Assembly: GCA_963734945.1 (NCBI GenBank)
Contig: CAVTJF010000063.1
Location: 75,496-139,495 of the forward strand
DNA: 64,000 nucleotides
DNA from: an uncultured Gammaproteobacteria bacterium
GTDB taxonomy: Bacteria > Pseudomonadota > Gammaproteobacteria > Xanthomonadales > Rhodanobacteraceae
Direction of reading: 5' to 3'
Shown here: positions 1-64,000 of the stretch, piece after piece
How the letters are laid out: every line of letters starts with the position of its first letter
Numbering within the stretch: position 1 is the first letter of the stretch
The notes under the pieces: model-generated
What the model was told of the DNA's origin: nothing
Databases searched by the model: none
What the model saw: only the letters and a program-made list of their open reading frames with translations
Program-made: the position numbers and the translations under genes

Positions 1-893
1 TCGGCGGTCTTGAGTTTCAGCACCACGGTGCGGGCCACGCGCGGGTGCTCGTCGTCGTGCTTGCGTTCGTAGGCGGCCCAGGTCTTGGCGGCCAGCCGGC
101 GGATGTGCGGTTCCAGTTGCTCCAGCAGCAGGTCCTCGGCGAAGGTGTCTTCGGAGGAGATCTGTTGCAGCAGACGCTCGTTGCTGACCGGGCGCTCGTC
201 GATGCCGCGTGCCAGTTCATGCAGGCGACGGCCCCAGCGGCCAAAGCGTCGCTCCAGTTCGTGTTGTGCCAGGCCGCGCAGGTCCCCGACGGTGTGCACG
301 CCCAGTTCGGCCAGCCTTGCCTGCATGACCTTGCCGACGCCGGGTATCAGGCCCACCTTCAGTTTCACCAGAAATGCATCGACATCGCGCGGGCGCACCA
401 CGAACTGGCCGTCGGGCTTGTTCCAGTCCGAGGCAATCTTGGCCAGAAACTTGTTGGGCGCGATGCCGGCCGAGGCGGTGAGCCCGGTTTCCTCGCGGAT
501 GGATGCGCGGATGGCTTCGGCGCAGGCGGTGGCCGAGGGCAGGCCCGACTCGGCGGCGGTGACATCGAGAAAGGCCTCATCCAGTGACAGCGGTTCGATC
601 AGCGAGGTATGGCGGCCGAAGATGTCGTGGATCTGGCGCGACACGGCCTTGTAGCGGGGGAAGTCCGGGGCCACGAATGCGGCCTCGGGGCACAGCCGTT
701 CGGCACGCAGCGCCGGCATGGCCGAATGCACGCCGAACTTGCGCGCCTCGTAACTGGCCGCGCACACCACCGAGCGCGCGCCGCGCCAGGCCACGACCAC
801 GGGCCGGCCGCGCAGGGATGGATCATCACGCTGTTCCACCGACGCATAGAATGCGTCCATGTCGACGTGGATGATCTTGCGTGGAGCGGCCAT
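1..893 (-). CDS. dinB: DNA polymerase IV (Y-family), C-terminus off-window
   Basis: Minus-strand frame is open from the window edge to ATG at 893. It is absent from the ORF track because no stop lies in the window. My translation starts MAAPRKIIHVDMDAFYASVEQRDDPSLRGRPVVVAWRGARSVVCAASYEARKFGVHSAMP, the Pol IV N-terminal signature. Confidence 0.9.
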   Translation of the reverse strand, partial: MAAPRKIIHVDMDAFYASVEQRDDPSLRGRPVVVAWRGARSVVCAASYEARKFGVHSAMPALRAERLCPEAAFVAPDFPRYKAVSRQIHDIFGRHTSLIEPLSLDEAFLDVTAAESGLPSATACAEAIRASIREETGLTASAGIAPNKFLAKIASDWNKPDGQFVVRPRDVDAFLVKLKVGLIPGVGKVMQARLAELGVHTVGDLRGLAQHELERRFGRWGRRLHELARGIDERPVSNERLLQQISSEDTFAEDLLLEQLEPHIRRLAAKTWAAYERKHDDEHPRVARTVVLKLKTA

Positions 894-1006
894 GGTCAAT
901 CTGCAAAAGGGGTATATGGATTGTACTCAAGCCCCGGGCGGCACAGTGCAGTCGCCTGGAAGTCCGAGCTGCAATCCGGACTGACAGCGCAGGGTGAGGT
1001 GCCAGC

Positions 1007-2347
1007 TCAGCGCCAGAATGGAATGACGGTGATGTTGTCGTCATCCTTGTCGTGGTGTTCCCGGTCGCGGCGTGGTGGGTTGCTCACACGCAGCAGATGC
1101 CTCCCTGCTGCCAGGTCTCTCACGTCGATCATGGCGACCAGTGCCGGCCGGTTTGTTCGCGGATCGCTGCCGGAGTCGTAGCGCAAATTCGACAAGGGTT
1201 CGCCATCCAGGCTTGCCGCATGCAGCTGCGCCAGGCACTCCAGTGTGGCTGCTGCCCTTGCATCGTCATCTGACAACGCCAGAGCGCCTGCGCACTTGTC
1301 CCGCAGCGCCGGTGTGTCCCGACTCGGCTGGTAGGGCACCACCAGCTGCAAATAGGGACCGCTGATGACAGCACCTTGCACATACGGCACGGCTGGATCG
1401 TGGGCGGGGTCGCGCTGGTCGTCATAGTGGCTGGCCGAAATGGCTTGACCACTGTGCGCGCTGATATCCGGGAACAGCGCATAGTTGCCCACAAGCTCCG
1501 GGTTTTTCACGCCGGCTATGCCGAGAGCCACGGCAAAGGCTGCCATGAAGAAAACAAGAAAGACAAGAATGTTCACGTGACGCTCATTGCCGTGACTGGC
1601 CATTAGCATCATTACCTGCGAGCCCCGGTCCGGGCGTATCCGCGTGTGCAGGTTGATCATGCTGGTCAGCAGGCGCTGCCAACGGCCCGTACCGTTCAGT
1701 CGATGGCCGAACCTGCGATCCACAATCCGCAAGATCAGCATCGGCATGAGCAAGAGCATGGCCGCCGCAGTGAAAACCCACAGAGGGTCGAAGTCGAGCC
1801 CCAGCGCTGCCATGATGGAAATCGATATCGCAAAAAACAGTCCGGCGGCTATGCCCAACACCAGCATGAAGGTGGCGAGCATGACGCCGAATGCGAACAC
1901 GATGGTGGCGCGGTTGTCGGCGCGCTCGATGGCTTCATCGGTGGGTCGGGATTGGCGCTGGTTGGCCGCACGGTACAAGGGGCCCATGCGCAGCTTTTCC
2001 CACCTCACGCCATCGGGGTATACCGAATGCATGCCCACCAGGGCGATCCATTGCGCGCGCAACAGCAGATGCAGGGCGAAGCTGAATGCCAGGATCAGCG
2101 CAGCGCACTTGAGATAGATGTAGAGCATTCTCAATGCGCTGGCCCACTCGGCATCAAAGCGCGGGGTCAGCATGAAAAGCTTGTCGTCCAGCCAGCCCGG
2201 CAGCTGCAGCATGGCGAAGACCGCCACGCCGGAGATCAGCAGTTCCACTTCCCAGGTCGGGGTGGTATGGCGGGGCAGCCGGTCGCTGTCCTCGCCGCCA
2301 TGGGCCGGCTTCTGGCCAGTGATCCCCCGCTTCTCGCCTTCGCTCAT
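1007..2347 (-). CDS. hypothetical multi-pass membrane protein (446 aa)
   Basis: Long ORF with several hydrophobic helices (e.g. ATIVFAFGVMLATFMLVLGIAAGLFFAISISIMAAL). Start re-set to ATG 2347 (MSEGEKRG...), which is preceded by GAAGGAG 7 nt upstream. No family recognised. Confidence 0.6.
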   Translation of the reverse strand: MSEGEKRGITGQKPAHGGEDSDRLPRHTTPTWEVELLISGVAVFAMLQLPGWLDDKLFMLTPRFDAEWASALRMLYIYLKCAALILAFSFALHLLLRAQWIALVGMHSVYPDGVRWEKLRMGPLYRAANQRQSRPTDEAIERADNRATIVFAFGVMLATFMLVLGIAAGLFFAISISIMAALGLDFDPLWVFTAAAMLLLMPMLILRIVDRRFGHRLNGTGRWQRLLTSMINLHTRIRPDRGSQVMMLMASHGNERHVNILVFLVFFMAAFAVALGIAGVKNPELVGNYALFPDISAHSGQAISASHYDDQRDPAHDPAVPYVQGAVISGPYLQLVVPYQPSRDTPALRDKCAGALALSDDDARAAATLECLAQLHAASLDGEPLSNLRYDSGSDPRTNRPALVAMIDVRDLAAGRHLLRVSNPPRRDREHHDKDDDNITVIPFWR

Positions 2348-2619
2348 CACCGGGCTCCTTCGCAAGAGATGTCAGTCTAGGTGGCGGCGTGGCTGCGATA
2401 CAAGCGCGCGTGGCGGGGTCCGCTGCGGGCAGGTTCGGGCCTTCATGGCGTTGGCGCATGGCCCGGATCGCAGCCGCCCGGGCCGGGCGATCGGGACGGG
2501 CGGCGCGATGCCGGCGTCACGGACCAATCAGCACGCTTTGCCGAAACCCCGGCTGCGGTTCAGTTTTCGGGTAAAAATCCCTGTATTATTCGCAGCTTGG
2601 CAGGTGCAAGGAATGACAG

Positions 2620-3564
2620 ATGATCGGATGGATTGTTGCCGCAGCGGCCGTGGTGCTGGCATTGCTGCTGGTGTTGCGGCTGCGCTCGCAATTGGCGAGC
2701 AGCCGGGCGCAGAGCGAAGAGTCGCGACGGGTCCTGCATCAGGTGCAGGAAGAGGCAGAGAAGCAGCGTTCGGATGCCGTCCTGGGGCGCATGCTGGGTG
2801 ACCTGGCCGAGAGCCTGGTACACGAGCCGTCGGCGCCGACGACCCTGCCGGAGAGCCTGGTTGAGGTTCTGGTCGATTATCACAAGCGCGTGCACGACTA
2901 CGATGCCGCCGTGCAGTACTGCCTGCAACCGGTGGAGCTGATGCCGGGCGCTGATGAGGACGATCTGGAGCAACTGATGGCGCACGTCACCGGTGCACGC
3001 AAACGCCTGTTCCAGGCGCGTGCTGCCCTGGTTGATGACGACATGCTGCAGCGCATGCCGGAGCTGCTCGAGAAAGCCGTGGTACCGGTGCCCGATGACG
3101 ACGTCGGCGTGGCCCTGGCAACGGTGGCCATGGCCGGGCGGGGCAACCATGCCATCGAGCTGGGTGAGGTGATTGACGGTGCGCTGGTGCTGACCCGCGC
3201 CCGCAATCCGCAGGGGCCGGAGCTGGAGTCCAGTGTGCAGGATCTGCCGGTGCTGCCGCCGTGGCCGTGGCTGCCGCCGACCCTGGTGAACCTGTTGCAG
3301 GTGGGCATGCGCGGATGTGCCGTGGACACCGTGGCGCAGTTTGAAGCGCGCTTCGACAACGGCCAGGTGGACATCGCGTTTTCCGGCGCGCGCAGGGAAG
3401 ACCTCAGCGATGCCGAGCAGGAGGCGCTGCAGACCGCGCTGTTTGATCACCAGAATCGCCTGGATGAAGAGGGTCTGCGTCTGGCCATCGGCGACGACGA
3501 CCCGCGTCAGCATGGCTTCACCCTGAGCATTCCCCTGTCTGACGGAGCCGCCGACAAGCTGTGA
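2620..3564 (+). CDS. hypothetical protein with N-terminal membrane anchor (314 aa)
   Basis: MIGWIVAAAAVVLALLLVLRL anchor followed by an acidic soluble region. AAGGAA lies upstream of the ATG. The stop overlaps the next gene's GTG (GTGA). Confidence 0.55.
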   Translation: MIGWIVAAAAVVLALLLVLRLRSQLASSRAQSEESRRVLHQVQEEAEKQRSDAVLGRMLGDLAESLVHEPSAPTTLPESLVEVLVDYHKRVHDYDAAVQYCLQPVELMPGADEDDLEQLMAHVTGARKRLFQARAALVDDDMLQRMPELLEKAVVPVPDDDVGVALATVAMAGRGNHAIELGEVIDGALVLTRARNPQGPELESSVQDLPVLPPWPWLPPTLVNLLQVGMRGCAVDTVAQFEARFDNGQVDIAFSGARREDLSDAEQEALQTALFDHQNRLDEEGLRLAIGDDDPRQHGFTLSIPLSDGAADKL

Positions 3565-4448
3565 GTACCTCGGCCGTGGCGGCATCGGCCCCGCTGCTGG
3601 TTTTTGGTGGCAGCGGTCAGGTCGGCGCGCGGGTGCTGGCGCGATGCCGCGCGCTGCGGCAGCCGGTGCTGGCGCTCAGCAGGCACGCGGGACGGCATGT
3701 CGGCGATGACGGCGTGCGCTGGATCGGTGCGCGCCTGCCCGATGCGGTGCCACCCCTGCCGCCGGTAGCGGCCGTGCTCAGCCTCGGTCCGCTGGATCTG
3801 TTTGTCGAGTGGTTCACGCGCTGGCGCCCGACCGCTGCCGTGCAGGTGGTTGCCCTGAGTTCAATGAGCGCCGTGAGCAAGGCCCGATCACCACATCGCG
3901 GTGAGCGCGAGCTGGCCGAGCGCATGCGCCGCGCCGAGGATGCGCTTGCCCGCCGTTGCGACGACCTGGGTGCGCCCTGGACGGTGCTGCGCCCGACCCT
4001 GTTATGGGGCACGGGCATGGATCGAAGCCTGAGCCGTCTGGCGCGCATGGCCATGCGCTGGCGCTGCATGCCGCTGCCGCAGGCCCGTGGCTTGCGCCAG
4101 CCCGTGCATGTGGACGACGTGGCGGCGGCGGTGCTGGCAAGCCTGCACAACGCCGATGCCAGCGGCAGCTGCATCGAGTGTGGCGGGGGCGAGCGGCTGG
4201 CGGTCCACGAGTTGTTTCGGCGCGTTCGCGACAGCGTGCCGCAGCGCACCGTGGCGCTTCCGGTGCCGGCACTCCTGCTGCGCGGGGTGGCGCCCATGGC
4301 CCGTTTCAGCCGGGCCGCGTCCGCCGCCGCGCGGCTGAATGATGATCTGCTGGCCGACAATGCGCGCCTCGAGCGGGTGCTTGGCGTGCATCCACGCGGC
4401 TTTGGCCCCGTGCCGGCAGACTGGCAGCCACCCCCGACCGGGGGCTGA
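3561..4448 (+). CDS. NAD(P)-binding Rossmann-fold protein (SDR/epimerase-like)
   Basis: N-terminal LLVFGGSGQVGARVL glycine-rich dinucleotide-binding motif. GTGA overlap with the upstream gene. Confidence 0.6.
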   Translation: MSTSAVAASAPLLVFGGSGQVGARVLARCRALRQPVLALSRHAGRHVGDDGVRWIGARLPDAVPPLPPVAAVLSLGPLDLFVEWFTRWRPTAAVQVVALSSMSAVSKARSPHRGERELAERMRRAEDALARRCDDLGAPWTVLRPTLLWGTGMDRSLSRLARMAMRWRCMPLPQARGLRQPVHVDDVAAAVLASLHNADASGSCIECGGGERLAVHELFRRVRDSVPQRTVALPVPALLLRGVAPMARFSRAASAAARLNDDLLADNARLERVLGVHPRGFGPVPADWQPPPTGG

Positions 4449-4679
4449 TCCGGGGCGCCGGGCGCAGGCTTCGCCGGCAGCGCATGCCGCTACCTGCGCC
4501 GAATCCGCCTTCCGGCCGGTCGCTTTTTGATGCATCGCAGCAGCGCAGCGTCCGCTGCGGGCGAACGCAATGATTGCAAACATGCGTTTGAACTGCATAA
4601 GATAGCGGGGGATACTCCGAACACGCCCGCGCATGCCCGATGCCCTGCAAGGCGCCCCGCGCACAAGGAAACTTTCATC

Positions 4680-6800
4680 ATGCAGCTTCGTAACCTATTC
4701 ACACTGATCGCTCTTGGCCTTTTGCTGACCGCATGCGGTGGTAGCGGTTCTTCCAGCATTGGCAACACGCCGCCGCCGACACCGGCCATCGTCGCCAACT
4801 TCGATCCGGCCAACAGTGTTATCCCGTTCCCGAACAACCTGCTGTTTTCGGAAACCAAGGATCTCACCCTCAATATTCCGGTGGCCGATCCCACCGACTA
4901 CAGTGATCCGCAGGTTGCGCTGAACGCACTCGACGGCTTCAGCACCGTGGCGCCCTGGAGCACCACGTTTTCCGCTGCACCCGCTCCCACTTCGATCGGG
5001 GCCGGCGTCAATGTGCATGTCTACGAGGTAACGCTGGACCAGCCGGGCGGCAAGGTCACCGGCATTACACGGGAGCTGTCCTCTCCACAGGAGTACGTGG
5101 TTGCCATGGCGCCGTCCGATGCCGACGGCAAGACGCTTGCCATCGTGCCCACCAGCCCGCTCAAGCCCATGACCAGCTACATGGTGGTGCTGACCAACGG
5201 CATCACCGACGACAACGGCAAGCCGGTGACCGCCTCGTTGACCTACACCCTGGCAAAGGGCGCCGGCGCCCTTTGCGTGAACGGCAAGTCCACCAGCGAA
5301 TCGCTCACCGATGACCAGGCCTGCAAGCTGGAGCCGGTGCGGCAGCTGGTCAATTCCCAGGAAGCTGCAGCCGCCGACGAAGGCGTTTCCCGTGCGGACA
5401 TCGTTTTGTCGTGGGTAGCCACGACCGAAAGCACCAACACGGTGCTGGATGCCTTGAGCGCCAAGATCGAGCAGGGCCCTGCCGCGGAAACGCACTTCAT
5501 TCCGACCGGCCAGACGCTGCAGACTGTCGGCGTCGGTGCGCCGATCGCCGATATCTCCATCGGCTACATCAAGCTGCCCTACTATCTGGGTGTGCCTACC
5601 GCGCAGAATCCATTGCCGCCGCTGACCGACTTCTGGCAGGCCGCTCCCGGCGCCTACGTGCCGCCCGCCAGCGGTTTCGGACTCGACCCCACGTCCACCA
5701 ACGTCACGGCCTACAACCCGTTCCCGGTGGCCGACGCCACGGTAGGCGCGCCGCTGCTGGTGACCGTGCCCAACGCCAATTCCGGCAAGTCCCGTCCCGC
5801 GACAGGCTGGCCGGTGGTGATCTTCCAGCACGGCATCACCCGCAATCGCACCGACATGCTGGCGGTGGCGCAAACCCTCGCCTCGCAGGGCTATGCCGTC
5901 ATCGCCATGGATCTGCCGTTGCACGGCGTGGATCCGAGCAACCCGTTCTACATCGGCAACAGCCCGTTCGCAGCCTCCGCCAGCGAGCGCACATTCAATC
6001 TGGATGTGATGAACAACCAGACCGGTGCCCCCGGTCCGGATGGCAACGTCGATGCTTCCGGCTCGCACTTCATCAACCTGCAGAGCCTGCTGACCTCGCG
6101 CGACAATCTGCGCGAGGGCGTGGCCGATCTGGTTGAGCTGGAACACGCCATCGGCAGCATGAATGTCGACGGTCAGCCGGGTGCCGATTTCGATGCCAGC
6201 AAGATCACCTTTGTAGGCCAGTCGCTGGGCGCCATTGTCGGCACCACCTTCATGGCAGTCGACAGCAACGTCCACACGGCACTGCTGAACGTGCCTGGCG
6301 GCGGCATTGCACGCCTGCTGGATGGCTCCGTGTCGATCGGGCCGCAGATTCGCGCCGGCTTGTCGCAGGCGGGCGTCGAGCAGGGCACGCCGGAATACGA
6401 CCAGTTCTTCCTGGCGGCGCAGACCGCGGTGGATTCGGCTGACCCGATCAATTTCGCCCGGTTCACCGGTGGCAAGGCGCTGCTGCTGCAGGAAGTGGTC
6501 GGCAGCGACAGTTCGCCGTCTGATCAGGTGGTGCCCAACAACGTGCCAGGCGCACCGCTTTCGGGTACCGATCCGCTGATCGCGGCGCTGGGCCTGAATG
6601 TCATCGACAGTTCCGCGCAGAGCGCTGATCCGATTCGTGTCGCCACCCGCTTCACCAGCGGCGAGCATGGTTCCCTGCTGGATCCGACCTCGGCACCGGC
6701 GGTCACTGCCGAAATGCAGGGCGAGATGGCCAGCCTGTTCCTGAGCGGCGGGCACGCCGTGCAGGTGACCAATCCCGCGGTACTCAAGCCCGTCGAATAG
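4680..6800 (+). CDS. lipoprotein alpha/beta-hydrolase, probable extracellular lipase/esterase (706 aa)
   Basis: Internal ATG 4680 gives MQLRNLFTLIALGLLLTACGGSGSS, a signal peptide with lipobox LLTAC. FVGQSLGAIVG matches the GxSxG nucleophile elbow. Size and architecture recall VolA/Pla-1-type lipoprotein lipases (from memory, unverified). Confidence 0.7.
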   Translation: MQLRNLFTLIALGLLLTACGGSGSSSIGNTPPPTPAIVANFDPANSVIPFPNNLLFSETKDLTLNIPVADPTDYSDPQVALNALDGFSTVAPWSTTFSAAPAPTSIGAGVNVHVYEVTLDQPGGKVTGITRELSSPQEYVVAMAPSDADGKTLAIVPTSPLKPMTSYMVVLTNGITDDNGKPVTASLTYTLAKGAGALCVNGKSTSESLTDDQACKLEPVRQLVNSQEAAAADEGVSRADIVLSWVATTESTNTVLDALSAKIEQGPAAETHFIPTGQTLQTVGVGAPIADISIGYIKLPYYLGVPTAQNPLPPLTDFWQAAPGAYVPPASGFGLDPTSTNVTAYNPFPVADATVGAPLLVTVPNANSGKSRPATGWPVVIFQHGITRNRTDMLAVAQTLASQGYAVIAMDLPLHGVDPSNPFYIGNSPFAASASERTFNLDVMNNQTGAPGPDGNVDASGSHFINLQSLLTSRDNLREGVADLVELEHAIGSMNVDGQPGADFDASKITFVGQSLGAIVGTTFMAVDSNVHTALLNVPGGGIARLLDGSVSIGPQIRAGLSQAGVEQGTPEYDQFFLAAQTAVDSADPINFARFTGGKALLLQEVVGSDSSPSDQVVPNNVPGAPLSGTDPLIAALGLNVIDSSAQSADPIRVATRFTSGEHGSLLDPTSAPAVTAEMQGEMASLFLSGGHAVQVTNPAVLKPVE

Positions 6801-6819
6801 CATTCGCGAGCTTTCGCTG

Positions 6820-6858
6820 AAAAAACGGCCGCTTCGCAGGAAGCGGCCGTTTTCTTTT
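6820..6858. terminator. bidirectional rho-independent terminator after the lipase gene
   Basis: 11-bp perfect stem ACGGCCGCTTC / GAAGCGGCCGT (6825-6835 / 6840-6850) with a 4-nt loop. An A-run lies on the left and TTTTCTTTT on the right. Confidence 0.8.
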
Positions 6859-6859
6859 G

Positions 6860-7145
6860 GGACCCTCTGATTAACCCTGAGCAGGTGGCATGACGTCCAG
6901 AAAGTCTGCAGTTCGTGCCGCGTGGCGCCGTGCAGGCTGGACTGCCTGGACAAGCCGTGCGGCGCGGAATGCGGGCTTTCTGGGCGTCACCCAGGCGTTC
7001 AGATTCAAAAAGTTGGGCCCATGGTGTCTGTCCACAACCCTGCGTTGCACTGACTTGACAGGCAACCAGCCTGCCTGCGCCAGCGCGTCTTGACTTGCGA
7101 ACAGACACCATGGGTGACACCTGCTCAGGGTTAATCAGAGGGTCC
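6860..7145. mobile_element. MITE-like non-autonomous element (286 bp) with perfect 28-bp terminal inverted repeats
   Basis: GGACCCTCTGATTAACCCTGAGCAGGTG at 6860-6887 is the exact reverse complement of 7118-7145. It is flanked by TTG (6857-6859) and TTG (7146-7148), a possible 3-bp target duplication. There is no credible transposase ORF inside. A nested 14-bp inverted repeat CCCATGGTGTCTGT lies at 7018-7031 / 7101-7114. The element is inserted immediately after a terminator. Confidence 0.6.
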
Positions 7146-7209
7146 TTGTGCGCCAGTCAAGCTGAATAAATACAGGACAAGGCATAATCGGGTAATCCCT
7201 GAATCTGGA

Positions 7210-8043
7210 ATGGTCATGAGTGCAAACAAATCAAGCGGCAGCCTGGTCTGCGTGGGCATAGGCATGACCCTGGGTTCACACATCGGACCGCTCGCTCGCA
7301 GTCATATCGAGCAGGCTGATGTCGTGTTCGTGGCGGCATCCGATGGCGTGGTGGAAAAGTGGGTCGAGGAAATGCATGCGGATGTGCGCAGCCTGCAGCC
7401 GCTTTACGGCAACGGCCGCTCGCGCATGCAGACCTACCACGCCATGATCGATACGCTTCTGGCCGAGGTACGCCAGGGCAGGACGGTGTGCGCAGCCTTC
7501 TACGGGCACCCGGGCGTGTTCGCCTGGCCGGCGCATCGTGCCATCGAGCTGGCCCGCGAGCAGGGCTACGATGCGCAGATGGTGCCGGGAATTTCCGCCG
7601 AGGATTGCCTTTATGCCGATCTGGGAATCGATCCGGGCAAATTCGGCTGCCAGCACTACGAGACGACCCAGATGATGATCTACAAGCGCCGCCTCGATCC
7701 CAGCGCCTATCTGGTGTTGTGGCAGGCGGGCGTGGCCGGGGACCGCAGCCTCAAGCGACTCGAGACTGCCGCCGGCTATCGCCAGATACTGGTGGATTTG
7801 CTGGCGCAGGATTATCCGCTGGATCACCCGGTCATAATCTACCGCGCGGTAACGCTGCCTATTCATGAACCGCGCATGGATACGGTTGCGCTGGCCGATT
7901 TGCCTGGCGCGGATATCGGCATGCAGGATACTCTGGTACTCAAACCCGCCCAGCCAATGCAGCAAAACCGTGAAGTGCGTAGCTGCATTGACAAGCTGGA
8001 TGGGAGCATACTGAAAGGGCTTGGACCGGTCGCAAACGGCTGA
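7210..8043 (+). CDS. borosin-type peptide alpha-N-methyltransferase (tetrapyrrole-methylase fold, OphMA/SonM-like)
   Basis: Motifs match my recollection of the OphMA methyltransferase domain. These are [68 protein letters not shown] and [10 protein letters not shown]. Length is 277 aa, like the stand-alone SonM. Confidence 0.8.
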   Translation: [277 protein letters not shown]

Positions 8044-8056
8044 TTCGGGCAGGGGG

Positions 8057-8082
8057 CGGTCGGTTGCTCGATAAACCGACCG
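8057..8082 (+). promoter_or_regulatory. intercistronic stem-loop between methyltransferase and precursor genes
   Basis: 9-bp stem CGGTCGGTT / AACCGACCG with an 8-nt loop. It is followed about 8 nt later by CTTTTC. It could be a partial terminator or an mRNA-processing or stability element. Confidence 0.3.
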
Positions 8083-8147
8083 ACCGATCCCTTTTCGCCG
8101 CTCCCTGAGGAGTTGGCCCTGACAACATCTCATTTGAGGGAATAACA

Positions 8148-8405
8148 ATGTCCAACCTTATCCGCTTTCTCGAAAATCTTGGCCAGAATGCAAGCATGCG
8201 CCAGGCCACCAAGCCCGCGCTGTACTCGGCCATGAACAATGCGCAGATCGACGCTGATGCCCAGTGGGCCATCTTGCGCGGCGATCAGGATCGGCTGGCG
8301 TCGGTGCTGGATGCACGCCGCAACATGGTCTGTCTGATCATGGCGCCGCAGGCTTACGCCGAAGAGGCTGTGCAGCTGTCTCCGCGCCTTGCCGAGACCG
8401 GCTGA
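8148..8405 (+). CDS. borosin precursor peptide (SonA-like, 85 aa)
   Basis: GAGGGA SD 7 nt upstream of the ATG. The N-terminus MSNLIRFLENLGQNASM resembles the SonA start MSGLSDFFTQLGQDAQL (from memory). A hydrophobic candidate core NMVCLIMAPQ lies near the C-terminus. The gene is directly downstream of the methyltransferase. Confidence 0.7.
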   Translation: MSNLIRFLENLGQNASMRQATKPALYSAMNNAQIDADAQWAILRGDQDRLASVLDARRNMVCLIMAPQAYAEEAVQLSPRLAETG

Positions 8406-8550
8406 ACGCCGGAGATGTGCCGAGCGGCCAGCGAGGCAGAGTCATGGAACACCCTGTGACATCCAACACCAGCATGCGACGCCGGGCAGCTATTCGTCTG
8501 GCGCAGCGTGCTGGTGCTGCTTCTCCTGTGCCCTGTTGCGCTGGGCGCAT

Positions 8551-10248
8551 ATGTCGATCCCGGCGCAGCAGCTGAATCTGGCCGACACGGTCAAGTCGTC
8601 CGATCACGACCAGTTCAAGCAGATTCTTGCCGGACTGGAACAAAGCGCGGGCAGCCTGCCCGAGGACGCCCGCTGGCGTCTGCGCTACCTGCAGGCGTGG
8701 GAGCTGGCCTATCTTGGCCAGTACACCAAGGCATCAAGCCAGCTCAGCCTGATCATGCGGGACTGCCCGAACAGGGATCTGCGCTTTCGAGCGCAAGTCA
8801 CGCAGATGAACATCGATACCGTGTCGCTGCAATACGACAGCGCATTCCAGCGGCTGGTGAAGTTGATCGATGAAGTGCCCGACATCACCAGTACGCAAGC
8901 GCGCACCCAGTTCTACGCGACCGCCGCAATTCTCTACAACAAGGTGGGCGAGTACGACCTTGCCACCTCTGCAGCCGACAAGCTGCTGACCGCCGACAGC
9001 TCCAGCAGCACGCTCTGCAAGGGGCGCTATTTCAAGTTGCTGGCCGCCTACAACAGCGGCCAGTTGAGCACCAGCGACCCCGCTATTGACGTGGCACAGA
9101 CTACCTGTGCCGAGGCGGGCGAGGCGATGCTGGGCAATTCATTGCGCATCCTCCTGGCCAAGCTCGATCTGTCCCGGGGCAACCCGGTATCCGCCCTGGG
9201 CGTGCTGACACCGCACTACCACGAGGTACTCAAGACCGGCTATGCCGAGCTGATCGCCGATTTCGAAGCGGAAATGGCGCAGGCCTACCTGCAGTCGGGC
9301 GATCCGAAAAATGCCGCCATCTATGCGACGCGAGTAGTTGACGCGAGCACCGATCAGGACTACAGCGAAAGCCTGGCCGTGGCCTGCAAGACCCTGTACC
9401 AGATCTACAAGGCGCGTGGTGATACGGCTGCGGCGTTGTCGTGGTACGAGAAGTACACCTCGGCCGACAAGGGTTATCTCAACGAGGTCACCGCCAAGTC
9501 GCTGGCATACCAGAAGGTCAAGCAGCGCGTTCAGGCCAGCCAGGCGCGGACCGATGCCGTGCAGAAGCAGAACCGCATCCTGCAGCTGCAGCAGACGCTT
9601 TCGGAAAAGGTTGCCGAGACCCGCGGCCTGTACGCCACCTTGCTGCTGATTGCCCTGGTGCTGGTTTGCGTGTGGGTGTTGCGCCTTCTGCGCTCGCAGA
9701 AGCGCCTTCGCAAGCTGGCCGAGATTGACAGCCTTACAGGCATCTTCAACCGGCAATACTTCGTCAACGCCGGTGTGCCGCTGCTTGAGGCTTGCAGAAA
9801 AGAGGGCGCCAATGCCAGCCTGATCCTGATCGACCTTGATCATTTCAAGCTGGTCAACGACACCCATGGCCATGCCACCGGCGACGCCGTACTGAAGCGC
9901 ACGGCGCTTGCCTGCCAGGGGCAGCTGCGGTCAAAGGATCTGTTCGGCCGGCTGGGCGGCGAGGAGTTCGGCATCGTCATGCCCAACTGCGAACTGGATA
10001 TGGCGGTCGAGTACGCGGAGCGCATCCGCAGCGCGATTGCCGCGCTGTCCGGCGCCAGCGACGACACGCCCGATGTGACGGCAAGCGTCGGCGTGGCCTC
10101 CACGGCACGGGCCAACTACGATCTGCGCCAGCTGATGATCCACGCCGATGATGCCCTGTATCGGGCCAAGCGTGATGGGCGCAACCGCGTGGCGGTGTCC
10201 GACGGCACCATTTCCATCGTCCGCACGAGCTTCTCCACTGTCGGCTGA
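8551..10248 (+). CDS. membrane-anchored diguanylate cyclase (GGDEF) with large helical/TPR-like N-terminal domain; 5' end uncertain
   Basis: RLGGEEFGIVM active-site motif and EIDSLTGIFNRQYF. One TM (LYATLLLIALVLVCVWVLRLL) precedes the GGDEF domain. 8551 is the first in-frame ATG. The ORF-track start 8389 is a TTG inside the precursor gene. The expected signal anchor lies in other frames (see findings). Confidence 0.8.
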   Translation: MSIPAQQLNLADTVKSSDHDQFKQILAGLEQSAGSLPEDARWRLRYLQAWELAYLGQYTKASSQLSLIMRDCPNRDLRFRAQVTQMNIDTVSLQYDSAFQRLVKLIDEVPDITSTQARTQFYATAAILYNKVGEYDLATSAADKLLTADSSSSTLCKGRYFKLLAAYNSGQLSTSDPAIDVAQTTCAEAGEAMLGNSLRILLAKLDLSRGNPVSALGVLTPHYHEVLKTGYAELIADFEAEMAQAYLQSGDPKNAAIYATRVVDASTDQDYSESLAVACKTLYQIYKARGDTAAALSWYEKYTSADKGYLNEVTAKSLAYQKVKQRVQASQARTDAVQKQNRILQLQQTLSEKVAETRGLYATLLLIALVLVCVWVLRLLRSQKRLRKLAEIDSLTGIFNRQYFVNAGVPLLEACRKEGANASLILIDLDHFKLVNDTHGHATGDAVLKRTALACQGQLRSKDLFGRLGGEEFGIVMPNCELDMAVEYAERIRSAIAALSGASDDTPDVTASVGVASTARANYDLRQLMIHADDALYRAKRDGRNRVAVSDGTISIVRTSFSTVG

Positions 10249-10364
10249 GTGACGTTCGATACGCCCCACGGGCGGGCTTGCCCCGCAGCGTCCGACCCGC
10301 CGTCCGTCTACAGGTCCGCAAGTGATTCATGCACTGCATGGCGCAGCGCGTCACCACCATGGCT

Positions 10365-10838
10365 TCAGTAGCTGACCCCGAAACGCCGCAATGCCTTGCC
10401 CGCCAGCCAGGCAGGGCCGATCAGCAGGTAGGCCAGGTCAGTCAGGAAGGACGGTTTGCGACCTTCTATCTTGTGTCCCACGAATTGACCGATCCAGGCG
10501 GCCACGAACAGGCCGGCGGCCAGCCAAAGCAGGCCGGTCGGCCCCAGCAGTCGAAACAGGGCCTCGCAGATCACGGCACACGCGATGAACACGACTGCCA
10601 TCGTCAGGGCCACCGGGCGAGACAGGCGCAGGTAGAACACGAAAACGGCCAGCATGGCCGCGGCAGCCCAAAGGCCGGCGCGGCCAATACTCGGAGGCAC
10701 CGGAACAAGCCACAGGAAAGCCACCACACACCAGAGAATCACTGGCACACAGACCCAGTGAATGGCACGGTTGGTCGGATTCTGGTGGTCGGCGCTGTAG
10801 CTGGCAAACCACTCGTGCACATCACGCATGAACTGCAC
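10365..10838 (-). CDS. Mpo1-like / DUF962 family membrane protein
   Basis: FASYSADHQNPTNRAIHWVCVPV motif, four hydrophobic helices, and FVGHKIEGRKPSF. This matches the YGL010w/Mpo1-like pattern as I recall it. Confidence 0.7.
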   Translation of the reverse strand: MQFMRDVHEWFASYSADHQNPTNRAIHWVCVPVILWCVVAFLWLVPVPPSIGRAGLWAAAAMLAVFVFYLRLSRPVALTMAVVFIACAVICEALFRLLGPTGLLWLAAGLFVAAWIGQFVGHKIEGRKPSFLTDLAYLLIGPAWLAGKALRRFGVSY

Positions 10839-10947
10839 CCCGCTGAAATGACCCGGACTACGACTCTACGCTGAACCGGCGGCCGGGTAAAATGCGCGCC
10901 ACCGGTTGTTGCCGGAAGCCAGCAGCATCGCGTCGCGATGAGGCGCT

Positions 10948-11883
10948 TCAGCCGTGCGCGTCGCCGTCCGCATCGCACAGTCTGGCCAGCGCCTCGGCAT
11001 ATTTTTCCGCCGTGGCCTCGATGATGGCCCTGGGCAGGATGGGGCCGGGCGGCTGCTTGTTCCAGTCCAGCGTATCCAGATAGTCGCGCACGTATTGCTT
11101 GTCGTAGCTGGGCGGGCTGATGCCTGTGCTGTACTGGGCGGCCGGCCAGAACCGGGACGAGTCGGGTGTCAGTATCTCGTCCATCACGTACAGCTGGCCC
11201 TCGGCATCGGTGCCGAACTCGAACTTGGTGTCGGCAATGATGATGCCGCGATCGCGGGCATAGTCGGCGGCAAATCGATACAGTGTGAGACTTGCCGCGC
11301 GCACGCGTTCGGCCATGTCCTTGCCGACCAGCGCGATCATCTTCTCGAAGGAGATGTTCTCGTCGTGGTCGCCCGCCGCAGCCTTGGTTGACGGCGTGAA
11401 CAGGGGTTCGGGCAGTACCTCGGCCTGGCGCAGGTCGGGTGGAAGGTTGATTCCGCACAACTGGCCAGTGGCCTGGTATTCACGCCAACCCGACCCGATC
11501 AGGTAGCCACGCACGATGGCCTCGACCGGGAGCGGCACAAGATGCCGGGTGACGACGCTGCGGTGGCGATACAGGTCAATGTCGGTGCCGGGCGGCAATA
11601 CGTCCTCGATCGGTGTATCGAGCAGGTGATTGGGCACCAGGTGGGCGGTCTTGCCGAACCAGAAATTGCTGAGGCGCGTCAGAATCTCGCCCTTGCCGGG
11701 AATCGGGTCCGGCAGAACCACGTCATAGGCAGACAGGCGGTCGCTTGCAACAATCAGGAGGCGCTCGTCGGCGAGTGCAAACACATCGCGGACCTTGCCT
11801 TGGTGGATGCATTGGAGACCTGGCAGATGGGCCTTGCTGAGGGAGGTCGGCACGGTGAAATTCCAGGAGGGCGAAAAGCGCAT
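10948..11883 (-). CDS. purC: phosphoribosylaminoimidazole-succinocarboxamide (SAICAR) synthase
   Basis: Only the last 311 codons of the 728-aa track ORF look real. They contain [27 protein letters not shown] and [10 protein letters not shown]. Start set at ATG 11883. Confidence 0.9.
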
Positions 11884-12030
11884 TGTAGCCAATGCGGCCG
11901 ACTGACACGCTACACTGTGCGCTGGTTTTGTCCACTTGTCCGCCATGCATCTCCTCGCCCCCGGAAAAATCGCGCCACCCAGCCACCCCCTTGATACCTC
12001 GCCCCCACGGCGGCTCGGGCGGTCAGGGCG

Positions 12031-12834
12031 ATGAAATACCTGGGTGCACTGATCGGGGCCGTGTTGGGGCTGGTGGTGTTCCACAACTTTGTCGCGCTGA
12101 TGTTCGGCGCCCTGATCGGCTACGGCTTCGATGTCAGCCGGCATCAGAAGAAGCGCCAGCGGAAAGTCGCGGACCGCGGCTTTGTGGAACCCCTTTTTGC
12201 ATTGCTGGGCGCCATCGCCAAGTCCGATGGACGCGTTTCCGAGAACGAGATTGCGGTGGCCGAGCGCATGATGCAGCGCCTGCAGCTGAACAGCGATTGG
12301 CGCAAGCGCGCCATCGATGCGTTCAACAGCGGCAAGCAGCCCGCATTCGACATGCGTGCCACCATCACGCGGCTGCGGGACTGGACCGGCGGTTATCGCG
12401 ACCTGGCCTACCCCATGCTGGATGTCCTGGTTGACACCGTGCTGGCCGAGGGCGCGCCAAGCGAAGCCAAGCTGCGCCTGCTGAAGCAGGTGGCTCACGC
12501 CCTTCGCATCAGCGAACTGGAGCTCATGGCGATGATGGCCATGAAGGGCGCAGCCGCCGGTCAACCGGGTGCGCGGCCCGGCTGGCGACCCGGTTCGGCC
12601 GGGCCGCGCAGTGCGCCGGGGCGCAGCGGGTTTTCCGACCCCTACGCCGTCCTCGGCCTGACCCGCAATGCCGACAACAGCCAGATCAAGCGTGCCTACC
12701 GCAAGCTGATGAGCGAGCACCATCCGGACCGCCTTGGTGATCTGCCCGAGGATTTGCGGCGACGCGCCGAGGAGCGCGCCAGTGCCATCAATGCGGCGTA
12801 CGACCAGATAAAGCAGCAACGCGGAATCAAGTAA
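12031..12834 (+). CDS. djlA: co-chaperone DjlA (TM + TerB-like + C-terminal J domain)
   Basis: N-terminal TM, then [24 protein letters not shown]. The C-terminal J domain reads [32 protein letters not shown]. Confidence 0.85.
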
Positions 12835-13009
12835 GCTGGGAGCCGGCCGGGTGCATGCACGGTCGGCTGCGCATCGGTTGGTTCGGCATCCTGGTGTGAC
12901 GCGCCATGCCGATCGGCCAGGGCTTCTGCCCGCAATCGAAACATGATCACTGCAGGCGTGCCCGCGCCTGCTTGCCACACAACCGACAGGTGCCCGGAGG
13001 TTTTCGAAC

Positions 13010-13678
13010 ATGGCCAGACAGCCCACCATCATTGCTCCGTCGATTCTGTCCGCCGACTTTGCCCGTCTGGGTGCCGAGGTTGATGCCGTTCTCGAGGCCG
13101 GTGCCGACTGGGTGCACTTTGATGTCATGGACAATCACTACGTGCCCAATCTCACCATCGGCCCGGCGGTGTGCAAGAGCCTGCGCAAGTACGGTGTCGA
13201 GGCGCCGATCGACGTGCACCTGATGGTCAAGCCGGTTGATCGCATCGTGCCCGACTTCGCCGAAGCCGGCGCCAGCCTGATCAGTTTCCATCCGGAGGCG
13301 GTCGAGCACGTGGACCGCACCCTGGAACTGATCCGCGAATGCGGCTGCAAGGCGGGCCTGGTGTTCAATCCGGCCACGTCGCTGGACTGGCTGGACTACG
13401 TGCTGGAGCGCATCGACCATGTGCTGATCATGTCGGTCAATCCGGGCTTCGGTGGCCAGAGCTTCATCACCAGCGCCCTCGACAAGTTGCGCAAGGCACG
13501 CCAGATCATCGATGCCAGTGGTCGCGACATTCGTCTTGAGGTCGACGGTGGCGTCAAGGTCGACAACATCGCCGATATCGCCGCGGCCGGCGCCGACACC
13601 TTCGTTGCCGGTTCGGCCATCTTTGGTGCCGACGACTATCGCCGGGTCATCCAGGCCATGCGCGACAACGCAGGCTGA
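13010..13678 (+). CDS. rpe: ribulose-phosphate 3-epimerase
   Basis: [53 protein letters not shown]. Confidence 0.95.
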
Positions 13679-13680
13679 GT

Positions 13681-13782
13681 TCAAGAAACCGCAGGGGCAA
13701 GTCGCCGCAGCAACGGATGCCAGTCGGGATCAGGGTCCTCGTGGCGATCAGCCATTGCCTGATTGAGCGGGTATGTGGTCAT
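13681..13782 (-). CDS. candidate micro-ORF (33 aa, acidic/proline-rich)
   Basis: MTTYPLNQAMADRHEDPDPDWHPLLRRLAPAVS. GGAGGA lies 7 nt upstream of the ATG. It starts 17 nt after the stop of the preceding micro-ORF. No homology recognised. Confidence 0.3.
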   Translation of the reverse strand: MTTYPLNQAMADRHEDPDPDWHPLLRRLAPAVS

Positions 13783-13799
13783 GACGGATTCCTCCGGGA

Positions 13800-13910
13800 T
13801 CAAATGAAAGACAGTGCCAGCCCCAGCAACAGGGCGGTGATGGCGAAAACGACACGCAGCGGTTCGTAGTTGCCTTGCAGTTCCGGGTCGACGGGGACGT
13901 CTGATTTCAT
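13800..13910 (-). CDS. candidate small membrane protein (36 aa)
   Basis: MKSDVPVDPELQGNYEPLRVVFAITALLLGLALSFI has a C-terminal TM helix. AGGAG lies 5 nt upstream of the ATG. It is divergent from the two-component operon. Confidence 0.4.
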   Translation of the reverse strand: MKSDVPVDPELQGNYEPLRVVFAITALLLGLALSFI

Positions 13911-14089
13911 GCTGGCTCCTGGTCGTGGTGCGGATCCATTGCAACCCGCCGGAAGGGCGGTCACGGGCGCCGCGGGGGGCGAAAAACGGGCCAAATCGGG
14001 CATTTTCGGGTCAATCGGCTTGCATGGTTGCCGGATGCAGGGCACGCTTGCCGGACAGGCCCGCACCCGGGCGCGAAGAGAAGCCTTGC

Positions 14090-14779
14090 ATGCCGCGCAA
14101 TATCGCCATTGTCGAAGACGAGCCGTTGATCCGTGCCAACTATGTCGAGGCACTGAATCGTCTTGGCTATGCGGCGCGCGGGTATGCCACGCGGGGTCAG
14201 GCGAGCGTGGCGTTCAAGGCCCAGCTGCCGGATCTGGTAATCATTGATGTGGGCCTGGGCGATGAGCCCGAGGGTGGCTTTGACCTGTGCCGCGAGCTGC
14301 GCGCGCGCTCCTCGACCCTGCCGCTGATTTTCCTGACTGCGCGCGACTCGGACTTCGACGTGATCTCCGGGCTGCGGTTGGGCGCCGATGACTATCTGAG
14401 CAAGGACACCAGCCTGCACCAGCTGGCTGCGCGCATCGCCGCCCTGTTCCGCCGCATGGACTCCTTGAGCGTGCCGGCGACGCGGGAAACGGTGATCGAG
14501 CGCGGCCCGCTGAAACTGGCCACCGAGCGCATGCAGGTGGCGTGGAACGACGCGCTGGTGCCGCTGACCGTCACCGAGTTCTGGATGGTGCATGCCCTGG
14601 TGCGCCATCCCGGCCACGTGAAGAGCCGCGAGCAGCTCATGCGCGATGCCGAGCTGGTGGTGGACGAGACCACGATCACCTCGCACATCAAGCGCATGCG
14701 CAAGAAATTTCTTGCCATCGATCCCGAATTCAACGCCATCGATACAGTGCATGGTGCCGGGTATCGGTGGATGGCCTGA
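14090..14779 (+). CDS. OmpR/PhoB-family response regulator
   Basis: Start re-set to ATG 14090 (MPRNIAIVEDEPLIR). The receiver has LVIIDVGL and LTARDS. The winged-helix C-terminus ends HGAGYRWMA. Possibly the PdsR type (see findings). Confidence 0.9.
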   Translation: MPRNIAIVEDEPLIRANYVEALNRLGYAARGYATRGQASVAFKAQLPDLVIIDVGLGDEPEGGFDLCRELRARSSTLPLIFLTARDSDFDVISGLRLGADDYLSKDTSLHQLAARIAALFRRMDSLSVPATRETVIERGPLKLATERMQVAWNDALVPLTVTEFWMVHALVRHPGHVKSREQLMRDAELVVDETTITSHIKRMRKKFLAIDPEFNAIDTVHGAGYRWMA

Positions 14780-14952
14780 AGCGCGGTGCGGTGACTGCCG
14801 GCGCCAAGGGTGGGCCTGTGCCAGGGGATTGTCATGACACGCCAAAGCAAGCGGGAAAGTGCGCAGCATGAATGGCCGGATTTGAGCCGGATCGTCGCCG
14901 GTTCGCCGTCTTGCTGCCTGCCGGCCAGGCATTGGCCGGGGGCGCCCGCTCA

Positions 14953-16968
14953 ATGACTCTGCAACGCAAACTGTTGCTGGTCTCTCTGGCCACTCTCCTG
15001 CTGCCGGTGGCCGGCTGGCTGTACCTGCGGCAGATGGATATGGTGCTGCGGCAATCACAGCAGCGCTCGTTGGCAGCCTCGGCGCAGATGCTGGCTCGCA
15101 CGGTCAACGCCTGGGTGCGGTTGCCGCGGGAACCGGCATGGCATGTGCAGCATTCGGTGCTGCCGCTGGTGGTCGACGGTTACGGCGACGACTGGAATCG
15201 ACTGGCGGCATGGGCCGAGCCGGTCGCGGGTCATGGACGCCTGCTGCTGGGCGAACATGCCGGCGAGCTGTATCTGTTTCTGACGGTGGCGGACAGCACC
15301 GCCGACCGCCTCAAGCCCAATGGCACGATTGCTGCAGCCGACCATGTCGATTTGTGGTTGGGCATGCGCGGCGCGCGCTGCCACTATCAGCTGGCGGCGG
15401 TGGCCCCGGGCGTGATCAAGGCCCGGCCCCTGAACAAGCCCGACGACAAGTGCTTCAATCCCTTGCGCGTGCAATGGCAGGAAGATGGCAGCGGCTATCG
15501 TGTGGAATTGCGGCTGCCGCCAGCGGCGGGCCTGGGCTGGCTCGGGGTGCGGGCGGTCGACGCCAGTGCGTCGGGTCGGCCCGAGCCGGCAAGCTCCAGG
15601 CCCTTGCAGCGCTACTCTCGCGATCTGTCGCAACGCCTTGCTGCCCTTGTGCCCGATGCCGCTCGTGTGCGCCTGGTGGATCGGGATGGCTGGGTGATCG
15701 CCAGTGCCGGACGGCTTGGCCAGAACGCTGGCTCGGACATGCCCGGCTGGTTGTCGACCGCGGCGTACCGGATGCTGGTGGCGCATGACATGCAAGGCTC
15801 GTCGGCCATGGATCAGGTTGCTCCGCGTCTGGAGGCGCCGGAAGTGTGGCAGGCGCTGTCCGGTCTGCCGGCAACCAGCTGGCGCAGTTCGATCACCCGT
15901 GCGCGGGTGACCCTGGCTGCTGTCGAGCCGCTGCCCGGTGCCGGTGATCCGCGCGGGGCCATCGTGCTCGAGCAGTCCACCCAGGCCATGCCCCTGCTGA
16001 GCAACCGCAGTCTGTTGTGGCTGCTGCTGGGCAGCATTGCATTGCTGCTGCTGGCTGGTGCCGTGCTGGCCGGTTTTGCGCTCAGACTCGGCAGTCGCCT
16101 GCGGCAGCTGCGCGATGCGGTGCACAAGGCAGCCTTCCGGCCTGGCCGTCAGCCGGCGCCCGCAGAACTTCCGGGCAGCGATGAAGCGGATGAGTTGGGT
16201 GATCTGGCGCGCAGCCATCAGCAGCTTCTGCTGGCGGTATCGGGCTATACCGACTACCTGCGTACCCTGGCGTCAAAACTGTCGCATGAACTGAACACAC
16301 CCCTGGCCATCGTCAAGTCGTCACTGGACAATCTGGACCAGGCCGAGCTGCCCGATACGCAGCGTACCTACCTCAAGCGTGCCCGCGAGGGCGGTGAACG
16401 ACTGACATCGCTGGTGCGAGCCATGGGCGCTGCGGGACGCATCGAGCAGGCCATCGGCCAGAGCGAGAGCGAGGACTTTGACCTGCGTTTGCTGGTGGCC
16501 GGCTGCGCCGACGGCTACCGTCTGCTTGCGGGCAGCCGCGACCTGCACCTGTCCTTGCCCGCCGGAGCCGTGCAACTGCACGGCGCGCCGGATCTCATCG
16601 TGCAGGCGCTGGACAAGCTGTTCGACAATGCCCTGTCATTCACCCCCGAAGACGGCTGGATCAGCCTGGGCCTGCGTGCCGATGACGAAGGCGTGGTGAT
16701 CGAGCTCGCCAACCAGGGCCCGTTGCTGCCCGGAGACGGAGACGGGCGACTGTTCGATTCGCTGGTCAGCGTGCGCGACACCAGTGAGGCCGGCCGCACG
16801 CCGCATCTGGGCCTGGGCCTTTACATCGTGCGCATGATTGCCGAGTACCACGGCGGCCGGATCACGGCGCACAATCTCGAGGACGGCAGCGGCGTGGTGT
16901 TTTGCCTGCGCTTGCACGGCGTGGCGCGTCAGTCGATTGCGCCAGTCGAGCACAACGAGCCGGACTGA
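14953..16968 (+). CDS. sensor histidine kinase with large periplasmic domain
   Basis: Start at ATG 14953 (MTLQRKLLLVSLATLLLPVAGWLYL). A second TM follows about 350 aa later. H-box LSHELNTPLAIV, N-box KLFDNALSF, G-boxes NQGPLLP and GLGLGLYIV. Confidence 0.85.
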   Translation: MTLQRKLLLVSLATLLLPVAGWLYLRQMDMVLRQSQQRSLAASAQMLARTVNAWVRLPREPAWHVQHSVLPLVVDGYGDDWNRLAAWAEPVAGHGRLLLGEHAGELYLFLTVADSTADRLKPNGTIAAADHVDLWLGMRGARCHYQLAAVAPGVIKARPLNKPDDKCFNPLRVQWQEDGSGYRVELRLPPAAGLGWLGVRAVDASASGRPEPASSRPLQRYSRDLSQRLAALVPDAARVRLVDRDGWVIASAGRLGQNAGSDMPGWLSTAAYRMLVAHDMQGSSAMDQVAPRLEAPEVWQALSGLPATSWRSSITRARVTLAAVEPLPGAGDPRGAIVLEQSTQAMPLLSNRSLLWLLLGSIALLLLAGAVLAGFALRLGSRLRQLRDAVHKAAFRPGRQPAPAELPGSDEADELGDLARSHQQLLLAVSGYTDYLRTLASKLSHELNTPLAIVKSSLDNLDQAELPDTQRTYLKRAREGGERLTSLVRAMGAAGRIEQAIGQSESEDFDLRLLVAGCADGYRLLAGSRDLHLSLPAGAVQLHGAPDLIVQALDKLFDNALSFTPEDGWISLGLRADDEGVVIELANQGPLLPGDGDGRLFDSLVSVRDTSEAGRTPHLGLGLYIVRMIAEYHGGRITAHNLEDGSGVVFCLRLHGVARQSIAPVEHNEPD

Positions 16969-17073
16969 CCTGGCCGGGCCGGCGCGCGGCCCGTGCCGGG
17001 CAACAATGCGGGCAAGGTGCCCAAGCGGCGGCTGATCCGATAAACTGTGCTGTTCCCCGCAACTTTCACCGCC

Positions 17074-17961
17074 ATGAAAGCCCACCTTCAGGAATATCTG
17101 GAACTGACCAAGCCGCGCATCGTCGCGCTGCTGGTGTTCTGTGCCGTGATCGGCATGTTCCTGGCGGTGCCGGGTCTGCCGCCCTGGCGCGCGCTGGTGT
17201 TCGGCACGCTGGGCATCTGGCTTGCGGCGGCATCGGCGGCGGCATACAACCACCTGGTCGACCAGCGCATCGACAAGCTGATGGCACGTACTGCCCGTCG
17301 ACCGCTGGCCTCCGGCATGCTCTCGCCCATGCAGGTGTTCGTGTTCGCAACCGTATTGGGCATTGCCTCGATGCTGATTCTGGCGCTGTGGGTCAATGTG
17401 CTGACCGCCGCACTGACCTTTGCCGGCCTCATCGGCTACGCGGTGATCTACACCGCCTTTCTGAAGCGTGCCACGCCGCAGAACATCGTCATTGGTGGAG
17501 TCGCCGGCGCCATCCCGCCGGTGCTTGGCTGGACTGCGGCCACCGGCCAGCTGCATGCCTATGCCTGGCTGCTGTGCCTGATCATCTTTGTCTGGACACC
17601 ACCGCATTTCTGGGCACTGGCGATCTTTCGCCGGGAAGACTACTCGCGAGCCAAGGTGCCCATGCTTCCGGTCACCCACGGGGTGGAATACACCCGCTGG
17701 CATGTGCTCTTCTACACCGTGCTGCTGGTGCTGGTGACGCTGCTGCCGTACCTCACCGGCATGAGTGGCCTGCTCTACCTTGGCGGTGCCGTGGTCCTGG
17801 GGGCGGGTTTCATCTACTACGCCGTGCGCCTGCTGCGCCCCCCGGACGAGCGCTTTGCCATGCGCGTGTTCGGCTATTCCATCACCTATCTGATGGCCCT
17901 GTTCGCGCTGCTCCTGCTGGATCACTGGCTTACCGTGCCCATCATTCACCCCGGCGTCTAG
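17074..17961 (+). CDS. cyoE: protoheme IX farnesyltransferase (heme O synthase)
   Basis: [22 protein letters not shown] start, polytopic UbiA-type membrane protein, [10 protein letters not shown] motif. An alternative GTG start lies at 17047. Confidence 0.9.
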
Positions 17962-18057
17962 GCGCGGCGCAGAGGCAGTATTGCGTGTGCCCGGCCGTTC
18001 AGCTGTCTGCCGGGGCCGTGCGCTAGACTGTTACTCAATCCTGAAAGCAGTACCAAC

Positions 18058-20124
18058 ATGTTGACGCTGATACCACGCCTGGTCCGCCTGACTCTCCTAG
18101 CCAGCGCCCTGGTCTTGCCGGTGCATGCGGCAGGCGCAGCCGAACAGGCCGACGAGGCGACAAGCGACGCCCCGGCCGATCAGACTTCGCAGCAGCGGAT
18201 CCAGTTTGCCGCCGCCTACGCCGCGGCGCGCCTTGGCGGCGATGGCTGGCGGGTTCTGGCCCGGGGGCTGACCGATTATCCGTTGTATCCGTACTTGCAG
18301 GCGGCGTCGATGGAACACGACATCGGCACGCTCGGCGCGGATGAGGTGGGGGCGTATCTGAAACGCTATCCCGGGCTCATTCCGGCGCATGATCTGCGGC
18401 GTGATTTCCTCCACCAGCTTGCCGGTCGCAAGGACTGGGCCGGCTTTCGCAAGCTTTACCGTCCGGGCCTGGGCTATGCCCTTGCCTGCGACGAGTTGCA
18501 GGCAAGGCTGGCTGCGGGTCAGACCCTGGATTTTTCCGCGGACCTGGCCAGTATCTGGAGCAAGGCGTCCTTGCCCAGCGCCTGCGACCCGGTGCTCGAG
18601 TGGGCGCATGAACGCGGCTTGTTGACCAAGGCGCGGTTGTGGCAGCGCGTGGAGCATGCCGTGGAGCATGGCGCCACCGGCACGGCCACAGCGCTGTCGC
18701 GCTGGCTGCCCCGGGGTGACGCCATCGTTGCCCGACGCCTGGTTCTGGCCCGGGAAAACCCGGGCAAGGCTTTGCGCGAAGCCGAAACATGGCACGATTC
18801 GCTGCACACACGCATGGCAGTGAAACTGGCGCTGAAACGCCTGGCAGTGGCCGATGACGAGGCGGCAGGCAAGGCCTGGGCGAAGCTGCACAAGCGCTTC
18901 GACTTCAATGTCGACCAGCGGCATGCCATCGAGGCCAGCATCGCACTGTTCAACGCCACCGATTTCGAGGCCGACTCGCTCAGCAAGCTGAAGCGCCTGC
19001 CGCCGGCAGCGCAAACCGACAGCACCCGCGCCTGGCGTGTGCGCGTGGCATTGTCGACGGGCGACTGGAAACAGGCGCTTGCCGCCCTGGATCAGTTGAC
19101 GCCGGAGCAGCAGCGGGATACTCCATGGCGCTACTGGCGGGCACGCACACTGGCAAGGCTGGGTCAGAAGGACAAGGCGCGCGAACTGTTCGAGCAATTG
19201 GCGACGGAGGCCGACTACTACGGTTTCCTGGCCGCCGACTGGCTTGACCAGCCTTATGCCATCTGCCCGCTGCAACTGGCCGGTGACCGCGCCAGCGAAA
19301 TGGCGCTGCTGAACAAGCCCGGCCTGCGGCGCGCCTTCGAGCTGCACGCACTGGACATGTTGCCGATGGCGCGGCGCGAGTGGAACTGGGCGATGCGCGA
19401 CCTTGATTCGGACCAGCGTCGCCTGGCCGCCGATCTGGCAACGCGCCGGGGCTGGTACGACCGTGCCATTTTCAGCTTCTCCAGCGGGCGGGATCTGCAC
19501 CTGTACCGGCAGCGCTTTCCTCTGGCACGCAAGTCGCAACTGCTGGCATCGGCGGAGCGCAACGGGCTGGACCCGGCCTGGGCCTACGCCATCATCCGTG
19601 CCGAGAGTGCGTGGGTGACCGATGCCCACTCGGGCGCCAACGCCTACGGTCTCATGCAGTTGCTGCCCAGTACCGGCGCCCATGCCGCGCGCAAGCTTGA
19701 TCAGCCATGGCACGGCGCCAGCAGCCTGTTCGACGCCGATACCAATATCAGCCTGGGCACCTACTATCTGGGCGAGATGGCCGCTCGCTACCGTGGTTCC
19801 CCCTGGCTGGCCTCGGCTGCATACAACGCCGGTGCCAACAAGGTTGATGAGTGGCTCGACGCACGTCGGCAACTGCCGCCGGATGTGTTCATCGACACCA
19901 TGCCCTATCACGAGACCCGCGCCTACGTGCGTCGGGTACTGGCCTTCAGTGTGCTGTACGACTGGCGCCTGCATCAGCGCGCGCTGCCCCTGGCCGCGCG
20001 CATGCCGCGTGTCGGCCAGAGCTATACTGCACCGGCTGCGGATGCGCAGCGCAAGCCGGTCATGTGTCCGGCACCCAGCGCCGCCACCATCCAGACCCCG
20101 TCAGGCACGCAAGCAGCTGGCTGA
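18058..20124 (+). CDS. slt: soluble lytic murein transglycosylase (Slt70-like)
   Basis: Signal peptide, a long superhelical N-terminal region, and a C-terminal SLT domain reading AIIRAESAWVTDAHSGANAYGLMQLLPSTG ... AAYNAG. Confidence 0.85.
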   Translation: MLTLIPRLVRLTLLASALVLPVHAAGAAEQADEATSDAPADQTSQQRIQFAAAYAAARLGGDGWRVLARGLTDYPLYPYLQAASMEHDIGTLGADEVGAYLKRYPGLIPAHDLRRDFLHQLAGRKDWAGFRKLYRPGLGYALACDELQARLAAGQTLDFSADLASIWSKASLPSACDPVLEWAHERGLLTKARLWQRVEHAVEHGATGTATALSRWLPRGDAIVARRLVLARENPGKALREAETWHDSLHTRMAVKLALKRLAVADDEAAGKAWAKLHKRFDFNVDQRHAIEASIALFNATDFEADSLSKLKRLPPAAQTDSTRAWRVRVALSTGDWKQALAALDQLTPEQQRDTPWRYWRARTLARLGQKDKARELFEQLATEADYYGFLAADWLDQPYAICPLQLAGDRASEMALLNKPGLRRAFELHALDMLPMARREWNWAMRDLDSDQRRLAADLATRRGWYDRAIFSFSSGRDLHLYRQRFPLARKSQLLASAERNGLDPAWAYAIIRAESAWVTDAHSGANAYGLMQLLPSTGAHAARKLDQPWHGASSLFDADTNISLGTYYLGEMAARYRGSPWLASAAYNAGANKVDEWLDARRQLPPDVFIDTMPYHETRAYVRRVLAFSVLYDWRLHQRALPLAARMPRVGQSYTAPAADAQRKPVMCPAPSAATIQTPSGTQAAG

Positions 20125-20199
20125 ATCCCGGCCAGTCCGGCTTGCGGCAACAGTGCTTGCAGGCGAGAATTGCACGCGATCCAGCCAGTCAAGGAGCAC

Positions 20200-21159
20200 A
20201 TGATGCGAGCACGGAAATTGCTGATACTCGGCGGCAGCGGCTTTGTCGGCCACTACCTTCTGCCACGGCTGGGCGAGGCCGGCCACACGCTGACCGTGCT
20301 GACCCGCAACCGGGCACAACACCGCGAGCTGAGCCTTGTCCCGGGTGTGCACCTGTGCAATGGCGATGTGCACGATGCCGATGTGCTGGCCAGGCACCTT
20401 TCCGGGCAGGATGCCGTCATCAATCTGGTCGGCATTCTCAACGAAAGCGGCGACGACACGTTCCAGAAGGTGCATGTGGAACTGACCGAGAAGCTGATCA
20501 CGGCGTGCCAGCGCGCCGGCGTGACGCGATTGCTGCAGCTCAGCGCGCTCAAGGCCGGGCAGGGCCTGTCGGAATACCTGAAGTCGCGCGGCCGTGCCGA
20601 GCAGCGTATCAAGGCCAGCCAGCTGGACTGGACCCTGCTGCAATCGTCGGTGATGTTCGGGCGTGGCGACGGGCTGATATCGCGCTTCGGTGGTCTGATA
20701 CGCATGACACCCGTGTTGCCGCTGCCCCGGCCGCATGCGCGCATGGCACCGGTGTATGTGGATGATATTGCCAGGGCCGTGGTGCGTTGCCTTGATGACA
20801 CATCGACCCGCCAGAAGACCATGGAGCTGTACGGGCCGGATGCCTTGTCACTGATCGAGATCGTGCGCATGATCGCCAGCGCCATGGGCAAGCGCCGCTG
20901 GATCATCGGCATGCCTGATGCGCTGGGCAAGCTGCAGGCTGCGGTGGCCGGGCTGCTGCCGGGCAAGCCGTTCACGCGTGACAACTTCCTCAGCCTGCGC
21001 ACCGATTCGGTGGGTACGCGCGACAGCCTGCGCGAGCTGGGTATCGAGCCGCACAGCTTCGCTGTGATGCTGCCGCAGATAGTCAGTCACCACAGCCGTG
21101 CGCAACGCTACGATCGCATGCGCTCGCACCTGGGCGAGCACTCGTCGCAGCAGTCCTGA
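20200..21159 (+). CDS. NAD(P)H-binding NDUFA9-like / NmrA-type SDR family protein
   Basis: AAGGAG lies 3 nt upstream of ATG 20200 (short spacer). LLILGGSGFVGHYLL Rossmann motif. The overall pattern fits complex I NDUFA9-subunit-family proteins. Confidence 0.75.
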   Translation: MMRARKLLILGGSGFVGHYLLPRLGEAGHTLTVLTRNRAQHRELSLVPGVHLCNGDVHDADVLARHLSGQDAVINLVGILNESGDDTFQKVHVELTEKLITACQRAGVTRLLQLSALKAGQGLSEYLKSRGRAEQRIKASQLDWTLLQSSVMFGRGDGLISRFGGLIRMTPVLPLPRPHARMAPVYVDDIARAVVRCLDDTSTRQKTMELYGPDALSLIEIVRMIASAMGKRRWIIGMPDALGKLQAAVAGLLPGKPFTRDNFLSLRTDSVGTRDSLRELGIEPHSFAVMLPQIVSHHSRAQRYDRMRSHLGEHSSQQS

Positions 21160-21239
21160 CCCGGTAGCGTCGGGCTCATCACCTCGCCAGGCCGGACCCG
21201 GGAAGCGTGCCGCCTTGCCGGCCATGCCACAATATCGGC

Positions 21240-22469
21240 ATGGATGTGTATCTGGTTGGTGGCGCGGTGCGCGACAAGTTGCTGGGCAAGGCGGCGGCGG
21301 ACCGCGACTATGTCGTGGTCGGCGCGCGGCCGGAACAGATGCAGGCCGCAGGCTACCGCGCCGTCGGCAAGGACTTCCCGGTATTCATCCACCCCGACAG
21401 TGGCGAGGAGTACGCCCTGGCGCGCACCGAGCGCAAGACCGCGCCGGGCTATCGCGGTTTTGCCTTTCATGCCGAGCCCTCGGTCACCATCGAGCAGGAT
21501 CTCGAACGCCGCGACCTGACCATCAATGCGATAGCGGAGGATGCGGAAGGTCGGCTGGTGGATCCGTTCGGCGGCCATGCCGATCTGCAGGCGCGCGTTC
21601 TGCGGCATGTGTCACCGGCTTTCGTCGAGGATCCGGTGCGGGTGCTGCGGGTGGCGCGATTCCTGGCCCGCTTTGCGCACATGGGTTTCGCCATTGCCGA
21701 CGAGACCATGGCATTGATGCGGCAGATGGTGGACGACGGCGAAGTCGACCATCTTGTTCCCGAGCGGGTGTGGACCGAGTTGCGCAAGGCACTGGCCACC
21801 TCCACGCCAGCGGCATTCGTGCGGGCACTGCGCCAGTGCGGCGCGCTGCGGCGGGTGCTGCCGGAGGTCGATGCGCTGTACGGCGTGCCCCAGGTGGCAC
21901 GCTACCACCCGGAAATCGACACGGGTGTGCATGTGGAGATGGTGCTGGACATGGCGGCGCAGCTGGCACCGGGCGATGACCTGGTCGGCTTTTGCGCCCT
22001 TGCCCATGATCTGGGCAAGGCGCTGACGCCAGCCGACGAATTGCCCTCGCACCATGGCCATGAACAGCGTGGCCTCAAGCCGCTGGCTGCTCTCGCCGAG
22101 CGCCTGCGCGTGCCGGTCGAGCACCGCGAACTGGCCGCTGTGGTCTGCCAGCATCATCTGAACGCCCATCGGGCGCTGCAACTGAAGCCGGGCACCGTGC
22201 TCAAGCTGCTGGAGTCGCTGGACGCCCTGCGCCGTCCGCAGCGCCTGCCGGCGTTTCTGCTTGCCTGCGAAGCGGACAAGCGTGGCCGCGAAGGTCACGC
22301 CGGGGACGACTACCCGCAGGCCGCGTTTCTGACACGGGCGCTGGAGGCGGCGGTTGCGGTCACCGCGTCGCGCTTCGTGGCCGAGGGCTTGCAGGGCCCG
22401 GCCATCGGCACGGCGCTGCGCCAGGCCCGGATCAGGGCGATAGCCGACTGCGACCGCGGCCAGTCCTGA
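21240..22469 (+). CDS. cca: multifunctional CCA-adding tRNA nucleotidyltransferase
   Basis: [16 protein letters not shown] start, RDLTINA, and a C-terminal HD domain (ALAHDLGK). Confidence 0.9.
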
Positions 22470-22499
22470 GGTTTCGCGGCGACACGCTCGGCTGCGGCG

Positions 22500-24791
22500 T
22501 CAGCGCCTGGCAGCCTCGGCGCGAATCTGGGCCTCGACCACGGCGATGGCTGTCATGTTGACCACGCGCCGCACCGTCGATTGCGGGGTCAGGATGTGCG
22601 CCGGCTTGGAGGCACCCATCAGGATCGGTCCAAGCACCACCCCACCGGTGATGGCTCTGACCAGGTTGAAGGCAATGTTGGCCGCTTCGAGGTTGGGGAA
22701 GACAAACACATTGGCCTTGCCGCGCAGGCGCGAGTTGGGGAACAGCCGGTCACGCATCACCGCATCCAGGGCCACGTCACCCTGCATTTCGCCCTCGACT
22801 TCCAGGCGCGGCGCGCGCTTCTGAATCAGCGCCAGAGCCTCGCGCATGAGTGCGGCCGATGCCGAATCGCGACTGCCGAAGTTGGAACTGGCCAGCAGGG
22901 CAATGCGCGGGGTAATACCAAACAGGTTCAGTCGCAGGGCGGCCTGCAGGGTGGCCTCGGCAATCTGCTCGGGGTCCGGGTTGTCCTGCACGTAGGCATC
23001 GAGAAAGAAATAGGTTCCGGCATCGCAGGCCACGCCGGACATGGCCGACAGGCGCGTCACGCCCTGATCAAGGCCGATGATGTCCTGCACGTACGACAGC
23101 TTCTTGGTGTAGCGGCCCACCAGTCCGCAGATCATGGCGTCGGCATCCTTGCGTTCCACCATCAGGGCGGCGATGACGGTGGCGCGCGAGCGCACGATGG
23201 ACTTGGCCAGATCCGGGGTTACGCCGCGGCGTTCCATGAGCTTGTGATAATGCTGCCAGTAGTCGTCGAAGCGCGGATCACTGTGGATGTTGCACAGTTC
23301 GAAATCCCGGTCCTGCTGCAGACGCAGACCGGCGCGCTCGATGCGTCGGGCAATGACATCGGGACGGCCGATGAGGATGGGCCGCGCCAGTTGCTCGTCG
23401 ACCACGGTCTGCGCTGCGCGCAGCACCACGTCTTCCTCGCCCTCGGCGAACACCACCCGGCGCGGGTCCTCCTTGGCACGGGCGAAAACGGGCTTCATCA
23501 GAAGTCCGGTGCGGAACACGAAGTTCCACAGTTTCTGGGTATAGGCCTTGAAGTCCTCGATCGGCCGCGTGGCGATTCCCGACTTCATTGCCGCGCGTGC
23601 CACCGCTGGTGCCAGATGCACCAGCAGGCGCGGATCAAACGGCTGCGGAATCAGGTAGTCGGCACCAAAATGGGGCACCTTGCCACCGTAGGCGCGCACG
23701 CTGATGTCGCTGGCCTCGCGGCGGGCGAGATCGGCAATGGCATGCACGCAGGCCACTTTCATGTCTTCGTTGATGCCGGTCGCGCCAACATCCAGGGCGC
23801 CGCGGAAGATATAGGGAAAGCACAGGACGTTGTTGACCTGATTGGGGTAGTCCGAGCGTCCGGTGGCCATGACGCAGTCCGGACGAACCTCGCGCGCCTC
23901 CTCGGGCAGAATCTCGGGTGTCGGATTGGCCAGGGCGAAAATTACCGGTCGATTGGCCATGGTGGCCACCATCTCCGGCTTCAGCACCCCGCCGGCTGAG
24001 ACGCCGAGGAACACATCGGCGTCCTTGACGATATCACCCAGGGTACGCGCATCGGTGTCGCGCACATAGCGCTGGGCATTCTCCCCCAGGTTCTCGCGTC
24101 CGCTGTGCAGCACGCCATCCTTGTTGCTGACCATGATGTTCTCGGGCTTCACACCCAGGCTGACCATCATGTCGAGGCAGGCGATGCCGGCGGCACCGGC
24201 ACCCGAGGCAGCAACCTTGATCTCGCCGATCTTCTTGCCGATCACTTCCAGGGCATTGATCAGTGCGGCGCCAACGATGATGGCGGTGCCGTGCTGATCG
24301 TCGTGGAAAACCGGGATGCCCATGCGTTCGCGCAGCTCGCGTTCCACCATGAAGCATTCGGGTGCCTTGATATCTTCAAGATTGATGCCGCCGAAGGTCG
24401 GCTCCAGCGAGGCAATGATGTCGACCAGCTTGTCCGGATCACTTTCGTCGATCTCGATGTCGAACACGTCGATGCCGGCAAACTTGCGGAACAGCACGCC
24501 CTTGCCTTCCATCACCGGCTTGCCCGCCAGCGGGCCGATGTCGCCCAGGCCCAGTACGGCCGTGCCGTTGGTGACCACGGCAACCAGGTTGGCGCGAGCT
24601 GTCAGCTCGGCTGCCTGCGTCGGGTCGTCGACAATGGCCTCGCAGGCTGCCGCCACACCAGGCGAGTAGGCAAGGGCCAGGTCACGCTGATTGAGCAGCG
24701 AGGTGGTCGGCGTGATCTTGATCTTGCCGGGGCACGGGTAGCGGTGATAGTCGAGTGCTGCCTGTCTGAGTTCGTCAGGTATCTTGGACAT
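22500..24791 (-). CDS. maeB: NADP-dependent malic enzyme (malic enzyme + PTA-like domain)
   Basis: 763 aa. [33 protein letters not shown], and a C-terminal phosphotransacetylase-like half. Confidence 0.95.
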
Positions 24792-24914
24792 GGACGCAGG
24801 TCACGAAAGTCTGTTGAATCACGGGAGGGTCATGGTAGCACCGCCACCGGAAATGGTTGCTCACCCGGACCGGCCATGTGCTGGCCGCCCCGGTCGGGTC
24901 AGGCGCGTGCGGTG

Positions 24915-26495
24915 CTAGCGCCCCAGGGCATGGCGCAGCGGGTCGAGCAGTTCGCCGTAGCGTTCACTGATGGCGCTGCCCCGCTGCAACGGCTTGCGCA
25001 CCTGGGTCGCACTCAGCGTGCGCACGATGTCGGTGCTTTTTTCCGGGTGCAGGCAATCGTCCTCGAACGGCAGATCACAGAACTGCAAAAGCTCGCGAAT
25101 GGTCTGCTCGGAATCGTCCAGCAGGTTTTCGTAGCTGAAATCCATCACCCGATCGGGAAAGCTGTCCCGCCAGTGGCGACAGGCGCGATCGAAGTCGCGC
25201 CAGTGCGCGGCTATGGACTCGAAGTCGTAGGAGAACAGCTGATTCTGGTAGCTGAAGCGGTTGCGCCAGCAGGAAAAGCCCACTTCGACGGGATCACGCC
25301 GGCACACCACGATGCGTGCGTCGGGCAGCATGGCCAGCGCCGCCCCTGCGAACAGCCAGTTGCCGGGGCGCTTGTCGGTGACGACGGGCAGACTCTCCAG
25401 TCCGCTGCGTGCGCGTTCCAGATAAACCTCGCCCAGCCGCTGCCATTCGCCGCGGCTCATGTTCTCCAGCGCCTGTGGGTAGGTGCCGCCACGGCGCTCG
25501 GCCATGTCGTGCAGCAGCCGGCCCAGCACATCCAGCTCACCTCCGGCAACAACCTCCGAATGCATGCCCAGAATGCGCTCGGTCAGTGACGTACCCGATC
25601 GCGGCAGGCCGACAATGAAAATGACACGCGGGGCAGTCGCCGGCTTTTCCGGTACCTTCCACGGTGTGGCGATCACCTTGTCGACGGTCTCACTGAAATT
25701 GGCTGCGTCCCAGGGCTTGCGTTCGCGCAGGAGGCTGTTGGCCTGCTGCCACGCCGCAAATGCCTCGGGGTACTGCTTCTTGTCGTGCAGGGCCTGGCCA
25801 AGTGCATAGTTGAGCGCGATGCGATCACCGGGGTCGGCAATGGTGCCCGCGAGCAGACCTTGCATCGTCTCGATGTCGCTCTGCTCGAGCAGGCCGGATT
25901 TCAGTTGCGCCAGACCCATCCAGACTTCGCCGTCGTCCGGGCGCTGGGACAGGAGAATGCGGTATTGCTCAGCGGCTGCTTCCACTTCGCCCGAGACGGT
26001 CAGCGCATACGCCAGGCTGAAACGCGCCTGGCTGAGGTTCTCCTGCAATGCGACCGCCTTGCGCAATGGCTCGACCGATTCAGTGACGCGGTTGCTGTCG
26101 ATCAGTGCCTTGCCCAGGTTGTTCCACAGGGGCGCCGACTGCGGAGCCAGGTCGCAGGCGCGCTGCAGCTCGGACAGCCCCTGTTCCTGCTGTCCCGCGT
26201 TCAGTTGCGCCAGGCCCAGGCTGGAGGCCACCAGCGGGTCGCGTGGCGCCATCGTGCGTGCGCGCTCCAGTGTTTCGATCGCCGTTTCGTGGCGACCGCT
26301 CATGCGTTGCGCCATGCCGGTCAGGCGCAGCAGATCGGCGTCGTCCGGCGCGCGCCGGAGGAGGCGTTCAAAACGACGTCGGGCAATTTCCACCTGACCT
26401 GAATGCAGGGCTTGCACGGCCTGGGCTGCCGCGGGCCGCAGATTGTCGGGCAGGGAGGCGAAGAGCGATGGCTGGCTGGTCTGTTTCTGGTTCAT
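24915..26495 (-). CDS. TPR-repeat sulfotransferase family protein
   Basis: Start re-set to ATG 26495 (MNQKQTSQ). The N-terminal half has TPR-like repeats. The C-terminal half has FIVGLPRSGTSLTERIL, a 5'-PAPS-binding loop. Confidence 0.8.
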   Translation of the reverse strand: MNQKQTSQPSLFASLPDNLRPAAAQAVQALHSGQVEIARRRFERLLRRAPDDADLLRLTGMAQRMSGRHETAIETLERARTMAPRDPLVASSLGLAQLNAGQQEQGLSELQRACDLAPQSAPLWNNLGKALIDSNRVTESVEPLRKAVALQENLSQARFSLAYALTVSGEVEAAAEQYRILLSQRPDDGEVWMGLAQLKSGLLEQSDIETMQGLLAGTIADPGDRIALNYALGQALHDKKQYPEAFAAWQQANSLLRERKPWDAANFSETVDKVIATPWKVPEKPATAPRVIFIVGLPRSGTSLTERILGMHSEVVAGGELDVLGRLLHDMAERRGGTYPQALENMSRGEWQRLGEVYLERARSGLESLPVVTDKRPGNWLFAGAALAMLPDARIVVCRRDPVEVGFSCWRNRFSYQNQLFSYDFESIAAHWRDFDRACRHWRDSFPDRVMDFSYENLLDDSEQTIRELLQFCDLPFEDDCLHPEKSTDIVRTLSATQVRKPLQRGSAISERYGELLDPLRHALGR

Positions 26496-26636
26496 GTGCT
26501 GTAAGCGGGTTCCTGTTGGTGAGGCATCCATATGTCTCGGCGTGGGGCCGATGGCGATGCGGTATCGGCTTGTCGCAGGGCAACGGCGGAATGGGCCAGG
26601 CACAGCGCCGACGCCGGCAATACGCGCATCAAGGCC

Positions 26637-27083
26637 TCAGTGCCGGGCATCAATATGCTGGCGCAGTTCGGCTACCACCGGATGTTCGGTCAGTTCAAAG
26701 GCGCGCCATGTGGGGTTGAACACGAAGCGGCGTCCGAATCGGCATTCCCGTTTCAGATGCACCGTAACCCGTGGCGGGTTGAGCCAGCGGGTGGACGAGA
26801 TCGAGGCAATCTGATTCCAGGCGACCCGTGCCTGCTCGCCGCGTGATCGCAGCAGCAATCCGTCGTCGGTCATCCATACCTCGTCCACAAGTCCGCGCAG
26901 GAGGAACCATGACGACAGAACCGCAAAAACGCCAATTGCGGCGATCAAGGCCATGATGCGCGAATCCGTGGCGACCTCGGGCTGGCGCCAGAACACCATC
27001 CCCAGTCCAGCCACGACGGCCAGTGGAATGAGGGGATAGAGGCGCTTGTTCCAGGGGGTAACCGGCGACGACAGTCGTTTCAT
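26637..27083 (-). CDS. hypothetical membrane protein (148 aa)
   Basis: Two TM helices followed by a soluble domain. ATGA overlap with the rsgA stop suggests translational coupling. Confidence 0.5.
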   Translation of the reverse strand: MKRLSSPVTPWNKRLYPLIPLAVVAGLGMVFWRQPEVATDSRIMALIAAIGVFAVLSSWFLLRGLVDEVWMTDDGLLLRSRGEQARVAWNQIASISSTRWLNPPRVTVHLKRECRFGRRFVFNPTWRAFELTEHPVVAELRQHIDARH

Positions 27084-28144
27084 TCCATGTCCTCCTGATG
27101 GCGCTGGCGCGCGGGGCTGCCGCGCCGCTTTCTGCCGGCCTGCGTGGTCGAGCCCGCCTTGCGTTCCAGGCGCGCAAGGCGATTGGCTGCCTGCTGGCGA
27201 TGCTCGTCCTGCAGTTTGCCGAAGTTGCGCAGGCGGCCGGCATCCAGGGTTCCTGCATCAATCGCCGCCCGGACCGCGCAGCCCGGCTCGCTTTCATGAG
27301 CGCAGTCATTGAAACGGCACTGCCGCGCCAGAGCCTCGATGTCCGCGAACGAGCCCAGCGATTCTTCACCGGTCAGTTTCAGTTCGCGCATGCCCGGTGT
27401 ATCAATCAGGCAGGCGCCGCCAGCCAGTTTCAGCAAGGCGCGATGGGTGGTGGTGTGGCGACCGCGACTGTCGCGCTGGCGTACGGCACCGGTATCCATG
27501 CGCGCTTCGCCCAGAAGCGTGTTGGTGAGGGTCGACTTGCCGGCGCCCGACGAGCCGACCAGAGCCACGGTCATGCCCGGCCCAAGCCACGGCGCCAGGG
27601 TGGCGACGGCATCGGCGGATTTGGCGTTGATTGCCAGAACACGCGTGTCCCCAGGCAGGCGCTGTTGCAGCGCGGCCACCCGTGCGGACACCTCGTTGCA
27701 GGTGTCTGCCTTGGTCAGCAGCACGACCGACTGCACGCCCGAACCGGCTACCAGCAACAGGTAGCGCTCGATGCGCTGCGGATTGAAGTCGCCGTCCAGG
27801 CCGGTCATCACCATGACCGTATCGATATTGGTGGCAATCAGCTGGCGCTGATAGCGCTCACCGGCGGCCGCCCGCGCCAGGATGCTGCGGCGGGGCACGA
27901 TGGTTTCGATCTCGGCCGGCTTGCCGGGCTGGAAAAAGACGAAGTCACCGACGGCCGGGCGTTGCTCGGGCTCGAGACCCGGTTTGAGAAACGGGCCGGC
28001 CGGTTGCGCCTGCAACACGCTGTGTCCGTCATGGATCTCGTAGCCGGAACGATGCTGTGCCACGACCCGCGCCAGCGGGCGTGAGGGCAGATCACCCTGC
28101 CAGCCGATCTCCTGCAAGGCAGTCAGTTGCGCGTGGGTGTTCAT
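27080..28144 (-). CDS. rsgA: ribosome small-subunit-dependent GTPase A
   Basis: Circularly permuted GTPase with LLTKADT, LVGSSGAGKSTLTN and DTPGMRE. C-terminal zinc motif CRFNDCAHESEPGCAV. Start at ATG 28144. Confidence 0.9.
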   Translation of the reverse strand: MNTHAQLTALQEIGWQGDLPSRPLARVVAQHRSGYEIHDGHSVLQAQPAGPFLKPGLEPEQRPAVGDFVFFQPGKPAEIETIVPRRSILARAAAGERYQRQLIATNIDTVMVMTGLDGDFNPQRIERYLLLVAGSGVQSVVLLTKADTCNEVSARVAALQQRLPGDTRVLAINAKSADAVATLAPWLGPGMTVALVGSSGAGKSTLTNTLLGEARMDTGAVRQRDSRGRHTTTHRALLKLAGGACLIDTPGMRELKLTGEESLGSFADIEALARQCRFNDCAHESEPGCAVRAAIDAGTLDAGRLRNFGKLQDEHRQQAANRLARLERKAGSTTQAGRKRRGSPARQRHQEDME

Positions 28145-28186
28145 GTCAGAAATGCAGGCATCCGGGCTCAAGCAGCGCAAAGCTCA

Positions 28187-29554
28187 TCATGGCAGTGATT
28201 CTCTGGCGGGATCGTGTCGGGTGAGACGGGCGCTGTCGCGACTGGCGAGCGCCAGGCCCAATGCCATGATACTCGCACTGATCGGCCAGGCCAGATAGCG
28301 CAATTCGGCGGCGGGCGCGGCGATCAGCAGAGGCAGCGCCAGCAGCCAGCCGCTGGCGACGAGGACCAGGCTCATGCGGCCATGGATGCTGGCGCGACGA
28401 CGCCAGCCGAGCAACAAAGCGGGAATGCCGGCCAGCAGCCATGGCCAGGCCGCGAGCAGCGCTGTCCGTCGCCACTGATCCAGCCAGCGGAACCAGAGGC
28501 GCTGCCAGGGGCTGGTGCGTGTGGCAAGGGCCGGGTTGTCGCCAACATGGTTCTGCCGCGGAAAGTAGATCAGTTCCACCGGCCAGTCCGACGGGTGCGT
28601 GCCGAACAGGGCCCGCGTCAGACGCCAGCGATGGCGGGCGTACGCGCCCGGATGGCTGACCACGGCATGCCACCAGGCTCGGGCAATGTCGCTTTTCAAT
28701 TGGCCCTGGTCCGGCTTCAGGAACGGGCTGCGCACGCCTGACCTGGTGCGGGCGAACAGGGTGGTGTTGGCCCACGGCTCGAACGCCTGCGCCAGATCGT
28801 CAACGCTCATGCCGGGGCCGACGCTGGCCTCCGGCAGCAGCACCTTGTCCCGGGCGATGGAGATGGCCGCCAGATCCCACATCGCGGTGGCGGGCCAGAC
28901 GGCGCGCTGCCGCGGTGCACTGGTATTGATGGCCACTGTGGCAAGCCCGATCAGGGCCAGACTTGCCAGAGTGAGGCTGGCCCGGGCCATGACTCCGGAC
29001 GTTCGCTTGCCTGACCAGCACATCCACAGCAGAGGCAGCAGCGCCGGCAGGGCATTGTGTCGCATCGCGGCGCCGTAAAGGCACATCAGCAGGGCGGCAA
29101 GCAGCCATCCGCGCTGGCCACTGACATTTGCCCGGACCAGGCAGGCGCAGGCCAGGGACAGCGCAGCCACCAGTCCGGCATCGGTGCCCACCTGCGCCAT
29201 CAGCACCCATGTCGGCGGCACCAGGCCGATCACCAGAAGCCAGGTGATGCGCAAGCCGTTTGCTCGTGGCAGTGTTGTGGCCAGCAGCGCCAGCGCCGCC
29301 CAGAACATGGCCAGGTGCAGCACAAGGATATCTGCTGGCGAGTCGCAGACGGTAGCCAGGGCGCGCCAGACCAGGATCAGCGCCGGGCTGTGGATCGAGT
29401 CCATTTCGGCGCCGCGCGCCTGTGCCCACATGACGGCTGCATCGTGGGAGACCATGCCGGGCCAGAACACACTTGCGGCCAGCGCCATGCCGGCGGCAGC
29501 GGCCAGCCAGCACAGGACCACGGAATGCCTGCTTGCAGTGCCAGGGTCGCGCAT
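28187..29554 (-). CDS. polytopic inner-membrane protein, possible GT-C-type glycosyltransferase
   Basis: About 10 hydrophobic helices with a large loop. Start re-set to ATG 29554 (MRDPGTASRHSVVLCWLAAAAG). The upstream 97 codons of the track ORF are Arg/Ala-rich noise over an inverted-repeat element. Confidence 0.55.
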   Translation of the reverse strand: MRDPGTASRHSVVLCWLAAAAGMALAASVFWPGMVSHDAAVMWAQARGAEMDSIHSPALILVWRALATVCDSPADILVLHLAMFWAALALLATTLPRANGLRITWLLVIGLVPPTWVLMAQVGTDAGLVAALSLACACLVRANVSGQRGWLLAALLMCLYGAAMRHNALPALLPLLWMCWSGKRTSGVMARASLTLASLALIGLATVAINTSAPRQRAVWPATAMWDLAAISIARDKVLLPEASVGPGMSVDDLAQAFEPWANTTLFARTRSGVRSPFLKPDQGQLKSDIARAWWHAVVSHPGAYARHRWRLTRALFGTHPSDWPVELIYFPRQNHVGDNPALATRTSPWQRLWFRWLDQWRRTALLAAWPWLLAGIPALLLGWRRRASIHGRMSLVLVASGWLLALPLLIAAPAAELRYLAWPISASIMALGLALASRDSARLTRHDPARESLP

Positions 29555-29577
29555 CCGGGGAATCCTACAGTTGATAC

Positions 29578-29868
29578 GGCGCGCCTGCCAGTGCGCTGGT
29601 TTGCCCTGTTTGACCCACTCAGAGCCATGCTCGCGGGCCACGGCAAGACGCGGTACGCGGGCAAGGGTGGTTCTCTTGGCAAGTACTGCAACGCAGCCGT
29701 GGCCCGCGAGCGTGGCTGCCGAAGGGCGAGCCGCCGGACGTCCGTCTGCCGCAGCCCATCTGCTTGCAAGGCAACCCGCCTTGCTGCGCAAATGCGCCTT
29801 GCATCCGAACGCCCAGCGACTTGCTGAGTGGATTGAACAGGGCAAACCAGTGCACTAGCATGCGCGCC
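29578..29868. mobile_element. ~290-bp element bounded by imperfect ~45-nt inverted repeats (MITE-like or regulatory palindrome)
   Basis: Left arm 29578-29622 and the reverse complement of right arm 29824-29868 match at about 39/45 positions by hand alignment. The core CTGGTTTGCCCTGTT is identical in both arms. The element fills almost the whole divergent intergenic region. No target duplication was seen. Confidence 0.45.
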
Positions 29869-29876
29869 ATTCGAGC

Positions 29877-31139
29877 TTGATTGTGGATGGGATGGTGAAT
29901 TCGATTTTTCCGGGCACACACCTGGGTGAGGTGCGCTACGAGATTCGCGGTGCCCTGGCACGCCGTGCACGAGAGCTGGATGCGCAGGGGCAACGCATCG
30001 TGCACCTCAATATCGGCAATCCCGGCCGCTTCGGCTTTCGGGCGCCAGACATGCTGCAGGCGGCCGTGGCCGACGGCCTGGCGCGCAGCGATGGCTATTG
30101 CCAGGAGCAGGGGCTGTTGGAGGCACGCGAGGCCATTGCGGCGCGACAGCTCGAGCGCGGGGCGCGAGTGCACGACATCGACCATGTGTTCGTCGGCAAT
30201 GGCGTCAGCGAGCTGATCGACATGGCCTTGCGGGCCCTGCTCAATGCCGGTGACGAGGTGCTGATACCCAGCCCCGATTATCCGCTCTGGAGTGCGGCAA
30301 CCATTCTCAACGGCGGGCGCCCGCGCTACTACCCGTGCCATGCAGATCGTGAGCATCTGCCCGACCCGGACCAGATCGAGAGCATGATCACGCCGCGCAC
30401 GCGGGCACTGGTGATCATCAATCCCAACAATCCCACCGGCGCGGTATACCCGCGCTCCCTGCTGCAGCAACTGGTCGCCGTGGCCGAACGCCACGGGTTG
30501 CTGCTGATGAGCGACGAGATCTACGACGGCATTGTCTACGACGAGGCACGCTTCGAACCGCTGGCGCCGTTGGCCGGCGATGTGCCCTGCGTCAGCTTTT
30601 GCGGCCTGAGCAAGGTGCATCGGGCTTGCGGCTACCGGGTTGGCTGGATCAGCTTGTCGGGGGCAAGGCAGGCACTGGCCGGGTATCGCGATGGTCTGCA
30701 ACTGCTGGCGGCGCTGCGCCTGTGTGCCAATGTGCCCGGGCAATGGGCGATCAGGCCGGCACTGGACAGCGACATCAGCATCAAGGCGCTGGTGCGTCCG
30801 GGAGGCCGCCTGCACGCGGCCCGCCAGGCGGTGCTGGATGGCGTGGCGGCGAGCAGCTACCTGCAACTGGTCAAGCCGCAGGGCGCCCTGTATGCCTTTC
30901 CCTCGGTCTGCGCGGACGCCTTGCCCGCGTTTGACGACGAAGCCTTTGCCTTGCGCCTGCTGGAAGAGGAGTCGGTGCTGCTGGCGCCGGGCAGCAGTTT
31001 CAACACCGGCAACCGTCGCCATCTGCGCCTGACCCTCTTGCCCGAGCCGGCACAGCTGGCCGATGTGCTGGCGCGCATGGAGCGGGTATTGCAGCGCCTG
31101 GCTGCCGATTCAGTGGCGTGCGCGAGCAGCGTCGCATGA
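29877..31139 (+). CDS. class I/II PLP-dependent aminotransferase (AlaA/YfbQ-like)
   Basis: VRYEIRG ... LNIGNPGRFGF ... SPDYPLW ... INPNNPTG ... SKVHRACGYRVGW, where SK is the probable PLP lysine. TTG start at 29877; an alternative ATG lies at 29892. Confidence 0.85.
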   Translation: MIVDGMVNSIFPGTHLGEVRYEIRGALARRARELDAQGQRIVHLNIGNPGRFGFRAPDMLQAAVADGLARSDGYCQEQGLLEAREAIAARQLERGARVHDIDHVFVGNGVSELIDMALRALLNAGDEVLIPSPDYPLWSAATILNGGRPRYYPCHADREHLPDPDQIESMITPRTRALVIINPNNPTGAVYPRSLLQQLVAVAERHGLLLMSDEIYDGIVYDEARFEPLAPLAGDVPCVSFCGLSKVHRACGYRVGWISLSGARQALAGYRDGLQLLAALRLCANVPGQWAIRPALDSDISIKALVRPGGRLHAARQAVLDGVAASSYLQLVKPQGALYAFPSVCADALPAFDDEAFALRLLEEESVLLAPGSSFNTGNRRHLRLTLLPEPAQLADVLARMERVLQRLAADSVACASSVA

Positions 31140-31762
31140 GTTCGCAGCAGGCCATGGGCTATCTGGCCCTGGGCGACTCGTACACCATTTGCGAAGGGGT
31201 GGCCGAACACCAGCGCTGGCCGGTACGGCTGGCGCAGGACCTGCGTGATCTGGGCCATGCGCTGTCCGCTCCGGAAATAATTGCCACCACCGGCTGGAGT
31301 ACCGACGAACTGCTTGCTGCCCTGGGCGAATGCAAGCTGCACCCGCCGTATCGCCTGGTCAGCCTGCTGATTGGCGTCAACAATCAGTATCGAGGCCGCT
31401 CGGTCGACAATTACCGGGCCGAATTCTCCGAGTTGCTGGACCTTGCCGTGCGCATGGCCGCAGGGCAGGCCGGCCGCGTGCTGGTGGTGTCGATCCCCGA
31501 CTGGGGCGTGACGCCGATGGCCGGCAGGGAGCAAAGGAATCGGCAGCAGGTTGCCGACGAGATTGATGCCTACAACGCGGTGGCCGGCGCTGCCAGCGCA
31601 GCTGCCGGGGCGCGCTTTGTCGACGTTACCGCGATTTCACGCGCCTGCGGCGGGAAGCCCGGGATGCTGGTTGCTGACGGCCTGCATCCCTCGGCCGAAC
31701 AGTATGCCTTGTGGCTGGCGCCAATCCGGGCTGCGGCCGCTGAGTGCCTGGCCGCAGGCTGA
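31136..31762 (+). CDS. SGNH/GDSL-family hydrolase
   Basis: YLALGDSYT block I and a later DGLHP block V. ATGA overlap with the aminotransferase stop. Confidence 0.8.
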   Translation: MSSQQAMGYLALGDSYTICEGVAEHQRWPVRLAQDLRDLGHALSAPEIIATTGWSTDELLAALGECKLHPPYRLVSLLIGVNNQYRGRSVDNYRAEFSELLDLAVRMAAGQAGRVLVVSIPDWGVTPMAGREQRNRQQVADEIDAYNAVAGAASAAAGARFVDVTAISRACGGKPGMLVADGLHPSAEQYALWLAPIRAAAAECLAAG

Positions 31763-31764
31763 TC

Positions 31765-31805
31765 GGGCGGCACGCTCACGCCTGCTCGGGATGAGCGTGC
31801 CGCCC
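31765..31805. terminator. convergent-gene stem-loop (14-bp perfect stem)
   Basis: GGGCGGCACGCTCA (31765-31778) pairs with TGAGCGTGCCGCCC (31792-31805), with a 13-nt loop. It sits exactly between the SGNH stop (31762) and the peptidase stop (31826). There is no clear U-tract. Confidence 0.5.
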
Positions 31806-31825
31806 GGGCTTGTGCCGCCTTGCCC

Positions 31826-34186
31826 TCAGTGCCGCATCGACTCGGGCAGGCTGAAATGGAAGCCTTCGGGCGGGGTCTTGCCGGCCAGATAGCGCACGAA
31901 ATAGTCCCAGCGGCGGCGGGTGCTGTACATGGTGCCGGCCATGCCGTAACCGTGGCGTGCGTTGGGGATGATCAGCATGTCGAAGTCCTTGTTGGCCTTG
32001 ATCAGGGCCTGCACCACCAGCATGGTCTCGCCGACCGGCACGTTGTCGTCGATCTGGCCGTGCACCAGCATCAGGCGTCCCTGCAGATTCCTGGCGACAT
32101 CCTGGTTGGCCTGGTTGTCGTAGTTGTCGCCACCGTCCTTGTTCCGGACCAGCAGGCCCTGGTACTTCTCGCCCCAGTCATTCTCGTAGTTGCGGTTGTC
32201 GTGGTTGCCGCTCTCGGCCCAGCCGACCTTGAACAGCTTCGGGTAGCGGAACAGGGCGTCGGCGGTGGCGTTGCCGCCACCGGAATGGCCCCAGATGCCG
32301 ACCCTGTCGATGTCGATCCAGCGGTTGCGTTGCGCCAGCTGCCTGATGGCAGCGACCTGATCGGGCAGGGTGTTGTCGCCCATGTCGCCGTACCAGGTGT
32401 CGTGGAATGACTTGGAGCGCCACGGTGTGCCCATGCCGTCTATCGCCACCACGATGAAGCCCAGTTCCGCCAGCGCCTGATGCGAGCTGCGCGGCGGCAG
32501 GAAGCTGCGCCCGCGAACCGAGCCGGTCTGCGGGCCGGGGTAGATGTAGTCGATGATCGGGTACTTCTTTTTCGGGTCGAAATGAGTCGGCTTGAACATC
32601 ATGCCGTACAGGTCGGTCTTGCCGTCGCGGGCCTTGACCGTGAAGGGCACCGGCGGACGCCAGCCGCTGGCGAAAAGTCGCGTGGTATCGGCGCGGGCGA
32701 TCTGCTTGATCACATGGCCGTCTTCGGCATCGCGCAGCACCGTCACCGGGGCCGTGGTGCGGGTGGAGTAGGTATCCACGAAGTAGCGTCCGTCCGGCGA
32801 CATCTTGATGCTGTGATCGGCCTTTTCAGGCGTCAGCAGCACCGGCTTGCCGGCATCGATGCCGACTTTCCAGAATTGCCGGTAGTAGGGATTGACGCCC
32901 GGGGTGCGACCGGTGGCATCGAACCAGAGCGTGCGCGTGTCGCGGTCGACATGCAGCACCTGTGCCACGGTGCCGCTGCCGCTGGTGATGGCGCGCTTGA
33001 TCGTGCCATTGCCCAGATCGTACAGATACAGGTTGCCCCAGTCGGTCTTCTCGGAGAACCAGATGGCTTCGCCGGTCGCGGGGAGGTACTGCCAGTCGAC
33101 CATGCCGCGACCGCTCTCGTAAAACGTCTTGACGCTGTCCTCGAACGCGGTACGCACGGCGCCGGTGGCTGCATCGGCTACCCGGAACCATTCATGCTGT
33201 CGATCACGGGAGGAATTCACCATCGCCAGTGTCTTGCTGTCGGCGGCCCACTTGACGTCGTCCCAGGTGCCATCGCGGTCGCAATCCAGGTCATCGCAGA
33301 GGCTGGACAGGCGTTGCTGCGGCGGCAGTTTCAGGCGCACCATCTTGTGGCTGACCACATCGATCACCAGCGGCTCGATCATGAAGATCTTGTCGTCGCC
33401 CGGCAGCGGGTATTTCCATTGTTCCAGCTCGGGATGGCCAACCCTGGTGTTGACGGTGTACATCTCGCCCACGCCGCGCTGGTCCTGGCGGTAGGTGGCG
33501 ATCTGCGTCGAGTCCGGCGACCAGGTGACAATGGCGCGGTCCGAATGCAGCCAGCCGGCATTGTCGGTGGCGTAGCCGTAGTCCTTGACTCCGTCGGTGG
33601 TCAGCTGGCTCTCCTTGCCGGTGGCCACATCCCGCACCCACAGGTTCCAGTCGCGGACAAAGGCTTCCTTCTTGCCATCCGGTGACAAGCGCCCGGGTTC
33701 ATCGCCCGGGGCCGGTTCACCCTTGGCGGGCTTCGCTGCGGCCTTGGCCGTGCATGCGCTCTTGCCGGGCAGGTCACACAGGAAGTGCTTGCCGTGCACC
33801 GAGACATCGTAGGTGCCCTGGTCGGTAACACTGAAATCGCTGATCGGCAGTTTGTCGGCCTTCAGCGGTTTGTCCAGCATCTTGCCCAGTGCGTTGGCCA
33901 TCTTCTCCTGATCGAACGCCGGGCTGATGCTGCCGCTGGCGGCATCGACGGCAAGGAAATGGTCGCCCCTGGCGTCGTGTTCGACGTACCAGAAATGACT
34001 GTCGTCCACCCAGGTCACGCGGCTGACCACATGATCCAGCAGTGGCCGGGTGTTGATGGCGAGCAGTTTCTCGGCGTGCTGGTAGTCCTTGAGTGACAGC
34101 GACTGGGTCTGGGCGGCAGCCGACAGCGGCGATGCGGACAGTGCTGCGGCGACCAGCAGATGCGGCCAGATTGGATGCGTTCTCAT
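31826..34186 (-). CDS. S9-family dipeptidyl-peptidase IV / prolyl oligopeptidase-type serine peptidase
   Basis: Start re-set to ATG 34186 (MRTHPIWPHLLVAAALSASPLSAAAQT signal peptide) with GGGGAGAA upstream. DPP-IV-like beta-propeller half, then the catalytic GIWGHSGGGNAT (GxSxGG). Confidence 0.9.
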   Translation of the reverse strand: MRTHPIWPHLLVAAALSASPLSAAAQTQSLSLKDYQHAEKLLAINTRPLLDHVVSRVTWVDDSHFWYVEHDARGDHFLAVDAASGSISPAFDQEKMANALGKMLDKPLKADKLPISDFSVTDQGTYDVSVHGKHFLCDLPGKSACTAKAAAKPAKGEPAPGDEPGRLSPDGKKEAFVRDWNLWVRDVATGKESQLTTDGVKDYGYATDNAGWLHSDRAIVTWSPDSTQIATYRQDQRGVGEMYTVNTRVGHPELEQWKYPLPGDDKIFMIEPLVIDVVSHKMVRLKLPPQQRLSSLCDDLDCDRDGTWDDVKWAADSKTLAMVNSSRDRQHEWFRVADAATGAVRTAFEDSVKTFYESGRGMVDWQYLPATGEAIWFSEKTDWGNLYLYDLGNGTIKRAITSGSGTVAQVLHVDRDTRTLWFDATGRTPGVNPYYRQFWKVGIDAGKPVLLTPEKADHSIKMSPDGRYFVDTYSTRTTAPVTVLRDAEDGHVIKQIARADTTRLFASGWRPPVPFTVKARDGKTDLYGMMFKPTHFDPKKKYPIIDYIYPGPQTGSVRGRSFLPPRSSHQALAELGFIVVAIDGMGTPWRSKSFHDTWYGDMGDNTLPDQVAAIRQLAQRNRWIDIDRVGIWGHSGGGNATADALFRYPKLFKVGWAESGNHDNRNYENDWGEKYQGLLVRNKDGGDNYDNQANQDVARNLQGRLMLVHGQIDDNVPVGETMLVVQALIKANKDFDMLIIPNARHGYGMAGTMYSTRRRWDYFVRYLAGKTPPEGFHFSLPESMRH

Positions 34187-34308
34187 GGTTCTCCCCGGTG
34201 GTTTGTACCGATCACAAGCCACCATCCTAGCGCCCAGCGCCCCGGCCCGCCCCTGCCAGAAGTCCATCCAGCCACCTGTCCCCGGGAAACGCCGCAAGTC
34301 GGCGCGGA

Positions 34309-34481
34309 CCCTGCGGACAGGAAGTCCGCAGGGCGCGAAAGCGCGGTGCCCTTCTCTTTACTCCGGGCATCCTGCCTTCCGCTCTCTGGGCCAGATCCGC
34401 TGTGCAAATGCGTTCCAGACGCATTGGTGGTTCTGTTTCTCCTGGGCATGCAGGAGAAATGAACTGGCGGCCGCAGGCCGC
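34309..34481. other. hairpin-dense intergenic segment (four perfect stem-loops)
   Basis: Four stem-loops. CCCTGCGGAC/GTCCGCAGGG at 34309-34333. AATGCGT/ACGCATT at 34407-34425. TTTCTCCTG/CAGGAGAAA at 34436-34459. GCGGCC/GGCCGC at 34467-34481. Confidence 0.5.
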
Positions 34482-34554
34482 GAAAGTTTCTGGCTGCATG
34501 CGACCGCAGGTCCCCGGCAATACGCGAATCGCGCGCAAGGCGTGCGAAGCGCGC

Positions 34555-35247
34555 TCAAGCCGCAGCGGGCAGACTCCAGTCCACCGGCTCAATGCCGTGT
34601 CGGCGCAGATAGTCGTTGGCGGCCGAAAAATGGCCGCAGCCGTTGAAGCCGCGATGGGCCGACAGGGGCGAGGGATGTGGTGCCTTCAGCACGCAATGGC
34701 GCTGGCGGTCGACCAGCCTGCCCTTGGCCTGGGCGTAGGCGCCCCACAGCAGGAACACCAGATGCTCGCGTTGCCGGTTGAGCGTGTCGATGACATGGTC
34801 GGTGAATCCTTCCCAGCCCTTGCCCTGGTGCGAGCCGGCACGACCGGCTTCCACGGTGAGCACGCTGTTGAGCAACAGCACGCCGTGTGCGGCCCACGCC
34901 TGCAGGCAGCCGTGTGCGGGTCTGGCGATGCCCAGATCGCGCTCGATCTCGGCCTGCACGTTCTGCAGGGAGGGTGGCACCCGTACCCCGGGCTGTACCG
35001 AAAAACACAAGCCATGGGCCTGTCCGGGGCCGTGGTAGGGATCCTGGCCCAGGATGACCACCTTGACCGCATCGAACGGTGTGGCATCGAAGGCTGCGAA
35101 GATGCTTTCCATCGGCGGATAGATGCGCTTGCCCTTGCGGCCTTCGTCGATCAGGAACTGACGCAGTGCCTGCATGTCGGGCCGATCGAACCAGTCGCCG
35201 ACGCGGGATTTCCAGGACGGCTCCATTTTGAGCCGGGCGTCGGTCAT
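34555..35247 (-). CDS. ung: uracil-DNA glycosylase
   Basis: [22 protein letters not shown] and HPSPLSA motifs. Confidence 0.95.
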
Positions 35248-36095
35248 TGCTTGTCGGCCGCTTCCTGCTGGCGGACCTGGCGGCTTACCCGCATCTGGAA
35301 AAGCAGCTTGGTGATCAGCAGACGCTCCTCGATCGGCTTGAGCACCAGGTCGTTGGCGCCGCTCTTGAGCAGCGCGGCCTGATTGGTCGGGTTTTCGTCA
35401 CCGGTCATCACCAGCACCGGTAGCTGGCCCTTGCCGTAGCCGTAGTCTTCGCGGATTTCGCGCAGCAGGTCGGCACCGGTGAGTTCGCCCTTGAGGCTGA
35501 CGTCGGTCAGGACCACGTCGGCACCGATGCGACCCTGCACGCGCGCCGTTTCCAGCAGCGCCTGGGCATCCTCGACATTGGTCACGTGCAGCACTTCAAG
35601 GTCGTGCTTCTTCAGCATGCGCGATGTCGCCAGGGCCACCACGCGGCTGTCTTCCACGTACAGCACCTGGCCGCCGGGCACGCCGGCCGGCTGGATGTAG
35701 CCGCGGATGAAGTCGCACAGGGCCTCGAAGCCCAGCGACTTGTCGAAGTAGTCGGTGACATCGTCGCCCAGGGTCCGCGCCTGCAGGCGCTCCTGCACGT
35801 CGCCCGAAACCACCACTACGGGAATGTAGGCCTGCGGCGACTGCTCGCGCACATGGCGGGCCAGCTTGAGGCCGTCCATGTCCGGCAGGCGCAGGGCCGT
35901 GCTGACAAAATCCACGACGCCTTCATCCAGCGCCTTGATCGCCTCCTCGCCGGTGCCACAGGACAACACGGTGACGTTGTCGAGGTCGCGCTCTAGCAGC
36001 CGGGTCAGCAGGCGGCGTACCACGCGTGAGCCATCAACGATCATCACCCGTGGGGTGTCGCTGCTGATATGGCTGGTGAGGGAGGTCTCGGTCAT
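35244..36095 (-). CDS. stand-alone tandem receiver protein (pseudo-receiver + canonical receiver)
   Basis: Two CheY-like domains. REC1 has VDGS and Ala where the phospho-acceptor Asp should be ([13 protein letters not shown]). REC2 has [12 protein letters not shown] (Asp present) and LVLKP. ATGA overlap with the ung start. Confidence 0.8.
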
Positions 36096-36162
36096 GGCTA
36101 CAATGATTGCGGTCTGGCCGGCTGCGGTCAACGTCGGCGACCCGGTCCCTTTGTGAAATGCC

Positions 36163-37095
36163 TCAGGTACTCACCAGGCGGGCCCCGGCCCAGCCCAGTG
36201 CGGCGGCCAGCAAGGGCACCGCCAGCAGCAGATCAAGGTCGAGTCCCTGCAGCAGCAGGCTTCCGCCATAGCTGGCCAGAAGCGCCTGGCTGGGGCCGGC
36301 GAGCAGCCACTCTATCAGTGCGATCAGGATCACGGCCACCAATCCGGCACCAAAGCCGTACAGCGCTCCGGCATACAGATAGGGCCGACGCACAAAGCGG
36401 GCGCTGGCACCGGCCATCTGCAGTACCGCAATTTCGTCGGCGCGGCTGCGAATGTCCTGACGCACGGTCTGGCCGACCACCATGAGCATGGCCAGTACCA
36501 GCAGTGCGGCCAGCAGCGAAAAACTGCGCTTGCCCAGGCTCAGCAGGGCCTGCATGCGCTTGCGCCAGCCGGCCTCGTCCTGCACCAGATCCACCCCCGG
36601 CAGCGCCCGGAGCTGCTGCGCCAGAGCCAGAGCCGACGGGGTGCCACCCTGCGGGTCCGGCTGCACCAGCAGCACCCAGGGCAATGGATTGTAGGGCAGG
36701 CTGTCGACCAGCGAGCCGAAGCCCTGCATGGCGGCCAGCTCGGTCATGCCCTGATCCGGGCTTTTCAGGCTCACACTGGTCACGTCGCTGCGCCGGCGCA
36801 ATTGCTCGGCGGTGCTGCGGGCGCCGGCCGCGTCAACGTCGGTCTGCATGAAAACGCTGATGGCGCGACTGTCCCCCAGGGTGCCGACCAGGTGCTGCGC
36901 GTTGCCCAGAAGCAGCCATAGCGCCAGAGGCATGGCCAGCGCGAGGCCCAGCACCAGCATGGTCATGACTGTGCCCAGTGTTCTGCCGGCCAGTCGTTCG
37001 ATGCTGGCACGCCATGCCCAGCGGCAATGACACCACCAGGCCGCCAGTGACGATCGCCTCTTGTTCCCGCCATGCTTGTCGGTGGCCGGCTTCAT
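36163..37095 (-). CDS. ftsX: cell-division permease-like protein FtsX
   Basis: Four TM helices with a large periplasmic loop. ATGA overlap with the ftsE stop. Confidence 0.9.
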   Translation of the reverse strand: MKPATDKHGGNKRRSSLAAWWCHCRWAWRASIERLAGRTLGTVMTMLVLGLALAMPLALWLLLGNAQHLVGTLGDSRAISVFMQTDVDAAGARSTAEQLRRRSDVTSVSLKSPDQGMTELAAMQGFGSLVDSLPYNPLPWVLLVQPDPQGGTPSALALAQQLRALPGVDLVQDEAGWRKRMQALLSLGKRSFSLLAALLVLAMLMVVGQTVRQDIRSRADEIAVLQMAGASARFVRRPYLYAGALYGFGAGLVAVILIALIEWLLAGPSQALLASYGGSLLLQGLDLDLLLAVPLLAAALGWAGARLVST

Positions 37096-37769
37096 GCCAC
37101 CTCCGCCTGCGCCACATCGTCGACCAGCTGGCCCTGATCCAGCACGATGGTGCGCTGGCGCATCTGCTTGAGCAGGGGCAGGTCGTGGCTGGCGATCAGC
37201 ACGGTGGTGCCGACCTGCTGGAAGCTGGCGAACAGCTGCATGATTTCCAGCGACAGCTGCGGGTCAAGATTGCCGGTGGGCTCGTCGGCAATCAGCAGGT
37301 CCGGCCGCGCGACGATGGCCCGGGCAATGCCGACGCGTTGCTGCTCGCCAGTGGAAAGGTGCCGCGGCAGCTGCTTCTCGTAGCGCAGCAGACCCACTTT
37401 CTCCAGCGCCGCGCGCATGCGTCTGGCGCGCTCGCTGGCGGCGATGCCGGCGATGACCAGCGGCAGTTCCACGTTGTGCGCCACGCTGCGGTCAAGCAGC
37501 AGGCGGTGATCCTGGAACACCATGCCGATGCGCCGTCTGAGCGCGGGAATGCGGCGCCGCGGCACCCGGCCCAGGTTGACCCCCTCGAACATCACCATGC
37601 CGCGGTTGGTGCGCTCGCTCATGGCGATGAGCTTGAGCAGGGTACTCTTGCCCGCACCGGAGTGGCCGGTGATGAACACCATTTCCCCCGCGTCCACGGA
37701 GAAGCTGACATCGCTCAGGGCTTGCTGGCCGTCGGCATAACGCATGCTGACGCGGTCGAATCGGATCAT
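37092..37769 (-). CDS. ftsE: cell-division ATP-binding protein FtsE
   Basis: MIRFDRVSMRY, Walker A GHSGAGKST, LSTGEQQRV signature, LLIADEPTGNLD. Confidence 0.95.
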   Translation of the reverse strand: MIRFDRVSMRYADGQQALSDVSFSVDAGEMVFITGHSGAGKSTLLKLIAMSERTNRGMVMFEGVNLGRVPRRRIPALRRRIGMVFQDHRLLLDRSVAHNVELPLVIAGIAASERARRMRAALEKVGLLRYEKQLPRHLSTGEQQRVGIARAIVARPDLLIADEPTGNLDPQLSLEIMQLFASFQQVGTTVLIASHDLPLLKQMRQRTIVLDQGQLVDDVAQAEVA

Positions 37770-37844
37770 GTGCCGATTGTAGCCTGCCGGCCGGCGCCGG
37801 TGCTTCCGTTTCCGCTTCCGCGGACTCGGGTGCGGAGCTGGGGG

Positions 37845-38993
37845 CTATTCGAAGCCGTTGCGGAAGATGAGGCCCTGGATCGCGGTGACCACGTTGGGGA
37901 AGTAGCCGCTGGGCGCACCGGCAACACCGCCAAGGGACCCACCCTGGCTGGGGATGGTCAGCAGGCCGGCGCTGTCCGGGTCGCCGGCAGGCAGGTAGGT
38001 GCCGCCCTGGAATACCTGGTTGGCCAGGGAGAACACCAGGGTGGCGCCATCGCCGGACCAGGCGACGCCGAGCGGGTACACGCCCGGGTTGAATTGCGCC
38101 AGCACGCTGCCCGTGCCCTGATCGGGATTGATCACGATCAGCTCGGTGGTCACCGGCTGGGTCAGCAGCGGGTTGGGCCAGGTCAGGCGGAAGAAGGCAA
38201 TGCGCTGGCCGTCCGGGGAAATGGCCGGCATGGCATGGGTCTGCACCACGATGCCGCCGCCGGGATTGTCGAATACCTGCGGCACGGTGAGCGTGCCGGC
38301 CCGTGCGAACGAGCCATTGGTTTGCTGCGCAAAGAGCACCAGTCCGGCGGCAATGGTATTGCGCCCGGCGTTGGTGACCACGGGCACGTAGGCCGGGGTC
38401 ACGAAGGCGTGGCCGGTGCGCGTCCAGGCGATGCCGTTGAACTCCGATTCAAAGTAGTCGGTCTGGTTGCCGTGGCCGAGCTCGGCATCGCCCAGGTCGA
38501 AGCCGTCGCTGGCGCGCAACACCTTGAGCTGGCGGATGCTGCCGCCGCCCTGGTTGTTGCTGGATGACGACAACAGGTTGACGAATGCGACCAGGGTGCC
38601 ATCAACCGACGTACCGCTGAACATCGGCGAGGCGAACAGGTGGCTGCCATCGGGCAGAGTCTGGGTGCTGTTGTTGAACAGCCTCCGGGTCTGGCCCGTG
38701 GTGCGGTTGTAGGCAAACAGATCGGTGGACGCCTCGTTCGGCTGTGCCGGATCCGGGCTGCTGATGGTGAGCATGGTGCCGTTCGGTGACAGGCTGGCAA
38801 AGTCGTTTGAGATCAGCCCTGTGTTGACCGGTGTCACCGTGCCGTTGCTGGCCTGGAACAGGCCGGTTACCGGGCCGCTGGTACCGTTGACCCGGGCGCC
38901 GAAGATGACCTGGGCGCCCGCGGGCGTTATCGCCGGCAAGGCAAGCAGCGCGAACGCGCACAATCGGCAGACAAACGACATGACAGCCCCCAT
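37845..38993 (-). CDS. secreted beta-propeller (TolB/PD40-like repeat) protein
   Basis: MGAVMSFVCRLCAFALLALPAITPAGAQ signal peptide. Repeated SP(D/N)G..(I/L) blade motifs (SPNGTMLTI, SPDGQRIAFF). Ends ...GLIFRNGFE. Lies directly downstream of gspF. Confidence 0.65.
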   Translation of the reverse strand: MGAVMSFVCRLCAFALLALPAITPAGAQVIFGARVNGTSGPVTGLFQASNGTVTPVNTGLISNDFASLSPNGTMLTISSPDPAQPNEASTDLFAYNRTTGQTRRLFNNSTQTLPDGSHLFASPMFSGTSVDGTLVAFVNLLSSSSNNQGGGSIRQLKVLRASDGFDLGDAELGHGNQTDYFESEFNGIAWTRTGHAFVTPAYVPVVTNAGRNTIAAGLVLFAQQTNGSFARAGTLTVPQVFDNPGGGIVVQTHAMPAISPDGQRIAFFRLTWPNPLLTQPVTTELIVINPDQGTGSVLAQFNPGVYPLGVAWSGDGATLVFSLANQVFQGGTYLPAGDPDSAGLLTIPSQGGSLGGVAGAPSGYFPNVVTAIQGLIFRNGFE

Positions 38994-39152
38994 AAACGCG
39001 GAATCGGTAGATGGGCCCTGTCGCGCCTGCGGCGCAGAACAGCGCAAGGCCTCAACCGTAATACGCATTTGCCCGGTCGGGCGTATCAGTGCATCGCAGG
39101 GCGTCGCATGCGGCGCGCTCGGCAGCACCGGCTCAAGGCCAGGCTGCCGCGG

Positions 39153-40364
39153 CTATTTGACCAGCTGGTTGAGGTTGAACACCGGCAGCAGGATGGCCAG
39201 CACGATGAACAGCACCATCGCGCCGACGATCAGAATCAGCGCGGGGCCCAGCACGGCGGTGAGAACGGCAAGAACCCGTTCCAGCTGGCGGCTGCAGTAG
39301 CCCGATGCTTCCATCAGCATGCGTTCCAGCGCACCGGCGCGTTCACCGGCGGCGATCAGGCGCAGGGCCACCGGCGGAAACTGGCCGCTGTCATCCAGGG
39401 CACGCGCCAGCGAGGCACCTTCGCGCACCTTTCCCGCGGCGTCCTCGACCGACCGGCGCATGGCCAGATTGGGGACCACCCGGGCGGTGATCTTCAGTGC
39501 TTCCAGCAGCGGTACGGCGCTGGCAGTGAGCAGCGCCAGGGTGCGGGTGGCGCGTGCCGTCCCGGCCACCTTGAGGAGGTGTCCCAGGCCCGGCAGCTCC
39601 AGCAGCCAGGCGTCGCGACGCTGGCGCCAGACCTTGCCCCGCAGCAGCAGACGAATGCCGGCGGCCACTCCGATCAGCAGCAACAGCAGCCAGATGCCGT
39701 AGGCGCGCAGGAAGGCACTGCCGGCGAGCAGCGCCCGCGTGCTCCAGGGCAGATCCTGGTGCATGCGCACGAATACCTCGGCAATCTGCGGCACCACGTA
39801 GATCAGCAGACCACTCACCACCAGTATCGCGACGATGGCCAGCAGCAGCGGGTATGCCAGTGCCGCCCAGATGCTCTGGCGCATGGCGTCGCGTGATTCG
39901 GCCTCGTCGGCCAGCAGGCCGAGCACGCCATCCAGTTTGCCCGAGCGTTCTCCGGCCGCTACCGAAGCGCGGTACAACTCGGGGAAACTGCGGGGGTGGT
40001 CGGCCATCGCCTCGGCCAGGCTGGCGCCTTCCATCACGCGCGCACGCAAGCCCAGCACCAGGCCGCGCATGCGTGCATCCGATCCGCGTTCGGCCATCGC
40101 CCCCAGCGCTTCGTCAATCGGCAGGCCGGCCCCGAGCAGGGTGGCCAGTTCGCGCAGCAGCAGGGCGCGCCGTGCGCCGTTGAGTACCGCGCGCGAGCCG
40201 AAGCGGCTGCCCGCATCGCTCTGCGCCGCCACCTCGTCGACGCTGACCGGCACCAGCCCCCGCTCGCGCAGCAACTGCCGCGCACCACGCACCGTATCGG
40301 CCTGCAGCACACCGCGGTCGGTGTGGCCGTCTGCCTTCAGTGCCTGGTAGGAAAATGCCGGCAT
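39153..40364 (-). CDS. gspF: type II secretion system inner-membrane platform protein GspF
   Basis: Start re-set to ATG 40364 (MPAFSYQALKADGHTDRGVLQADT). Two GspF repeats and three TM helices. Confidence 0.9.
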   Translation of the reverse strand: MPAFSYQALKADGHTDRGVLQADTVRGARQLLRERGLVPVSVDEVAAQSDAGSRFGSRAVLNGARRALLLRELATLLGAGLPIDEALGAMAERGSDARMRGLVLGLRARVMEGASLAEAMADHPRSFPELYRASVAAGERSGKLDGVLGLLADEAESRDAMRQSIWAALAYPLLLAIVAILVVSGLLIYVVPQIAEVFVRMHQDLPWSTRALLAGSAFLRAYGIWLLLLLIGVAAGIRLLLRGKVWRQRRDAWLLELPGLGHLLKVAGTARATRTLALLTASAVPLLEALKITARVVPNLAMRRSVEDAAGKVREGASLARALDDSGQFPPVALRLIAAGERAGALERMLMEASGYCSRQLERVLAVLTAVLGPALILIVGAMVLFIVLAILLPVFNLNQLVK

Positions 40365-40380
40365 GGCTGACGGGCTCCGA

Positions 40381-41856
40381 TCACTGCTCGCGGGTAACGC
40401 GCAAGACTTCTTCGACGCTGGTGAGGCCGGCGCTGGCGACGCGCCAGCCGTCGTCGACGATGGACGGTGACTGGCCGCGCGCGTGGCGCTCGAGCTGCGC
40501 TTCGGATGCGCCATCGTGGATCAGGGCGCGCATGGTTTCGTCCACCGGCACCAGTTCGTAGATGCCGCTGCGACCCCGGTATCCGCTGGTGCGCTCGCCG
40601 CCGTCGCCGGGCCGGAACAGGGTCGTGCCCGCGTCGCTTTCGGGCCGGCCGAAGGCAGCCAGTTCGGCGTCACCGGCCGGGTAGGGCTGGCGCGTATCCG
40701 GGTCGAGCCGGCGCACCAGGCGCTGCGCCAGCACGCCGATCAGGCTGGATGCCAGGAGGAACGGTTCGACGCCCATGTCGCGCAGGCGGGTTACGGCGCC
40801 GACCGCCGAGTTGGTGTGCAGGGTGGAAAGCACCAGGTGTCCGGTGAGCGAAGCCTGTACTGCAATCTCGGCGGTCTCGAGATCACGGATCTCGCCGACC
40901 ATGACCACGTCCGGGTCCTGGCGCAGGATGGCGCGCAGACCACGCGCGAAGGTCATGTCCACGCGCGTGTTGACCTGGGTCTGGCCGATGCCGTCGAGAT
41001 AGTATTCGATCGGGTCCTCGACCGTCATGATGTTGCGGCTGCTGTCGTTGAGACGACTGAGCGCGGCGTACAGCGTGGTGGTCTTGCCCGAGCCGGTGGG
41101 ACCGGTGACCAGGATGATGCCGTGCGGACGCTCGAGCATGTGCTCCAGCCGCTGGCGGGTCGGTCCGTCCATGCCCAGCTCGGTCAGGTCCAGGCGCCCG
41201 GCCTGCTTGTCCAGCAGGCGCAGTACCACGCGCTCGCCGTGGCCGCCGGGGATGGTGGAAACGCGCACGTCCACCGGGCGACCGGCAATCTTCAGGCCGA
41301 TGCGGCCATCCTGCGGCAGACGCCGCTCGGCGATGTCCAGCCGCGCCATGACCTTGATGCGGCTGACCAGGGCATTGGCCAGTGCGCGCGGCGGGGTGAG
41401 CACTTCGCGCAGCACGCCGTCGACGCGGAATCGCACTACCAGGCGCGACTCGAAAGGCTCGATGTGGATGTCCGAAGCGTTTTCGCGCACCGCCTCGGCC
41501 AGCAGCGCATTGATCAGCCGGATGACCGGGGCGTCATCCTCGCTTTCCATCAGGTCCTGCGGCTCGGCCAGCTCCTCGGCCAGCGAGGCCAGGTCGGTTT
41601 CGCTGTCGAGGTCGGCGCTGAGCGCACTGGCGTCGCCGCCCTGCTGGTACAGATCGCGCAGGGTTCTGCTCCAGGCGTCCTTGTCCAGGCGCGCCACGCG
41701 GATGGGCACCCCCAGGTGGCGACGCAGCTCGGCCAGCGCACTGCTGTCGGCATCGGCGCGGCAGGCGACGTCGGCATGATCGCCGTGCCAGGCGGTCATG
41801 GTCACGCCCAGTCGGCGGGCGAAGCCGTATCCGGGGCGGGCGGGTGCCTCGCTCAC
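40381..41856 (-). CDS. gspE: type II secretion system ATPase GspE
   Basis: Walker [16 protein letters not shown], Asp box, IMVGEIRD, His box LVLSTLHTN. The GTG start overlaps the gspD stop (GTGA). Confidence 0.95.
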
Positions 41857-43910
41857 GGCTTGCGACCGGCCTTGTCGGCAGCAGTGGCGGGTGCCGGATC
41901 GGCGAGGAAGTCGTGCACGGCCGGCAGCAGCGGGCGCTCGTCACGCGGCGTCAGCAGCGCGCGGTTGTCGCGCAGCTTCAACTGCTCGGTGCGCATGTAA
42001 TTGTATTTTTCGCTGGACACGGCCTGCTCGGTGGCCGCATCGCGCAGGATCTTCGGGTGCAGGAACACCATCAGGTCCTGCTTCTCGTTCTTGTTGCTGC
42101 GGTAGCGGAACAGGTTGCCCAGGAGGGGAATGTCACCCAGCAGGGGTACCTTGCGATTGGTGTCGCTGGTGTTGTTGGATATCAGCCCGCCGAGCACCAG
42201 CATGGCGTCGTCGGCTACCAGCACCGAGGTCTTCACTTCACGCTTGTTGGTGATCAGGTCGACGGCGCCGCTGACCTGCGGCGCCAGCGAGGACAACACA
42301 TAGTGGATGTCCATGCGCACCGCGTCGCCTTCGTTGATGTGCGGGGTGACGGTGAGGGTCAAGCCCACGTCTTTTCGCTCGATGGTCTGGAACGGGTTCT
42401 GCGGCTGGCTGGTGCCGCCGGCATTGGTGCTGGTGTACTGTCCGGTCTTGAACGGCACCTCCTGCGCCACCTTGATTACCGCTTCCTGATTGTCGAGGGT
42501 CAGAATGCTGGGCGTGGACAGGACATTGCTGTTGCCGTCGCCTTGCAGTGCCCGTATCAGGGCGCCGACCTGCAGGATCGGCGTGTCCGAGCCGGGCAGG
42601 GTGACCGAGCCGTTGAGATAGCCGAGGTTGAGGCCACCGGCCAGCGCGCCGGCCAGGTTGTTGGGGTCGGCCAGGCTCAGGATATTGCCCTGGCCGTTGG
42701 GGCCGGTGAAGTTGGTGCCACCGATGACCGAATCCTTGAGGCTGCCGTCCGCATTGGTCTTCAGCGGCAATTGCCACTGCACGCCGATCTCCTTGGCCGT
42801 GCTCAGACCCACCTCGGCAATCACCGCCTCGATCAGGACCTGGGCGCGGCGGATGTCGAGCTGGCGGACGACCGCCTGCAGGGAACGGAATACGGCCGGG
42901 GATGCGGTGATCACCAGCGCATTGGTTTTCTCGTCGGCCTGGATGGTGGTTGACTCCTTGTCGGCGCCACCAGCGGCTGCCGGCGCCTTGGCGGTGCCGG
43001 CGGCGCGTGCGTCGCTGCCTTCGAGATCGCGCGCCACGCCCGACAGGATCGGCACCAGGTCCTTGGCATTGGCGTAGTTGAGGTACACCACCTGGGTGGC
43101 GCCGCCCGATTGCAGCGGCGTGTCCAGATTGGTGATCAGGGTGCGCATGGCCAGGCGCCGGCTCTTGCTGCCCGAGAGCAGGATGGAGTTGGTGCGCTCA
43201 TCGGCCATCACGTTGATGCCGTTGGGCCCCTTGTCCGCGCTGTTGCCATCCAGACGGGTGAGGGTGCGCGCCACTTCGGAGGCGTTGGCATGCTGCAGCG
43301 GAATCACCTCGACGTGGGCGTCGCTGGCGGTGTCGACCCGGGCAATGATGCGCTCCAGCCGATGCACCACCGAGGCGCGGTCGGACAGGATCAGCGAGTT
43401 GCTCGGCCCGTGCGCCACCACCTGGCCGCCCTGCGGCACGAACTGCTGCAGCAGCGTCGCCAGTTCAGGAGCCGACACGTAATGCACCGGCACCACCTGG
43501 GTCACCAATCCGTTGCCCTGGGGAAGTTTCGAGTCCACCGGCACGGCGCCATCGCCACGTGCGCTGGCCTGGCTGACGATTTTCACCATGCCGTCGCCGG
43601 CGGGCAGGGTGACGTAGCCGTGCACCGCCAGTACCTGCTGGAACACCTGGTAGATCTGCTCGGCATCCAGCGGTTTTTGCGACACCACCGTGACCTTGCC
43701 CTGCACATTGGGGCCGAGGATGAAGTTCTTGCCGGTGATCTCCGACACCGTGGCCACCAGGGCCTGGATGTCGGCATCCTTGAGGTTGAGCATCTGCGGC
43801 CCGCTGACCTTGGCGCCGGTCTTGTCCGCGGCTGGCGACTGGGCAGCAGCGGGCATCGCCAGCGGCAACAGCAGCAGTGCAAGAATCAGGTTCTGGATAG
43901 TGCGACGCAT
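41853..43910 (-). CDS. gspD: type II secretion system secretin GspD
   Basis: Signal peptide [25 protein letters not shown]0-N3 domains, and a secretin domain reading [15 protein letters not shown]. Confidence 0.95.
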
Positions 43911-43928
43911 GGTGTTATTCCCGATGGT

Positions 43929-44900
43929 TCATTGGCCCTTGCTCAGATCGATATCGATCGTCTGTGGCTGGCCGTTGCGCTGTATGGTCAGTTGTACGTG
44001 TTTGGCGTTGCGCAGTTGTTGAAACAGTTGCTGGCCGCGGGCAATGGAGTCCAGATGAATGCCGTTGACCGCAGTCACCACGTCGTCCGCACCCAGCCCG
44101 TATGCCGCAGCCAGCGGGTTGCTGGCGCCGCCACCCAGGCGTACGCCACGCAACTCGCCGTCGCTGAATACCGGTTGCAGCTGCATGTTGGCGACGGCCC
44201 TGGCCGGGTCGCGTTGAAACTCCGACTGTACCTGCTGCCAATTGACGCGGCCACCGCTTATGCGCGGTGCCACGTATATGGGCGTTGTCGCACCGGCGCC
44301 GGTCGAGCGTCCGGCTTGCGACCCGCCACTGTTGGTCAGGGTGCCGCCACTGTGACCCAGGGGCTGCACCGATGATGCACTGTCCAGTGACTCGCGCGGC
44401 AGGTCCAGGCGCTCGTTGCGGCCATTGTGCTCCAGCACCACATGGTCGGCGCGCACCGCCTTCAGGCTGACCCCCTGCTGGATGCGGTCGCCTACCCGGT
44501 AGCTGTGCTCCGTGCCATTGGCATCGGCGATCAGTGCGTAGCCTCCCTCACCCTGGCCTGCCGACACGGTGCCATGCAGGGTCAGTTTCAACTGGGTCGC
44601 CTGGCCCGCTTCCATGATGTCGCGCCTGAGCGCGTTGGCATTGCCATTGCCAAAAAGGTGCCAGCGACTGATGTCGCCCTGGGTGCTGTCGGCTTGTGCA
44701 ATCGGGGCGCTGGCCGGCATCGGGGAGAGTTCCGGGGTCAGCGGAGTGAACAGCGACCAGGCCAGTTGCACCAGCATCCAGATGCACAGCAGTCCGGCCA
44801 GCAGCACGGCCGACCATGCCAGCACGGTCGGCAGCCGTGACGGCAAGGATGTTCCTGCGTTCGGGTTTGCAGCGCGCATCAGCCCTGCCCTCGGCGTCAT
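43929..44900 (-). CDS. gspC: type II secretion system protein GspC (TM + HR + PDZ)
   Basis: N-terminal TM (VLAWSAVLLAGLLCIWMLV) and a C-terminal PDZ-like segment (GVRLGG...GLGADDVVTAVNG). Positioned immediately upstream of gspD. Confidence 0.75.
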   Translation of the reverse strand: MTPRAGLMRAANPNAGTSLPSRLPTVLAWSAVLLAGLLCIWMLVQLAWSLFTPLTPELSPMPASAPIAQADSTQGDISRWHLFGNGNANALRRDIMEAGQATQLKLTLHGTVSAGQGEGGYALIADANGTEHSYRVGDRIQQGVSLKAVRADHVVLEHNGRNERLDLPRESLDSASSVQPLGHSGGTLTNSGGSQAGRSTGAGATTPIYVAPRISGGRVNWQQVQSEFQRDPARAVANMQLQPVFSDGELRGVRLGGGASNPLAAAYGLGADDVVTAVNGIHLDSIARGQQLFQQLRNAKHVQLTIQRNGQPQTIDIDLSKGQ

Positions 44901-45049
44901 CCGGGCGCAGGCCGGGATCCAGTGCTTGACGCCGTGCGCGGCACGCTACATGGGTAGCGAGTGCTGCGCACCAGTGTCCACTGGATCCCGGCCTGCGCCG
45001 GGATGACGATCTGTGTTTCGGGAAACATGTTCAACAGACAGCTCCGAGC

Positions 45050-46378
45050 TCAGTTGGACGGCGCGTTGCTGGAATCGGCATTGCCACCGCGACGCCGCCT
45101 GCGCCGGCGCGGACGGCCGCTTTTCTCGCCTGCGGTCTTGCCGTTGCCGCTGGCGTGCTTGCCGGGGTCAGACGGCTTGTCCTCGCTTGTCCGCGGTGGC
45201 GCAGTGACCTCCAGCATGGCCGGGTCGATGGACTGCACCGGGATCTTCTGTTCGATGTAGGCCTCGATGTCGGGCAGGGACATGGCGTAACGGTCGCAGG
45301 CGAAACTGATGGCGTCACCGCTGGCGCCAAGGCGCGCAGTGCGGCCGATGCGATGCACGTAGTCCTCCGGGTCCTGCGGCAGGTCGTAGTTGAACACATG
45401 GGTGATGTCGTCCACATGCAGGCCACGCGCTGCCACGTCGGTAGCTACCAGGAGGCTGATTTTGCCGTCCTTGAATCGTTGCAACAAGGTCTGACGCTTC
45501 TTTTGCGGCACGTCGCCCGACAGGGTGGCCACGTGATGGCCCTGCCGGCTCAGGCGTCGCGCCACCTGCTCGGCCGCGGCGCGGGTATTGACGAACACGA
45601 TGCCACGCTGCACGTGCATTGATTCGATCATGTTCAGCAGCAGCGGCAGCTTCTCCTCGCGTGCCGGGAAGAACACCTGCTGGCTCACGTGGTCGGCGGT
45701 GATCTGCTCGGTTTCCACGGTCAGCTTCTCGGGGCTGTTCATGTGTTCGTAGGCGAGTTCCAGCACGCGCAGGCTCAGGGTTGCGGAAAACAGCAATGCC
45801 TGGCGCTCCTCGCGCGGCGGCAGGCGCCGGAACAGGTAGCGCACGTCCTTGATGAAGCCCAGGTCGAACATCCGGTCGGCTTCGTCGATGACCATCACCT
45901 CGACGCTGGACAGGCGGAACACATGCTGCTTGAAGTAGTCCAGCAGGCGTCCCGGCGTGGCAATGATGATGTCGCAACCGTCCTTCAGCAGCTGCCGTTG
46001 CTTATCGTAGTCGACGCCCCCATAGATAAGTGCAAGGCGCAAGCCGGTGTGGCCGCCGATCAGACGCGCGTCCTTCTCGATCTGGATGGCCAGCTCGCGG
46101 GTCGGGGCAATGATCAGCGCACGCGGGTCCTGGTCCCGCCGCTCGGGCAGGGCCGGACGCGTCAGCAGCCGGTTCATCAGTGCCACCAGGAAGGCACAGG
46201 TCTTGCCCGTGCCGGTCTGCGCCTGGCCAGCCACGTCCTTGCCCGCCAACGCCGGCGGCAGGGCCATGGCCTGGATCGGCGTGCAGCGCGTGAACTGGCA
46301 CTCGGCCAGGCCCTGCAGCAGTCGCGGGTGAAGGTCGAACTGTTCGAAAAAGGTATCAGTGAGTACTTGGGTCGCCAT
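45050..46378 (-). CDS. rhlB: ATP-dependent DEAD-box RNA helicase RhlB
   Basis: Q-motif, [12 protein letters not shown] ([13 protein letters not shown]), [11 protein letters not shown], and a basic C-terminal tail. Divergent from trxA, as in enterobacterial rhlB-trxA-rho synteny. Confidence 0.9.
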
Positions 46379-46577
46379 GCAATAATTCTATTTGGGTCAT
46401 AATGGGAGCCATCCCGCAAGACGGCCCGGTGACCTGCCCGCAGCAGCCAGCAACATCCAAATGTCATCGATTGCGGTCGTGACAGGGCCCCGGCAGGCGG
46501 TCTATGGTTCCGCCAGTCTAGCCCAAGCGGTCGTCCGCAGTCCGCACAACCCGAACATTCAGTACCTGGAGCAAAAC

Positions 46578-46904
46578 ATGAGCGATCTCATCAAGCACAT
46601 CAGCGATTCCGATTTCGAGGCCGAAGTGCTCAAGTCCGAGCAGCCCGTACTGGTCGACTTCTGGGCCGAGTGGTGCGGTCCCTGCCGCGCACTGGCGCCC
46701 ATGCTGGAGGAACTGGCCAGCGAATACGAAGGCCGCGTCAAGATCGTCAAGCTCAACATCGACGACAACCAGAACTCGGCGGTGAAGTACAACGTGCGCT
46801 CGATCCCCACCCTGCTGCTGTTCAAGGACGGCCAGGTGGAAAGCACCGAGATCGGCGCCAAGCCCAAGGGTGCCTTCACGCAGATGCTGGACAAGGTGGC
46901 GTGA
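46578..46904 (+). CDS. trxA: thioredoxin 1
   Basis: 108 aa from ATG 46578. VLVDFWAEWCGPCRALAP contains the WCGPC active site. Confidence 0.95.
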   Translation: MSDLIKHISDSDFEAEVLKSEQPVLVDFWAEWCGPCRALAPMLEELASEYEGRVKIVKLNIDDNQNSAVKYNVRSIPTLLLFKDGQVESTEIGAKPKGAFTQMLDKVA

Positions 46905-46913
46905 CAGGCCGAT

Positions 46914-47363
46914 AGCCATGCTGCGCATGGCTATCCCCAGAGATTTTGCTGCGCAAAATTCCGGGCCCCGGCATGCGTTGCGTCAGCCATGCTGAGCATG
47001 GCTGACCCCAAAACTTCGCTTTGCGAAGTTCCGGGCCCCGGCATGCATCTCCACACCCCCATCCGCGGCTGCGCCGCGGATCGCCCCCTGACTCAGGGGG
47101 CTGGGTCGGTGCTGCGCAGGGCTGCGCAAGAAATTTCCTGCAATATTCCGGGTCCCTGCGGCAGCAGCTGAGCATGGCTCCCATTCGCTTTGCGAAGTTC
47201 CGCCCGGCATGCTCTCCACCCCCCAACTGCGTGGCGGGTCGCGATCAGCCATGCTGCGCATGGCTAACCCCAGAGATTTTGCTGCGCAAAGTTCCGGGCC
47301 CCGGCATGCTTCTCCACACCCCCATCCGCGCCGATGGCGCGGATCGCCCCCTGACTCAGGGGG
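46914..47363. repeat. tandem array of five composite palindromic (REP/BIME-like) units in the trxA-rho spacer
   Basis: Full units lie at 46985-47100 and 47247-47363. Their order is AGCCATGCTG(A/C)GCATGGCT hairpin, then TTTGC..GCAAA hairpin, then CCGGGCCCCGG, GCATGC and CTCCACACCCCCATC, then a CGCGG..CCGCG hairpin, then CCCCCTGACTCAGGGGG hairpin. A short unit lies at 46914-46976. Two decayed units lie at 47101-47165 and 47166-47246. Confidence 0.8.
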
Positions 47364-47520
47364 TTGAGATGGTGCATCGCTGGTCGTGCCTTGTTTGGTG
47401 GTATGCGGGCACTTGTATGGTGAGCTGCGCTTCCGTGCCGGACGCTCCAGGCTGAACCGAATTGCATGCGGCACTGGACGCACAGGCTGCAACAATGCTA
47501 CTTTCACCGGGTCGCAGGCG

Positions 47521-47567
47521 CTCGCCTGCCCGTCCCCTGAACCTTTTTCCCCCTCCGGCGCCCATTC
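47521..47567 (+). promoter_or_regulatory. C-rich/G-poor tract in the rho leader (candidate rut-like site)
   Basis: Hand count over 47 nt gives 25 C and 7 G, in a genome where G and C are otherwise roughly balanced. It lies immediately upstream of the proposed rho start. Confidence 0.3.
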
Positions 47568-47578
47568 GAGGTCCGTCC

Positions 47579-49312
47579 GTGTCTGATATTGAAGAAAAGA
47601 ACGCGCCCAGCGCAAACCATTCCAGCGATGGCGACAAGCCAGCATCCAGGTCGGATTCGCCGGACAAACCCAAACGTGCTCCCCGCCGCAAGAAAGCCGC
47701 TGCCGCCGACTCCGGCGAGCAGGGCAAGTCCGGTGGTGGCCAGGACAACCCGTCCGCCAGCAATGATGGCGGAAAGTCCTCGGGCCAGGGTTCCTCCGGC
47801 TCGGGGTCGTCCGGCAAGGACAGCTCATCCGGCAAGGACTCCGGCGACAAGGGTGGCAACGACGACGGCCAGGGCGGCAATCGTGGTGGCAAGCCGCACG
47901 GCGGCAAGAACAAGCGCCGCGACAACAGCAACAACAACAAGAAGCGCCGTCGCGGGCGCAACGATCGCGGTCCTGGCCCTCGTCACGGCATGCCCAATGA
48001 GGACATTGACGAGAACGACGAGGGCGTGGATGCCGGCGACAGTTCGCGCCTGATCAACCTCACCGAGCTCAAGGCCATGAACGCGGTCGAGCTGCTGGCC
48101 AAGGCCGAGGAGCTGGGTATCGAGGAACACGTCGCTCGCGCCCGCAAGCAGAACGTGATCTTCAACATCCTCAAGGCCCATGCCCAGTCCGGTGGCGCCA
48201 TCTGGGGCGAGGGCGTGCTGGAAATCCTGCAGGACGGCTTCGGCTTCCTGCGTTCGGCAGACGAGTCCTATCTGGCCGGCGCCGACGATATCTACGTCAG
48301 CCCCAGCCAGATCCGGCGTTTCAACCTGCGTACCGGTGACTACCTGACCGGGCGCGTGCGCCATCCCAAGGAAAACGAGCGCTACTTCGCCATGCTGCGG
48401 GTGGATGACATCAATGGCGAGCCGCCGGCAGCGTCCAAGAACAAGATCCTGTTCGAGAACCTGACCCCGCTGTTCCCGCGCGAAGCGTTCCACCTGGAGC
48501 GCGGCAACGGCTCCAGCGAGGACATCACCGGCCGCATCCTGGACATGATTGCCCCGGTCGGCAAGGGTCAGCGCGGTCTCATCGTGTCGCCGCCCAAGGC
48601 CGGCAAGACGATGATGCTGCAGAACGTGGCCCAGGCCATCGTGCACAATCATCCGGATGCGCACCTGATCATCCTGCTGATTGACGAGCGTCCCGAGGAA
48701 GTCACGGAAATGGCCCGCTCGGTGCGCGCCGAGGTGGTCAGCTCCACCTTCGACGAGCCCGCCGCACGCCATGTGCAGGTGGCCGAGATGGTGATCGAGC
48801 GCGCCAAGCGCCTGGTCGAGCACAAGCGCGACGTGATCATCCTGCTCGACTCGATCACCCGCCTGGCGCGAGCCTACAACACCGTGGTGCCGTCTTCGGG
48901 CAAGGTGCTTACCGGTGGTGTGGACGCCAATGCGCTGCAGCGTCCGAAGCGTTTCTTCGGCGCCGCGCGCAACGTCGAGGAAGGCGGTTCACTGACCATC
49001 CTCGCCACGGCCCTGGTCGACACCGGCTCGAAGATGGACGAGGTGATCTACGAGGAGTTCAAGGGTACCGGCAACATGGAAGTGCACCTGAACCGGCGCA
49101 TTGCCGAGAAGCGCGTGTATCCGGCCATCGACATCAACCGCTCCGGCACGCGTCGCGAAGATCTGCTGATTCCGCCGGACATGCTGCAGAAGATATGGAT
49201 CCTGCGCAAACTGCTGCATCCCATGGATGAACTGGCCGCCATCGAGTTCACACTGGACAAGATGAAGAACACCAAGACCAACGACGAGTTCTTTGCCGCG
49301 ATGCGGCGATAG
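47579..49312 (+). CDS. rho: transcription termination factor Rho with ~157-aa low-complexity N-terminal extension
   Basis: From [16 protein letters not shown] onward it matches canonical Rho ([15 protein letters not shown], Walker [16 protein letters not shown]). Start proposed at GTG 47579, with GAGG 8 nt upstream. Alternative starts are ATG 47495 and TTG 47462. Confidence 0.9.
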
Positions 49313-49336
49313 ATCGCGACGGGTACATGGTGATGG

Positions 49337-49365
49337 AAAAGGCCGGCCCTGTGCCGGCCTTTTCC
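49337..49365 (+). terminator. rho-independent terminator after rho
   Basis: AAAAGGCCGGC-CCTGT-GCCGGCCTTTT, with a GC-rich core stem, followed by a T-run. Confidence 0.8.
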
Positions 49366-49481
49366 TTGCCTGGGCGCTGATTTCGATACGTCTTCGCTGC
49401 CTGTTCCTGACTGGGCAGGGCGACAAGCGCCATGCAGTCCGGAATCTGGACACGGCGCGGGATGCGGGCTTTGCGGGCGTC

Positions 49482-49513
49482 CTGACACTTACCCAGGGTT
49501 AATCATGGGGTTC
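49482..49513. repeat. solo diverged copy of the MITE right terminal repeat
   Basis: CTGACACTTACCCAGGGTTAATCATGGGGTTC versus MITE right end GTGACACCTGCTCAGGGTTAATCAGAGGGTCC gives 25/32 identical by hand alignment, in the same orientation. It lies 31 nt upstream of the ATG at 49545. Confidence 0.45.
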
Positions 49514-49544
49514 TTAGGCTGGGTTTCCTGCAAAGGAGACCCAC

Positions 49545-49838
49545 ATGCCCAATCTGACCATCCGACTGACATCCGACGCAGACACCCGCGACCGGCTGCT
49601 GAAGGCAGTGCGTGCGCTCGAGGGGATCGAGCGGGCCGAGGAAGTGGCCGACCTGATGGACGACATGCATCGCGATGATTCCAGCTCGGCCGAGCTGCCT
49701 GATGACACCGGTCCCGGCTCGCACGTGCTGGTGTTCGAGACCGATACCGAGCGCACCGCCACCCTGGCGCTGCGCGCGGCCGAGGAACTGAGCCGGCGCG
49801 AGGGTGCCGCCATGGAAATCGTCGAGCCGCGCACCTGA
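49545..49838 (+). CDS. hypothetical acidic protein (97 aa) with internal duplication
   Basis: AAGGAG lies 7 nt upstream of the ATG. Two similar halves are present (IRLTSDADTRDRLLKAVRALEGIERAEEV and LVFETDTERTATLALRAAEELSRREGAAMEIV). No family recognised. Confidence 0.55.
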   Translation: MPNLTIRLTSDADTRDRLLKAVRALEGIERAEEVADLMDDMHRDDSSSAELPDDTGPGSHVLVFETDTERTATLALRAAEELSRREGAAMEIVEPRT

Positions 49839-50149
49839 GGACACAGCGCGGCGCGTAACCTGCAAACCGAGGGAATGGCACATGCAGTTCACGCATTCGC
49901 CCGCGCGGCAAACAGCCCGAATCGGGCATTGCCAACCGCTACCAGGCGCCAACGACTGCCTTGCCATTCGTCAACGCGCCCGGAACAGCGATAACGCGAT
50001 CGCCGAGATCACCGCGAACATCGGCTCAAGCCTGCAGATCAGAAGCATCCGTGACACAGCAGATGCAGGTGTCACGGTTGAACCGTCTGCATGCCCGGCA
50101 TCGTGTGCGGCTGAAGTACACTGGTGCGTCTACAGCCATTTTTGACGGC

Positions 50150-50443
50150 ATGATGTCCTCACGTCACGATCACACCACATTTGCAGGCTGCGTCGGCACC
50201 CGCATGCGCATCCAGGCCGGCGAGCAGCAGTTCGAGGCCGAGCTGGAGCGCGTCGAACTGCTGAACAGGCAGCCGCAGCAGGACTACCAACCGTTCGCGC
50301 TGCTGTTCCAGGCGGACTCGGGCGAGGACCACGGTCAGCGCACCTATCGCGTCGAGCACCCGCAGCTGGGTCCGATTGACATGTTTCTGGTGCCGATCGG
50401 GCCGGGCACCCGCGGCATGCGCTACGAGGCCGTTTTCGCCTGA
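50150..50443 (+). CDS. hypothetical small protein (97 aa), signal-less relative of the Tat-signal protein at 50985-51353
   Basis: Start at ATG 50150 (MMSSRHDH) with a weak SD. Pattern F..G.R, L.L..V, F.LLF, FLVP and YEAVFA is shared loosely with the neighbouring minus-strand protein. Confidence 0.45.
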   Translation: MMSSRHDHTTFAGCVGTRMRIQAGEQQFEAELERVELLNRQPQQDYQPFALLFQADSGEDHGQRTYRVEHPQLGPIDMFLVPIGPGTRGMRYEAVFA

Positions 50444-50988
50444 GACGGTTGCTGCCGGCCGACGGTCGGCGGCTGCCATGCCATGAAGCAGTGCACGCCG
50501 CGGTCCTCGACCAGCTCGAAGCCGAGGCGTTGATACCAACGCAGTGCCGGGTTGAAGTGCTCGACATGCAGGCGTACGGCCAGGCCGGCCTGTTCGGCCA
50601 GCCCGAGAAGCGCCACCAACATGGCCGTGCCGAGTCCGGCGCCTCGCTGATCGGCACTCAGGGCGATGTCGATCAGACGAATCTCGTCTTCGCGCCGCTG
50701 CAGGTAGAGTCGCCCGATCGGCACACCGGCGCGTTCGATGATGGCGAACTCGGCATCAGCGAAATGCTCGCGGTAATGGGCGTGCTGGGCGTCGAACTGC
50801 ATCGCCAGAAATTGCTGCCGCTGTGCATCGCTCCAGTGACTTGCCGCTTCCAGCTCGCGTTCGCGGGTGCTGGCATACAGCGCGGCAAGGAAGGACAGGT
50901 CGGCCTGGGTTTCGGCCCGCACGGCCAGGTCAACGGGCAGGTCGGCCGCGTCGACCAGTGCGGTGCCGAGTGGCAGCGCAGCGCTCAC
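50422..50988 (-). CDS. GNAT-family N-acetyltransferase
   Basis: RLIDIALSADQRGAGLGTAMLVALL (Q/RxxGxG/A acetyl-CoA loop) and NPALRWYQRLGF. The GTG start at 50988 overlaps the upstream stop (GTGA). Confidence 0.8.
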   Translation of the reverse strand: MSAALPLGTALVDAADLPVDLAVRAETQADLSFLAALYASTRERELEAASHWSDAQRQQFLAMQFDAQHAHYREHFADAEFAIIERAGVPIGRLYLQRREDEIRLIDIALSADQRGAGLGTAMLVALLGLAEQAGLAVRLHVEHFNPALRWYQRLGFELVEDRGVHCFMAWQPPTVGRQQPSQAKTAS

Positions 50989-51353
50989 GCGGTGGCGGTA
51001 TTGACCACGGCAACCCACTCGCGCGCGGCGTCATGCGCGGGCTCGAGAAAAAGCTGCCGCGTGTTCCCGGCGCTGTCGCACAGCTCGTGGATACCGGCCT
51101 GCAGATCCGCATCGGCGCGGAATCGCAGCAGGCGCTGGCGATCGGACTGATAGCGGCTGAGCGGCACATCCTCGACCAGCGTCAAGCCTGCCGGTGCGCT
51201 GCCAGCCGTCGTGAACCGCGCGCCCGCGACAAACCCGTGTGGGCCACCCGTGCCCGTCAGGGCCCTGGCTGCGCGCGCAGTCGATGCCCCGGCCAGAGTC
51301 AGCACACCGCCCGCGGCAGCGGCCATGACAGTCAGAAACTTGCGACGCTGCAT
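50985..51353 (-). CDS. Tat-signal periplasmic/secreted small protein (122 aa)
   Basis: MQRRKFLTVMAAAAGGVLTLAGASTARAA is a twin-arginine signal with an AxA site. GAGGAG lies 8 nt upstream. It is the fifth gene of the operon. Confidence 0.6.
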   Translation of the reverse strand: MQRRKFLTVMAAAAGGVLTLAGASTARAARALTGTGGPHGFVAGARFTTAGSAPAGLTLVEDVPLSRYQSDRQRLLRFRADADLQAGIHELCDSAGNTRQLFLEPAHDAAREWVAVVNTATA

Positions 51354-51365
51354 GTTCGTTTCTCC

Positions 51366-51887
51366 TCAGCTGCGCGACGGATAGAGCCCGACCAGGGCGA
51401 TGATGAAATTCATGCTCAGGTAGGGCTGGCGATTGTTGTGGGCCTGCGACCCGCCCTGGTTGTCGAGCATCGGACCCATCGGTGTCAGCGGTGTGCCGCT
51501 GCCCTGGGGCGCAACATACAACTGCGTGCCCCTGGCCAGGAAGTTGTTGCCCACCTGGCGCTGATTGGCGGTTTCATTGACGCCCTGCATGGCGTGCGAG
51601 TGCTGTGGCATCTGTGCTTCGCTGAGCGTGACCGAATCAACGCCGCCGCGCTCGCCCAGCCTGCGGTCCGTCAGTCCCGGTCCGCGTCCCGGGTGCATCG
51701 GCGCACGTCCCTGCAGGTCCGGTAGCGCGGTGGTCGTGGGGCCGTCACCACCATAGGTGGTACCGAGCAGGCTGAACAGGGCCGTATTCTGGGAAACCGG
51801 CAGCAGCTGGCCGTTGCAGAAGGCCCAGCCGCGCGGCGCGAAATTGCCGGCGAAGATGCGTACTTCAGCGATGAAGGGTTCCGACAT
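51366..51887 (-). CDS. phage-tail-collar-domain protein (MdpB/COG4675-like), paralog 3
   Basis: MSEPFIAEVRIFAGNFAPRGWAFCNGQLLPVSQNTALFSLLGTTYGGDG...NFIIALVGLYPSRS. AGAGGA SD upstream. Confidence 0.85.
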   Translation of the reverse strand: MSEPFIAEVRIFAGNFAPRGWAFCNGQLLPVSQNTALFSLLGTTYGGDGPTTTALPDLQGRAPMHPGRGPGLTDRRLGERGGVDSVTLSEAQMPQHSHAMQGVNETANQRQVGNNFLARGTQLYVAPQGSGTPLTPMGPMLDNQGGSQAHNNRQPYLSMNFIIALVGLYPSRS

Positions 51888-51898
51888 GGCTGGATCCT

Positions 51899-52418
51899 CT
51901 AGGTTCGCGACGGGTAGATGCCGAACAGCGCAATGATGAAGTTCATGCACAGGAACGGCATCACGTTGGTGTGCGATCGGCTGCCGCCGATGGGGGCAAT
52001 GGTCTCGCTGGCCATCTGCAGCACCGGCGGCGGCCGCGGATTGAGGTAGTCGGCCGAACCGGTGCCCGGCACATTGCCGCCCGGGTCGACGCTGGTGGCC
52101 GTGCCCGCGCTGCCGTGCGCCGGATGCGAGTGCGAGGGCAAGCTGGTTGACGGTCAAGGTCACTGATTCCGATCCGCCCTTCGCGCCAAGGCGGCGGTCG
52201 GACAGCCCCGGACCCTGGCCGGCATGCACCGGAAGCCGCCCACGCATGTCCGGTAGCCCGAAGGTGGTGCGACCATCACCACCGTAGATCGTGCCGAGCA
52301 GGCTGAACAGGGCGTCGTTCTGCGACACCGCCAGCAGCTGGCCGTCACAGAAGGCCCAGCCGCGCGGGGCGAAGTTGCCGGCAAACATGCGGATTTCTCC
52401 AACAAACGGTTCGGACAT
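51899..52418 (-). pseudogene. phage-tail-collar-domain protein, paralog 2, disrupted by a 1-nt frameshift near 52140
   Basis: 93 N-terminal codons (…VTLTVNQL) are in one frame. The conserved C-terminal part (PSHSHPAHGS…NFIIALFGIYPSRT) is in the next frame. The span is 520 nt, which is 3n+1. Removing one T of CAGCTTGCC restores VNQLPSHSH. Confidence 0.75.
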
Positions 52419-52430
52419 CTCGGGGACTCC

Positions 52431-52934
52431 TCAGTTGCGCGACGGGAACAGCCCCTGCAGGGCAATGCAGAAATTGACGGCCAGGAACGGTTGCATGTTC
52501 TCGTGCGCCTGGCCGCCGCCGACGCTGGCGACCGTACCGTCGCCGAATGCGGCCGGATTGCCGGCCGGGGCATACAGCTGCTGGGTGGAGCGGCCGAACA
52601 GGTTGTTCTGAGGGGTATCGCTGCCGCCCTGATCGGTATTGGATCCGGCTGCCGCATGCGTGTGCGCGGGCATCTCGTCGGTCGTCAGGGTGTGCGCTTC
52701 CTCGCCGCCCTTGCTGCCGAGTGCGTCGTTCTGGCCCACGTGCAGCGGCGTGCGGCTGCGCAGATCGGGCAGCGCGAACGAGGTTTGGCCGTCGCCGCCG
52801 TAGGTGGTGCCGAGCAGCGAGTACAGCGACTGGTTCTGGTTGATCGGCAGGATCTGACCGTCACAGAATGCCCAGCCGCGTGGCGCGAAATTGAAGCCGA
52901 CCATGCGGATTTCAGCGAGGAAGGGTTCGGACAT
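52431..52934 (-). CDS. phage-tail-collar-domain protein, paralog 1
   Basis: MSEPFLAEIRMVGFNFAPRGWAFCDGQILPINQNQSLYSLLGTTYGGDG...NFCIALQGLFPSRN. An SD (GGAG / AAGGA) lies upstream. Confidence 0.85.
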   Translation of the reverse strand: MSEPFLAEIRMVGFNFAPRGWAFCDGQILPINQNQSLYSLLGTTYGGDGQTSFALPDLRSRTPLHVGQNDALGSKGGEEAHTLTTDEMPAHTHAAAGSNTDQGGSDTPQNNLFGRSTQQLYAPAGNPAAFGDGTVASVGGGQAHENMQPFLAVNFCIALQGLFPSRN

Positions 52935-52997
52935 TGTCCTTGCTCCGTGGTTGCGTTCGCACGCGTTTCATGGGTTCTGTCATTTGCCTGCTGCACC

Positions 52998-55900
52998 TCA
53001 GAACTTCGGCAGCGGCACATCGCCGGCGAAGTTGGTGACGCCGGAGGTCGTGACCGAACCGGTGGGATTGTTGTCCGCATTGACCGTGGACAGGCTCTCG
53101 ACCTGTACCGTCGGCAGCGGCGTGCAGCTGAATGAATCGTCCAGCACATAGTAGCCGTTGGTCGAGCTGTTGGCATTGTTGGGTGCGCCGTCTCCAGTGC
53201 CTCCGCCCAGATCGACATGCAGCGTCATGCCGCAGTCGCGGGCCCTGGCCAGCACTGCCCGTGCCAGGCTGCCGGGGGCTGCGGTACCCGTAACGGTATT
53301 GCCTTCGATGGTGGCATTGGCCACGGCGCTGCCGCTGGGATAATTCTCGACGTTGACGGTGATCACGCCGCAATCGGCGCCGCCGCAGGCACCGATGTTC
53401 TCCGTGGCCGCACGCACGTTGTTGTTGAGAACCTGCGAGTCGAGGCTGGAGCTGCCCTGCACGTCGACAAAGATGCCCGAGGCCTGGGACTGGCTGCCGA
53501 CCGCAACGGTCTGGCCGATGCTGTTGTTGTCAACGCGCAGGTCCATGTCGCTCTCGCCACCGCGGGTGGAGCTGTAGACGGCTTCCTTGCCGGTACCGTC
53601 GACGGAGTTGTTGAACACCTCGGCATCAACCAGGCCACTGCTCGAGTCGGTCAGTGCCAGGGTGTCCAGACCGCGTTGCTGCGGGATGTTGCTGATCGTG
53701 TTGCCGGACACGGACGCGTCGAGCACCGAGGTCGAGCCCTTCTGCAGGATGATCTGCCCGGACAGGGATATGCCGCGGCCGATGTCATTGAGGTTGTTGC
53801 TGCTGAAGCTCGGCCGCAGGGTGGCGCCCCCGGTCACGGTGCCGCTGACGTTGTTCTGGCCATTGATCGGGTGCGAGGCGGTGAAGGTGCTGCCGGTCAC
53901 GTCGCTGGTGATGGTGCCGCCCGAACCCGGGCCGTTGCCGATGGCCAGCGTCATGGCCTGGCCGCGTGCGCCGAGGAAGGTCGAATTGTTGACGTTCCAG
54001 GCGCCGTTGACGATGCCGGTGGTGCTCAGCACCACCATCGCATTGCCGTTGACCGCAGGCGTTGCCGGGGTCAGGTCCTTCAGGTCGACCGTGGAGCCGT
54101 CGATGGTCATCGAGGTGAAGCTGACGCCGGCATTGGTGACGCGGATGCCGGCGAAGTTGGAGGTCTGGTCCAGCTCCTCGATCAGGCTGCCGGTGTCGAT
54201 GCGGTTGCTGCCGGTGAGGTCGAAGGCCTCGAAGCCGCTGCCGATCGGGTGCCGGATGTGTACGGCCGAGAGCGTGATGTCGCCGCTGGCCGAGGCCTGG
54301 ATGGCATGGTCGTTGGCCAGGTTGGTGATATCGGCCGGATTGGCGCTGTTGCCGTTGAACAGCAGCTCCATCTGCCGCAGCACCACGCCGTGCGCGTTGC
54401 TCAGGGCAATGCCGTCGCTGGTGGTGTGCTGGATGGTGCCGCCGCTGCCGTTGCGTGCATTGCCGCCGTCACCGGTCACGCTGAACAGGCCGCTGCTGCC
54501 GGTATCGGCCAGCACGATGCCGCTGGCCGGGCCGGTGCTGGTGGTGCCCGCGCTGACGCTGCGCAGGGTCACGCCGGCGGCGCCGATGGTGACACCGTCG
54601 ATGTCCACGGCCACGCCCGTGCTCGACTGCACGCTATTGCCGCTGCCCTCGATGGTCAGGGTGCCGCCACCGGTCGCGGCGATGCCATTGCCGCTGCTGG
54701 TGCTGACGGCCAGGCCACCGCCGATGAAGTGCATGGCGTGACCGCTGTTGCCGGACAGGGTCAGGGCCGCGTTGGCGCCGGTTTTGAGCGAGGAACCGTT
54801 GGCGGAAAACACGCTCATGCCGCCGCTGTTGCCATTGACCAGAATGCCGGTGCCGGTATTGGTGATGACACCGGCCAGGGACACCATGCCGCCGTTGCGC
54901 CCGGTGATCGACACGGCGCGGCCGGCGTTGCTGATGCTGCCCGGATAGGTCACGTCCGAGGCACCGCCATTGATGCGCACGCCGATGCCGGCGGCAGCGG
55001 TGATGCTGCCACCCGCGGCCGTCACCGACCCGCTCACGCTATCGATATTGACGCCGTTGCCGGCGCTGCCTGCCGAGCTGATGCCGGCGAAGGAGAAGCC
55101 GTTCAGCGTGGTGTTGCGCACGTCCAGCGCGGGCGCACCGGTGCTGGACAGGCTGGGCACGCCCGGGTTGGCGATGCTCACGCTGCCGCCGGCCACATAG
55201 ATCGCCGGCGCAGCGCTGGTGCTGATGTCCGACAGCGTGCCGAGGGCAAAGCTCGAAGTGCCGGCGTTGGCGTCCAGGTCAATGCCGTACGCCGCCGGCG
55301 AGGTGATCGTGGTGCTGGTGGCGTCGAAGGCGCTGTTGCTGGTGTTGCGCACGCGCAGGGCGTCACCCGGTGCCGAATCGCTGGAGATGTCGCCCAGCGT
55401 GGCCAGCAGGGTGCCGCTGCCGCCGCCGTCCAGCAGCAGGGTGCCGCCGGTACCGGAAATCGCCACCTGGTCGATGTCGAGGGTGCCGCCGAAGGTACCC
55501 GCTATCGCGCTGCCGCCCGGGGTGTTGCCGATCGCCAGGCCGCGGATGGTGTTGCCGCCGGATGCGGCAACGTTGATGGCGTTGCCGCTGCCGGCGGCAA
55601 GGCTCGGCGCGGTACCGCCGAGTGAGGGCCTTGCGGCCGCGGTCACCACCGGTCCGCCCGGTGGCGAGATGCCGGCGAAGCTGTCGAAATCGGTGAAACT
55701 GTCGCCGGCGTGCGGCGCCGTGGCCTGGCCGAACAGGACCTGGCCGCTCTTCAGCGTGATACTGCCACTGTAGCTGCCGCTGGCGACGAAGATGGCGTCG
55801 TTCGCGGCGGGGCTGTCGATGCCGCTGCCGGTCTGCTTGGCATTGAATTCGGCCAGCGAGGCGAACGGCGTGCTCAGCCGACCGTCACCGCCGGCGCTGG

Positions 55901-58900
55901 CGGCGGCATCGATGAACCAGACCGTGTTGCCGCCGACACTGATGTTGGCGGTCACCGCGGCGCTGCACTTGGGATTCGCCGGCGTCTCACCGACGCCGTT
56001 GTCGCACACCACATAACTGAAGGAGTCGGTGCCGCTGAAACCCGCTGGCGGGTTGTAGCTGAAGGCGCCGGTGCCGCCATTGATGTTCAGGCTGCCGCCA
56101 TTGACCGTCGTGGTCGGTACCGGATTCGATCCATTGCCGACCGTGAGGACGCTGCCGGCTGCCACTTCCAGCGGGTCGTCGGTGGCGCCGACCAGCAGTC
56201 CGCCGGAGGCACTGACGTTGACACTGATGTTGCTGACCACGCCGGTGATGCTGGGTGGCGTCGGCACTGTCGGCGGATTGTTGACGCCGCTGACGGTGAT
56301 GGTCAGTGTCTGCGGCGGCGACGAGGTGTCGATGCCGCCGTTGGCCGTTCCGCCGTTGTCCATCGCCACCACCGAGAAGCTGGCGGTGCCGAAGGCGTTG
56401 GCTACCGAGGTGAAGCTGAGGTTGCCGCTGCCATCGATTGCCGGTGCGGCGCTGAACGTCAGCGTCGGGTCGGCACTGACCGGGGTGACGATGAAGCTGA
56501 CTGCCTGCCCGGACTCATTCGATGGGCCGGGGCTGACCGCGGTCGCCCAGGCGCCGCTGTAGGGGCCGCTGCCCTCCGCCACGGTGACCGTGCCGCCAGG
56601 GCTGAACGACGGCGGGTCATTGACGTCGGTGATGTTGACCGTGATGGTGCCCGACCCGCTCTGTGCCGGGGTGCCGTTGTCTGTGGCCTGTACGGTCAGC
56701 GCGGCACTCGGGCTGCCACCCTGGAGGATGGCGTCGAGCGCGCTGGTGTTGGCCACGGTGATCTGGCCGCTGGACGCGCTGATGGCGAACGCACCCCCGC
56801 TGTTGCCGCCGGTGATCGAGTAGCTCAGCGTCTGACCGGCATCCGGATCGGTGGCGCTGGCGGTGCCGACCACGGTGCCGGCCGGGCTGTGTTCGAGCAC
56901 GCTGAACGTGGCCGGGGTGACCGCCGGTGGCTCGTTGACATCGGTCAGATTGATCGTCACCGTCGCCGAACCGCTCAGCGGCGGCGTGCCGTCGTCGCTG
57001 ACCTGAACGGTCAGTGCGAAGGTCGGATTGGTCTCGAAATCCAGAACCGTGCTGTTGGCGACGGTGATCTGTCCGCTGGAGGCATTGATTGCGAACGCGC
57101 CGCCGGTATTGCCTGCGGTGATCGAGAAGCTGTGGTTCTGTGCCGAATCCTGGTCGGTATAGGCGATTGGCGTGCCGACCGTCGTGGTGTTGGGCGAGTT
57201 CTCGGCGATGGAGAACGTGGCCGGGGTGACCACCGGCGGATCGTTGGCGTTGGTGAGGTTGATGGTGATCGTGGCCGATCCGTTCAGCGACGGCGTGCCG
57301 TTGTCGGCCACCTGCACGGTCAGCGCAAAGCTGGGATTGGTCTCGAAGTCCAGCACCGCGCTGTTGGCCACCGTGATCTGGCCGCTGGTGGCGTTGATCG
57401 CGAAAGCGCCATTGGTGTTGCCTGCGGTGATCGCATAGGTGTGGGTCTGCCCGGTATCGGGGTCGGTGTAGGCAACCGGGGTGCCGACCGGCGTCGCGTT
57501 GGCCGAGTTCTCGGCAATCGAGAACGTGGCCGGGGTGACCACCGGCGGGTCGTTGACGTCGCTCAGATTGATGGTGATCGTGGCGCTGCCCGACTGCACC
57601 GGACTGCCGTCGTCGGTGACCTGCACGGTCAGCGCGAAGCTCGGATGGGTCGCGAAATCCAGCGCCGCACTGTTGGCCACCGTGATCTGGCCGCTGCCGG
57701 CATCGATCGCGAAGGCGCCGGAGGTGTTGCCGGCGGTGATCGAGAAACTGTGGTTCTGGCCACTGTCGGGATCGGTATAGGTGACCGGTGTACCGACGCT
57801 GGTGGCGTTGGCGCTGTGCTCGGGAATCGAGAATGTCGCCGGATTCACGGTCGGCGGGTCGTTGACGTCGGTGACGGTGATCGACACGGTGGCCGTGTCG
57901 CTCGCGCCGAGACTGTCGGTAACCTGGAAGTCGAAGCTGTCGGCGCCGGCATAGAACGCGTTCGGCGTGTAGGTCACATTGGGCGGCGTACCGGTCAGCG
58001 TGCCGTTGTTCGGGCCGCTGCCGGCAACCAGGCTGAAGGTGATCGGATTCAGGTCAGGGTCCGAGCCGGTCAGGGTGATCGCCACCGGGGTGTCCTGCAG
58101 CGTGGTCACCGACTGCGGATCGGCTACCGGCGGCTGGTTGAAGGCCACCGTCGAATCGATGCGGAAGCAGATGTTGCCGCCGCTGATCTGCGCGAAAAAG
58201 GCGCCGAGGTCTGCACCGACCGGGCCGTCGCCCTGCGGATCCTGACCCAGCGGCGCAATGCCTGCCCAGTCGCCGGTCTGGCCGTCCAGTACGCAGGCGG
58301 CCCAGGCCGTGCCCACCGATCCGGCGAGCAGACCCAGGGCCAGGGCGACCGTCAGCAGCGAGCGGTGGCGCCGCAGCATGGCCAGCGCCGCCAGCGCGAA
58401 CAGCAGGCTGAGCAGCGCCAGGGCGATCCGCGACAGCGTGGGCACAGCGATGTTGCTGCCCAGTTGCACCAGGAACGGCGAGGTCACGCCCATGGCATCG
58501 TCGCCGGTGCTGTCGCTGGCCAGCACCGCGGTGCGCACGAAGAAGGCATGCCCGGCGATCGAGGACAGGGGCATCTGGGTCTCGATCACGTCCAGGCCCG
58601 ACTGCCCGTTGCCGATACCGACCGGCCAGCCGCCGGCGGAGATGCTCACCGGCGCACCGAAACTTGATGTGCCGGGGTCAACGCAGTCCAGGCGTTCAAC
58701 CGAAGTGACGCTGGCGCTGGTGCCGGCGCTGTCCACCGTGGTCAGCAGAATCTGCTCGACGCCGCCGAAGCTGCCGTCGGGCGTGGCCACGCTGCAGCCG
58801 GTGCCCGGGTCATTGTCCACATCCAGCAGCACGCGGAATTGCGTCGTCGCTGCGTGTGCCGTCAGAGCCGCGCAAAGCAGTACCAGCGCCAGGCACAGAC

Positions 58901-58937
58901 GCAGACTGCTGCCGAAACCACCTGATCGAGAAATCAT
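52998..58937 (-). CDS. giant surface/secreted protein (1,979 aa): signal peptide, small N-module, internal IPTL-CTERM-like segment + second signal peptide, cadherin-like repeats, long right-handed beta-helix-like region
   Basis: Start re-set to ATG 58937 (MISRSGGFGSSLRLCLALVLLCAALTAHA), with AGGGGA 6 nt upstream. Four ~103-aa VNDPP-delimited repeats are present. The C-terminal ~1,000 aa is Gly/Ser/Thr/Asn/Ala-rich with periodic repeats typical of parallel beta-helices. No RTX nonapeptides were seen. Confidence 0.85.
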   Translation of the reverse strand: MISRSGGFGSSLRLCLALVLLCAALTAHAATTQFRVLLDVDNDPGTGCSVATPDGSFGGVEQILLTTVDSAGTSASVTSVERLDCVDPGTSSFGAPVSISAGGWPVGIGNGQSGLDVIETQMPLSSIAGHAFFVRTAVLASDSTGDDAMGVTSPFLVQLGSNIAVPTLSRIALALLSLLFALAALAMLRRHRSLLTVALALGLLAGSVGTAWAACVLDGQTGDWAGIAPLGQDPQGDGPVGADLGAFFAQISGGNICFRIDSTVAFNQPPVADPQSVTTLQDTPVAITLTGSDPDLNPITFSLVAGSGPNNGTLTGTPPNVTYTPNAFYAGADSFDFQVTDSLGASDTATVSITVTDVNDPPTVNPATFSIPEHSANATSVGTPVTYTDPDSGQNHSFSITAGNTSGAFAIDAGSGQITVANSAALDFATHPSFALTVQVTDDGSPVQSGSATITINLSDVNDPPVVTPATFSIAENSANATPVGTPVAYTDPDTGQTHTYAITAGNTNGAFAINATSGQITVANSAVLDFETNPSFALTVQVADNGTPSLNGSATITINLTNANDPPVVTPATFSIAENSPNTTTVGTPIAYTDQDSAQNHSFSITAGNTGGAFAINASSGQITVANSTVLDFETNPTFALTVQVSDDGTPPLSGSATVTINLTDVNEPPAVTPATFSVLEHSPAGTVVGTASATDPDAGQTLSYSITGGNSGGAFAISASSGQITVANTSALDAILQGGSPSAALTVQATDNGTPAQSGSGTITVNITDVNDPPSFSPGGTVTVAEGSGPYSGAWATAVSPGPSNESGQAVSFIVTPVSADPTLTFSAAPAIDGSGNLSFTSVANAFGTASFSVVAMDNGGTANGGIDTSSPPQTLTITVSGVNNPPTVPTPPSITGVVSNISVNVSASGGLLVGATDDPLEVAAGSVLTVGNGSNPVPTTTVNGGSLNINGGTGAFSYNPPAGFSGTDSFSYVVCDNGVGETPANPKCSAAVTANISVGGNTVWFIDAAASAGGDGRLSTPFASLAEFNAKQTGSGIDSPAANDAIFVASGSYSGSITLKSGQVLFGQATAPHAGDSFTDFDSFAGISPPGGPVVTAAARPSLGGTAPSLAAGSGNAINVAASGGNTIRGLAIGNTPGGSAIAGTFGGTLDIDQVAISGTGGTLLLDGGGSGTLLATLGDISSDSAPGDALRVRNTSNSAFDATSTTITSPAAYGIDLDANAGTSSFALGTLSDISTSAAPAIYVAGGSVSIANPGVPSLSSTGAPALDVRNTTLNGFSFAGISSAGSAGNGVNIDSVSGSVTAAGGSITAAAGIGVRINGGASDVTYPGSISNAGRAVSITGRNGGMVSLAGVITNTGTGILVNGNSGGMSVFSANGSSLKTGANAALTLSGNSGHAMHFIGGGLAVSTSSGNGIAATGGGTLTIEGSGNSVQSSTGVAVDIDGVTIGAAGVTLRSVSAGTTSTGPASGIVLADTGSSGLFSVTGDGGNARNGSGGTIQHTTSDGIALSNAHGVVLRQMELLFNGNSANPADITNLANDHAIQASASGDITLSAVHIRHPIGSGFEAFDLTGSNRIDTGSLIEELDQTSNFAGIRVTNAGVSFTSMTIDGSTVDLKDLTPATPAVNGNAMVVLSTTGIVNGAWNVNNSTFLGARGQAMTLAIGNGPGSGGTITSDVTGSTFTASHPINGQNNVSGTVTGGATLRPSFSSNNLNDIGRGISLSGQIILQKGSTSVLDASVSGNTISNIPQQRGLDTLALTDSSSGLVDAEVFNNSVDGTGKEAVYSSTRGGESDMDLRVDNNSIGQTVAVGSQSQASGIFVDVQGSSSLDSQVLNNNVRAATENIGACGGADCGVITVNVENYPSGSAVANATIEGNTVTGTAAPGSLARAVLARARDCGMTLHVDLGGGTGDGAPNNANSSTNGYYVLDDSFSCTPLPTVQVESLSTVNADNNPTGSVTTSGVTNFAGDVPLPKF
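56616..57866 (-). repeat. four tandem ~309-bp coding repeats (cadherin-like domains) inside the giant gene
   Basis: Protein repeats read VNDPP(T/V)V(N/T)PATFSI(P/A)E(H/N)S...TITINL(S/T)D. The antisense track ORFs 57172-57438 and 57481-57780 are near-duplicates offset by 309 nt. Confidence 0.85.
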
Positions 58938-59375
58938 CCGTTGTCCCCTGTCGAAACCGGCCTCGCGATGCAGCGCGATGCAACATCCCCATGACACGTC
59001 CGCCCCGGTCCGTTGCAAAAAGGCAGGCCGACGATGACGCCCGAGGCGAACGACTTTACACCCAGACGGGCTCGCATCGCCAATTGTTGCTCGGGCCCGT
59101 TGTTGATGCATTGGGGGGGAGGATGTTGAGCTGGCGGCGTGCCGGCACGCTCGCTCTTCTGCTTGCGTCATGTGCACCGTGTACTTCAGCGTTGTCAGCA
59201 CGGCGGGGCAACGCGCTTGTCCGCATGCCGGTCGAACCGGTCACGGCGGTGGAACCCGACGCGCTGTCCCGAGGAACCCGTGTCGCGAAACGCCGACTCG
59301 GCTGCGGGTGCAGGGCCGGGGCGCGACAGGCGCTACACTTTGCGCAACGAGCACGGCGAGCCAGGGAAACCAACG

Positions 59376-59957
59376 ATGCGGATTTGTGTGTATTGCGCCT
59401 CCAGTGACAAGGCCGATGCGGCCTATCGCGACGCTGCAAGAGAGCTGGGTACGCTGATTGCCGAGGCCGGGCATGTGCTGGTGTTTGGTGGCGGGTCGGC
59501 CGGTTCCATGGGCGCGGTGGCCGACGGTGCGCTGGATGCCGGTGGCGAGGTGGTCGGCATCATTCCGCGCTTCATGGCCGATCTGGAGTGGAGTCATCCG
59601 GGCCTGACCGACCTGCAACTGGTCGAGGACATGCGCGAGCGCAAGCATCGCCTGCTGACCGACTCCGACGCCGTGGTGGCCCTGCCGGGCGGCTGCGGCA
59701 CGCTGGAAGAACTGTTCGAGGCGATTACCCTCAAGCGCCTGGGCATCTATCTGAACCCGATCATTCTGCTCGACACGCTCGGGTACTGGGGGCCACTGGA
59801 ATCGTTCATGCAGCAGGTGATCGCTGCGCGTTTCATGAATGCCGAACATGCCGCCATGTGGCAGCGGGTGGCCGTGCCCGCCGAGGTGCTGCCGGCCATT
59901 GCCGCGGCACCGCGCTGGAGCGAATCGGCCCGCGACTTTGCCGTGGTGCGAGACTGA
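59376..59957 (+). CDS. LOG-family (TIGR00730-type) nucleotide 5'-monophosphate nucleosidase / cytokinin riboside 5'-monophosphate phosphoribohydrolase
   Basis: MRICVYCASS start, VFGGGSAGSMG, and ALPGGCGTLEELFE (PGGxGTxxE). Confidence 0.85.
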   Translation: MRICVYCASSDKADAAYRDAARELGTLIAEAGHVLVFGGGSAGSMGAVADGALDAGGEVVGIIPRFMADLEWSHPGLTDLQLVEDMRERKHRLLTDSDAVVALPGGCGTLEELFEAITLKRLGIYLNPIILLDTLGYWGPLESFMQQVIAARFMNAEHAAMWQRVAVPAEVLPAIAAAPRWSESARDFAVVRD

Positions 59958-59963
59958 ACCGAG

Positions 59964-61610
59964 GTGGCGACGCGCCTGCTGCCGCCAGTCGAGGTCCAGC
60001 AGCCGCTGCGGCTGGCCCTGCTGTTGCCGGGCACGACGCTGCCCGCCTGGGCCGCACGCGCCGTGCAGCGCCTGATGACGCTCGAATACCTGCACATCGC
60101 CTGCATCGTGATGGCGCCAGCGGCGGCAGAGGGCAGCGATGGCCGCGGTCTGGCGGCGCGCTATCTGGCATGGGACCGTCGTCGCTACCGCAAGGCGCGC
60201 TCGGCCCTGGTTGCGTGCGACATCTCAGCGTCGCTGCAAGGCATCGAGCAGCTGGCCTGCTCGGAAGAAGCCGTGGTCGCACTGGCGGCGCGCGATCTGG
60301 ATGTCATCATCGACTTCGGTGCCGCGGTGGACCTGGCAGCCATGGCGGCGTGTGCCCGTTCCGGGCTGTGGTGGCATGGCGCTGGCGCGACTCCGCGGCG
60401 CCTGTCGCCGGCGGGCTTGTGGCAGCCGGTCTTTGCCGGCTCACCGATCACCCACACCGGCCTGTACGCCATCAGCGTGCACGATTCGGCGCTGCAGTGT
60501 CTTGCGCAGAGCGTCGCCTCGACACAACTGCTCTCGGTCGAAACCAACAATGCCCAGGTACTGTGGAAGTTCGCCGACATGGCCGCCAACACGCTGTTCC
60601 GACTGGCCAGCGGACGCCTGCATCCGCACGCCCTCGAATGCTCGGCGGCTCGTGCGCTGCGTCCGGCAAGCGGGCCCGGGACCCTGGCGCTGCTCGGCTT
60701 TCTGCCGCGCCTCGCCTGGCGGCGGCTGCAGGCCAGCGTGCATCGTCGCCGCGATGTGGAACACTGGGTGATTGCCTGCCGGTCAGGCGGTCAGCAACTG
60801 GACCCGGCAGCACCGCGCTTCCGCGGCGCCCGCGTGCTGGATGCCCCCGCCGGCCACTTCTGGGCGGATCCGGACATCGTCGAACATGCGGGCAGGACGT
60901 GGCTGTTCTGCGAGGACTTCGACTATGCGCGTGACCTGGGCAGCATTGCCTGCATGCCGCTGGATGGCGATGGCCGCGCCGGCGATGCGCGCATTGTCCT
61001 GTCGCTGGACAGCCACCTGTCCTACCCGCAGGTGTTCGAACACGGTGGCGACATGCTGATGCTGCCGGAGAACGGTCAGAGCCTGGCGCTGACGCTGTAC
61101 CGCGCCGACCCGTTCCCCTGGTCCTGGAAGCCCGTGGCCAGGTTGCTGGAAGGCTTCAACTTCACCGACGCCACCTTGTGGCAGCAGGACGGTCACTGGT
61201 ACATCTTTGCCAACCTTTCCGCCAGCGGCGGCAGTGTGCATGACGAGTTGTACCTGTTCCATGCCGAGGACCTTCTGGCCGACTGGCAGCCGCATCCGTG
61301 CAATCCGATCGTGTCCGACATCCGTCGCGCCAGACCGGCAGGGCCCTTGTTCCGGCGCAACGGCACCCTCTGGCGTCCGGCTCAGGATTGCGCCATCAAC
61401 TACGGCCGGGCCGTGGTCTTCAACGAGGTCCTGGAGCTGACCCCGGACAGCTATCGCGAACGCCCCGCCGGCCGCCTGGACAGCAGCTGGAAGTCCGGCC
61501 TGCACGGCTGTCACACCTACGCAGCAACGGCCGCGATGGAAGTCATTGATGGCAAGTACTGGGCGCGCAAGGGTGACGTCACTGCCGCTGCCGGGGAGCC
61601 GGGATCGTGA
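59964..61610 (+). CDS. hypothetical two-domain protein (formyltransferase-like N-terminal half, beta-propeller-like C-terminal half)
   Basis: 548 aa, GTG start. The C-terminal half (FWADPDIVEHAGRTWLFCEDFDY...GHWYIFAN...LFRRNGTLWRPAQDC) looks like a GH43-like/GINT1-N-like propeller (from memory, low certainty). The stop overlaps the GT4 start. Confidence 0.55.
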   Translation: MATRLLPPVEVQQPLRLALLLPGTTLPAWAARAVQRLMTLEYLHIACIVMAPAAAEGSDGRGLAARYLAWDRRRYRKARSALVACDISASLQGIEQLACSEEAVVALAARDLDVIIDFGAAVDLAAMAACARSGLWWHGAGATPRRLSPAGLWQPVFAGSPITHTGLYAISVHDSALQCLAQSVASTQLLSVETNNAQVLWKFADMAANTLFRLASGRLHPHALECSAARALRPASGPGTLALLGFLPRLAWRRLQASVHRRRDVEHWVIACRSGGQQLDPAAPRFRGARVLDAPAGHFWADPDIVEHAGRTWLFCEDFDYARDLGSIACMPLDGDGRAGDARIVLSLDSHLSYPQVFEHGGDMLMLPENGQSLALTLYRADPFPWSWKPVARLLEGFNFTDATLWQQDGHWYIFANLSASGGSVHDELYLFHAEDLLADWQPHPCNPIVSDIRRARPAGPLFRRNGTLWRPAQDCAINYGRAVVFNEVLELTPDSYRERPAGRLDSSWKSGLHGCHTYAATAAMEVIDGKYWARKGDVTAAAGEPGS

Positions 61611-62731
61611 CTGCGCCCCGTCGTGCCGTCCTGTCGCTGCTGAATACGCCGGCCGGCCTGTTTCGCTGGTACGAGCAGTTCCCCCTGGCTATTGGCGAAC
61701 AATTGCAGCAGGCCGGGATCGAGCACGTGCTGGGCTACAAGGCCTACCTCGACAACACCATCGTGCCGCCGCCGCATCTGCCTGCGCACGACATGACCGA
61801 CATGCCGGACCGGCAGTGGGTGGCACGCACGCTGGAGCCGATCGCAGCGCGCTACGACGAATTGATCGTGCACACCCACTCCTTTCATTTCGGTGCGACG
61901 TGCCAGGTGTGGCGGATGACCCGGGGCCACCGGCAGCGCCGCTGGTGGGCCACCATGCACCGCACACCCTCGCGGGTGGGATTGTTGCGCAGCGTGCCCC
62001 GGCGCATGCTGCAGGCCGGCCGGATCATTTATCCCGACCGGCTTTTCGGCTGTTCCGCCGCGTCCACTGCGGCGCTCAGGCGCATGTTCCTGCCCGGGCG
62101 CGTGGCCACGCTTCTGAACGGGCGCCTGAGCGGAGCGGACCTGACCCGCTTCGAGCCACGCGGTGAGCCGCACCGCGCGCTGTTTGTCGGCCGTCTCAAC
62201 CGCGAGAAGGGCGTCTGGCCGCTGCTCGAGGCCGGCCGGCAGCTGGCACAGATCCATCCCCGCTTTGAACTGGTGATCCTTGGCGAGGGCCCGGAGGAGG
62301 AAGCCATGCGCCGGTGGATCGAAGAACACGGTCTTGCCAGGCGCATCCGCATGCCGGGGCACGATTCGGATGTCGGTCCCTACTACCGGCAGGCCGATTT
62401 CGTGGTTGTGCCAACTGATCCGCAGCAGATTGCCGAAGGCCTGCCGCTGGTGGCGCTGGAAGCCCAGGGGCATGCCCTGCCGGTGTTGTACAGCCTGAGC
62501 GGGGGGCTGCCGGAAACCCAGATCGAAGGGGCAACCGGCTTGCGCGTTGACCCGCTGGACGCGCCGACACTGGTGTCGCGCGCCACGGAGCTGATGGCTG
62601 ATCCTGACCGGTATCAGGCCATGCGCCTTTCCATCCGCGACAGCCGTCAACGCTGGAGTCTGCAGCGCATGGTCGACGACTACTGCAACGCCTATGTCGA
62701 TGCCTTCAGGCAGGGACTGGCGAAAACCTGA
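61607..62731 (+). CDS. family 4 (GT-B) glycosyltransferase
   Basis: FVGRLNREKG...ILGEGPEEE...ADFVVVPT...EGLPLVALEAQGHALPV, the EX7E region. GTGA overlap with the upstream gene. Confidence 0.85.
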   Translation: MTAPRRAVLSLLNTPAGLFRWYEQFPLAIGEQLQQAGIEHVLGYKAYLDNTIVPPPHLPAHDMTDMPDRQWVARTLEPIAARYDELIVHTHSFHFGATCQVWRMTRGHRQRRWWATMHRTPSRVGLLRSVPRRMLQAGRIIYPDRLFGCSAASTAALRRMFLPGRVATLLNGRLSGADLTRFEPRGEPHRALFVGRLNREKGVWPLLEAGRQLAQIHPRFELVILGEGPEEEAMRRWIEEHGLARRIRMPGHDSDVGPYYRQADFVVVPTDPQQIAEGLPLVALEAQGHALPVLYSLSGGLPETQIEGATGLRVDPLDAPTLVSRATELMADPDRYQAMRLSIRDSRQRWSLQRMVDDYCNAYVDAFRQGLAKT

Positions 62732-62748
62732 GGCCGTGCGTCGCCGGC

Positions 62749-63252
62749 TCAGCCCTGCAGGCGCTCCCGCGAGCCCAGGTCCTCGGGCTCGTCGCTCCAG
62801 AATGCCTGGGCGAAATCGATGACGCGCTCCAGCCAGTTGCCTGCATCGGCTTCCCAGCAGACCGCGTCGCGCACCTTGACGCGCAACACCATCAGTTGCG
62901 GATCCTCCTTGCCAGCAGGGAAAAAGACCTTCTGTACCGGGGTCCAGAGTTCATCAATGGTCTCGCGGTCGCGGTCCATGCGTGCGCGCCCCCGCACCGA
63001 GAGATAGCGGCCCTCGGAGGGCTGCGCATAGGCAAGATTCACTTCGTGGTCCTCGGTAAGCTGCGCCACCTTGGCGCTGTCGGCGCTGGTGAAGAAGATC
63101 AGCTCGCCACCGGCATCCAGCTTGAGTGTCTGCAGGGGCCGACTGACCATCGGGCCGCCCTTGAGGTGGGTAGTCAGCATGGCCGTCTCGATCGGTTTGA
63201 CAAGCTCGCCGAGCTTGCGCAGATCGGCGTTGTCCTGATGGTCGATTTTCAT
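62749..63252 (-). CDS. pyridoxamine 5'-phosphate oxidase-like / general stress protein 26 family
   Basis: Start at ATG 63252 (MKIDHQDNADLRKLGELVKPIETAMLTT). MVSRPL ... FFTSADSAKV ... LSVRGRA pattern. Confidence 0.8.
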   Translation of the reverse strand: MKIDHQDNADLRKLGELVKPIETAMLTTHLKGGPMVSRPLQTLKLDAGGELIFFTSADSAKVAQLTEDHEVNLAYAQPSEGRYLSVRGRARMDRDRETIDELWTPVQKVFFPAGKEDPQLMVLRVKVRDAVCWEADAGNWLERVIDFAQAFWSDEPEDLGSRERLQG

Positions 63253-63394
63253 TCGGCGCACCTCGTTTGACTGTTTCTGTAGCAGGGGCAACCATGGCTC
63301 GACGGCAATTAACTCGGCATGAAGCCGGGTTCCCGACCGGTCCCGCGGCGATGTTGCTATGCTGCCGTGACTCGTCAGGCAGGTGATCCGGTTC

Positions 63395-64000
63395 ATGCAT
63401 TTCGACTTTCGTGTGGTTCTTCAGCACCTGATCGACCAGGCCTACCGGCTGCTGGCCATGCTGCCGCTGCTGGCTCTGGCCATCATTGTGGTGGTGCTGG
63501 CGTGGTGGATTGGCGGCTGGGTATCGCGGCGCGCCGTGGTTGGCAGCCTGTCGCGACACAATCCGCTGTTGCGCGAGATCAGCCGCAGCACCGTGCGCTG
63601 GCTGGTGACCGCGGCCGGCATCCTGCTGGCGCTGGAGATCCTCGATGCCACGGCGCTGGTTGGCGCCGTGCTGGGTACCGCCGGGGTGCTTGGCGTGGCG
63701 CTTGGCTTCGCCTTCAAGGACATCCTGGAAAACTATCTTGCCGGCATTCTGCTGAGCGTGCGCCAGCCGTTCGCGCCGCGCGATCACGTGGTGATCGACG
63801 GCAACGAGGGCATCGTCATGGCCCTGACCTCGCGCGCCACCATCCTCATGACACTGGATGGCAATCACCTGCGGCTGCCCAACGCGCTCGTGTTTCGGGG
63901 TGTGATGCTCAATTACACGCGCAATCCCCGGCGTCGATTCGAGTTTGACGTCGGCATGGGCGTCAACGAGGACCTGGTGAAGGCGCAGCGGATCGGTGTT
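63395..64000 (+). CDS. mechanosensitive ion channel (MscS family), C-terminus off-window
   Basis: Own translation from ATG 63395 gives MHFDFRVVLQHLIDQAYRLLAMLPLLALAIIVVVLAWWIGG, with TM helices. It continues LGVALGFAFKDILENYLAGILLSVRQPFAPRDHVVIDGNEGIV, the MscS pore-helix/beta-domain signature. It is not in the ORF track because no stop lies in the window. Confidence 0.85.
   Translation, partial: MHFDFRVVLQHLIDQAYRLLAMLPLLALAIIVVVLAWWIGGWVSRRAVVGSLSRHNPLLREISRSTVRWLVTAAGILLALEILDATALVGAVLGTAGVLGVALGFAFKDILENYLAGILLSVRQPFAPRDHVVIDGNEGIVMALTSRATILMTLDGNHLRLPNALVFRGVMLNYTRNPRRRFEFDVGMGVNEDLVKAQRIGV

Follow-up and report, generated by a model that had tools for sequence, protein, structure and literature searches.

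A Probable Type IV (Split) Borosin Module with a TPR-GGDEF Sensor Gene in a Rhodanobacteraceae-like Gammaproteobacterium

Introduction

Ribosomal peptides with N-methylated backbones, a pharmacologically valuable modification, are known only from borosins. Does the window (the whole 64-kb stretch of DNA analyzed here), from a Rhodanobacteraceae-like gammaproteobacterium, encode such a system, and if so, of which type and with which partners? An initial annotation had proposed a split borosin gene pair made of two open reading frames, which we find at 7210-8043 (+ strand, 277 aa) and 8148-8405 (+ strand, 85 aa). This interpretation is supported by the finding of a SonM/OphMA-type enzyme and a SonA-like precursor with a borosin-binding domain. 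Both genes stand, but the pair is not a bare one, a TPR-GGDEF gene having been overlooked, and the locus very probably constitutes a type IV ("split") borosin module organized as a three-gene unit, in the order methyltransferase, precursor, and TPR-GGDEF sensor.

Split borosins had also been presented as a recently defined class, whereas the class is already well surveyed, with 2,699 methyltransferases and 3,064 predicted precursors in one survey (bioRxiv 10.1101/2024.01.09.574750). The pair itself is unsurprising because thousands of such clusters are already on record, many of them in this order (Xanthomonadales account for 22.5% of the matches in a borosin survey; bioRxiv 10.1101/2021.12.24.474128), and it is an ordinary, well-supported addition to the known type IV split borosin family. 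The product of the locus had been called uncharacterized, and a literature search found no experimental report on this or a closely related Lysobacterales pair. The locus adds one uncharacterized type IV pair, whose core contains a Cys and a Pro and is unlike those of the studied Shewanella examples. More useful is the strict methyltransferase-precursor-sensor order across relatives, which provides a simple three-gene system in which to ask what role bacterial borosins play and why GGDEF genes accompany them.

The Methyltransferase

The first gene (7210..8043, +) encodes a borosin-type peptide alpha-N-methyltransferase of 277 residues, or 275 with the second ATG (7216) as the start, the choice of gene callers in the relatives L001, L005, and L006. 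Its sole Pfam domain is TP_methylase (E-value 4.3e-22), and the protein is single-domain: neither a binding domain nor a core nor any further domain is fused to it. In this respect it resembles SonM, which together with SonA forms the type IV split borosin system of Shewanella oneidensis MR-1 (son cluster, SO1478-SO1481; PDB 7LTC/7LTE; product shewanellamide A) and is likewise a discrete methyltransferase (~265-277 aa in the two systems). The likeness to borosin methyltransferases that the initial annotation had suggested is borne out by significant alignments: SonM was the top match in a search of the PDB (E-value 2.6e-68, residues 10-256 against SonM 2-251), with 46% identity over 244 aligned residues, followed by OphMA, dbOphMA, and MroMA (E-values ~1e-47), whereas the best precorrin(-2) methylase reached only 2e-4. 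Similarly, the highest NCBIfam score was 38 bits against a cut-off of 525 (YabN), and the other models scored 12-23 bits against cut-offs of 163-400.

The five motifs on which the earlier reading relied all occur in order, at residues 10, 66, 97, 125, and 168, and the two longest of the OphMA motifs quoted there for comparison are exact, at OphMA 96-146. The enzyme shares with OphMA and dbOphMA (fungal type I fused borosins of the omphalotin pathway) the motifs GSLxxVGxG, FYGHPGVF, and AEDCLxADLxIDP, which include YGHP and DCLxAD (here DCLYAD), used as borosin markers (bioRxiv 10.1101/2021.12.24.474128). Residue mapping places Y66, R72, Y76, Y98, F104, E151, and W171 at the positions of SonM Y58, R67, Y71, Y93, F99, E146, and W166, respectively; all the mapped catalytic and lock residues of SonM are kept, save the top-clamp residue Q178, which is replaced by Arg. 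Compared with SonM, the side clamp is also shorter, by 3 residues. The loop onto which the binding domain docks is also kept (AVTLPIHEP here, AANLPIQAP in SonM). To judge from its sequence, the protein is a borosin alpha-N-methyltransferase of the SonM/OphMA type.

The Precursor

A 104-nt intergenic region (8044..8147, +), of the length given initially, separates the methyltransferase gene from the 85-aa ORF, and the reported Shine-Dalgarno sequence GAGGGA was indeed located at 8136-8141, 6 nt ahead of the ATG. In comparison with two syntenic relatives, differences at codon positions 1/2/3 number 9/2/22 and 12/7/24 in the small ORF and 20/14/69 and 19/9/68 in the methyltransferase gene; because they fall mainly on third positions, both are coding sequences rather than chance ORFs.

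The small protein starts with MSNLIRFLENLGQNASM, and its residues 1-55 (8148..8312, +) form the predicted borosin-binding domain, or leader. As a single query, the 85-aa sequence matched nothing in Pfam, NCBIfam, or the PDB sequences, so that a family profile was needed to link it to SonA. A profile search retrieved 278 cluster representatives of the precursor family, all of them small proteins with a common layout, whereas a word-indexed homolog search yielded 4 close relatives only and thus under-represents this family. Run against the PDB, the family profile matched SonA chains only (E-values 8e-7 to 3e-6, residues 1-57, ungapped). Direct pairwise BLASTP against SonA, whose N-terminus the initial annotation had quoted exactly, gave 26% identity over residues 1-53, without gaps (E-value 7e-5), in agreement with the borosin-binding domain then proposed.

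Structure prediction points in the same direction. The AlphaFold model has pLDDT values above 90 for residues 1-50, 80 at 51-60, and below 65 in the tail, with helices at 3-13, 15-18, 22-31, 36-44, and 47-53, that is, a five-helix bundle; a model built from a shallow 5-sequence alignment was poor (pLDDT 60.5) and was set aside. The best 22 Foldseek matches were all SonA (TM-score normalized to the target up to 0.78, rmsd 2.1 A), with E-values of at least 0.4 that are not significant by themselves; LigAB (1bou_A) ranked 28th. We also considered that the ORF might be a LigA protein, and rejected this candidate: there was no match to PF07746 even at E-values up to 1, and no LigB was found among the neighboring ORFs scanned. 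SonA itself barely reaches PF07746. The pairwise match at 26% identity, the profile, and the predicted fold together indicate that the 85-aa ORF is a SonA-like precursor, with its five-helix N-terminal domain in the same register as that of SonA, although the leader has diverged to the point that a single-sequence search misses it. This binding domain corresponds to a part of the OphMA clasp; in the fungal system, enzyme, clasp, and core form one autocatalytic polypeptide, and a dedicated prolyl oligopeptidase, OphP, macrocyclizes the product, whereas the present locus has separate genes for enzyme and precursor and no peptidase of its own alongside them.

Residues 56-67 (ARRNMVCLIMAP; 8313..8348, +) form a conserved hydrophobic segment, predicted to be the site of backbone N-methylation, and represent the local version of the family motif LLGAxxNVCC(hydrophobic)P, which is followed by an acidic tail. 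R57, R58, M60, V61, C62, L63, M65, A66, and P67 are invariant among close homologs, and in the columns of the family alignment C62 is found in 89/96 and P67 in 54/96 sequences. The near-invariant Cys and the Pro distinguish this core from that of SonA (SYLVISHGNGD), while the hydrophobic segment at 61-65 is common to both, VCLIM being in register with L63 and I65 of SonA. Residues 68-85 (QAYAEEAVQLSPRLAETG; 8349..8405 with the stop codon, +) constitute a disordered, fast-evolving tail of 18 residues after the Pro, another difference from SonA. Relative to L005, residues 56-67 show 4 synonymous and no non-synonymous substitutions and the tail 1 and 3, respectively; relative to L006, the corresponding numbers are 6 and 2 for the segment and 3 and 10 for the tail. 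The tail had been described as acidic, which it is, but weakly so: the residues that follow C62 carry a net charge of -2, the family median being -4.

A Conserved Three-Gene Order

The third gene (8444..10248, +) starts 38 nt past the precursor stop codon and encodes a protein with GGDEF (E-value 2.3e-42) and TPR matches in Pfam. Its topology and motifs were read off the intact L001 ortholog and then mapped to the window: a signal peptide or first transmembrane segment, a periplasmic TPR-like sensor, a second transmembrane segment (9634-9690, +), and a GGDEF diguanylate cyclase domain (9718-10188, +) with a GGEEF motif (9955-9969, +) and an RSKD I-site (9928-9939, +). A PDB search with the TPR sensor domain returned no informative relative.

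A first scan of the genome collection, with peptides from the methyltransferase of the window, found no relative, and the species of the window is apparently absent from that collection; related loci were gathered by a second, alignment-based genome scan. In these Lysobacterales loci, a precursor with a binding domain lies downstream of the methyltransferase gene in all 74 of 74 cases, and a TPR-GGDEF gene follows the precursor in 65 of 65, the gene order being kept. The same synteny is found in the relatives L001, L005, L006, and L008. SonM-SonA-GGDEF is also the gene order of the son cluster (PMC10549244), and the TPR-GGDEF gene belongs to the borosin module, as it does there. The two clusters further share the absence of a clustered protease, and they differ by the cation-efflux gene SO1481, which has no counterpart here. 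Type X borosins, in which a GGDEF-TPR membrane protein is fused to the methyltransferase and which are mostly from Xanthomonadales, combine the same three functions (TPR sensor, GGDEF, and borosin methyltransferase) and belong to the same order of bacteria; the difference is that the GGDEF protein is here encoded by a separate gene downstream of the precursor. The analysis shows the homology of both proteins of the pair, the conservation of the catalytic residues, the predicted fold of the leader, and the conservation of gene order.

Predicted Methylation and Maturation

Backbone methylation, its sites, the proteolysis and maturation of the product, and any link to c-di-GMP are what we infer for this locus. 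By homology with SonM-SonA, the discrete methyltransferase, presumably a homodimer, would dock the five-helix N-terminal binding domain of the 85-aa precursor, and the hydrophobic segment V61-M65 would enter the active-site channel. SAM would then supply methyl groups to backbone amide nitrogens, with the deprotonated amide stabilized by Y66, R72, and Y76. By analogy with SonA, methylation is likeliest at L63 and/or M65, which are in register with L63 and I65 of SonA. M65 is favored further by its position two residues before Pro67, like the methylated Phe52 before Pro54 in SamA1 of S. amazonensis, whereas methylation of A66 is unlikely because residues directly preceding a Pro are not methylated in OphMA or in SonA variants.

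Maturation would require a protease encoded elsewhere. The claim that no protease or exporter is adjacent holds, as the surrounding region of about 14 kb encodes neither of them and no GNAT, and a search for pepsin-like peptidase, GNAT, and exporter in the ORFs scanned around the locus gave none. Two outcomes may be envisaged: the fragment carrying the methylated residues might be released, as for shewanellamide, or methylation might license a cut before Pro67 that would free the tail, as for SamA1/SamP. The segment NMVCLIMAPQ, taken initially as the candidate core, is present in the 85-aa ORF; the released product could instead be the tail after Pro67, following the S. amazonensis precedent.

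In that precedent, SamA1 is methylated at F52, a pepsin-like protease cuts between F53 and P54, and an acidic tail is freed (bioRxiv 10.1101/2024.01.09.574750). Applied here, a single backbone methylation within CLIMA would serve as a mark for the protease, the cut would fall before Pro67, and the product would be the unmethylated tail PQAYAEEAVQLSPRLAETG; on the same analogy, such a cut would leave Pro67 at the N-terminus of the freed fragment, ahead of residues 68-85. We regard this reading as possible but less likely than not. The layout of the family (a hydrophobic stretch, a Pro, and an acidic C-terminal tail behind the binding domain) matches that of the SamM1/SamA1/SamP system, in which shewasin A is the borosin peptidase, and in both the Pro comes two positions after the methylation site, a candidate one here. 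In addition, the PF13302 acetyltransferase of the sam cluster also occurs in some relatives, and the tail diverges rapidly while the predicted methylation segment is kept. On the other hand, neither a pepsin-like A1 peptidase nor a PF13302 acetyltransferase was found in the window: a crude scan of the 64 kb for two DTG motifs (paired D[TS]G) gave no A1 pepsin-like ORF, and Pfam detected no A1 peptidase (PF00026) among 21 neighboring and distal ORFs. Published work allows for a distally encoded borosin peptidase, so the missing local one is not decisive. The tail, with its net charge of -2, is also much less acidic than that of SamA1, to which it is likened by published description only, not by sequence.

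A Possible Link to c-di-GMP Signaling

The company of the sensor gene raises another possibility, namely that the locus is a signaling module in which the methylated peptide, or the precursor, acts as a ligand or regulator of the adjacent TPR-GGDEF protein and couples peptide production to c-di-GMP output. Of the 86 TPR-sensor genes in the related loci, 83 have a binding-domain precursor ORF immediately upstream, and the gap between the two is 38 nt in the window. Two or three sensor genes are present in 12 of 80 loci, and in 8 of those 12 a single methyltransferase gene is followed by two or three precursors; these multi-sensor, multi-precursor loci suggest that precursor and sensor duplicate as a cassette. 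In the window, no second precursor with a binding domain was found. GGDEF is also the commonest co-occurring domain, present in 56% of split borosin clusters (bioRxiv 10.1101/2021.12.24.474128), and shewanellamide A was recovered from the cell pellet, not from the supernatant (PMC10549244). However, adjacency and co-duplication attest to shared inheritance, not to binding; the predicted location of the TPR domain is the periplasm, whereas the precursor lacks a signal peptide and has no exporter encoded near it; no informative solved relative of the sensor domain was found; and we found no published test of a link between sensor and peptide. We consider this reading rather unlikely.

An extension of it, which we put forward as doubtful, is that the functional unit in this Lysobacterales clade would be a precursor with its own TPR-GGDEF receptor, one methyltransferase serving several such cassettes, and the backbone-methylated peptide, or the tail released from it, acting as a self-produced ligand that the cognate periplasmic TPR sensor would convert into a c-di-GMP signal. 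The precursor-preceded sensors, the duplicated cassettes, the conserved core, and the divergent tail are all compatible with it, and, if it were true, split borosins would be signaling peptides rather than antibiotics.

Whether the sensor is functional in this strain is a separate matter. Two 1-nt insertions, at 8495 and 8559, put its signal-peptide segment out of frame, the hydrophobic segment being read in a frame other than that of the start codon and of the gene body, and they are unique to the window: neither L001 (99.3% identical overall) nor L005 or L006 has them. If the frameshift is real, the module may be decaying here and may have ceased to work as in relatives, with the signal peptide of the sensor lost and the methyltransferase and precursor intact. 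We deem such decay improbable: the insertions could be assembly errors; over 14 kb the window and L001 differ by 6 single-base indels, and either sequence could be the one in error; 563 of 565 residues of the remainder of the sensor are identical to L001; and methyltransferase and precursor are under purifying selection.

Finally, it is scarcely credible that the locus pairs a tetrapyrrole (CobA/CysG/precorrin) or YabN methylase with an unrelated small protein or LigA-like dioxygenase subunit, as might be supposed from the generic TP_methylase match, from homologs publicly annotated as "precorrin-3B/6B methylase" or "YabN", and from the deposition of SonA as a "LigA domain-containing protein", because the precorrin, siroheme, and YabN models give 12-38 bits where 163-525 would be required, SonM outranks the precorrin methylases in the PDB, a binding-domain precursor invariably adjoins the methyltransferase gene, and the neighborhood contains no cobalamin or siroheme genes and no LigB.

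Flanking and Intergenic Sequences

The genes around the borosin pair encode a lipase, a GGDEF protein, an Mpo1-like protein, and purC, and Pfam scans of the neighboring ORFs gave no match to dioxygenase families. A promoter and terminator scan of 6780-8600 returned nothing useful.

The MITE-like element reported upstream was confirmed at 6860..7145 (286 bp, no strand assigned); its terminal inverted repeats are 31 nt long and 97% complementary. It lies between the terminator hairpin of the lipase gene (6822-6853) and the region upstream of the methyltransferase gene; the repeat occurs as one pair in the window, with 0 matches expected by chance, and the flanking TTG resembles a 3-bp target duplication. 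The element is present in L001, and the corresponding sites are empty in L005 and L006. By sequence comparison, it is a recent, lineage-specific insertion, a neighbor and not a part of the functional module. We rejected the idea that it served as the vehicle of the gene pair, since the gene order in L005 and L006 is the same and the site there is empty.

The lower GC content noted for the pair is real and modest: the pair has 0.610, where the window averages 0.656 (sd 0.021), which places it at the 1.7th percentile among 1196-bp windows, and the earlier count of 31/60 GC in the first 60 nt of the precursor gene is correct (GC 0.517). A recent horizontal transfer was considered on this basis and rejected, as the dip is small and the module keeps its synteny in relatives and occurs widely across the order.

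The gap between the methyltransferase and precursor genes contains an inverted repeat (stem-loop, 8054-8085, +), in which the 9-bp stem described initially is perfect (CGGTCGGTT/AACCGACCG, at 8057-8065/8074-8082). The predicted fold of the intergenic RNA has an energy of -43.4 kcal/mol (z -2.96). A role of the stem-loop as a regulatory element was rejected, its arms being not complementary in L005 and L006. The 3' half of the gap (8097-8147, +), in which the Shine-Dalgarno sequence lies, is nearly invariant among near relatives.

Identification of the Methyltransferase and Its Precursor

Both open reading frames (ORFs) that the initial annotation had read as a split borosin pair were found at the proposed positions on the forward strand, a methyltransferase of 277 amino acids at 7210–8043 and a precursor of 85 amino acids at 8148–8405, separated by a gap of 104 nt and with a GAGGGA Shine-Dalgarno sequence ending 6 nt 5' of the precursor ATG. 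The five motifs quoted for the larger protein occur in the claimed order (residues 10, 66, 97, 125, and 168), and the comparison sequences given with them proved accurate: that of SonA is identical to PDB 7LTC chain B, and the two longest OphMA motifs to OphMA 96–146. Against two syntenic relatives (contigs L005 and L006), differences at codon positions 1/2/3 number 20/14/69 and 19/9/68 for the 277-residue ORF and 9/2/22 and 12/7/24 for the 85-residue ORF; this concentration at third positions indicates that both ORFs truly encode proteins and are maintained by purifying selection.

The sole Pfam match of the methyltransferase is the generic TP_methylase family. A tetrapyrrole or YabN identity was rejected, every curated NCBIfam model (precorrin, siroheme, and YabN) scoring far under its cut-off (12–38 bits versus 163–525). 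Among solved structures in the PDB, the best match is SonM, the enzyme of the Shewanella oneidensis son cluster (E-value 2.6e-68; residues 10–256 aligned with SonM 2–251), and the fungal fusion enzymes OphMA, dbOphM, and MroMA match at about 1e-47, versus 2e-4 for the first tetrapyrrole enzyme, which bears out the assignment to the borosin-type methyltransferases. Identity to SonM reaches 46% across 244 aligned residues. SonM residues Y58, R67, Y71, Y93, F99, E146, and W166, whose importance is known from mutagenesis and crystallography (PMC8429565), are all kept, as Y66, R72, Y76, Y98, F104, E151, and W171. The window enzyme differs from SonM in its top clamp, where Q178 is replaced by Arg, and in its side clamp, which is three residues shorter. 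The loop of SonM that is wrapped by the leader of SonA (208–216, AANLPIQAP) is conserved, with AVTLPIHEP as its window counterpart.

By itself, the precursor matched nothing in Pfam, NCBIfam, or PDB, and a word-indexed search returned only four close relatives, all from Rhodanobacteraceae metagenome bins. Pairwise BLASTP nevertheless aligned its residues 1–53 with SonA 1–53, ungapped, at 26% identity (E = 7e-5). A profile built from five close sequences and run against 1.84 billion cluster representatives retrieved 278 proteins with E-values of 1e-3 or lower; the best 150 of these 278 are mostly of 66–155 residues, five being longer GNAT fusions, and have a common layout, MSNVIxFLExxGQDAxLRxA ... 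LLGAxxNVCC, followed by a few hydrophobic residues, a proline, and a tail that is acidic or Lys/Pro-rich. In some family members (P0227, P0263, P0267, P0271, and P0274), an N-terminal GNAT-like acetyltransferase precedes the binding domain and core, and the tail is basic and Lys/Pro-rich (PKKAPAKK-type) rather than acidic; GNAT-precursor fusions are mentioned by the RODEO borosin paper.

When a family alignment of 96 sequences (A4) was compared with the PDB, only SonA chains were retrieved (E = 8e-7 to 3e-6, positions 1–57 ungapped), the next match standing at E = 0.29. The AlphaFold model obtained with A4 has pLDDT above 90 over residues 1–50, a disordered C-terminus, and five helices (3–13, 15–18, 22–31, 36–44, and 47–53), and the modeled leader corresponds to the five-helix bundle of SonA 1–53, the borosin-binding domain. 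Foldseek placed SonA at ranks 1–22 among 350,542 PDB chains (TM-score by target up to 0.78, rmsd 2.1 Å) and LigAB at rank 28, with weak E-values, as is usual for about 50 residues. Sequence, profile, and predicted structure agree on the SonA-like binding domain initially proposed for this ORF.

All defining features of type IV split borosins that can be checked by sequence analysis are present, and on these grounds the locus is a type IV split borosin, with predicted backbone methylation of the precursor. The class is already well surveyed, with 2,699 methyltransferases and 3,064 predicted precursors (bioRxiv 10.1101/2024.01.09.574750) and Xanthomonadales providing 22.5% of methyltransferase matches (bioRxiv 10.1101/2021.12.24.474128), and the locus adds one further member. 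Our literature search found no paper characterising a split borosin pair of Rhodanobacteraceae.

Genomic Context

The order lipase, methyltransferase, 85-residue gene, TPR-GGDEF gene, Mpo1-like gene, and purC is common to L005, L006, and the near-identical contig L001. A scan of genomes, one per species, found at least 583 methyltransferase relatives; the best 80, used for analysis of loci, are at most 69% identical and labeled almost all as Lysobacterales genera or bins (Rhodanobacter, Dyella, Frateuria, Luteibacter, Arenimonas, and others). The lower GC content reported for the pair is real but only modest (0.610 vs. 0.656, 1.7th percentile), and a recent transfer, which might be read from this dip, is countered by synteny and by the spread of the family across the order. 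Likewise real is the MITE-like element before the pair (6860–7145, 286 bp), which has 31-nt terminal inverted repeats and TTG on each flank, lies just 3' of the lipase terminator hairpin (6822–6853), and is single copy in the 64-kb window. Because L005 and L006 display an empty site directly after the lipase terminator, the element, also present in L001, is a recent insertion unrelated to the origin of the module.

The 9-bp stem-loop noted between the two genes is present, but in L005 and L006 the two arms lack complementarity. The 51 nt 5' of the precursor start (8097–8147) are almost invariant in the window, L005, and L006, being more conserved than both the adjoining coding sequence and the preceding stem-loop. 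In the predicted fold, CUCCCUGAGGAG... is paired with the Shine-Dalgarno region, and this segment may be a promoter or translational control element of the precursor.

The Downstream Sensor Gene

In keeping with the initial annotation, which had no protease or exporter adjacent to the pair, neither these nor an acetyltransferase lies within about 14 kb; the annotation overlooked, however, an adjoining gene, which starts 38 nt 3' of the precursor stop and whose product combines a TPR-like sensor with a transmembrane helix and a GGDEF domain (Pfam, 2.3e-42). The same methyltransferase-precursor-GGDEF architecture is found in the Shewanella son cluster, in which SonM and SonA are accompanied by a GGDEF protein and by an efflux pump (PMC10549244), and among the domains that co-occur in clusters of split borosins GGDEF ranks first (56%; bioRxiv 10.1101/2021.12.24.474128). 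In the intact L001 orthologue, residues 15–33 form a signal peptide or initial transmembrane segment, about 360 periplasmic residues come next, and a second transmembrane helix spans 397–415; the active site is GGEEF and the inhibitory site RSKD. The window gene carries 1-nt insertions at 8495 and 8559, absent in L001, L005, and L006, which put the gene body in one frame, the hydrophobic signal segment (LFVWRSVLVLLLLCPVALGAYVD) in another, and the start codon (8444) in a third (8444–8570). These insertions are either sequencing or assembly errors or a real inactivation, with loss of the signal peptide, in this strain. A translesion polymerase gene (IMS/DinB family; window 1–899, reverse strand) is split into two ORFs in L001 (587–1677), with single-base indels at 273 and 285 between the two sequences, so indel differences between the window and L001 run in both directions.

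Among the best 80 of the at least 583 relatives, all 74 loci with sufficient sequence have, 3' of the methyltransferase and in its orientation, a precursor ORF bearing the binding domain; a TPR-GGDEF homologue comes next in 65/65, and 83 of 86 sensors have a precursor directly 5'. Two or three sensor genes occur in 12 of these 80 loci (L010, L012, L013, L020, L022, L024, L026, L030, L040, L054, L071, and L084), eight of which have one methyltransferase followed by two or three precursors (L010, L012, L013, L020, L024, L026, L040, and L084); of the other four, L022 contains two methyltransferases and L030 three sensors, and a single precursor was detected in each of L054 and L071. The strict adjacency and the duplication of precursor and sensor together suggest a possible ligand-receptor cassette tying borosins to c-di-GMP signaling, although in themselves they prove only shared inheritance. 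With the sensor domain predicted to be periplasmic, the ligand-receptor reading also needs an export route, and none is visible at the locus.

Predicted Methylation and Maturation

By homology, the enzyme would dock the leader domain of the precursor, and the hydrophobic segment that follows would be threaded into the active site. Extension of the ungapped alignment sets C62-L63-I64-M65-A66-P67 against Y62-L63-V64-I65-S66-H67 of SonA, which is methylated at L63 and I65. SonA tolerates Met at position 65, and the residue directly before Pro is unmethylated in SonA and OphMA variants (PMC11751858). Given this register, the tolerance of Met, and the unmethylated pre-Pro residues, we predict by analogy methylation at L63 and/or M65, and not at A66.

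Substitutions were counted over window 8313–8402 versus L005 and L006 at 8001–8258. The core (residues 56–67), with four synonymous and no non-synonymous changes versus L005 and 6/2 versus L006, is under strong constraint, whereas the tail (68–85), with 1/3 and 3/10, respectively, changes mainly non-synonymously and is fast evolving. In close homologues R57, R58, M60, V61, C62, L63, M65, A66, and P67 are invariant; across A4, Pro is found at position 67 in 54/96 sequences and at position 66 in 29/96, and Cys62 in 89/96. This near-invariant cysteine, which SonA lacks, could serve in a second modification, a disulfide, or recognition. Cys62 (8331–8333) directly precedes the predicted methylation site, and a CC doublet occurs in 52 of the 96 sequences.

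The S. oneidensis product retains its methylated residues (PMC10549244), while in S. amazonensis one methylation is what allows a pepsin-like protease to cleave ahead of Pro, the fragment released being the unmethylated acidic tail (bioRxiv 10.1101/2024.01.09.574750). By analogy, the conserved Pro67 and the acidic, fast-evolving tail would fit the S. amazonensis precedent; contrary to it, a search of the 64-kb window revealed no A1 peptidase, nor does the window hold a second precursor that has the binding domain. An S9 family peptidase (DPPIV_N and Peptidase_S9, prolyl oligopeptidase family; 31826–34294, reverse strand), a family that cleaves after proline, lies about 23 kb from the pair and is probably a housekeeping enzyme.

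Other Genes of the Window

Also on the reverse strand are a gene whose product joins TPR repeats to a sulfotransferase domain (24915–26600) and a set of type II secretion genes (GspF, GspE, secretin GspD, and GspC; 39153–44897). At 51366–59201 on the same strand, two adjoining ORFs of 350 and 167 amino acids, both starting MSEPF..EIRM..NFAPRGWAFCDGQ, resemble what we take to be phage tail-collar or microcystin-dependent-protein domains, and they adjoin an ORF of 2067 amino acids with very high third-position GC.

Follow-up and report, generated by a model that had tools for sequence, protein, structure and literature searches.

A predicted mid-protein IPTL-type sorting signal coupled to an internal signal-peptide-like segment forms a putative N-terminal 'mid-cut' cassette in giant adhesin-like proteins

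We observed that a giant adhesin-like gene in the window, by which we mean the whole 64-kb stretch of DNA analysed, encodes an IPTL-CTERM-type sorting signal close to its N-terminus, followed at once by a second, signal-peptide-like hydrophobic segment. The interval 58299-58451 corresponds to residues I163-A213, numbered from ATG 58937. Residues 165-213 comprise VPTLS, a transmembrane (TM) helix, RRHR and a second hydrophobic segment that ends in AWA before a further A, and the translation across the segment (...LGSNIAVPTLSRIALALLSLLFALAALAMLRRHRSLLTVALALGLLAGSVGTAWAACVLDGQ...) is uninterrupted by a stop. Comparison with homologues places this segment at the centre of an N-terminal 'mid-cut' cassette that is conserved throughout a large family of giant adhesin-like proteins; a single precursor probably gives rise to both a small piece that serves as anchor and a very large adhesin that is exported. 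Among the interpretations offered by an earlier sequence-only reading, that of a polyprotein cut by a sorting enzyme appears to agree most closely with the data, the other cut being assigned to signal peptidase I. The features of the gene and its downstream neighbours are as follows.

52998..58937, minus strand: giant adhesin-like gene with the cassette (1979 aa plus stop)
58851..58937, minus strand: signal peptide 1 (aa 1-29), MISRSGGFGSSLRLCLALVLLCAALTAHA before A; hydropathy peak, AHA at -3/-1
58446..58850, minus strand: N-domain (aa 30-164), ~135 aa, beta-rich; AF2 strands 30-158, pLDDT 95-98
58431..58445, minus strand: IPTL-type signature motif VPTLS (aa 165-169); the TIGR04174 match begins at aa 165
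58374..58427, minus strand: TM1, the sorting-signal helix (aa 171-188); from hydropathy, AF2 helix 170-190 and family conservation
58377..58379, minus strand: internal ATG (M187); not conserved, no SD-like sequence upstream
58362..58373, minus strand: basic cluster RRHR (aa 189-192), from sequence
58299..58361, minus strand: TM2, the internal signal-peptide-like segment (aa 193-213), ending G-T-A-W-A; AF2 helix 194-213
58137..58298, minus strand: C-module (aa 214-267), ACVLDGQTGDW...DPQGDG...ICFRIDSTVAFN; AF2 pLDDT ~95
53001..58136, minus strand: passenger (aa 268-1979), tandem-95/cadherin-like repeats, then a Gly/Ser/Thr/Asn-rich region
52431-52934 and 51366-52418, minus strand: downstream phage-tail-collar-domain proteins (PF07484)
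50422-51018, minus strand: downstream GNAT-like acetyltransferase

The listed open reading frame spans 52998..59201 (minus strand) and has its 5' end at GTG 59201. In a colinear locus from a 96%-identical metagenome-assembled genome (MAG; L004, 95.8% nucleotide identity over 5940 nt), a stop codon sits one codon 5' of the Met at 58937. Because of this stop, the extension to GTG 59201 was dropped, and translation almost certainly begins at ATG 58937 (MISRSGG...), with a predicted signal peptide ending LTAHA before A downstream of it. The position of this signal peptide is kept across homologues. Hydropathy analysis of the whole 1979-aa protein gave only three hydrophobic segments, namely the signal peptide, ~162-191 and ~193-217; the latter two ranges are hydropathy window extents, and the helices read off the sequence are TM1 at ~171-188 and TM2 at ~197-213.

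The sequence-only reading had described a tripartite IPTL-CTERM-type signal and, after it, a signal-peptide-like segment that uses the Arg cluster as its n-region, and this description is correct. TIGR04174 (IPTL_CTERM), the profile check it called for, matched the whole protein with 22.9 bits (E 7.7e-5, cutoff 20.5) and the isolated 35-aa segment with 32 bits; homologues scored 22-37 bits, and Pfam PF18203 (IPTL-CTERM) reached 19.7 bits, slightly below its cutoff of 20.8. All three parts of the IPTL-CTERM design are present (VPTLS, an 18-residue helix and RRHR), in a location other than the extreme C-terminus, with 1,787 residues after the basic cluster. The tag is likewise internal rather than C-terminal in about 150 homologues. 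Automated annotation names such proteins (P0001, for example) 'IPTL-CTERM sorting domain-containing' and is silent on the tag being internal. TM2 follows the Sec type I pattern as read from the sequence, with RRHR, an h-region of ~12 residues and G-T-A-W-A before A, and it differs from such a signal peptide in lying internally, at aa 193-213. The predicted signal peptidase I site falls between A213 and A214 (between nt 58299 and 58298). RRHR would have a double role: it ends the sorting signal as its cytoplasmic tail and opens the second signal peptide as its n-region. TM1 is predicted to be a stop-transfer segment. The helical hairpin with both flanks in the periplasm, one of the earlier proposals, is very likely the topology of the precursor.

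Next, we determined how widely this arrangement is shared. A profile search returned 951 representative clusters at E<=1e-3; 281 of them reach E<=1e-30. Among the best 150 of the 951, almost every match covers profile positions ~10-270 and lies at the N-terminus of its protein (up to ~2,900 aa long), and almost every one has this cassette in its N-terminal part, as do essentially all non-fragment matches inspected. Its order is a signal peptide, a beta domain of ~135 aa, [IV]PTL, a TM helix, an Arg cluster, a signal-peptide-like TM helix with AxA and an LDGxxxDW module. Members with the cassette come from Gammaproteobacteria and from Acidobacteriota/Thermoanaerobaculia MAGs. Column frequencies were taken from 152 aligned sequences, drawn from clusters with mutual identities of 50% or less. 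The motif columns hold I/V in 96%, P (P166) in 99%, T in 68%, L (L168) in 82% and S/G in 78%, followed by W/G, and the basic cluster holds R in 76%, R in 72% and R/H in 70%. TM2 shows G209 (-5) in 69%, A in 62% or V in 20% at -3, A in 91% at -1 and A in 68% at +1. In the C-module, D218 (94%), G219 (100%) and W224 (100%) stand out, with R259 and D261 at 90% or higher.

The reading frame was described as lacking a stop after the sorting segment, and it is indeed open, both here and in the 96%-identical MAG. A recent gene fusion by stop loss had been put forward as an explanation, and a pseudogene or an assembly error that deleted a stop after RRHRS would have the same appearance. HVO_0405 and MXAN_5598, two proteins with internal sorting tags, are described as two-gene fusions. 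Yet the independent MAG, at 4% nucleotide divergence, has the same open frame, and its hairpin (aa 165-213) differs from that in the window by 8 synonymous and 0 nonsynonymous changes, which suggests purifying selection on the hairpin. The arrangement is moreover common to more than 150 distinct representatives, none with a stop codon between the two hydrophobic segments. These comparisons effectively refute a recent fusion, a pseudogene or an assembly error; an ancient fusion is possible. A profile search with the N-domain only, aimed at a stand-alone N-domain with a terminal IPTL-CTERM, gave 6 matches, of which those inspected were fragments, and the fragments that reach the junction kept the cassette layout. 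A regular-expression search of the window and the retrieved related loci found no terminal IPTL-CTERM protein.

Internal initiation at ATG 58379 had also been suggested. This codon is M187, and a product starting there would be a separate secreted protein of 1793 aa, as had been calculated. MLRRHRS...AWA, followed by A, does resemble a complete signal peptide. Its Met column, in contrast, is most often L (24%), V (14%), R (13%) or A (9%), with Met outside these four, and no GGAGG-like, Shine-Dalgarno-type site occurs in the 20 nt that precede the ATG (TCGCGCTGGCGGCGCTGGCC). The signal-peptide-like features are conserved whether or not a start codon is present. Since the internal Met is not conserved, we consider this route very improbable.

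We favor, with moderate confidence, a two-cut pathway that leaves an anchored N-domain and a giant passenger held together; its topology, the two cuts, the chemistry of anchoring and the continued association between the products are what we infer from comparative sequence analysis. Signal peptide 1 would direct the ~135-aa N-domain through Sec across the inner membrane, until TM1, the IPTL-type helix, halts transfer and leaves the Arg cluster in the cytoplasm. TM2 would then re-insert as an internal signal peptide, so that the C-module is exported together with the ~1,700-aa passenger. Signal peptidase I would cut after A-W-A213, and an IPTL sorting enzyme would cut at VPTLS and anchor or modify the C-terminus that the N-domain thereby gains, as in other tripartite sorting systems. 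The TM1-RRHR-TM2 hairpin would be discarded, the N-domain and C-module would stay together as one folded unit, and the giant passenger would be tethered by its N-terminal end via a C-terminal-type anchor.

An uncut hairpin could instead serve as a permanent anchor, with N-domain and passenger both periplasmic and the IPTL-like motif and AxA as relics of ancestry. Under this explanation the topology rules are satisfied equally well, by two short helices and a positively charged loop on the inside, processing is predicted from sequence, and no sorting enzyme was found nearby: the window ORFs scanned (64 kb) include no member of the exosortase, rhomboid or CPBP families, and their polytopic candidates are UbiA, an Mpo1-like protein and two more without a Pfam family. 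To our knowledge, and according to the TIGR04174 description, there is no known IPTL sorting enzyme. Relic motifs, however, would decay, yet the IPTL motif and AxA columns are conserved (P166, I/V, L168, A at -1 and G at -5) among clusters of at most 50% identity. Such conservation of the IPTL motif is more than a plain TM anchor would require. Furthermore, a diderm that held an adhesin of ~1,700 aa with cadherin-like repeats on its inner membrane could not present it at the surface, and in HVO_0405, the tested case, the central sorting signal is cleaved. We therefore regard a permanent anchor as unlikely.

Alternatively, only one cut might be made. Signal peptidase I could free the passenger and leave the N-domain bound to the hairpin, or the IPTL enzyme could act by itself and leave the passenger anchored by the hairpin. 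Signal peptidase I is universal and the IPTL enzyme is postulated, and the use of both conserved sites is a prediction. Against this, both sites, IPTL motif and AxA, are conserved, which argues that both are used, and we give single cleavage little credence. 

Within the N-domain alignments, D41, G47, C48, G59 and E119 are invariant and C85 is near-invariant, and the domain matches no Pfam or NCBIfam model. The C-module belongs to the cassette and not to the repeat passenger. Stand-alone cassette genes terminate directly past it (P0051, of 266 aa, in L009 and P0180 in L011), and the repeat protein of L009 is encoded apart from the cassette, by a gene that has a signal peptide of its own. AF2 modelled all 282 residues with a pTM of 0.81 and a pLDDT of ~95 in N-domain and C-module alike; in a control the C-module alone still reached pLDDT 87, so that AF2 confidence is no proof of its dependence on the N-domain. 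By mfDCA (~148 effective sequences), 4 of 7,290 N-domain-to-C-module pairs scored above 1.4 (top 2.28), compared to 0 of 6,200 N-domain-to-hairpin pairs and 8 of 8,515 pairs within the N-domain. Taken together, AF2 confidence, co-variation and the stand-alone cassette genes suggest that the two pieces may remain associated after cutting. The sequence WAAC at the predicted signal peptidase I site was also considered as a lipoprotein signal and rejected, as Cys215 occurs in just 15% of members and co-varies with Cys257; this co-variation suggests a Cys215-Cys257 disulfide.

These data raise a more specific possibility, which we put forward tentatively: the cassette may be a single beta domain in two pieces, with an excisable hairpin (IPTL signal plus internal signal peptide) between them. 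It is conceivable that, after two cuts, the C-terminally anchored small piece holds the adhesin non-covalently by its N-terminal module. Whether the cassette amounts to a widespread and previously undescribed split-domain device for N-terminal anchoring is, in our estimate, somewhat doubtful. A contiguous, unsplit version of the domain was not found in Pfam, permuted-consensus or PDB sequence searches. Pfam scans of a circularly permuted C-module plus N-domain, and of each alone, gave no family (Phage-Gp8 at E 0.06-0.1 is meaningless), and a search for an unsplit ancestor with the permuted consensus returned 8 matches, all in the split arrangement. Foldseek against the PDB gave no match (best E 0.5 for the 282-aa model and 3.4 for the C-module alone), and the PDB sequence search gave an insignificant CBM74 match, 'ISVDGDLSDW' (E 6.4), and none for the N-domain.

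C-terminal sorting tags such as LPXTG, PEP-CTERM, PGF-CTERM, GlyGly-CTERM, MYXO-CTERM and IPTL-CTERM are defined by their terminal position. The window protein shares with IPTL-CTERM proteins (TIGR04174/PF18203) the [IV]PTL[SG] motif, hydrophobic helix, basic cluster and preceding Sec signal peptide; the S-layer protein mela_00855 of Methylomirabilis lanthanidiphila, for instance, has an IPTL-CTERM with a Sec signal peptide in front. Unlike these proteins, it has the signal at residues 165-192 of 1,979 and adds a second signal-peptide-like helix and 1,766 further residues.

The claim that such an arrangement had not been described was too strong, as there are three precedents. Haloferax volcanii HVO_0405, a substrate of ArtA (archaeosortase A), has a C-terminal-type sorting signal mid-protein, a central PGF tripartite signal that is processed in vivo and was shown by experiment to be cut there by the sorting enzyme. 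It differs in its archaeal PGF signal, its known enzyme and its export as a Tat substrate; it is described as a strain-specific two-gene fusion, in comparison to the conserved family architecture here, and the descriptions consulted mention no second signal-peptide-like helix. Myxococcus xanthus MXAN_5598 has an internal MYXO-CTERM for which processing was proposed, and resembles the window protein in its large adhesin-like region, internal sorting tag and exported domains after the tag. Its tag is a Cys-containing MYXO-CTERM paired with a CPBP-type myxosortase, in contrast to the IPTL type here; its adhesin lies upstream of the tag, not downstream, and it is a single protein and probable gene fusion, not a family. 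The third precedent, NF033207 'midcut-by-XrtH', states in its name the concept of an exosortase-type sorting signal that is cut mid-protein rather than at the C-terminus. Its profile positions ~25-89 of 175 align to the hairpin in the window protein and in 5/5 homologues tested, with 25.4 bits for the former and 19.4-40.1 for homologues, all below the 45-bit cutoff, and the flanking domains do not match. Going by its name, NF033207 is tied to the exosortase XrtH and a PEP-CTERM-like motif; a literature search on 'midcut' and XrtH found nothing relevant. The Bradyrhizobium FbcH cytochrome b/c1 precursor is a polyprotein split at an internal signal peptide by signal peptidase, so that a single gene yields two separate mature products by way of an internal segment resembling a signal peptide, as is proposed here; it belongs to a respiratory membrane complex and has no sorting-enzyme signal and no adhesin.

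Mid-protein sorting signals are thus already known, and what appears new is a conserved IPTL cassette coupled to a re-export signal. A near-N-terminal tag and re-export signal kept family-wide would make mid-protein use a selected design and not only a fusion accident, and could offer bacteria a route to hold very large adhesins in place by the N-terminus. The cassette would also supply bacterial examples of polyprotein-style signal peptidase processing. Because precursor and products would differ greatly in size, these proteins could be used as convenient two-band reporters for finding the IPTL sorting enzyme, as HVO_0405 was for ArtA.

The passenger exceeded the HMM cutoff for tandem-95 repeat/bacterial cadherin-like adhesins (NF012211, 111.6 bits, cutoff 90), and PF00028 Cadherin scored 207.9 bits. 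It has no other hydrophobic segment by hydropathy and no C-terminal sorting signal. The downstream neighbours (50422..52934) are absent in L013 and syntenic in L001, L005, L007 and L012. A T2SS cluster lies 8 kb from the gene, an observation of proximity only; the passenger is ~180 kDa.

We observed that the giant ORF carries its sorting-signal segment in mid-protein. ATG 58937 is its first plausible start, with the N-terminus MISRSGGFGSSLRLCLALVLLCAALTAHA|A by translation. At L004, a 96% identical locus of an uncultured gammaproteobacterium known from an independent metagenome-assembled genome, the frame is closed by a stop one codon before the equivalent Met, and the listed portion upstream of ATG 58937 is probably not translated. 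The giant protein, numbered from this ATG, has 1979 residues, and a hydropathy scan of its whole length found three hydrophobic segments only: the signal peptide, TM1 and TM2.

Layout of the giant gene
52998..59201, minus strand: giant ORF as listed, with the mid-protein sorting-signal segment
residues 165-169, minus strand: VPTLS (translation)
residues ~171-188, minus strand: hydrophobic helix, TM1
M187 = ATG 58379, minus strand: internal Met (translation)
residues 189-192, minus strand: basic cluster RRHR
minus strand: second hydrophobic segment, TM2, ending G-T-A-W-A213; next A214-C-V-L-D-G

The text quoted in the sequence-only reading is present exactly in this translation, without a stop codon; its interval 58299-58451 spans residues 163-213, and it was correct in giving a length of 1,793 aa from ATG 58379. 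That reading took the first part of the segment for an IPTL-CTERM-type sorting domain, which was borne out by the curated NCBIfam model TIGR04174 (IPTL-CTERM): the whole giant protein scored 22.9 bits against a cutoff of 20.5, and the isolated 35-residue segment 32 bits. The Pfam IPTL-CTERM model reached 19.7 bits on the giant protein, slightly below its cutoff of 20.8. An unexpected alignment to residues 161-213 came from NCBIfam NF033207, 'midcut-by-XrtH protein' (25.4 bits, under the cutoff of 45), a model whose existence shows that curators have already modelled a family with an exosortase-type signal in mid-protein. The giant protein falls outside IPTL-CTERM by position and outside NF033207 by score, and we therefore file it as working like both and as a member of neither.

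Next, we assessed how widely the layout is kept. In a first homology search, proteins from Thermoanaerobaculia and other metagenomes aligned over the whole N-terminal 330 residues with all elements retained. A profile from six homologues, run against 1.84 billion representative proteins, matched 951 clusters at E<=1e-3 and 281 at E<=1e-30. Among the best 150 of the 951, nearly all matched profile positions ~10-270 at the protein N-terminus, in proteins of up to ~2,900 residues, and the cassette (signal peptide, N-domain, IPTL signal with TM1, Arg cluster, TM2 and C-module) was present in essentially all non-fragment matches inspected. The IPTLSEWG pattern named in the sequence-only reading agrees with the family motif columns.

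Column conservation over 152 sequences
Motif: I/V 96%, P 99%, T 68%, L 82%, S/G 78%, then W 47%, G 51%
Basic cluster: R 76%, R 72%, R/H 70%
End of second helix: G(-5) 69%, A/V(-3) 82%, W(-2) 64%, A(-1) 91%, A(+1) 68%
Following module: L-D(94%)-G(100%)-x-x-x-D(83%)-W(100%)

The giant genes of the window and L004 are colinear over 5,940 nt at 95.8% identity, with eight synonymous and no nonsynonymous differences in codons 165-213. This comparison rules out misassembly, pseudogene status and a recent fusion through loss of a stop. Fusion of two genes by loss of a stop had been one of four proposals; as a recent event it does not fit, since L004 has the same layout, and the comparison of orthologs for a separating stop codon found none between the two hydrophobic segments in the family members inspected. 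The proposed second product, initiated at ATG 58379, fits no better: column 187 holds L 24, V 14, R 13 and A 9% over the 152 sequences without a conserved Met, no ribosome-binding-site-like sequence precedes this ATG, and the synonymous-only changes within a colinear gene also argue against internal initiation. Judged from sequence, the mid-protein layout is a conserved architecture and not an accident.

The extent of the cassette is given by two complete genes that encode it alone, P0051 (266 aa, locus L009) and P0180 (261 aa, locus L011), both ending directly after the ...CFR[FV]D... strand. The cassette thus includes ~54 residues past the second helix. These genes define the unit as signal peptide, N-domain, IPTL signal, internal signal peptide and C-module, with the giant passenger (tandem-95/cadherin-like repeats, then a Gly/Ser/Thr/Asn-rich region) as an optional addition. 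At L009 a separate repeat-protein gene lies 256 bp downstream of the cassette gene, an arrangement that may represent the system in an 'unfused' state. No Pfam or NCBIfam model and no solved structure matched the N-domain or the C-module.

Stand-alone cassette genes and separate repeat gene
L009 2200-3000: stand-alone cassette gene
L011 1072-1857: stand-alone cassette gene
L009 3257-4192: repeat-protein gene with its own signal peptide and tandem-95-like repeats

To see whether the N-domain and the C-module belong together, we modelled residues 1-282 with AlphaFold2 from a 46-sequence alignment (mean pLDDT 88.4, pTM 0.81). The model has a beta-rich N-domain (pLDDT 95-98), a hairpin of two helices (170-190 and 194-213) and a two-stranded C-module (pLDDT ~95). 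The N-domain makes up less than half of the modelled chain, and in our reading a pTM of 0.81 is unlikely unless most elements are confidently placed with respect to one another. The C-module modelled alone still reached a high pLDDT of 87, so that this control does not discriminate. Mean-field DCA on ~148 effective sequences recovered the C-module pair Cys215-Cys257 as positive control (score 1.93). The N-domain/C-module pair 110-221 scored 2.28, second overall and about 9 SD, with further pairs at 155-231, 92-248 and 138-247. Above 1.4 we counted 4/7,290 pairs from N-domain to C-module, 0/6,200 from N-domain to hairpin and 8/8,515 within the N-domain; the couplings between N-domain and C-module match intradomain ones in strength. 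These models lend moderate support to an association of the two. A circular permutation of a CBM-like fold was also considered; the sole hint of it is that the LDGxxxDW start matched CBM74, without significance.

By the Sec topology rules (positive-inside rule, stop-transfer and re-initiation segments), the N-domain would be exported across the membrane, TM1 would span it out-to-in and leave the Arg loop cytoplasmic, and TM2 would span in-to-out, with all downstream residues exported. The hairpin topology suggested earlier agrees with these rules, a positive Arg loop lying between the two helices. The suggestion of a polyprotein cut by a sorting enzyme also fits as far as the conserved IPTL motif and AxA site go, the cleavages themselves being predicted. 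A short h-region, Gly at -5 and the conserved AxA are together characteristic of signal peptidase I sites; the IPTL motif, likewise conserved and lying where TM1 meets the periplasm, is characteristic of substrates of a putative IPTL sorting enzyme. If it acts as sortase, archaeosortase, rhombosortase and myxosortase do, this enzyme would cleave at the motif, and the upstream domain would stay anchored. Processing is predicted to yield three pieces: the N-domain (~14 kDa) in anchored form, the hairpin, which is discarded, and, from A214 onward, a passenger of some 1,766 residues (an estimated ~180 kDa) that the C-module would hold to the N-domain. A C-terminal hydrophobic sorting signal was absent in 69/69 long family members checked, so the cassette would be their sole membrane-anchoring element. 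In Methylomirabilis the surface-layer protein is of the IPTL-CTERM type, and the type II secretion system brings GlyGly-CTERM and MYXO-CTERM substrates to the surface.

Mid-protein sorting tags as such are not new. ArtA cleaves Haloferax HVO_0405 at a central PGF signal. The authors describing MXAN_5598, with its internal MYXO-CTERM, refer to Navarre and Schneewind 1994 and Abdul Halim et al. 2017 for their statement that such tags function in mid-protein. HVO_0405 and MXAN_5598 are single proteins described as gene fusions. 'Midcut-by-XrtH' is documented as an HMM only, and our literature search found no paper on it. In contrast to these three cases, the window family uses the IPTL type of signal, couples it to a conserved internal signal peptide, places it near the N-terminus of giant adhesins, is conserved in hundreds of diverged clusters from at least two phyla, and has flanks in a likely split-domain relationship. 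The NCBI pipeline names the homologue P0001 'IPTL-CTERM sorting domain-containing protein' though its domain is internal; automated names thus conceal the mid-protein architecture.

At five loci the giant gene is followed by two to three small phage-tail-collar-domain (PF07484) proteins without signal peptides, usually with a GNAT acetyltransferase after them; at the related locus L013 both neighbours are absent.

Neighbouring genes (window unless a locus is named)
50422-52934, minus strand; L001 18008-21094; L005 16501-18049; L007 15655-18570; L012 18062-21158: collar/GNAT neighbourhood
39153-44900, minus strand: type II secretion GspF, GspE, GspD, GspC, ~8 kb downstream of the giant gene
45050-46378, minus strand: DEAD-box helicase, between Gsp cluster and giant gene
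47462-49312, plus strand: Rho, between Gsp cluster and giant gene

For the Gsp cluster this is proximity only. The 350-aa ORF at 51366-52418 (minus strand) holds two Collar domains joined by an out-of-frame-looking stretch, …GARQRGHGHQRRPGRQCAGH…, where relatives have three separate ~170-aa genes; a frameshift, real or assembly-derived, has probably joined two collar genes here. One collar segment of this ORF is 91% identical over 93 aa to L007 16184-16702 (an Acidobacteriota MAG), against only ~40% identity for the adjoining giant proteins, a hint that the collar genes were transferred horizontally or have recombined. The polytopic proteins at 28187-29845 and 1007-2365 (both minus strand; about seven and at least four hydrophobic segments, respectively) matched no Pfam family. 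Long ORFs antisense to the giant gene reach 985 aa (e.g. 55710-58667, plus strand); their matches in other loci are all antisense to homologous giant genes, and they seem to arise simply from the high GC content. Many long family members (e.g. P0033, P0038, P0062, P0073) share the tail ...G(T/A)(I/V)xF...G..CP(T/Q)P at the extreme C-terminus, which may be a conserved C-terminal module; the window protein ends in ...VTNFAGDVPLPKF (52998-53130, minus strand), without the tail Cys.
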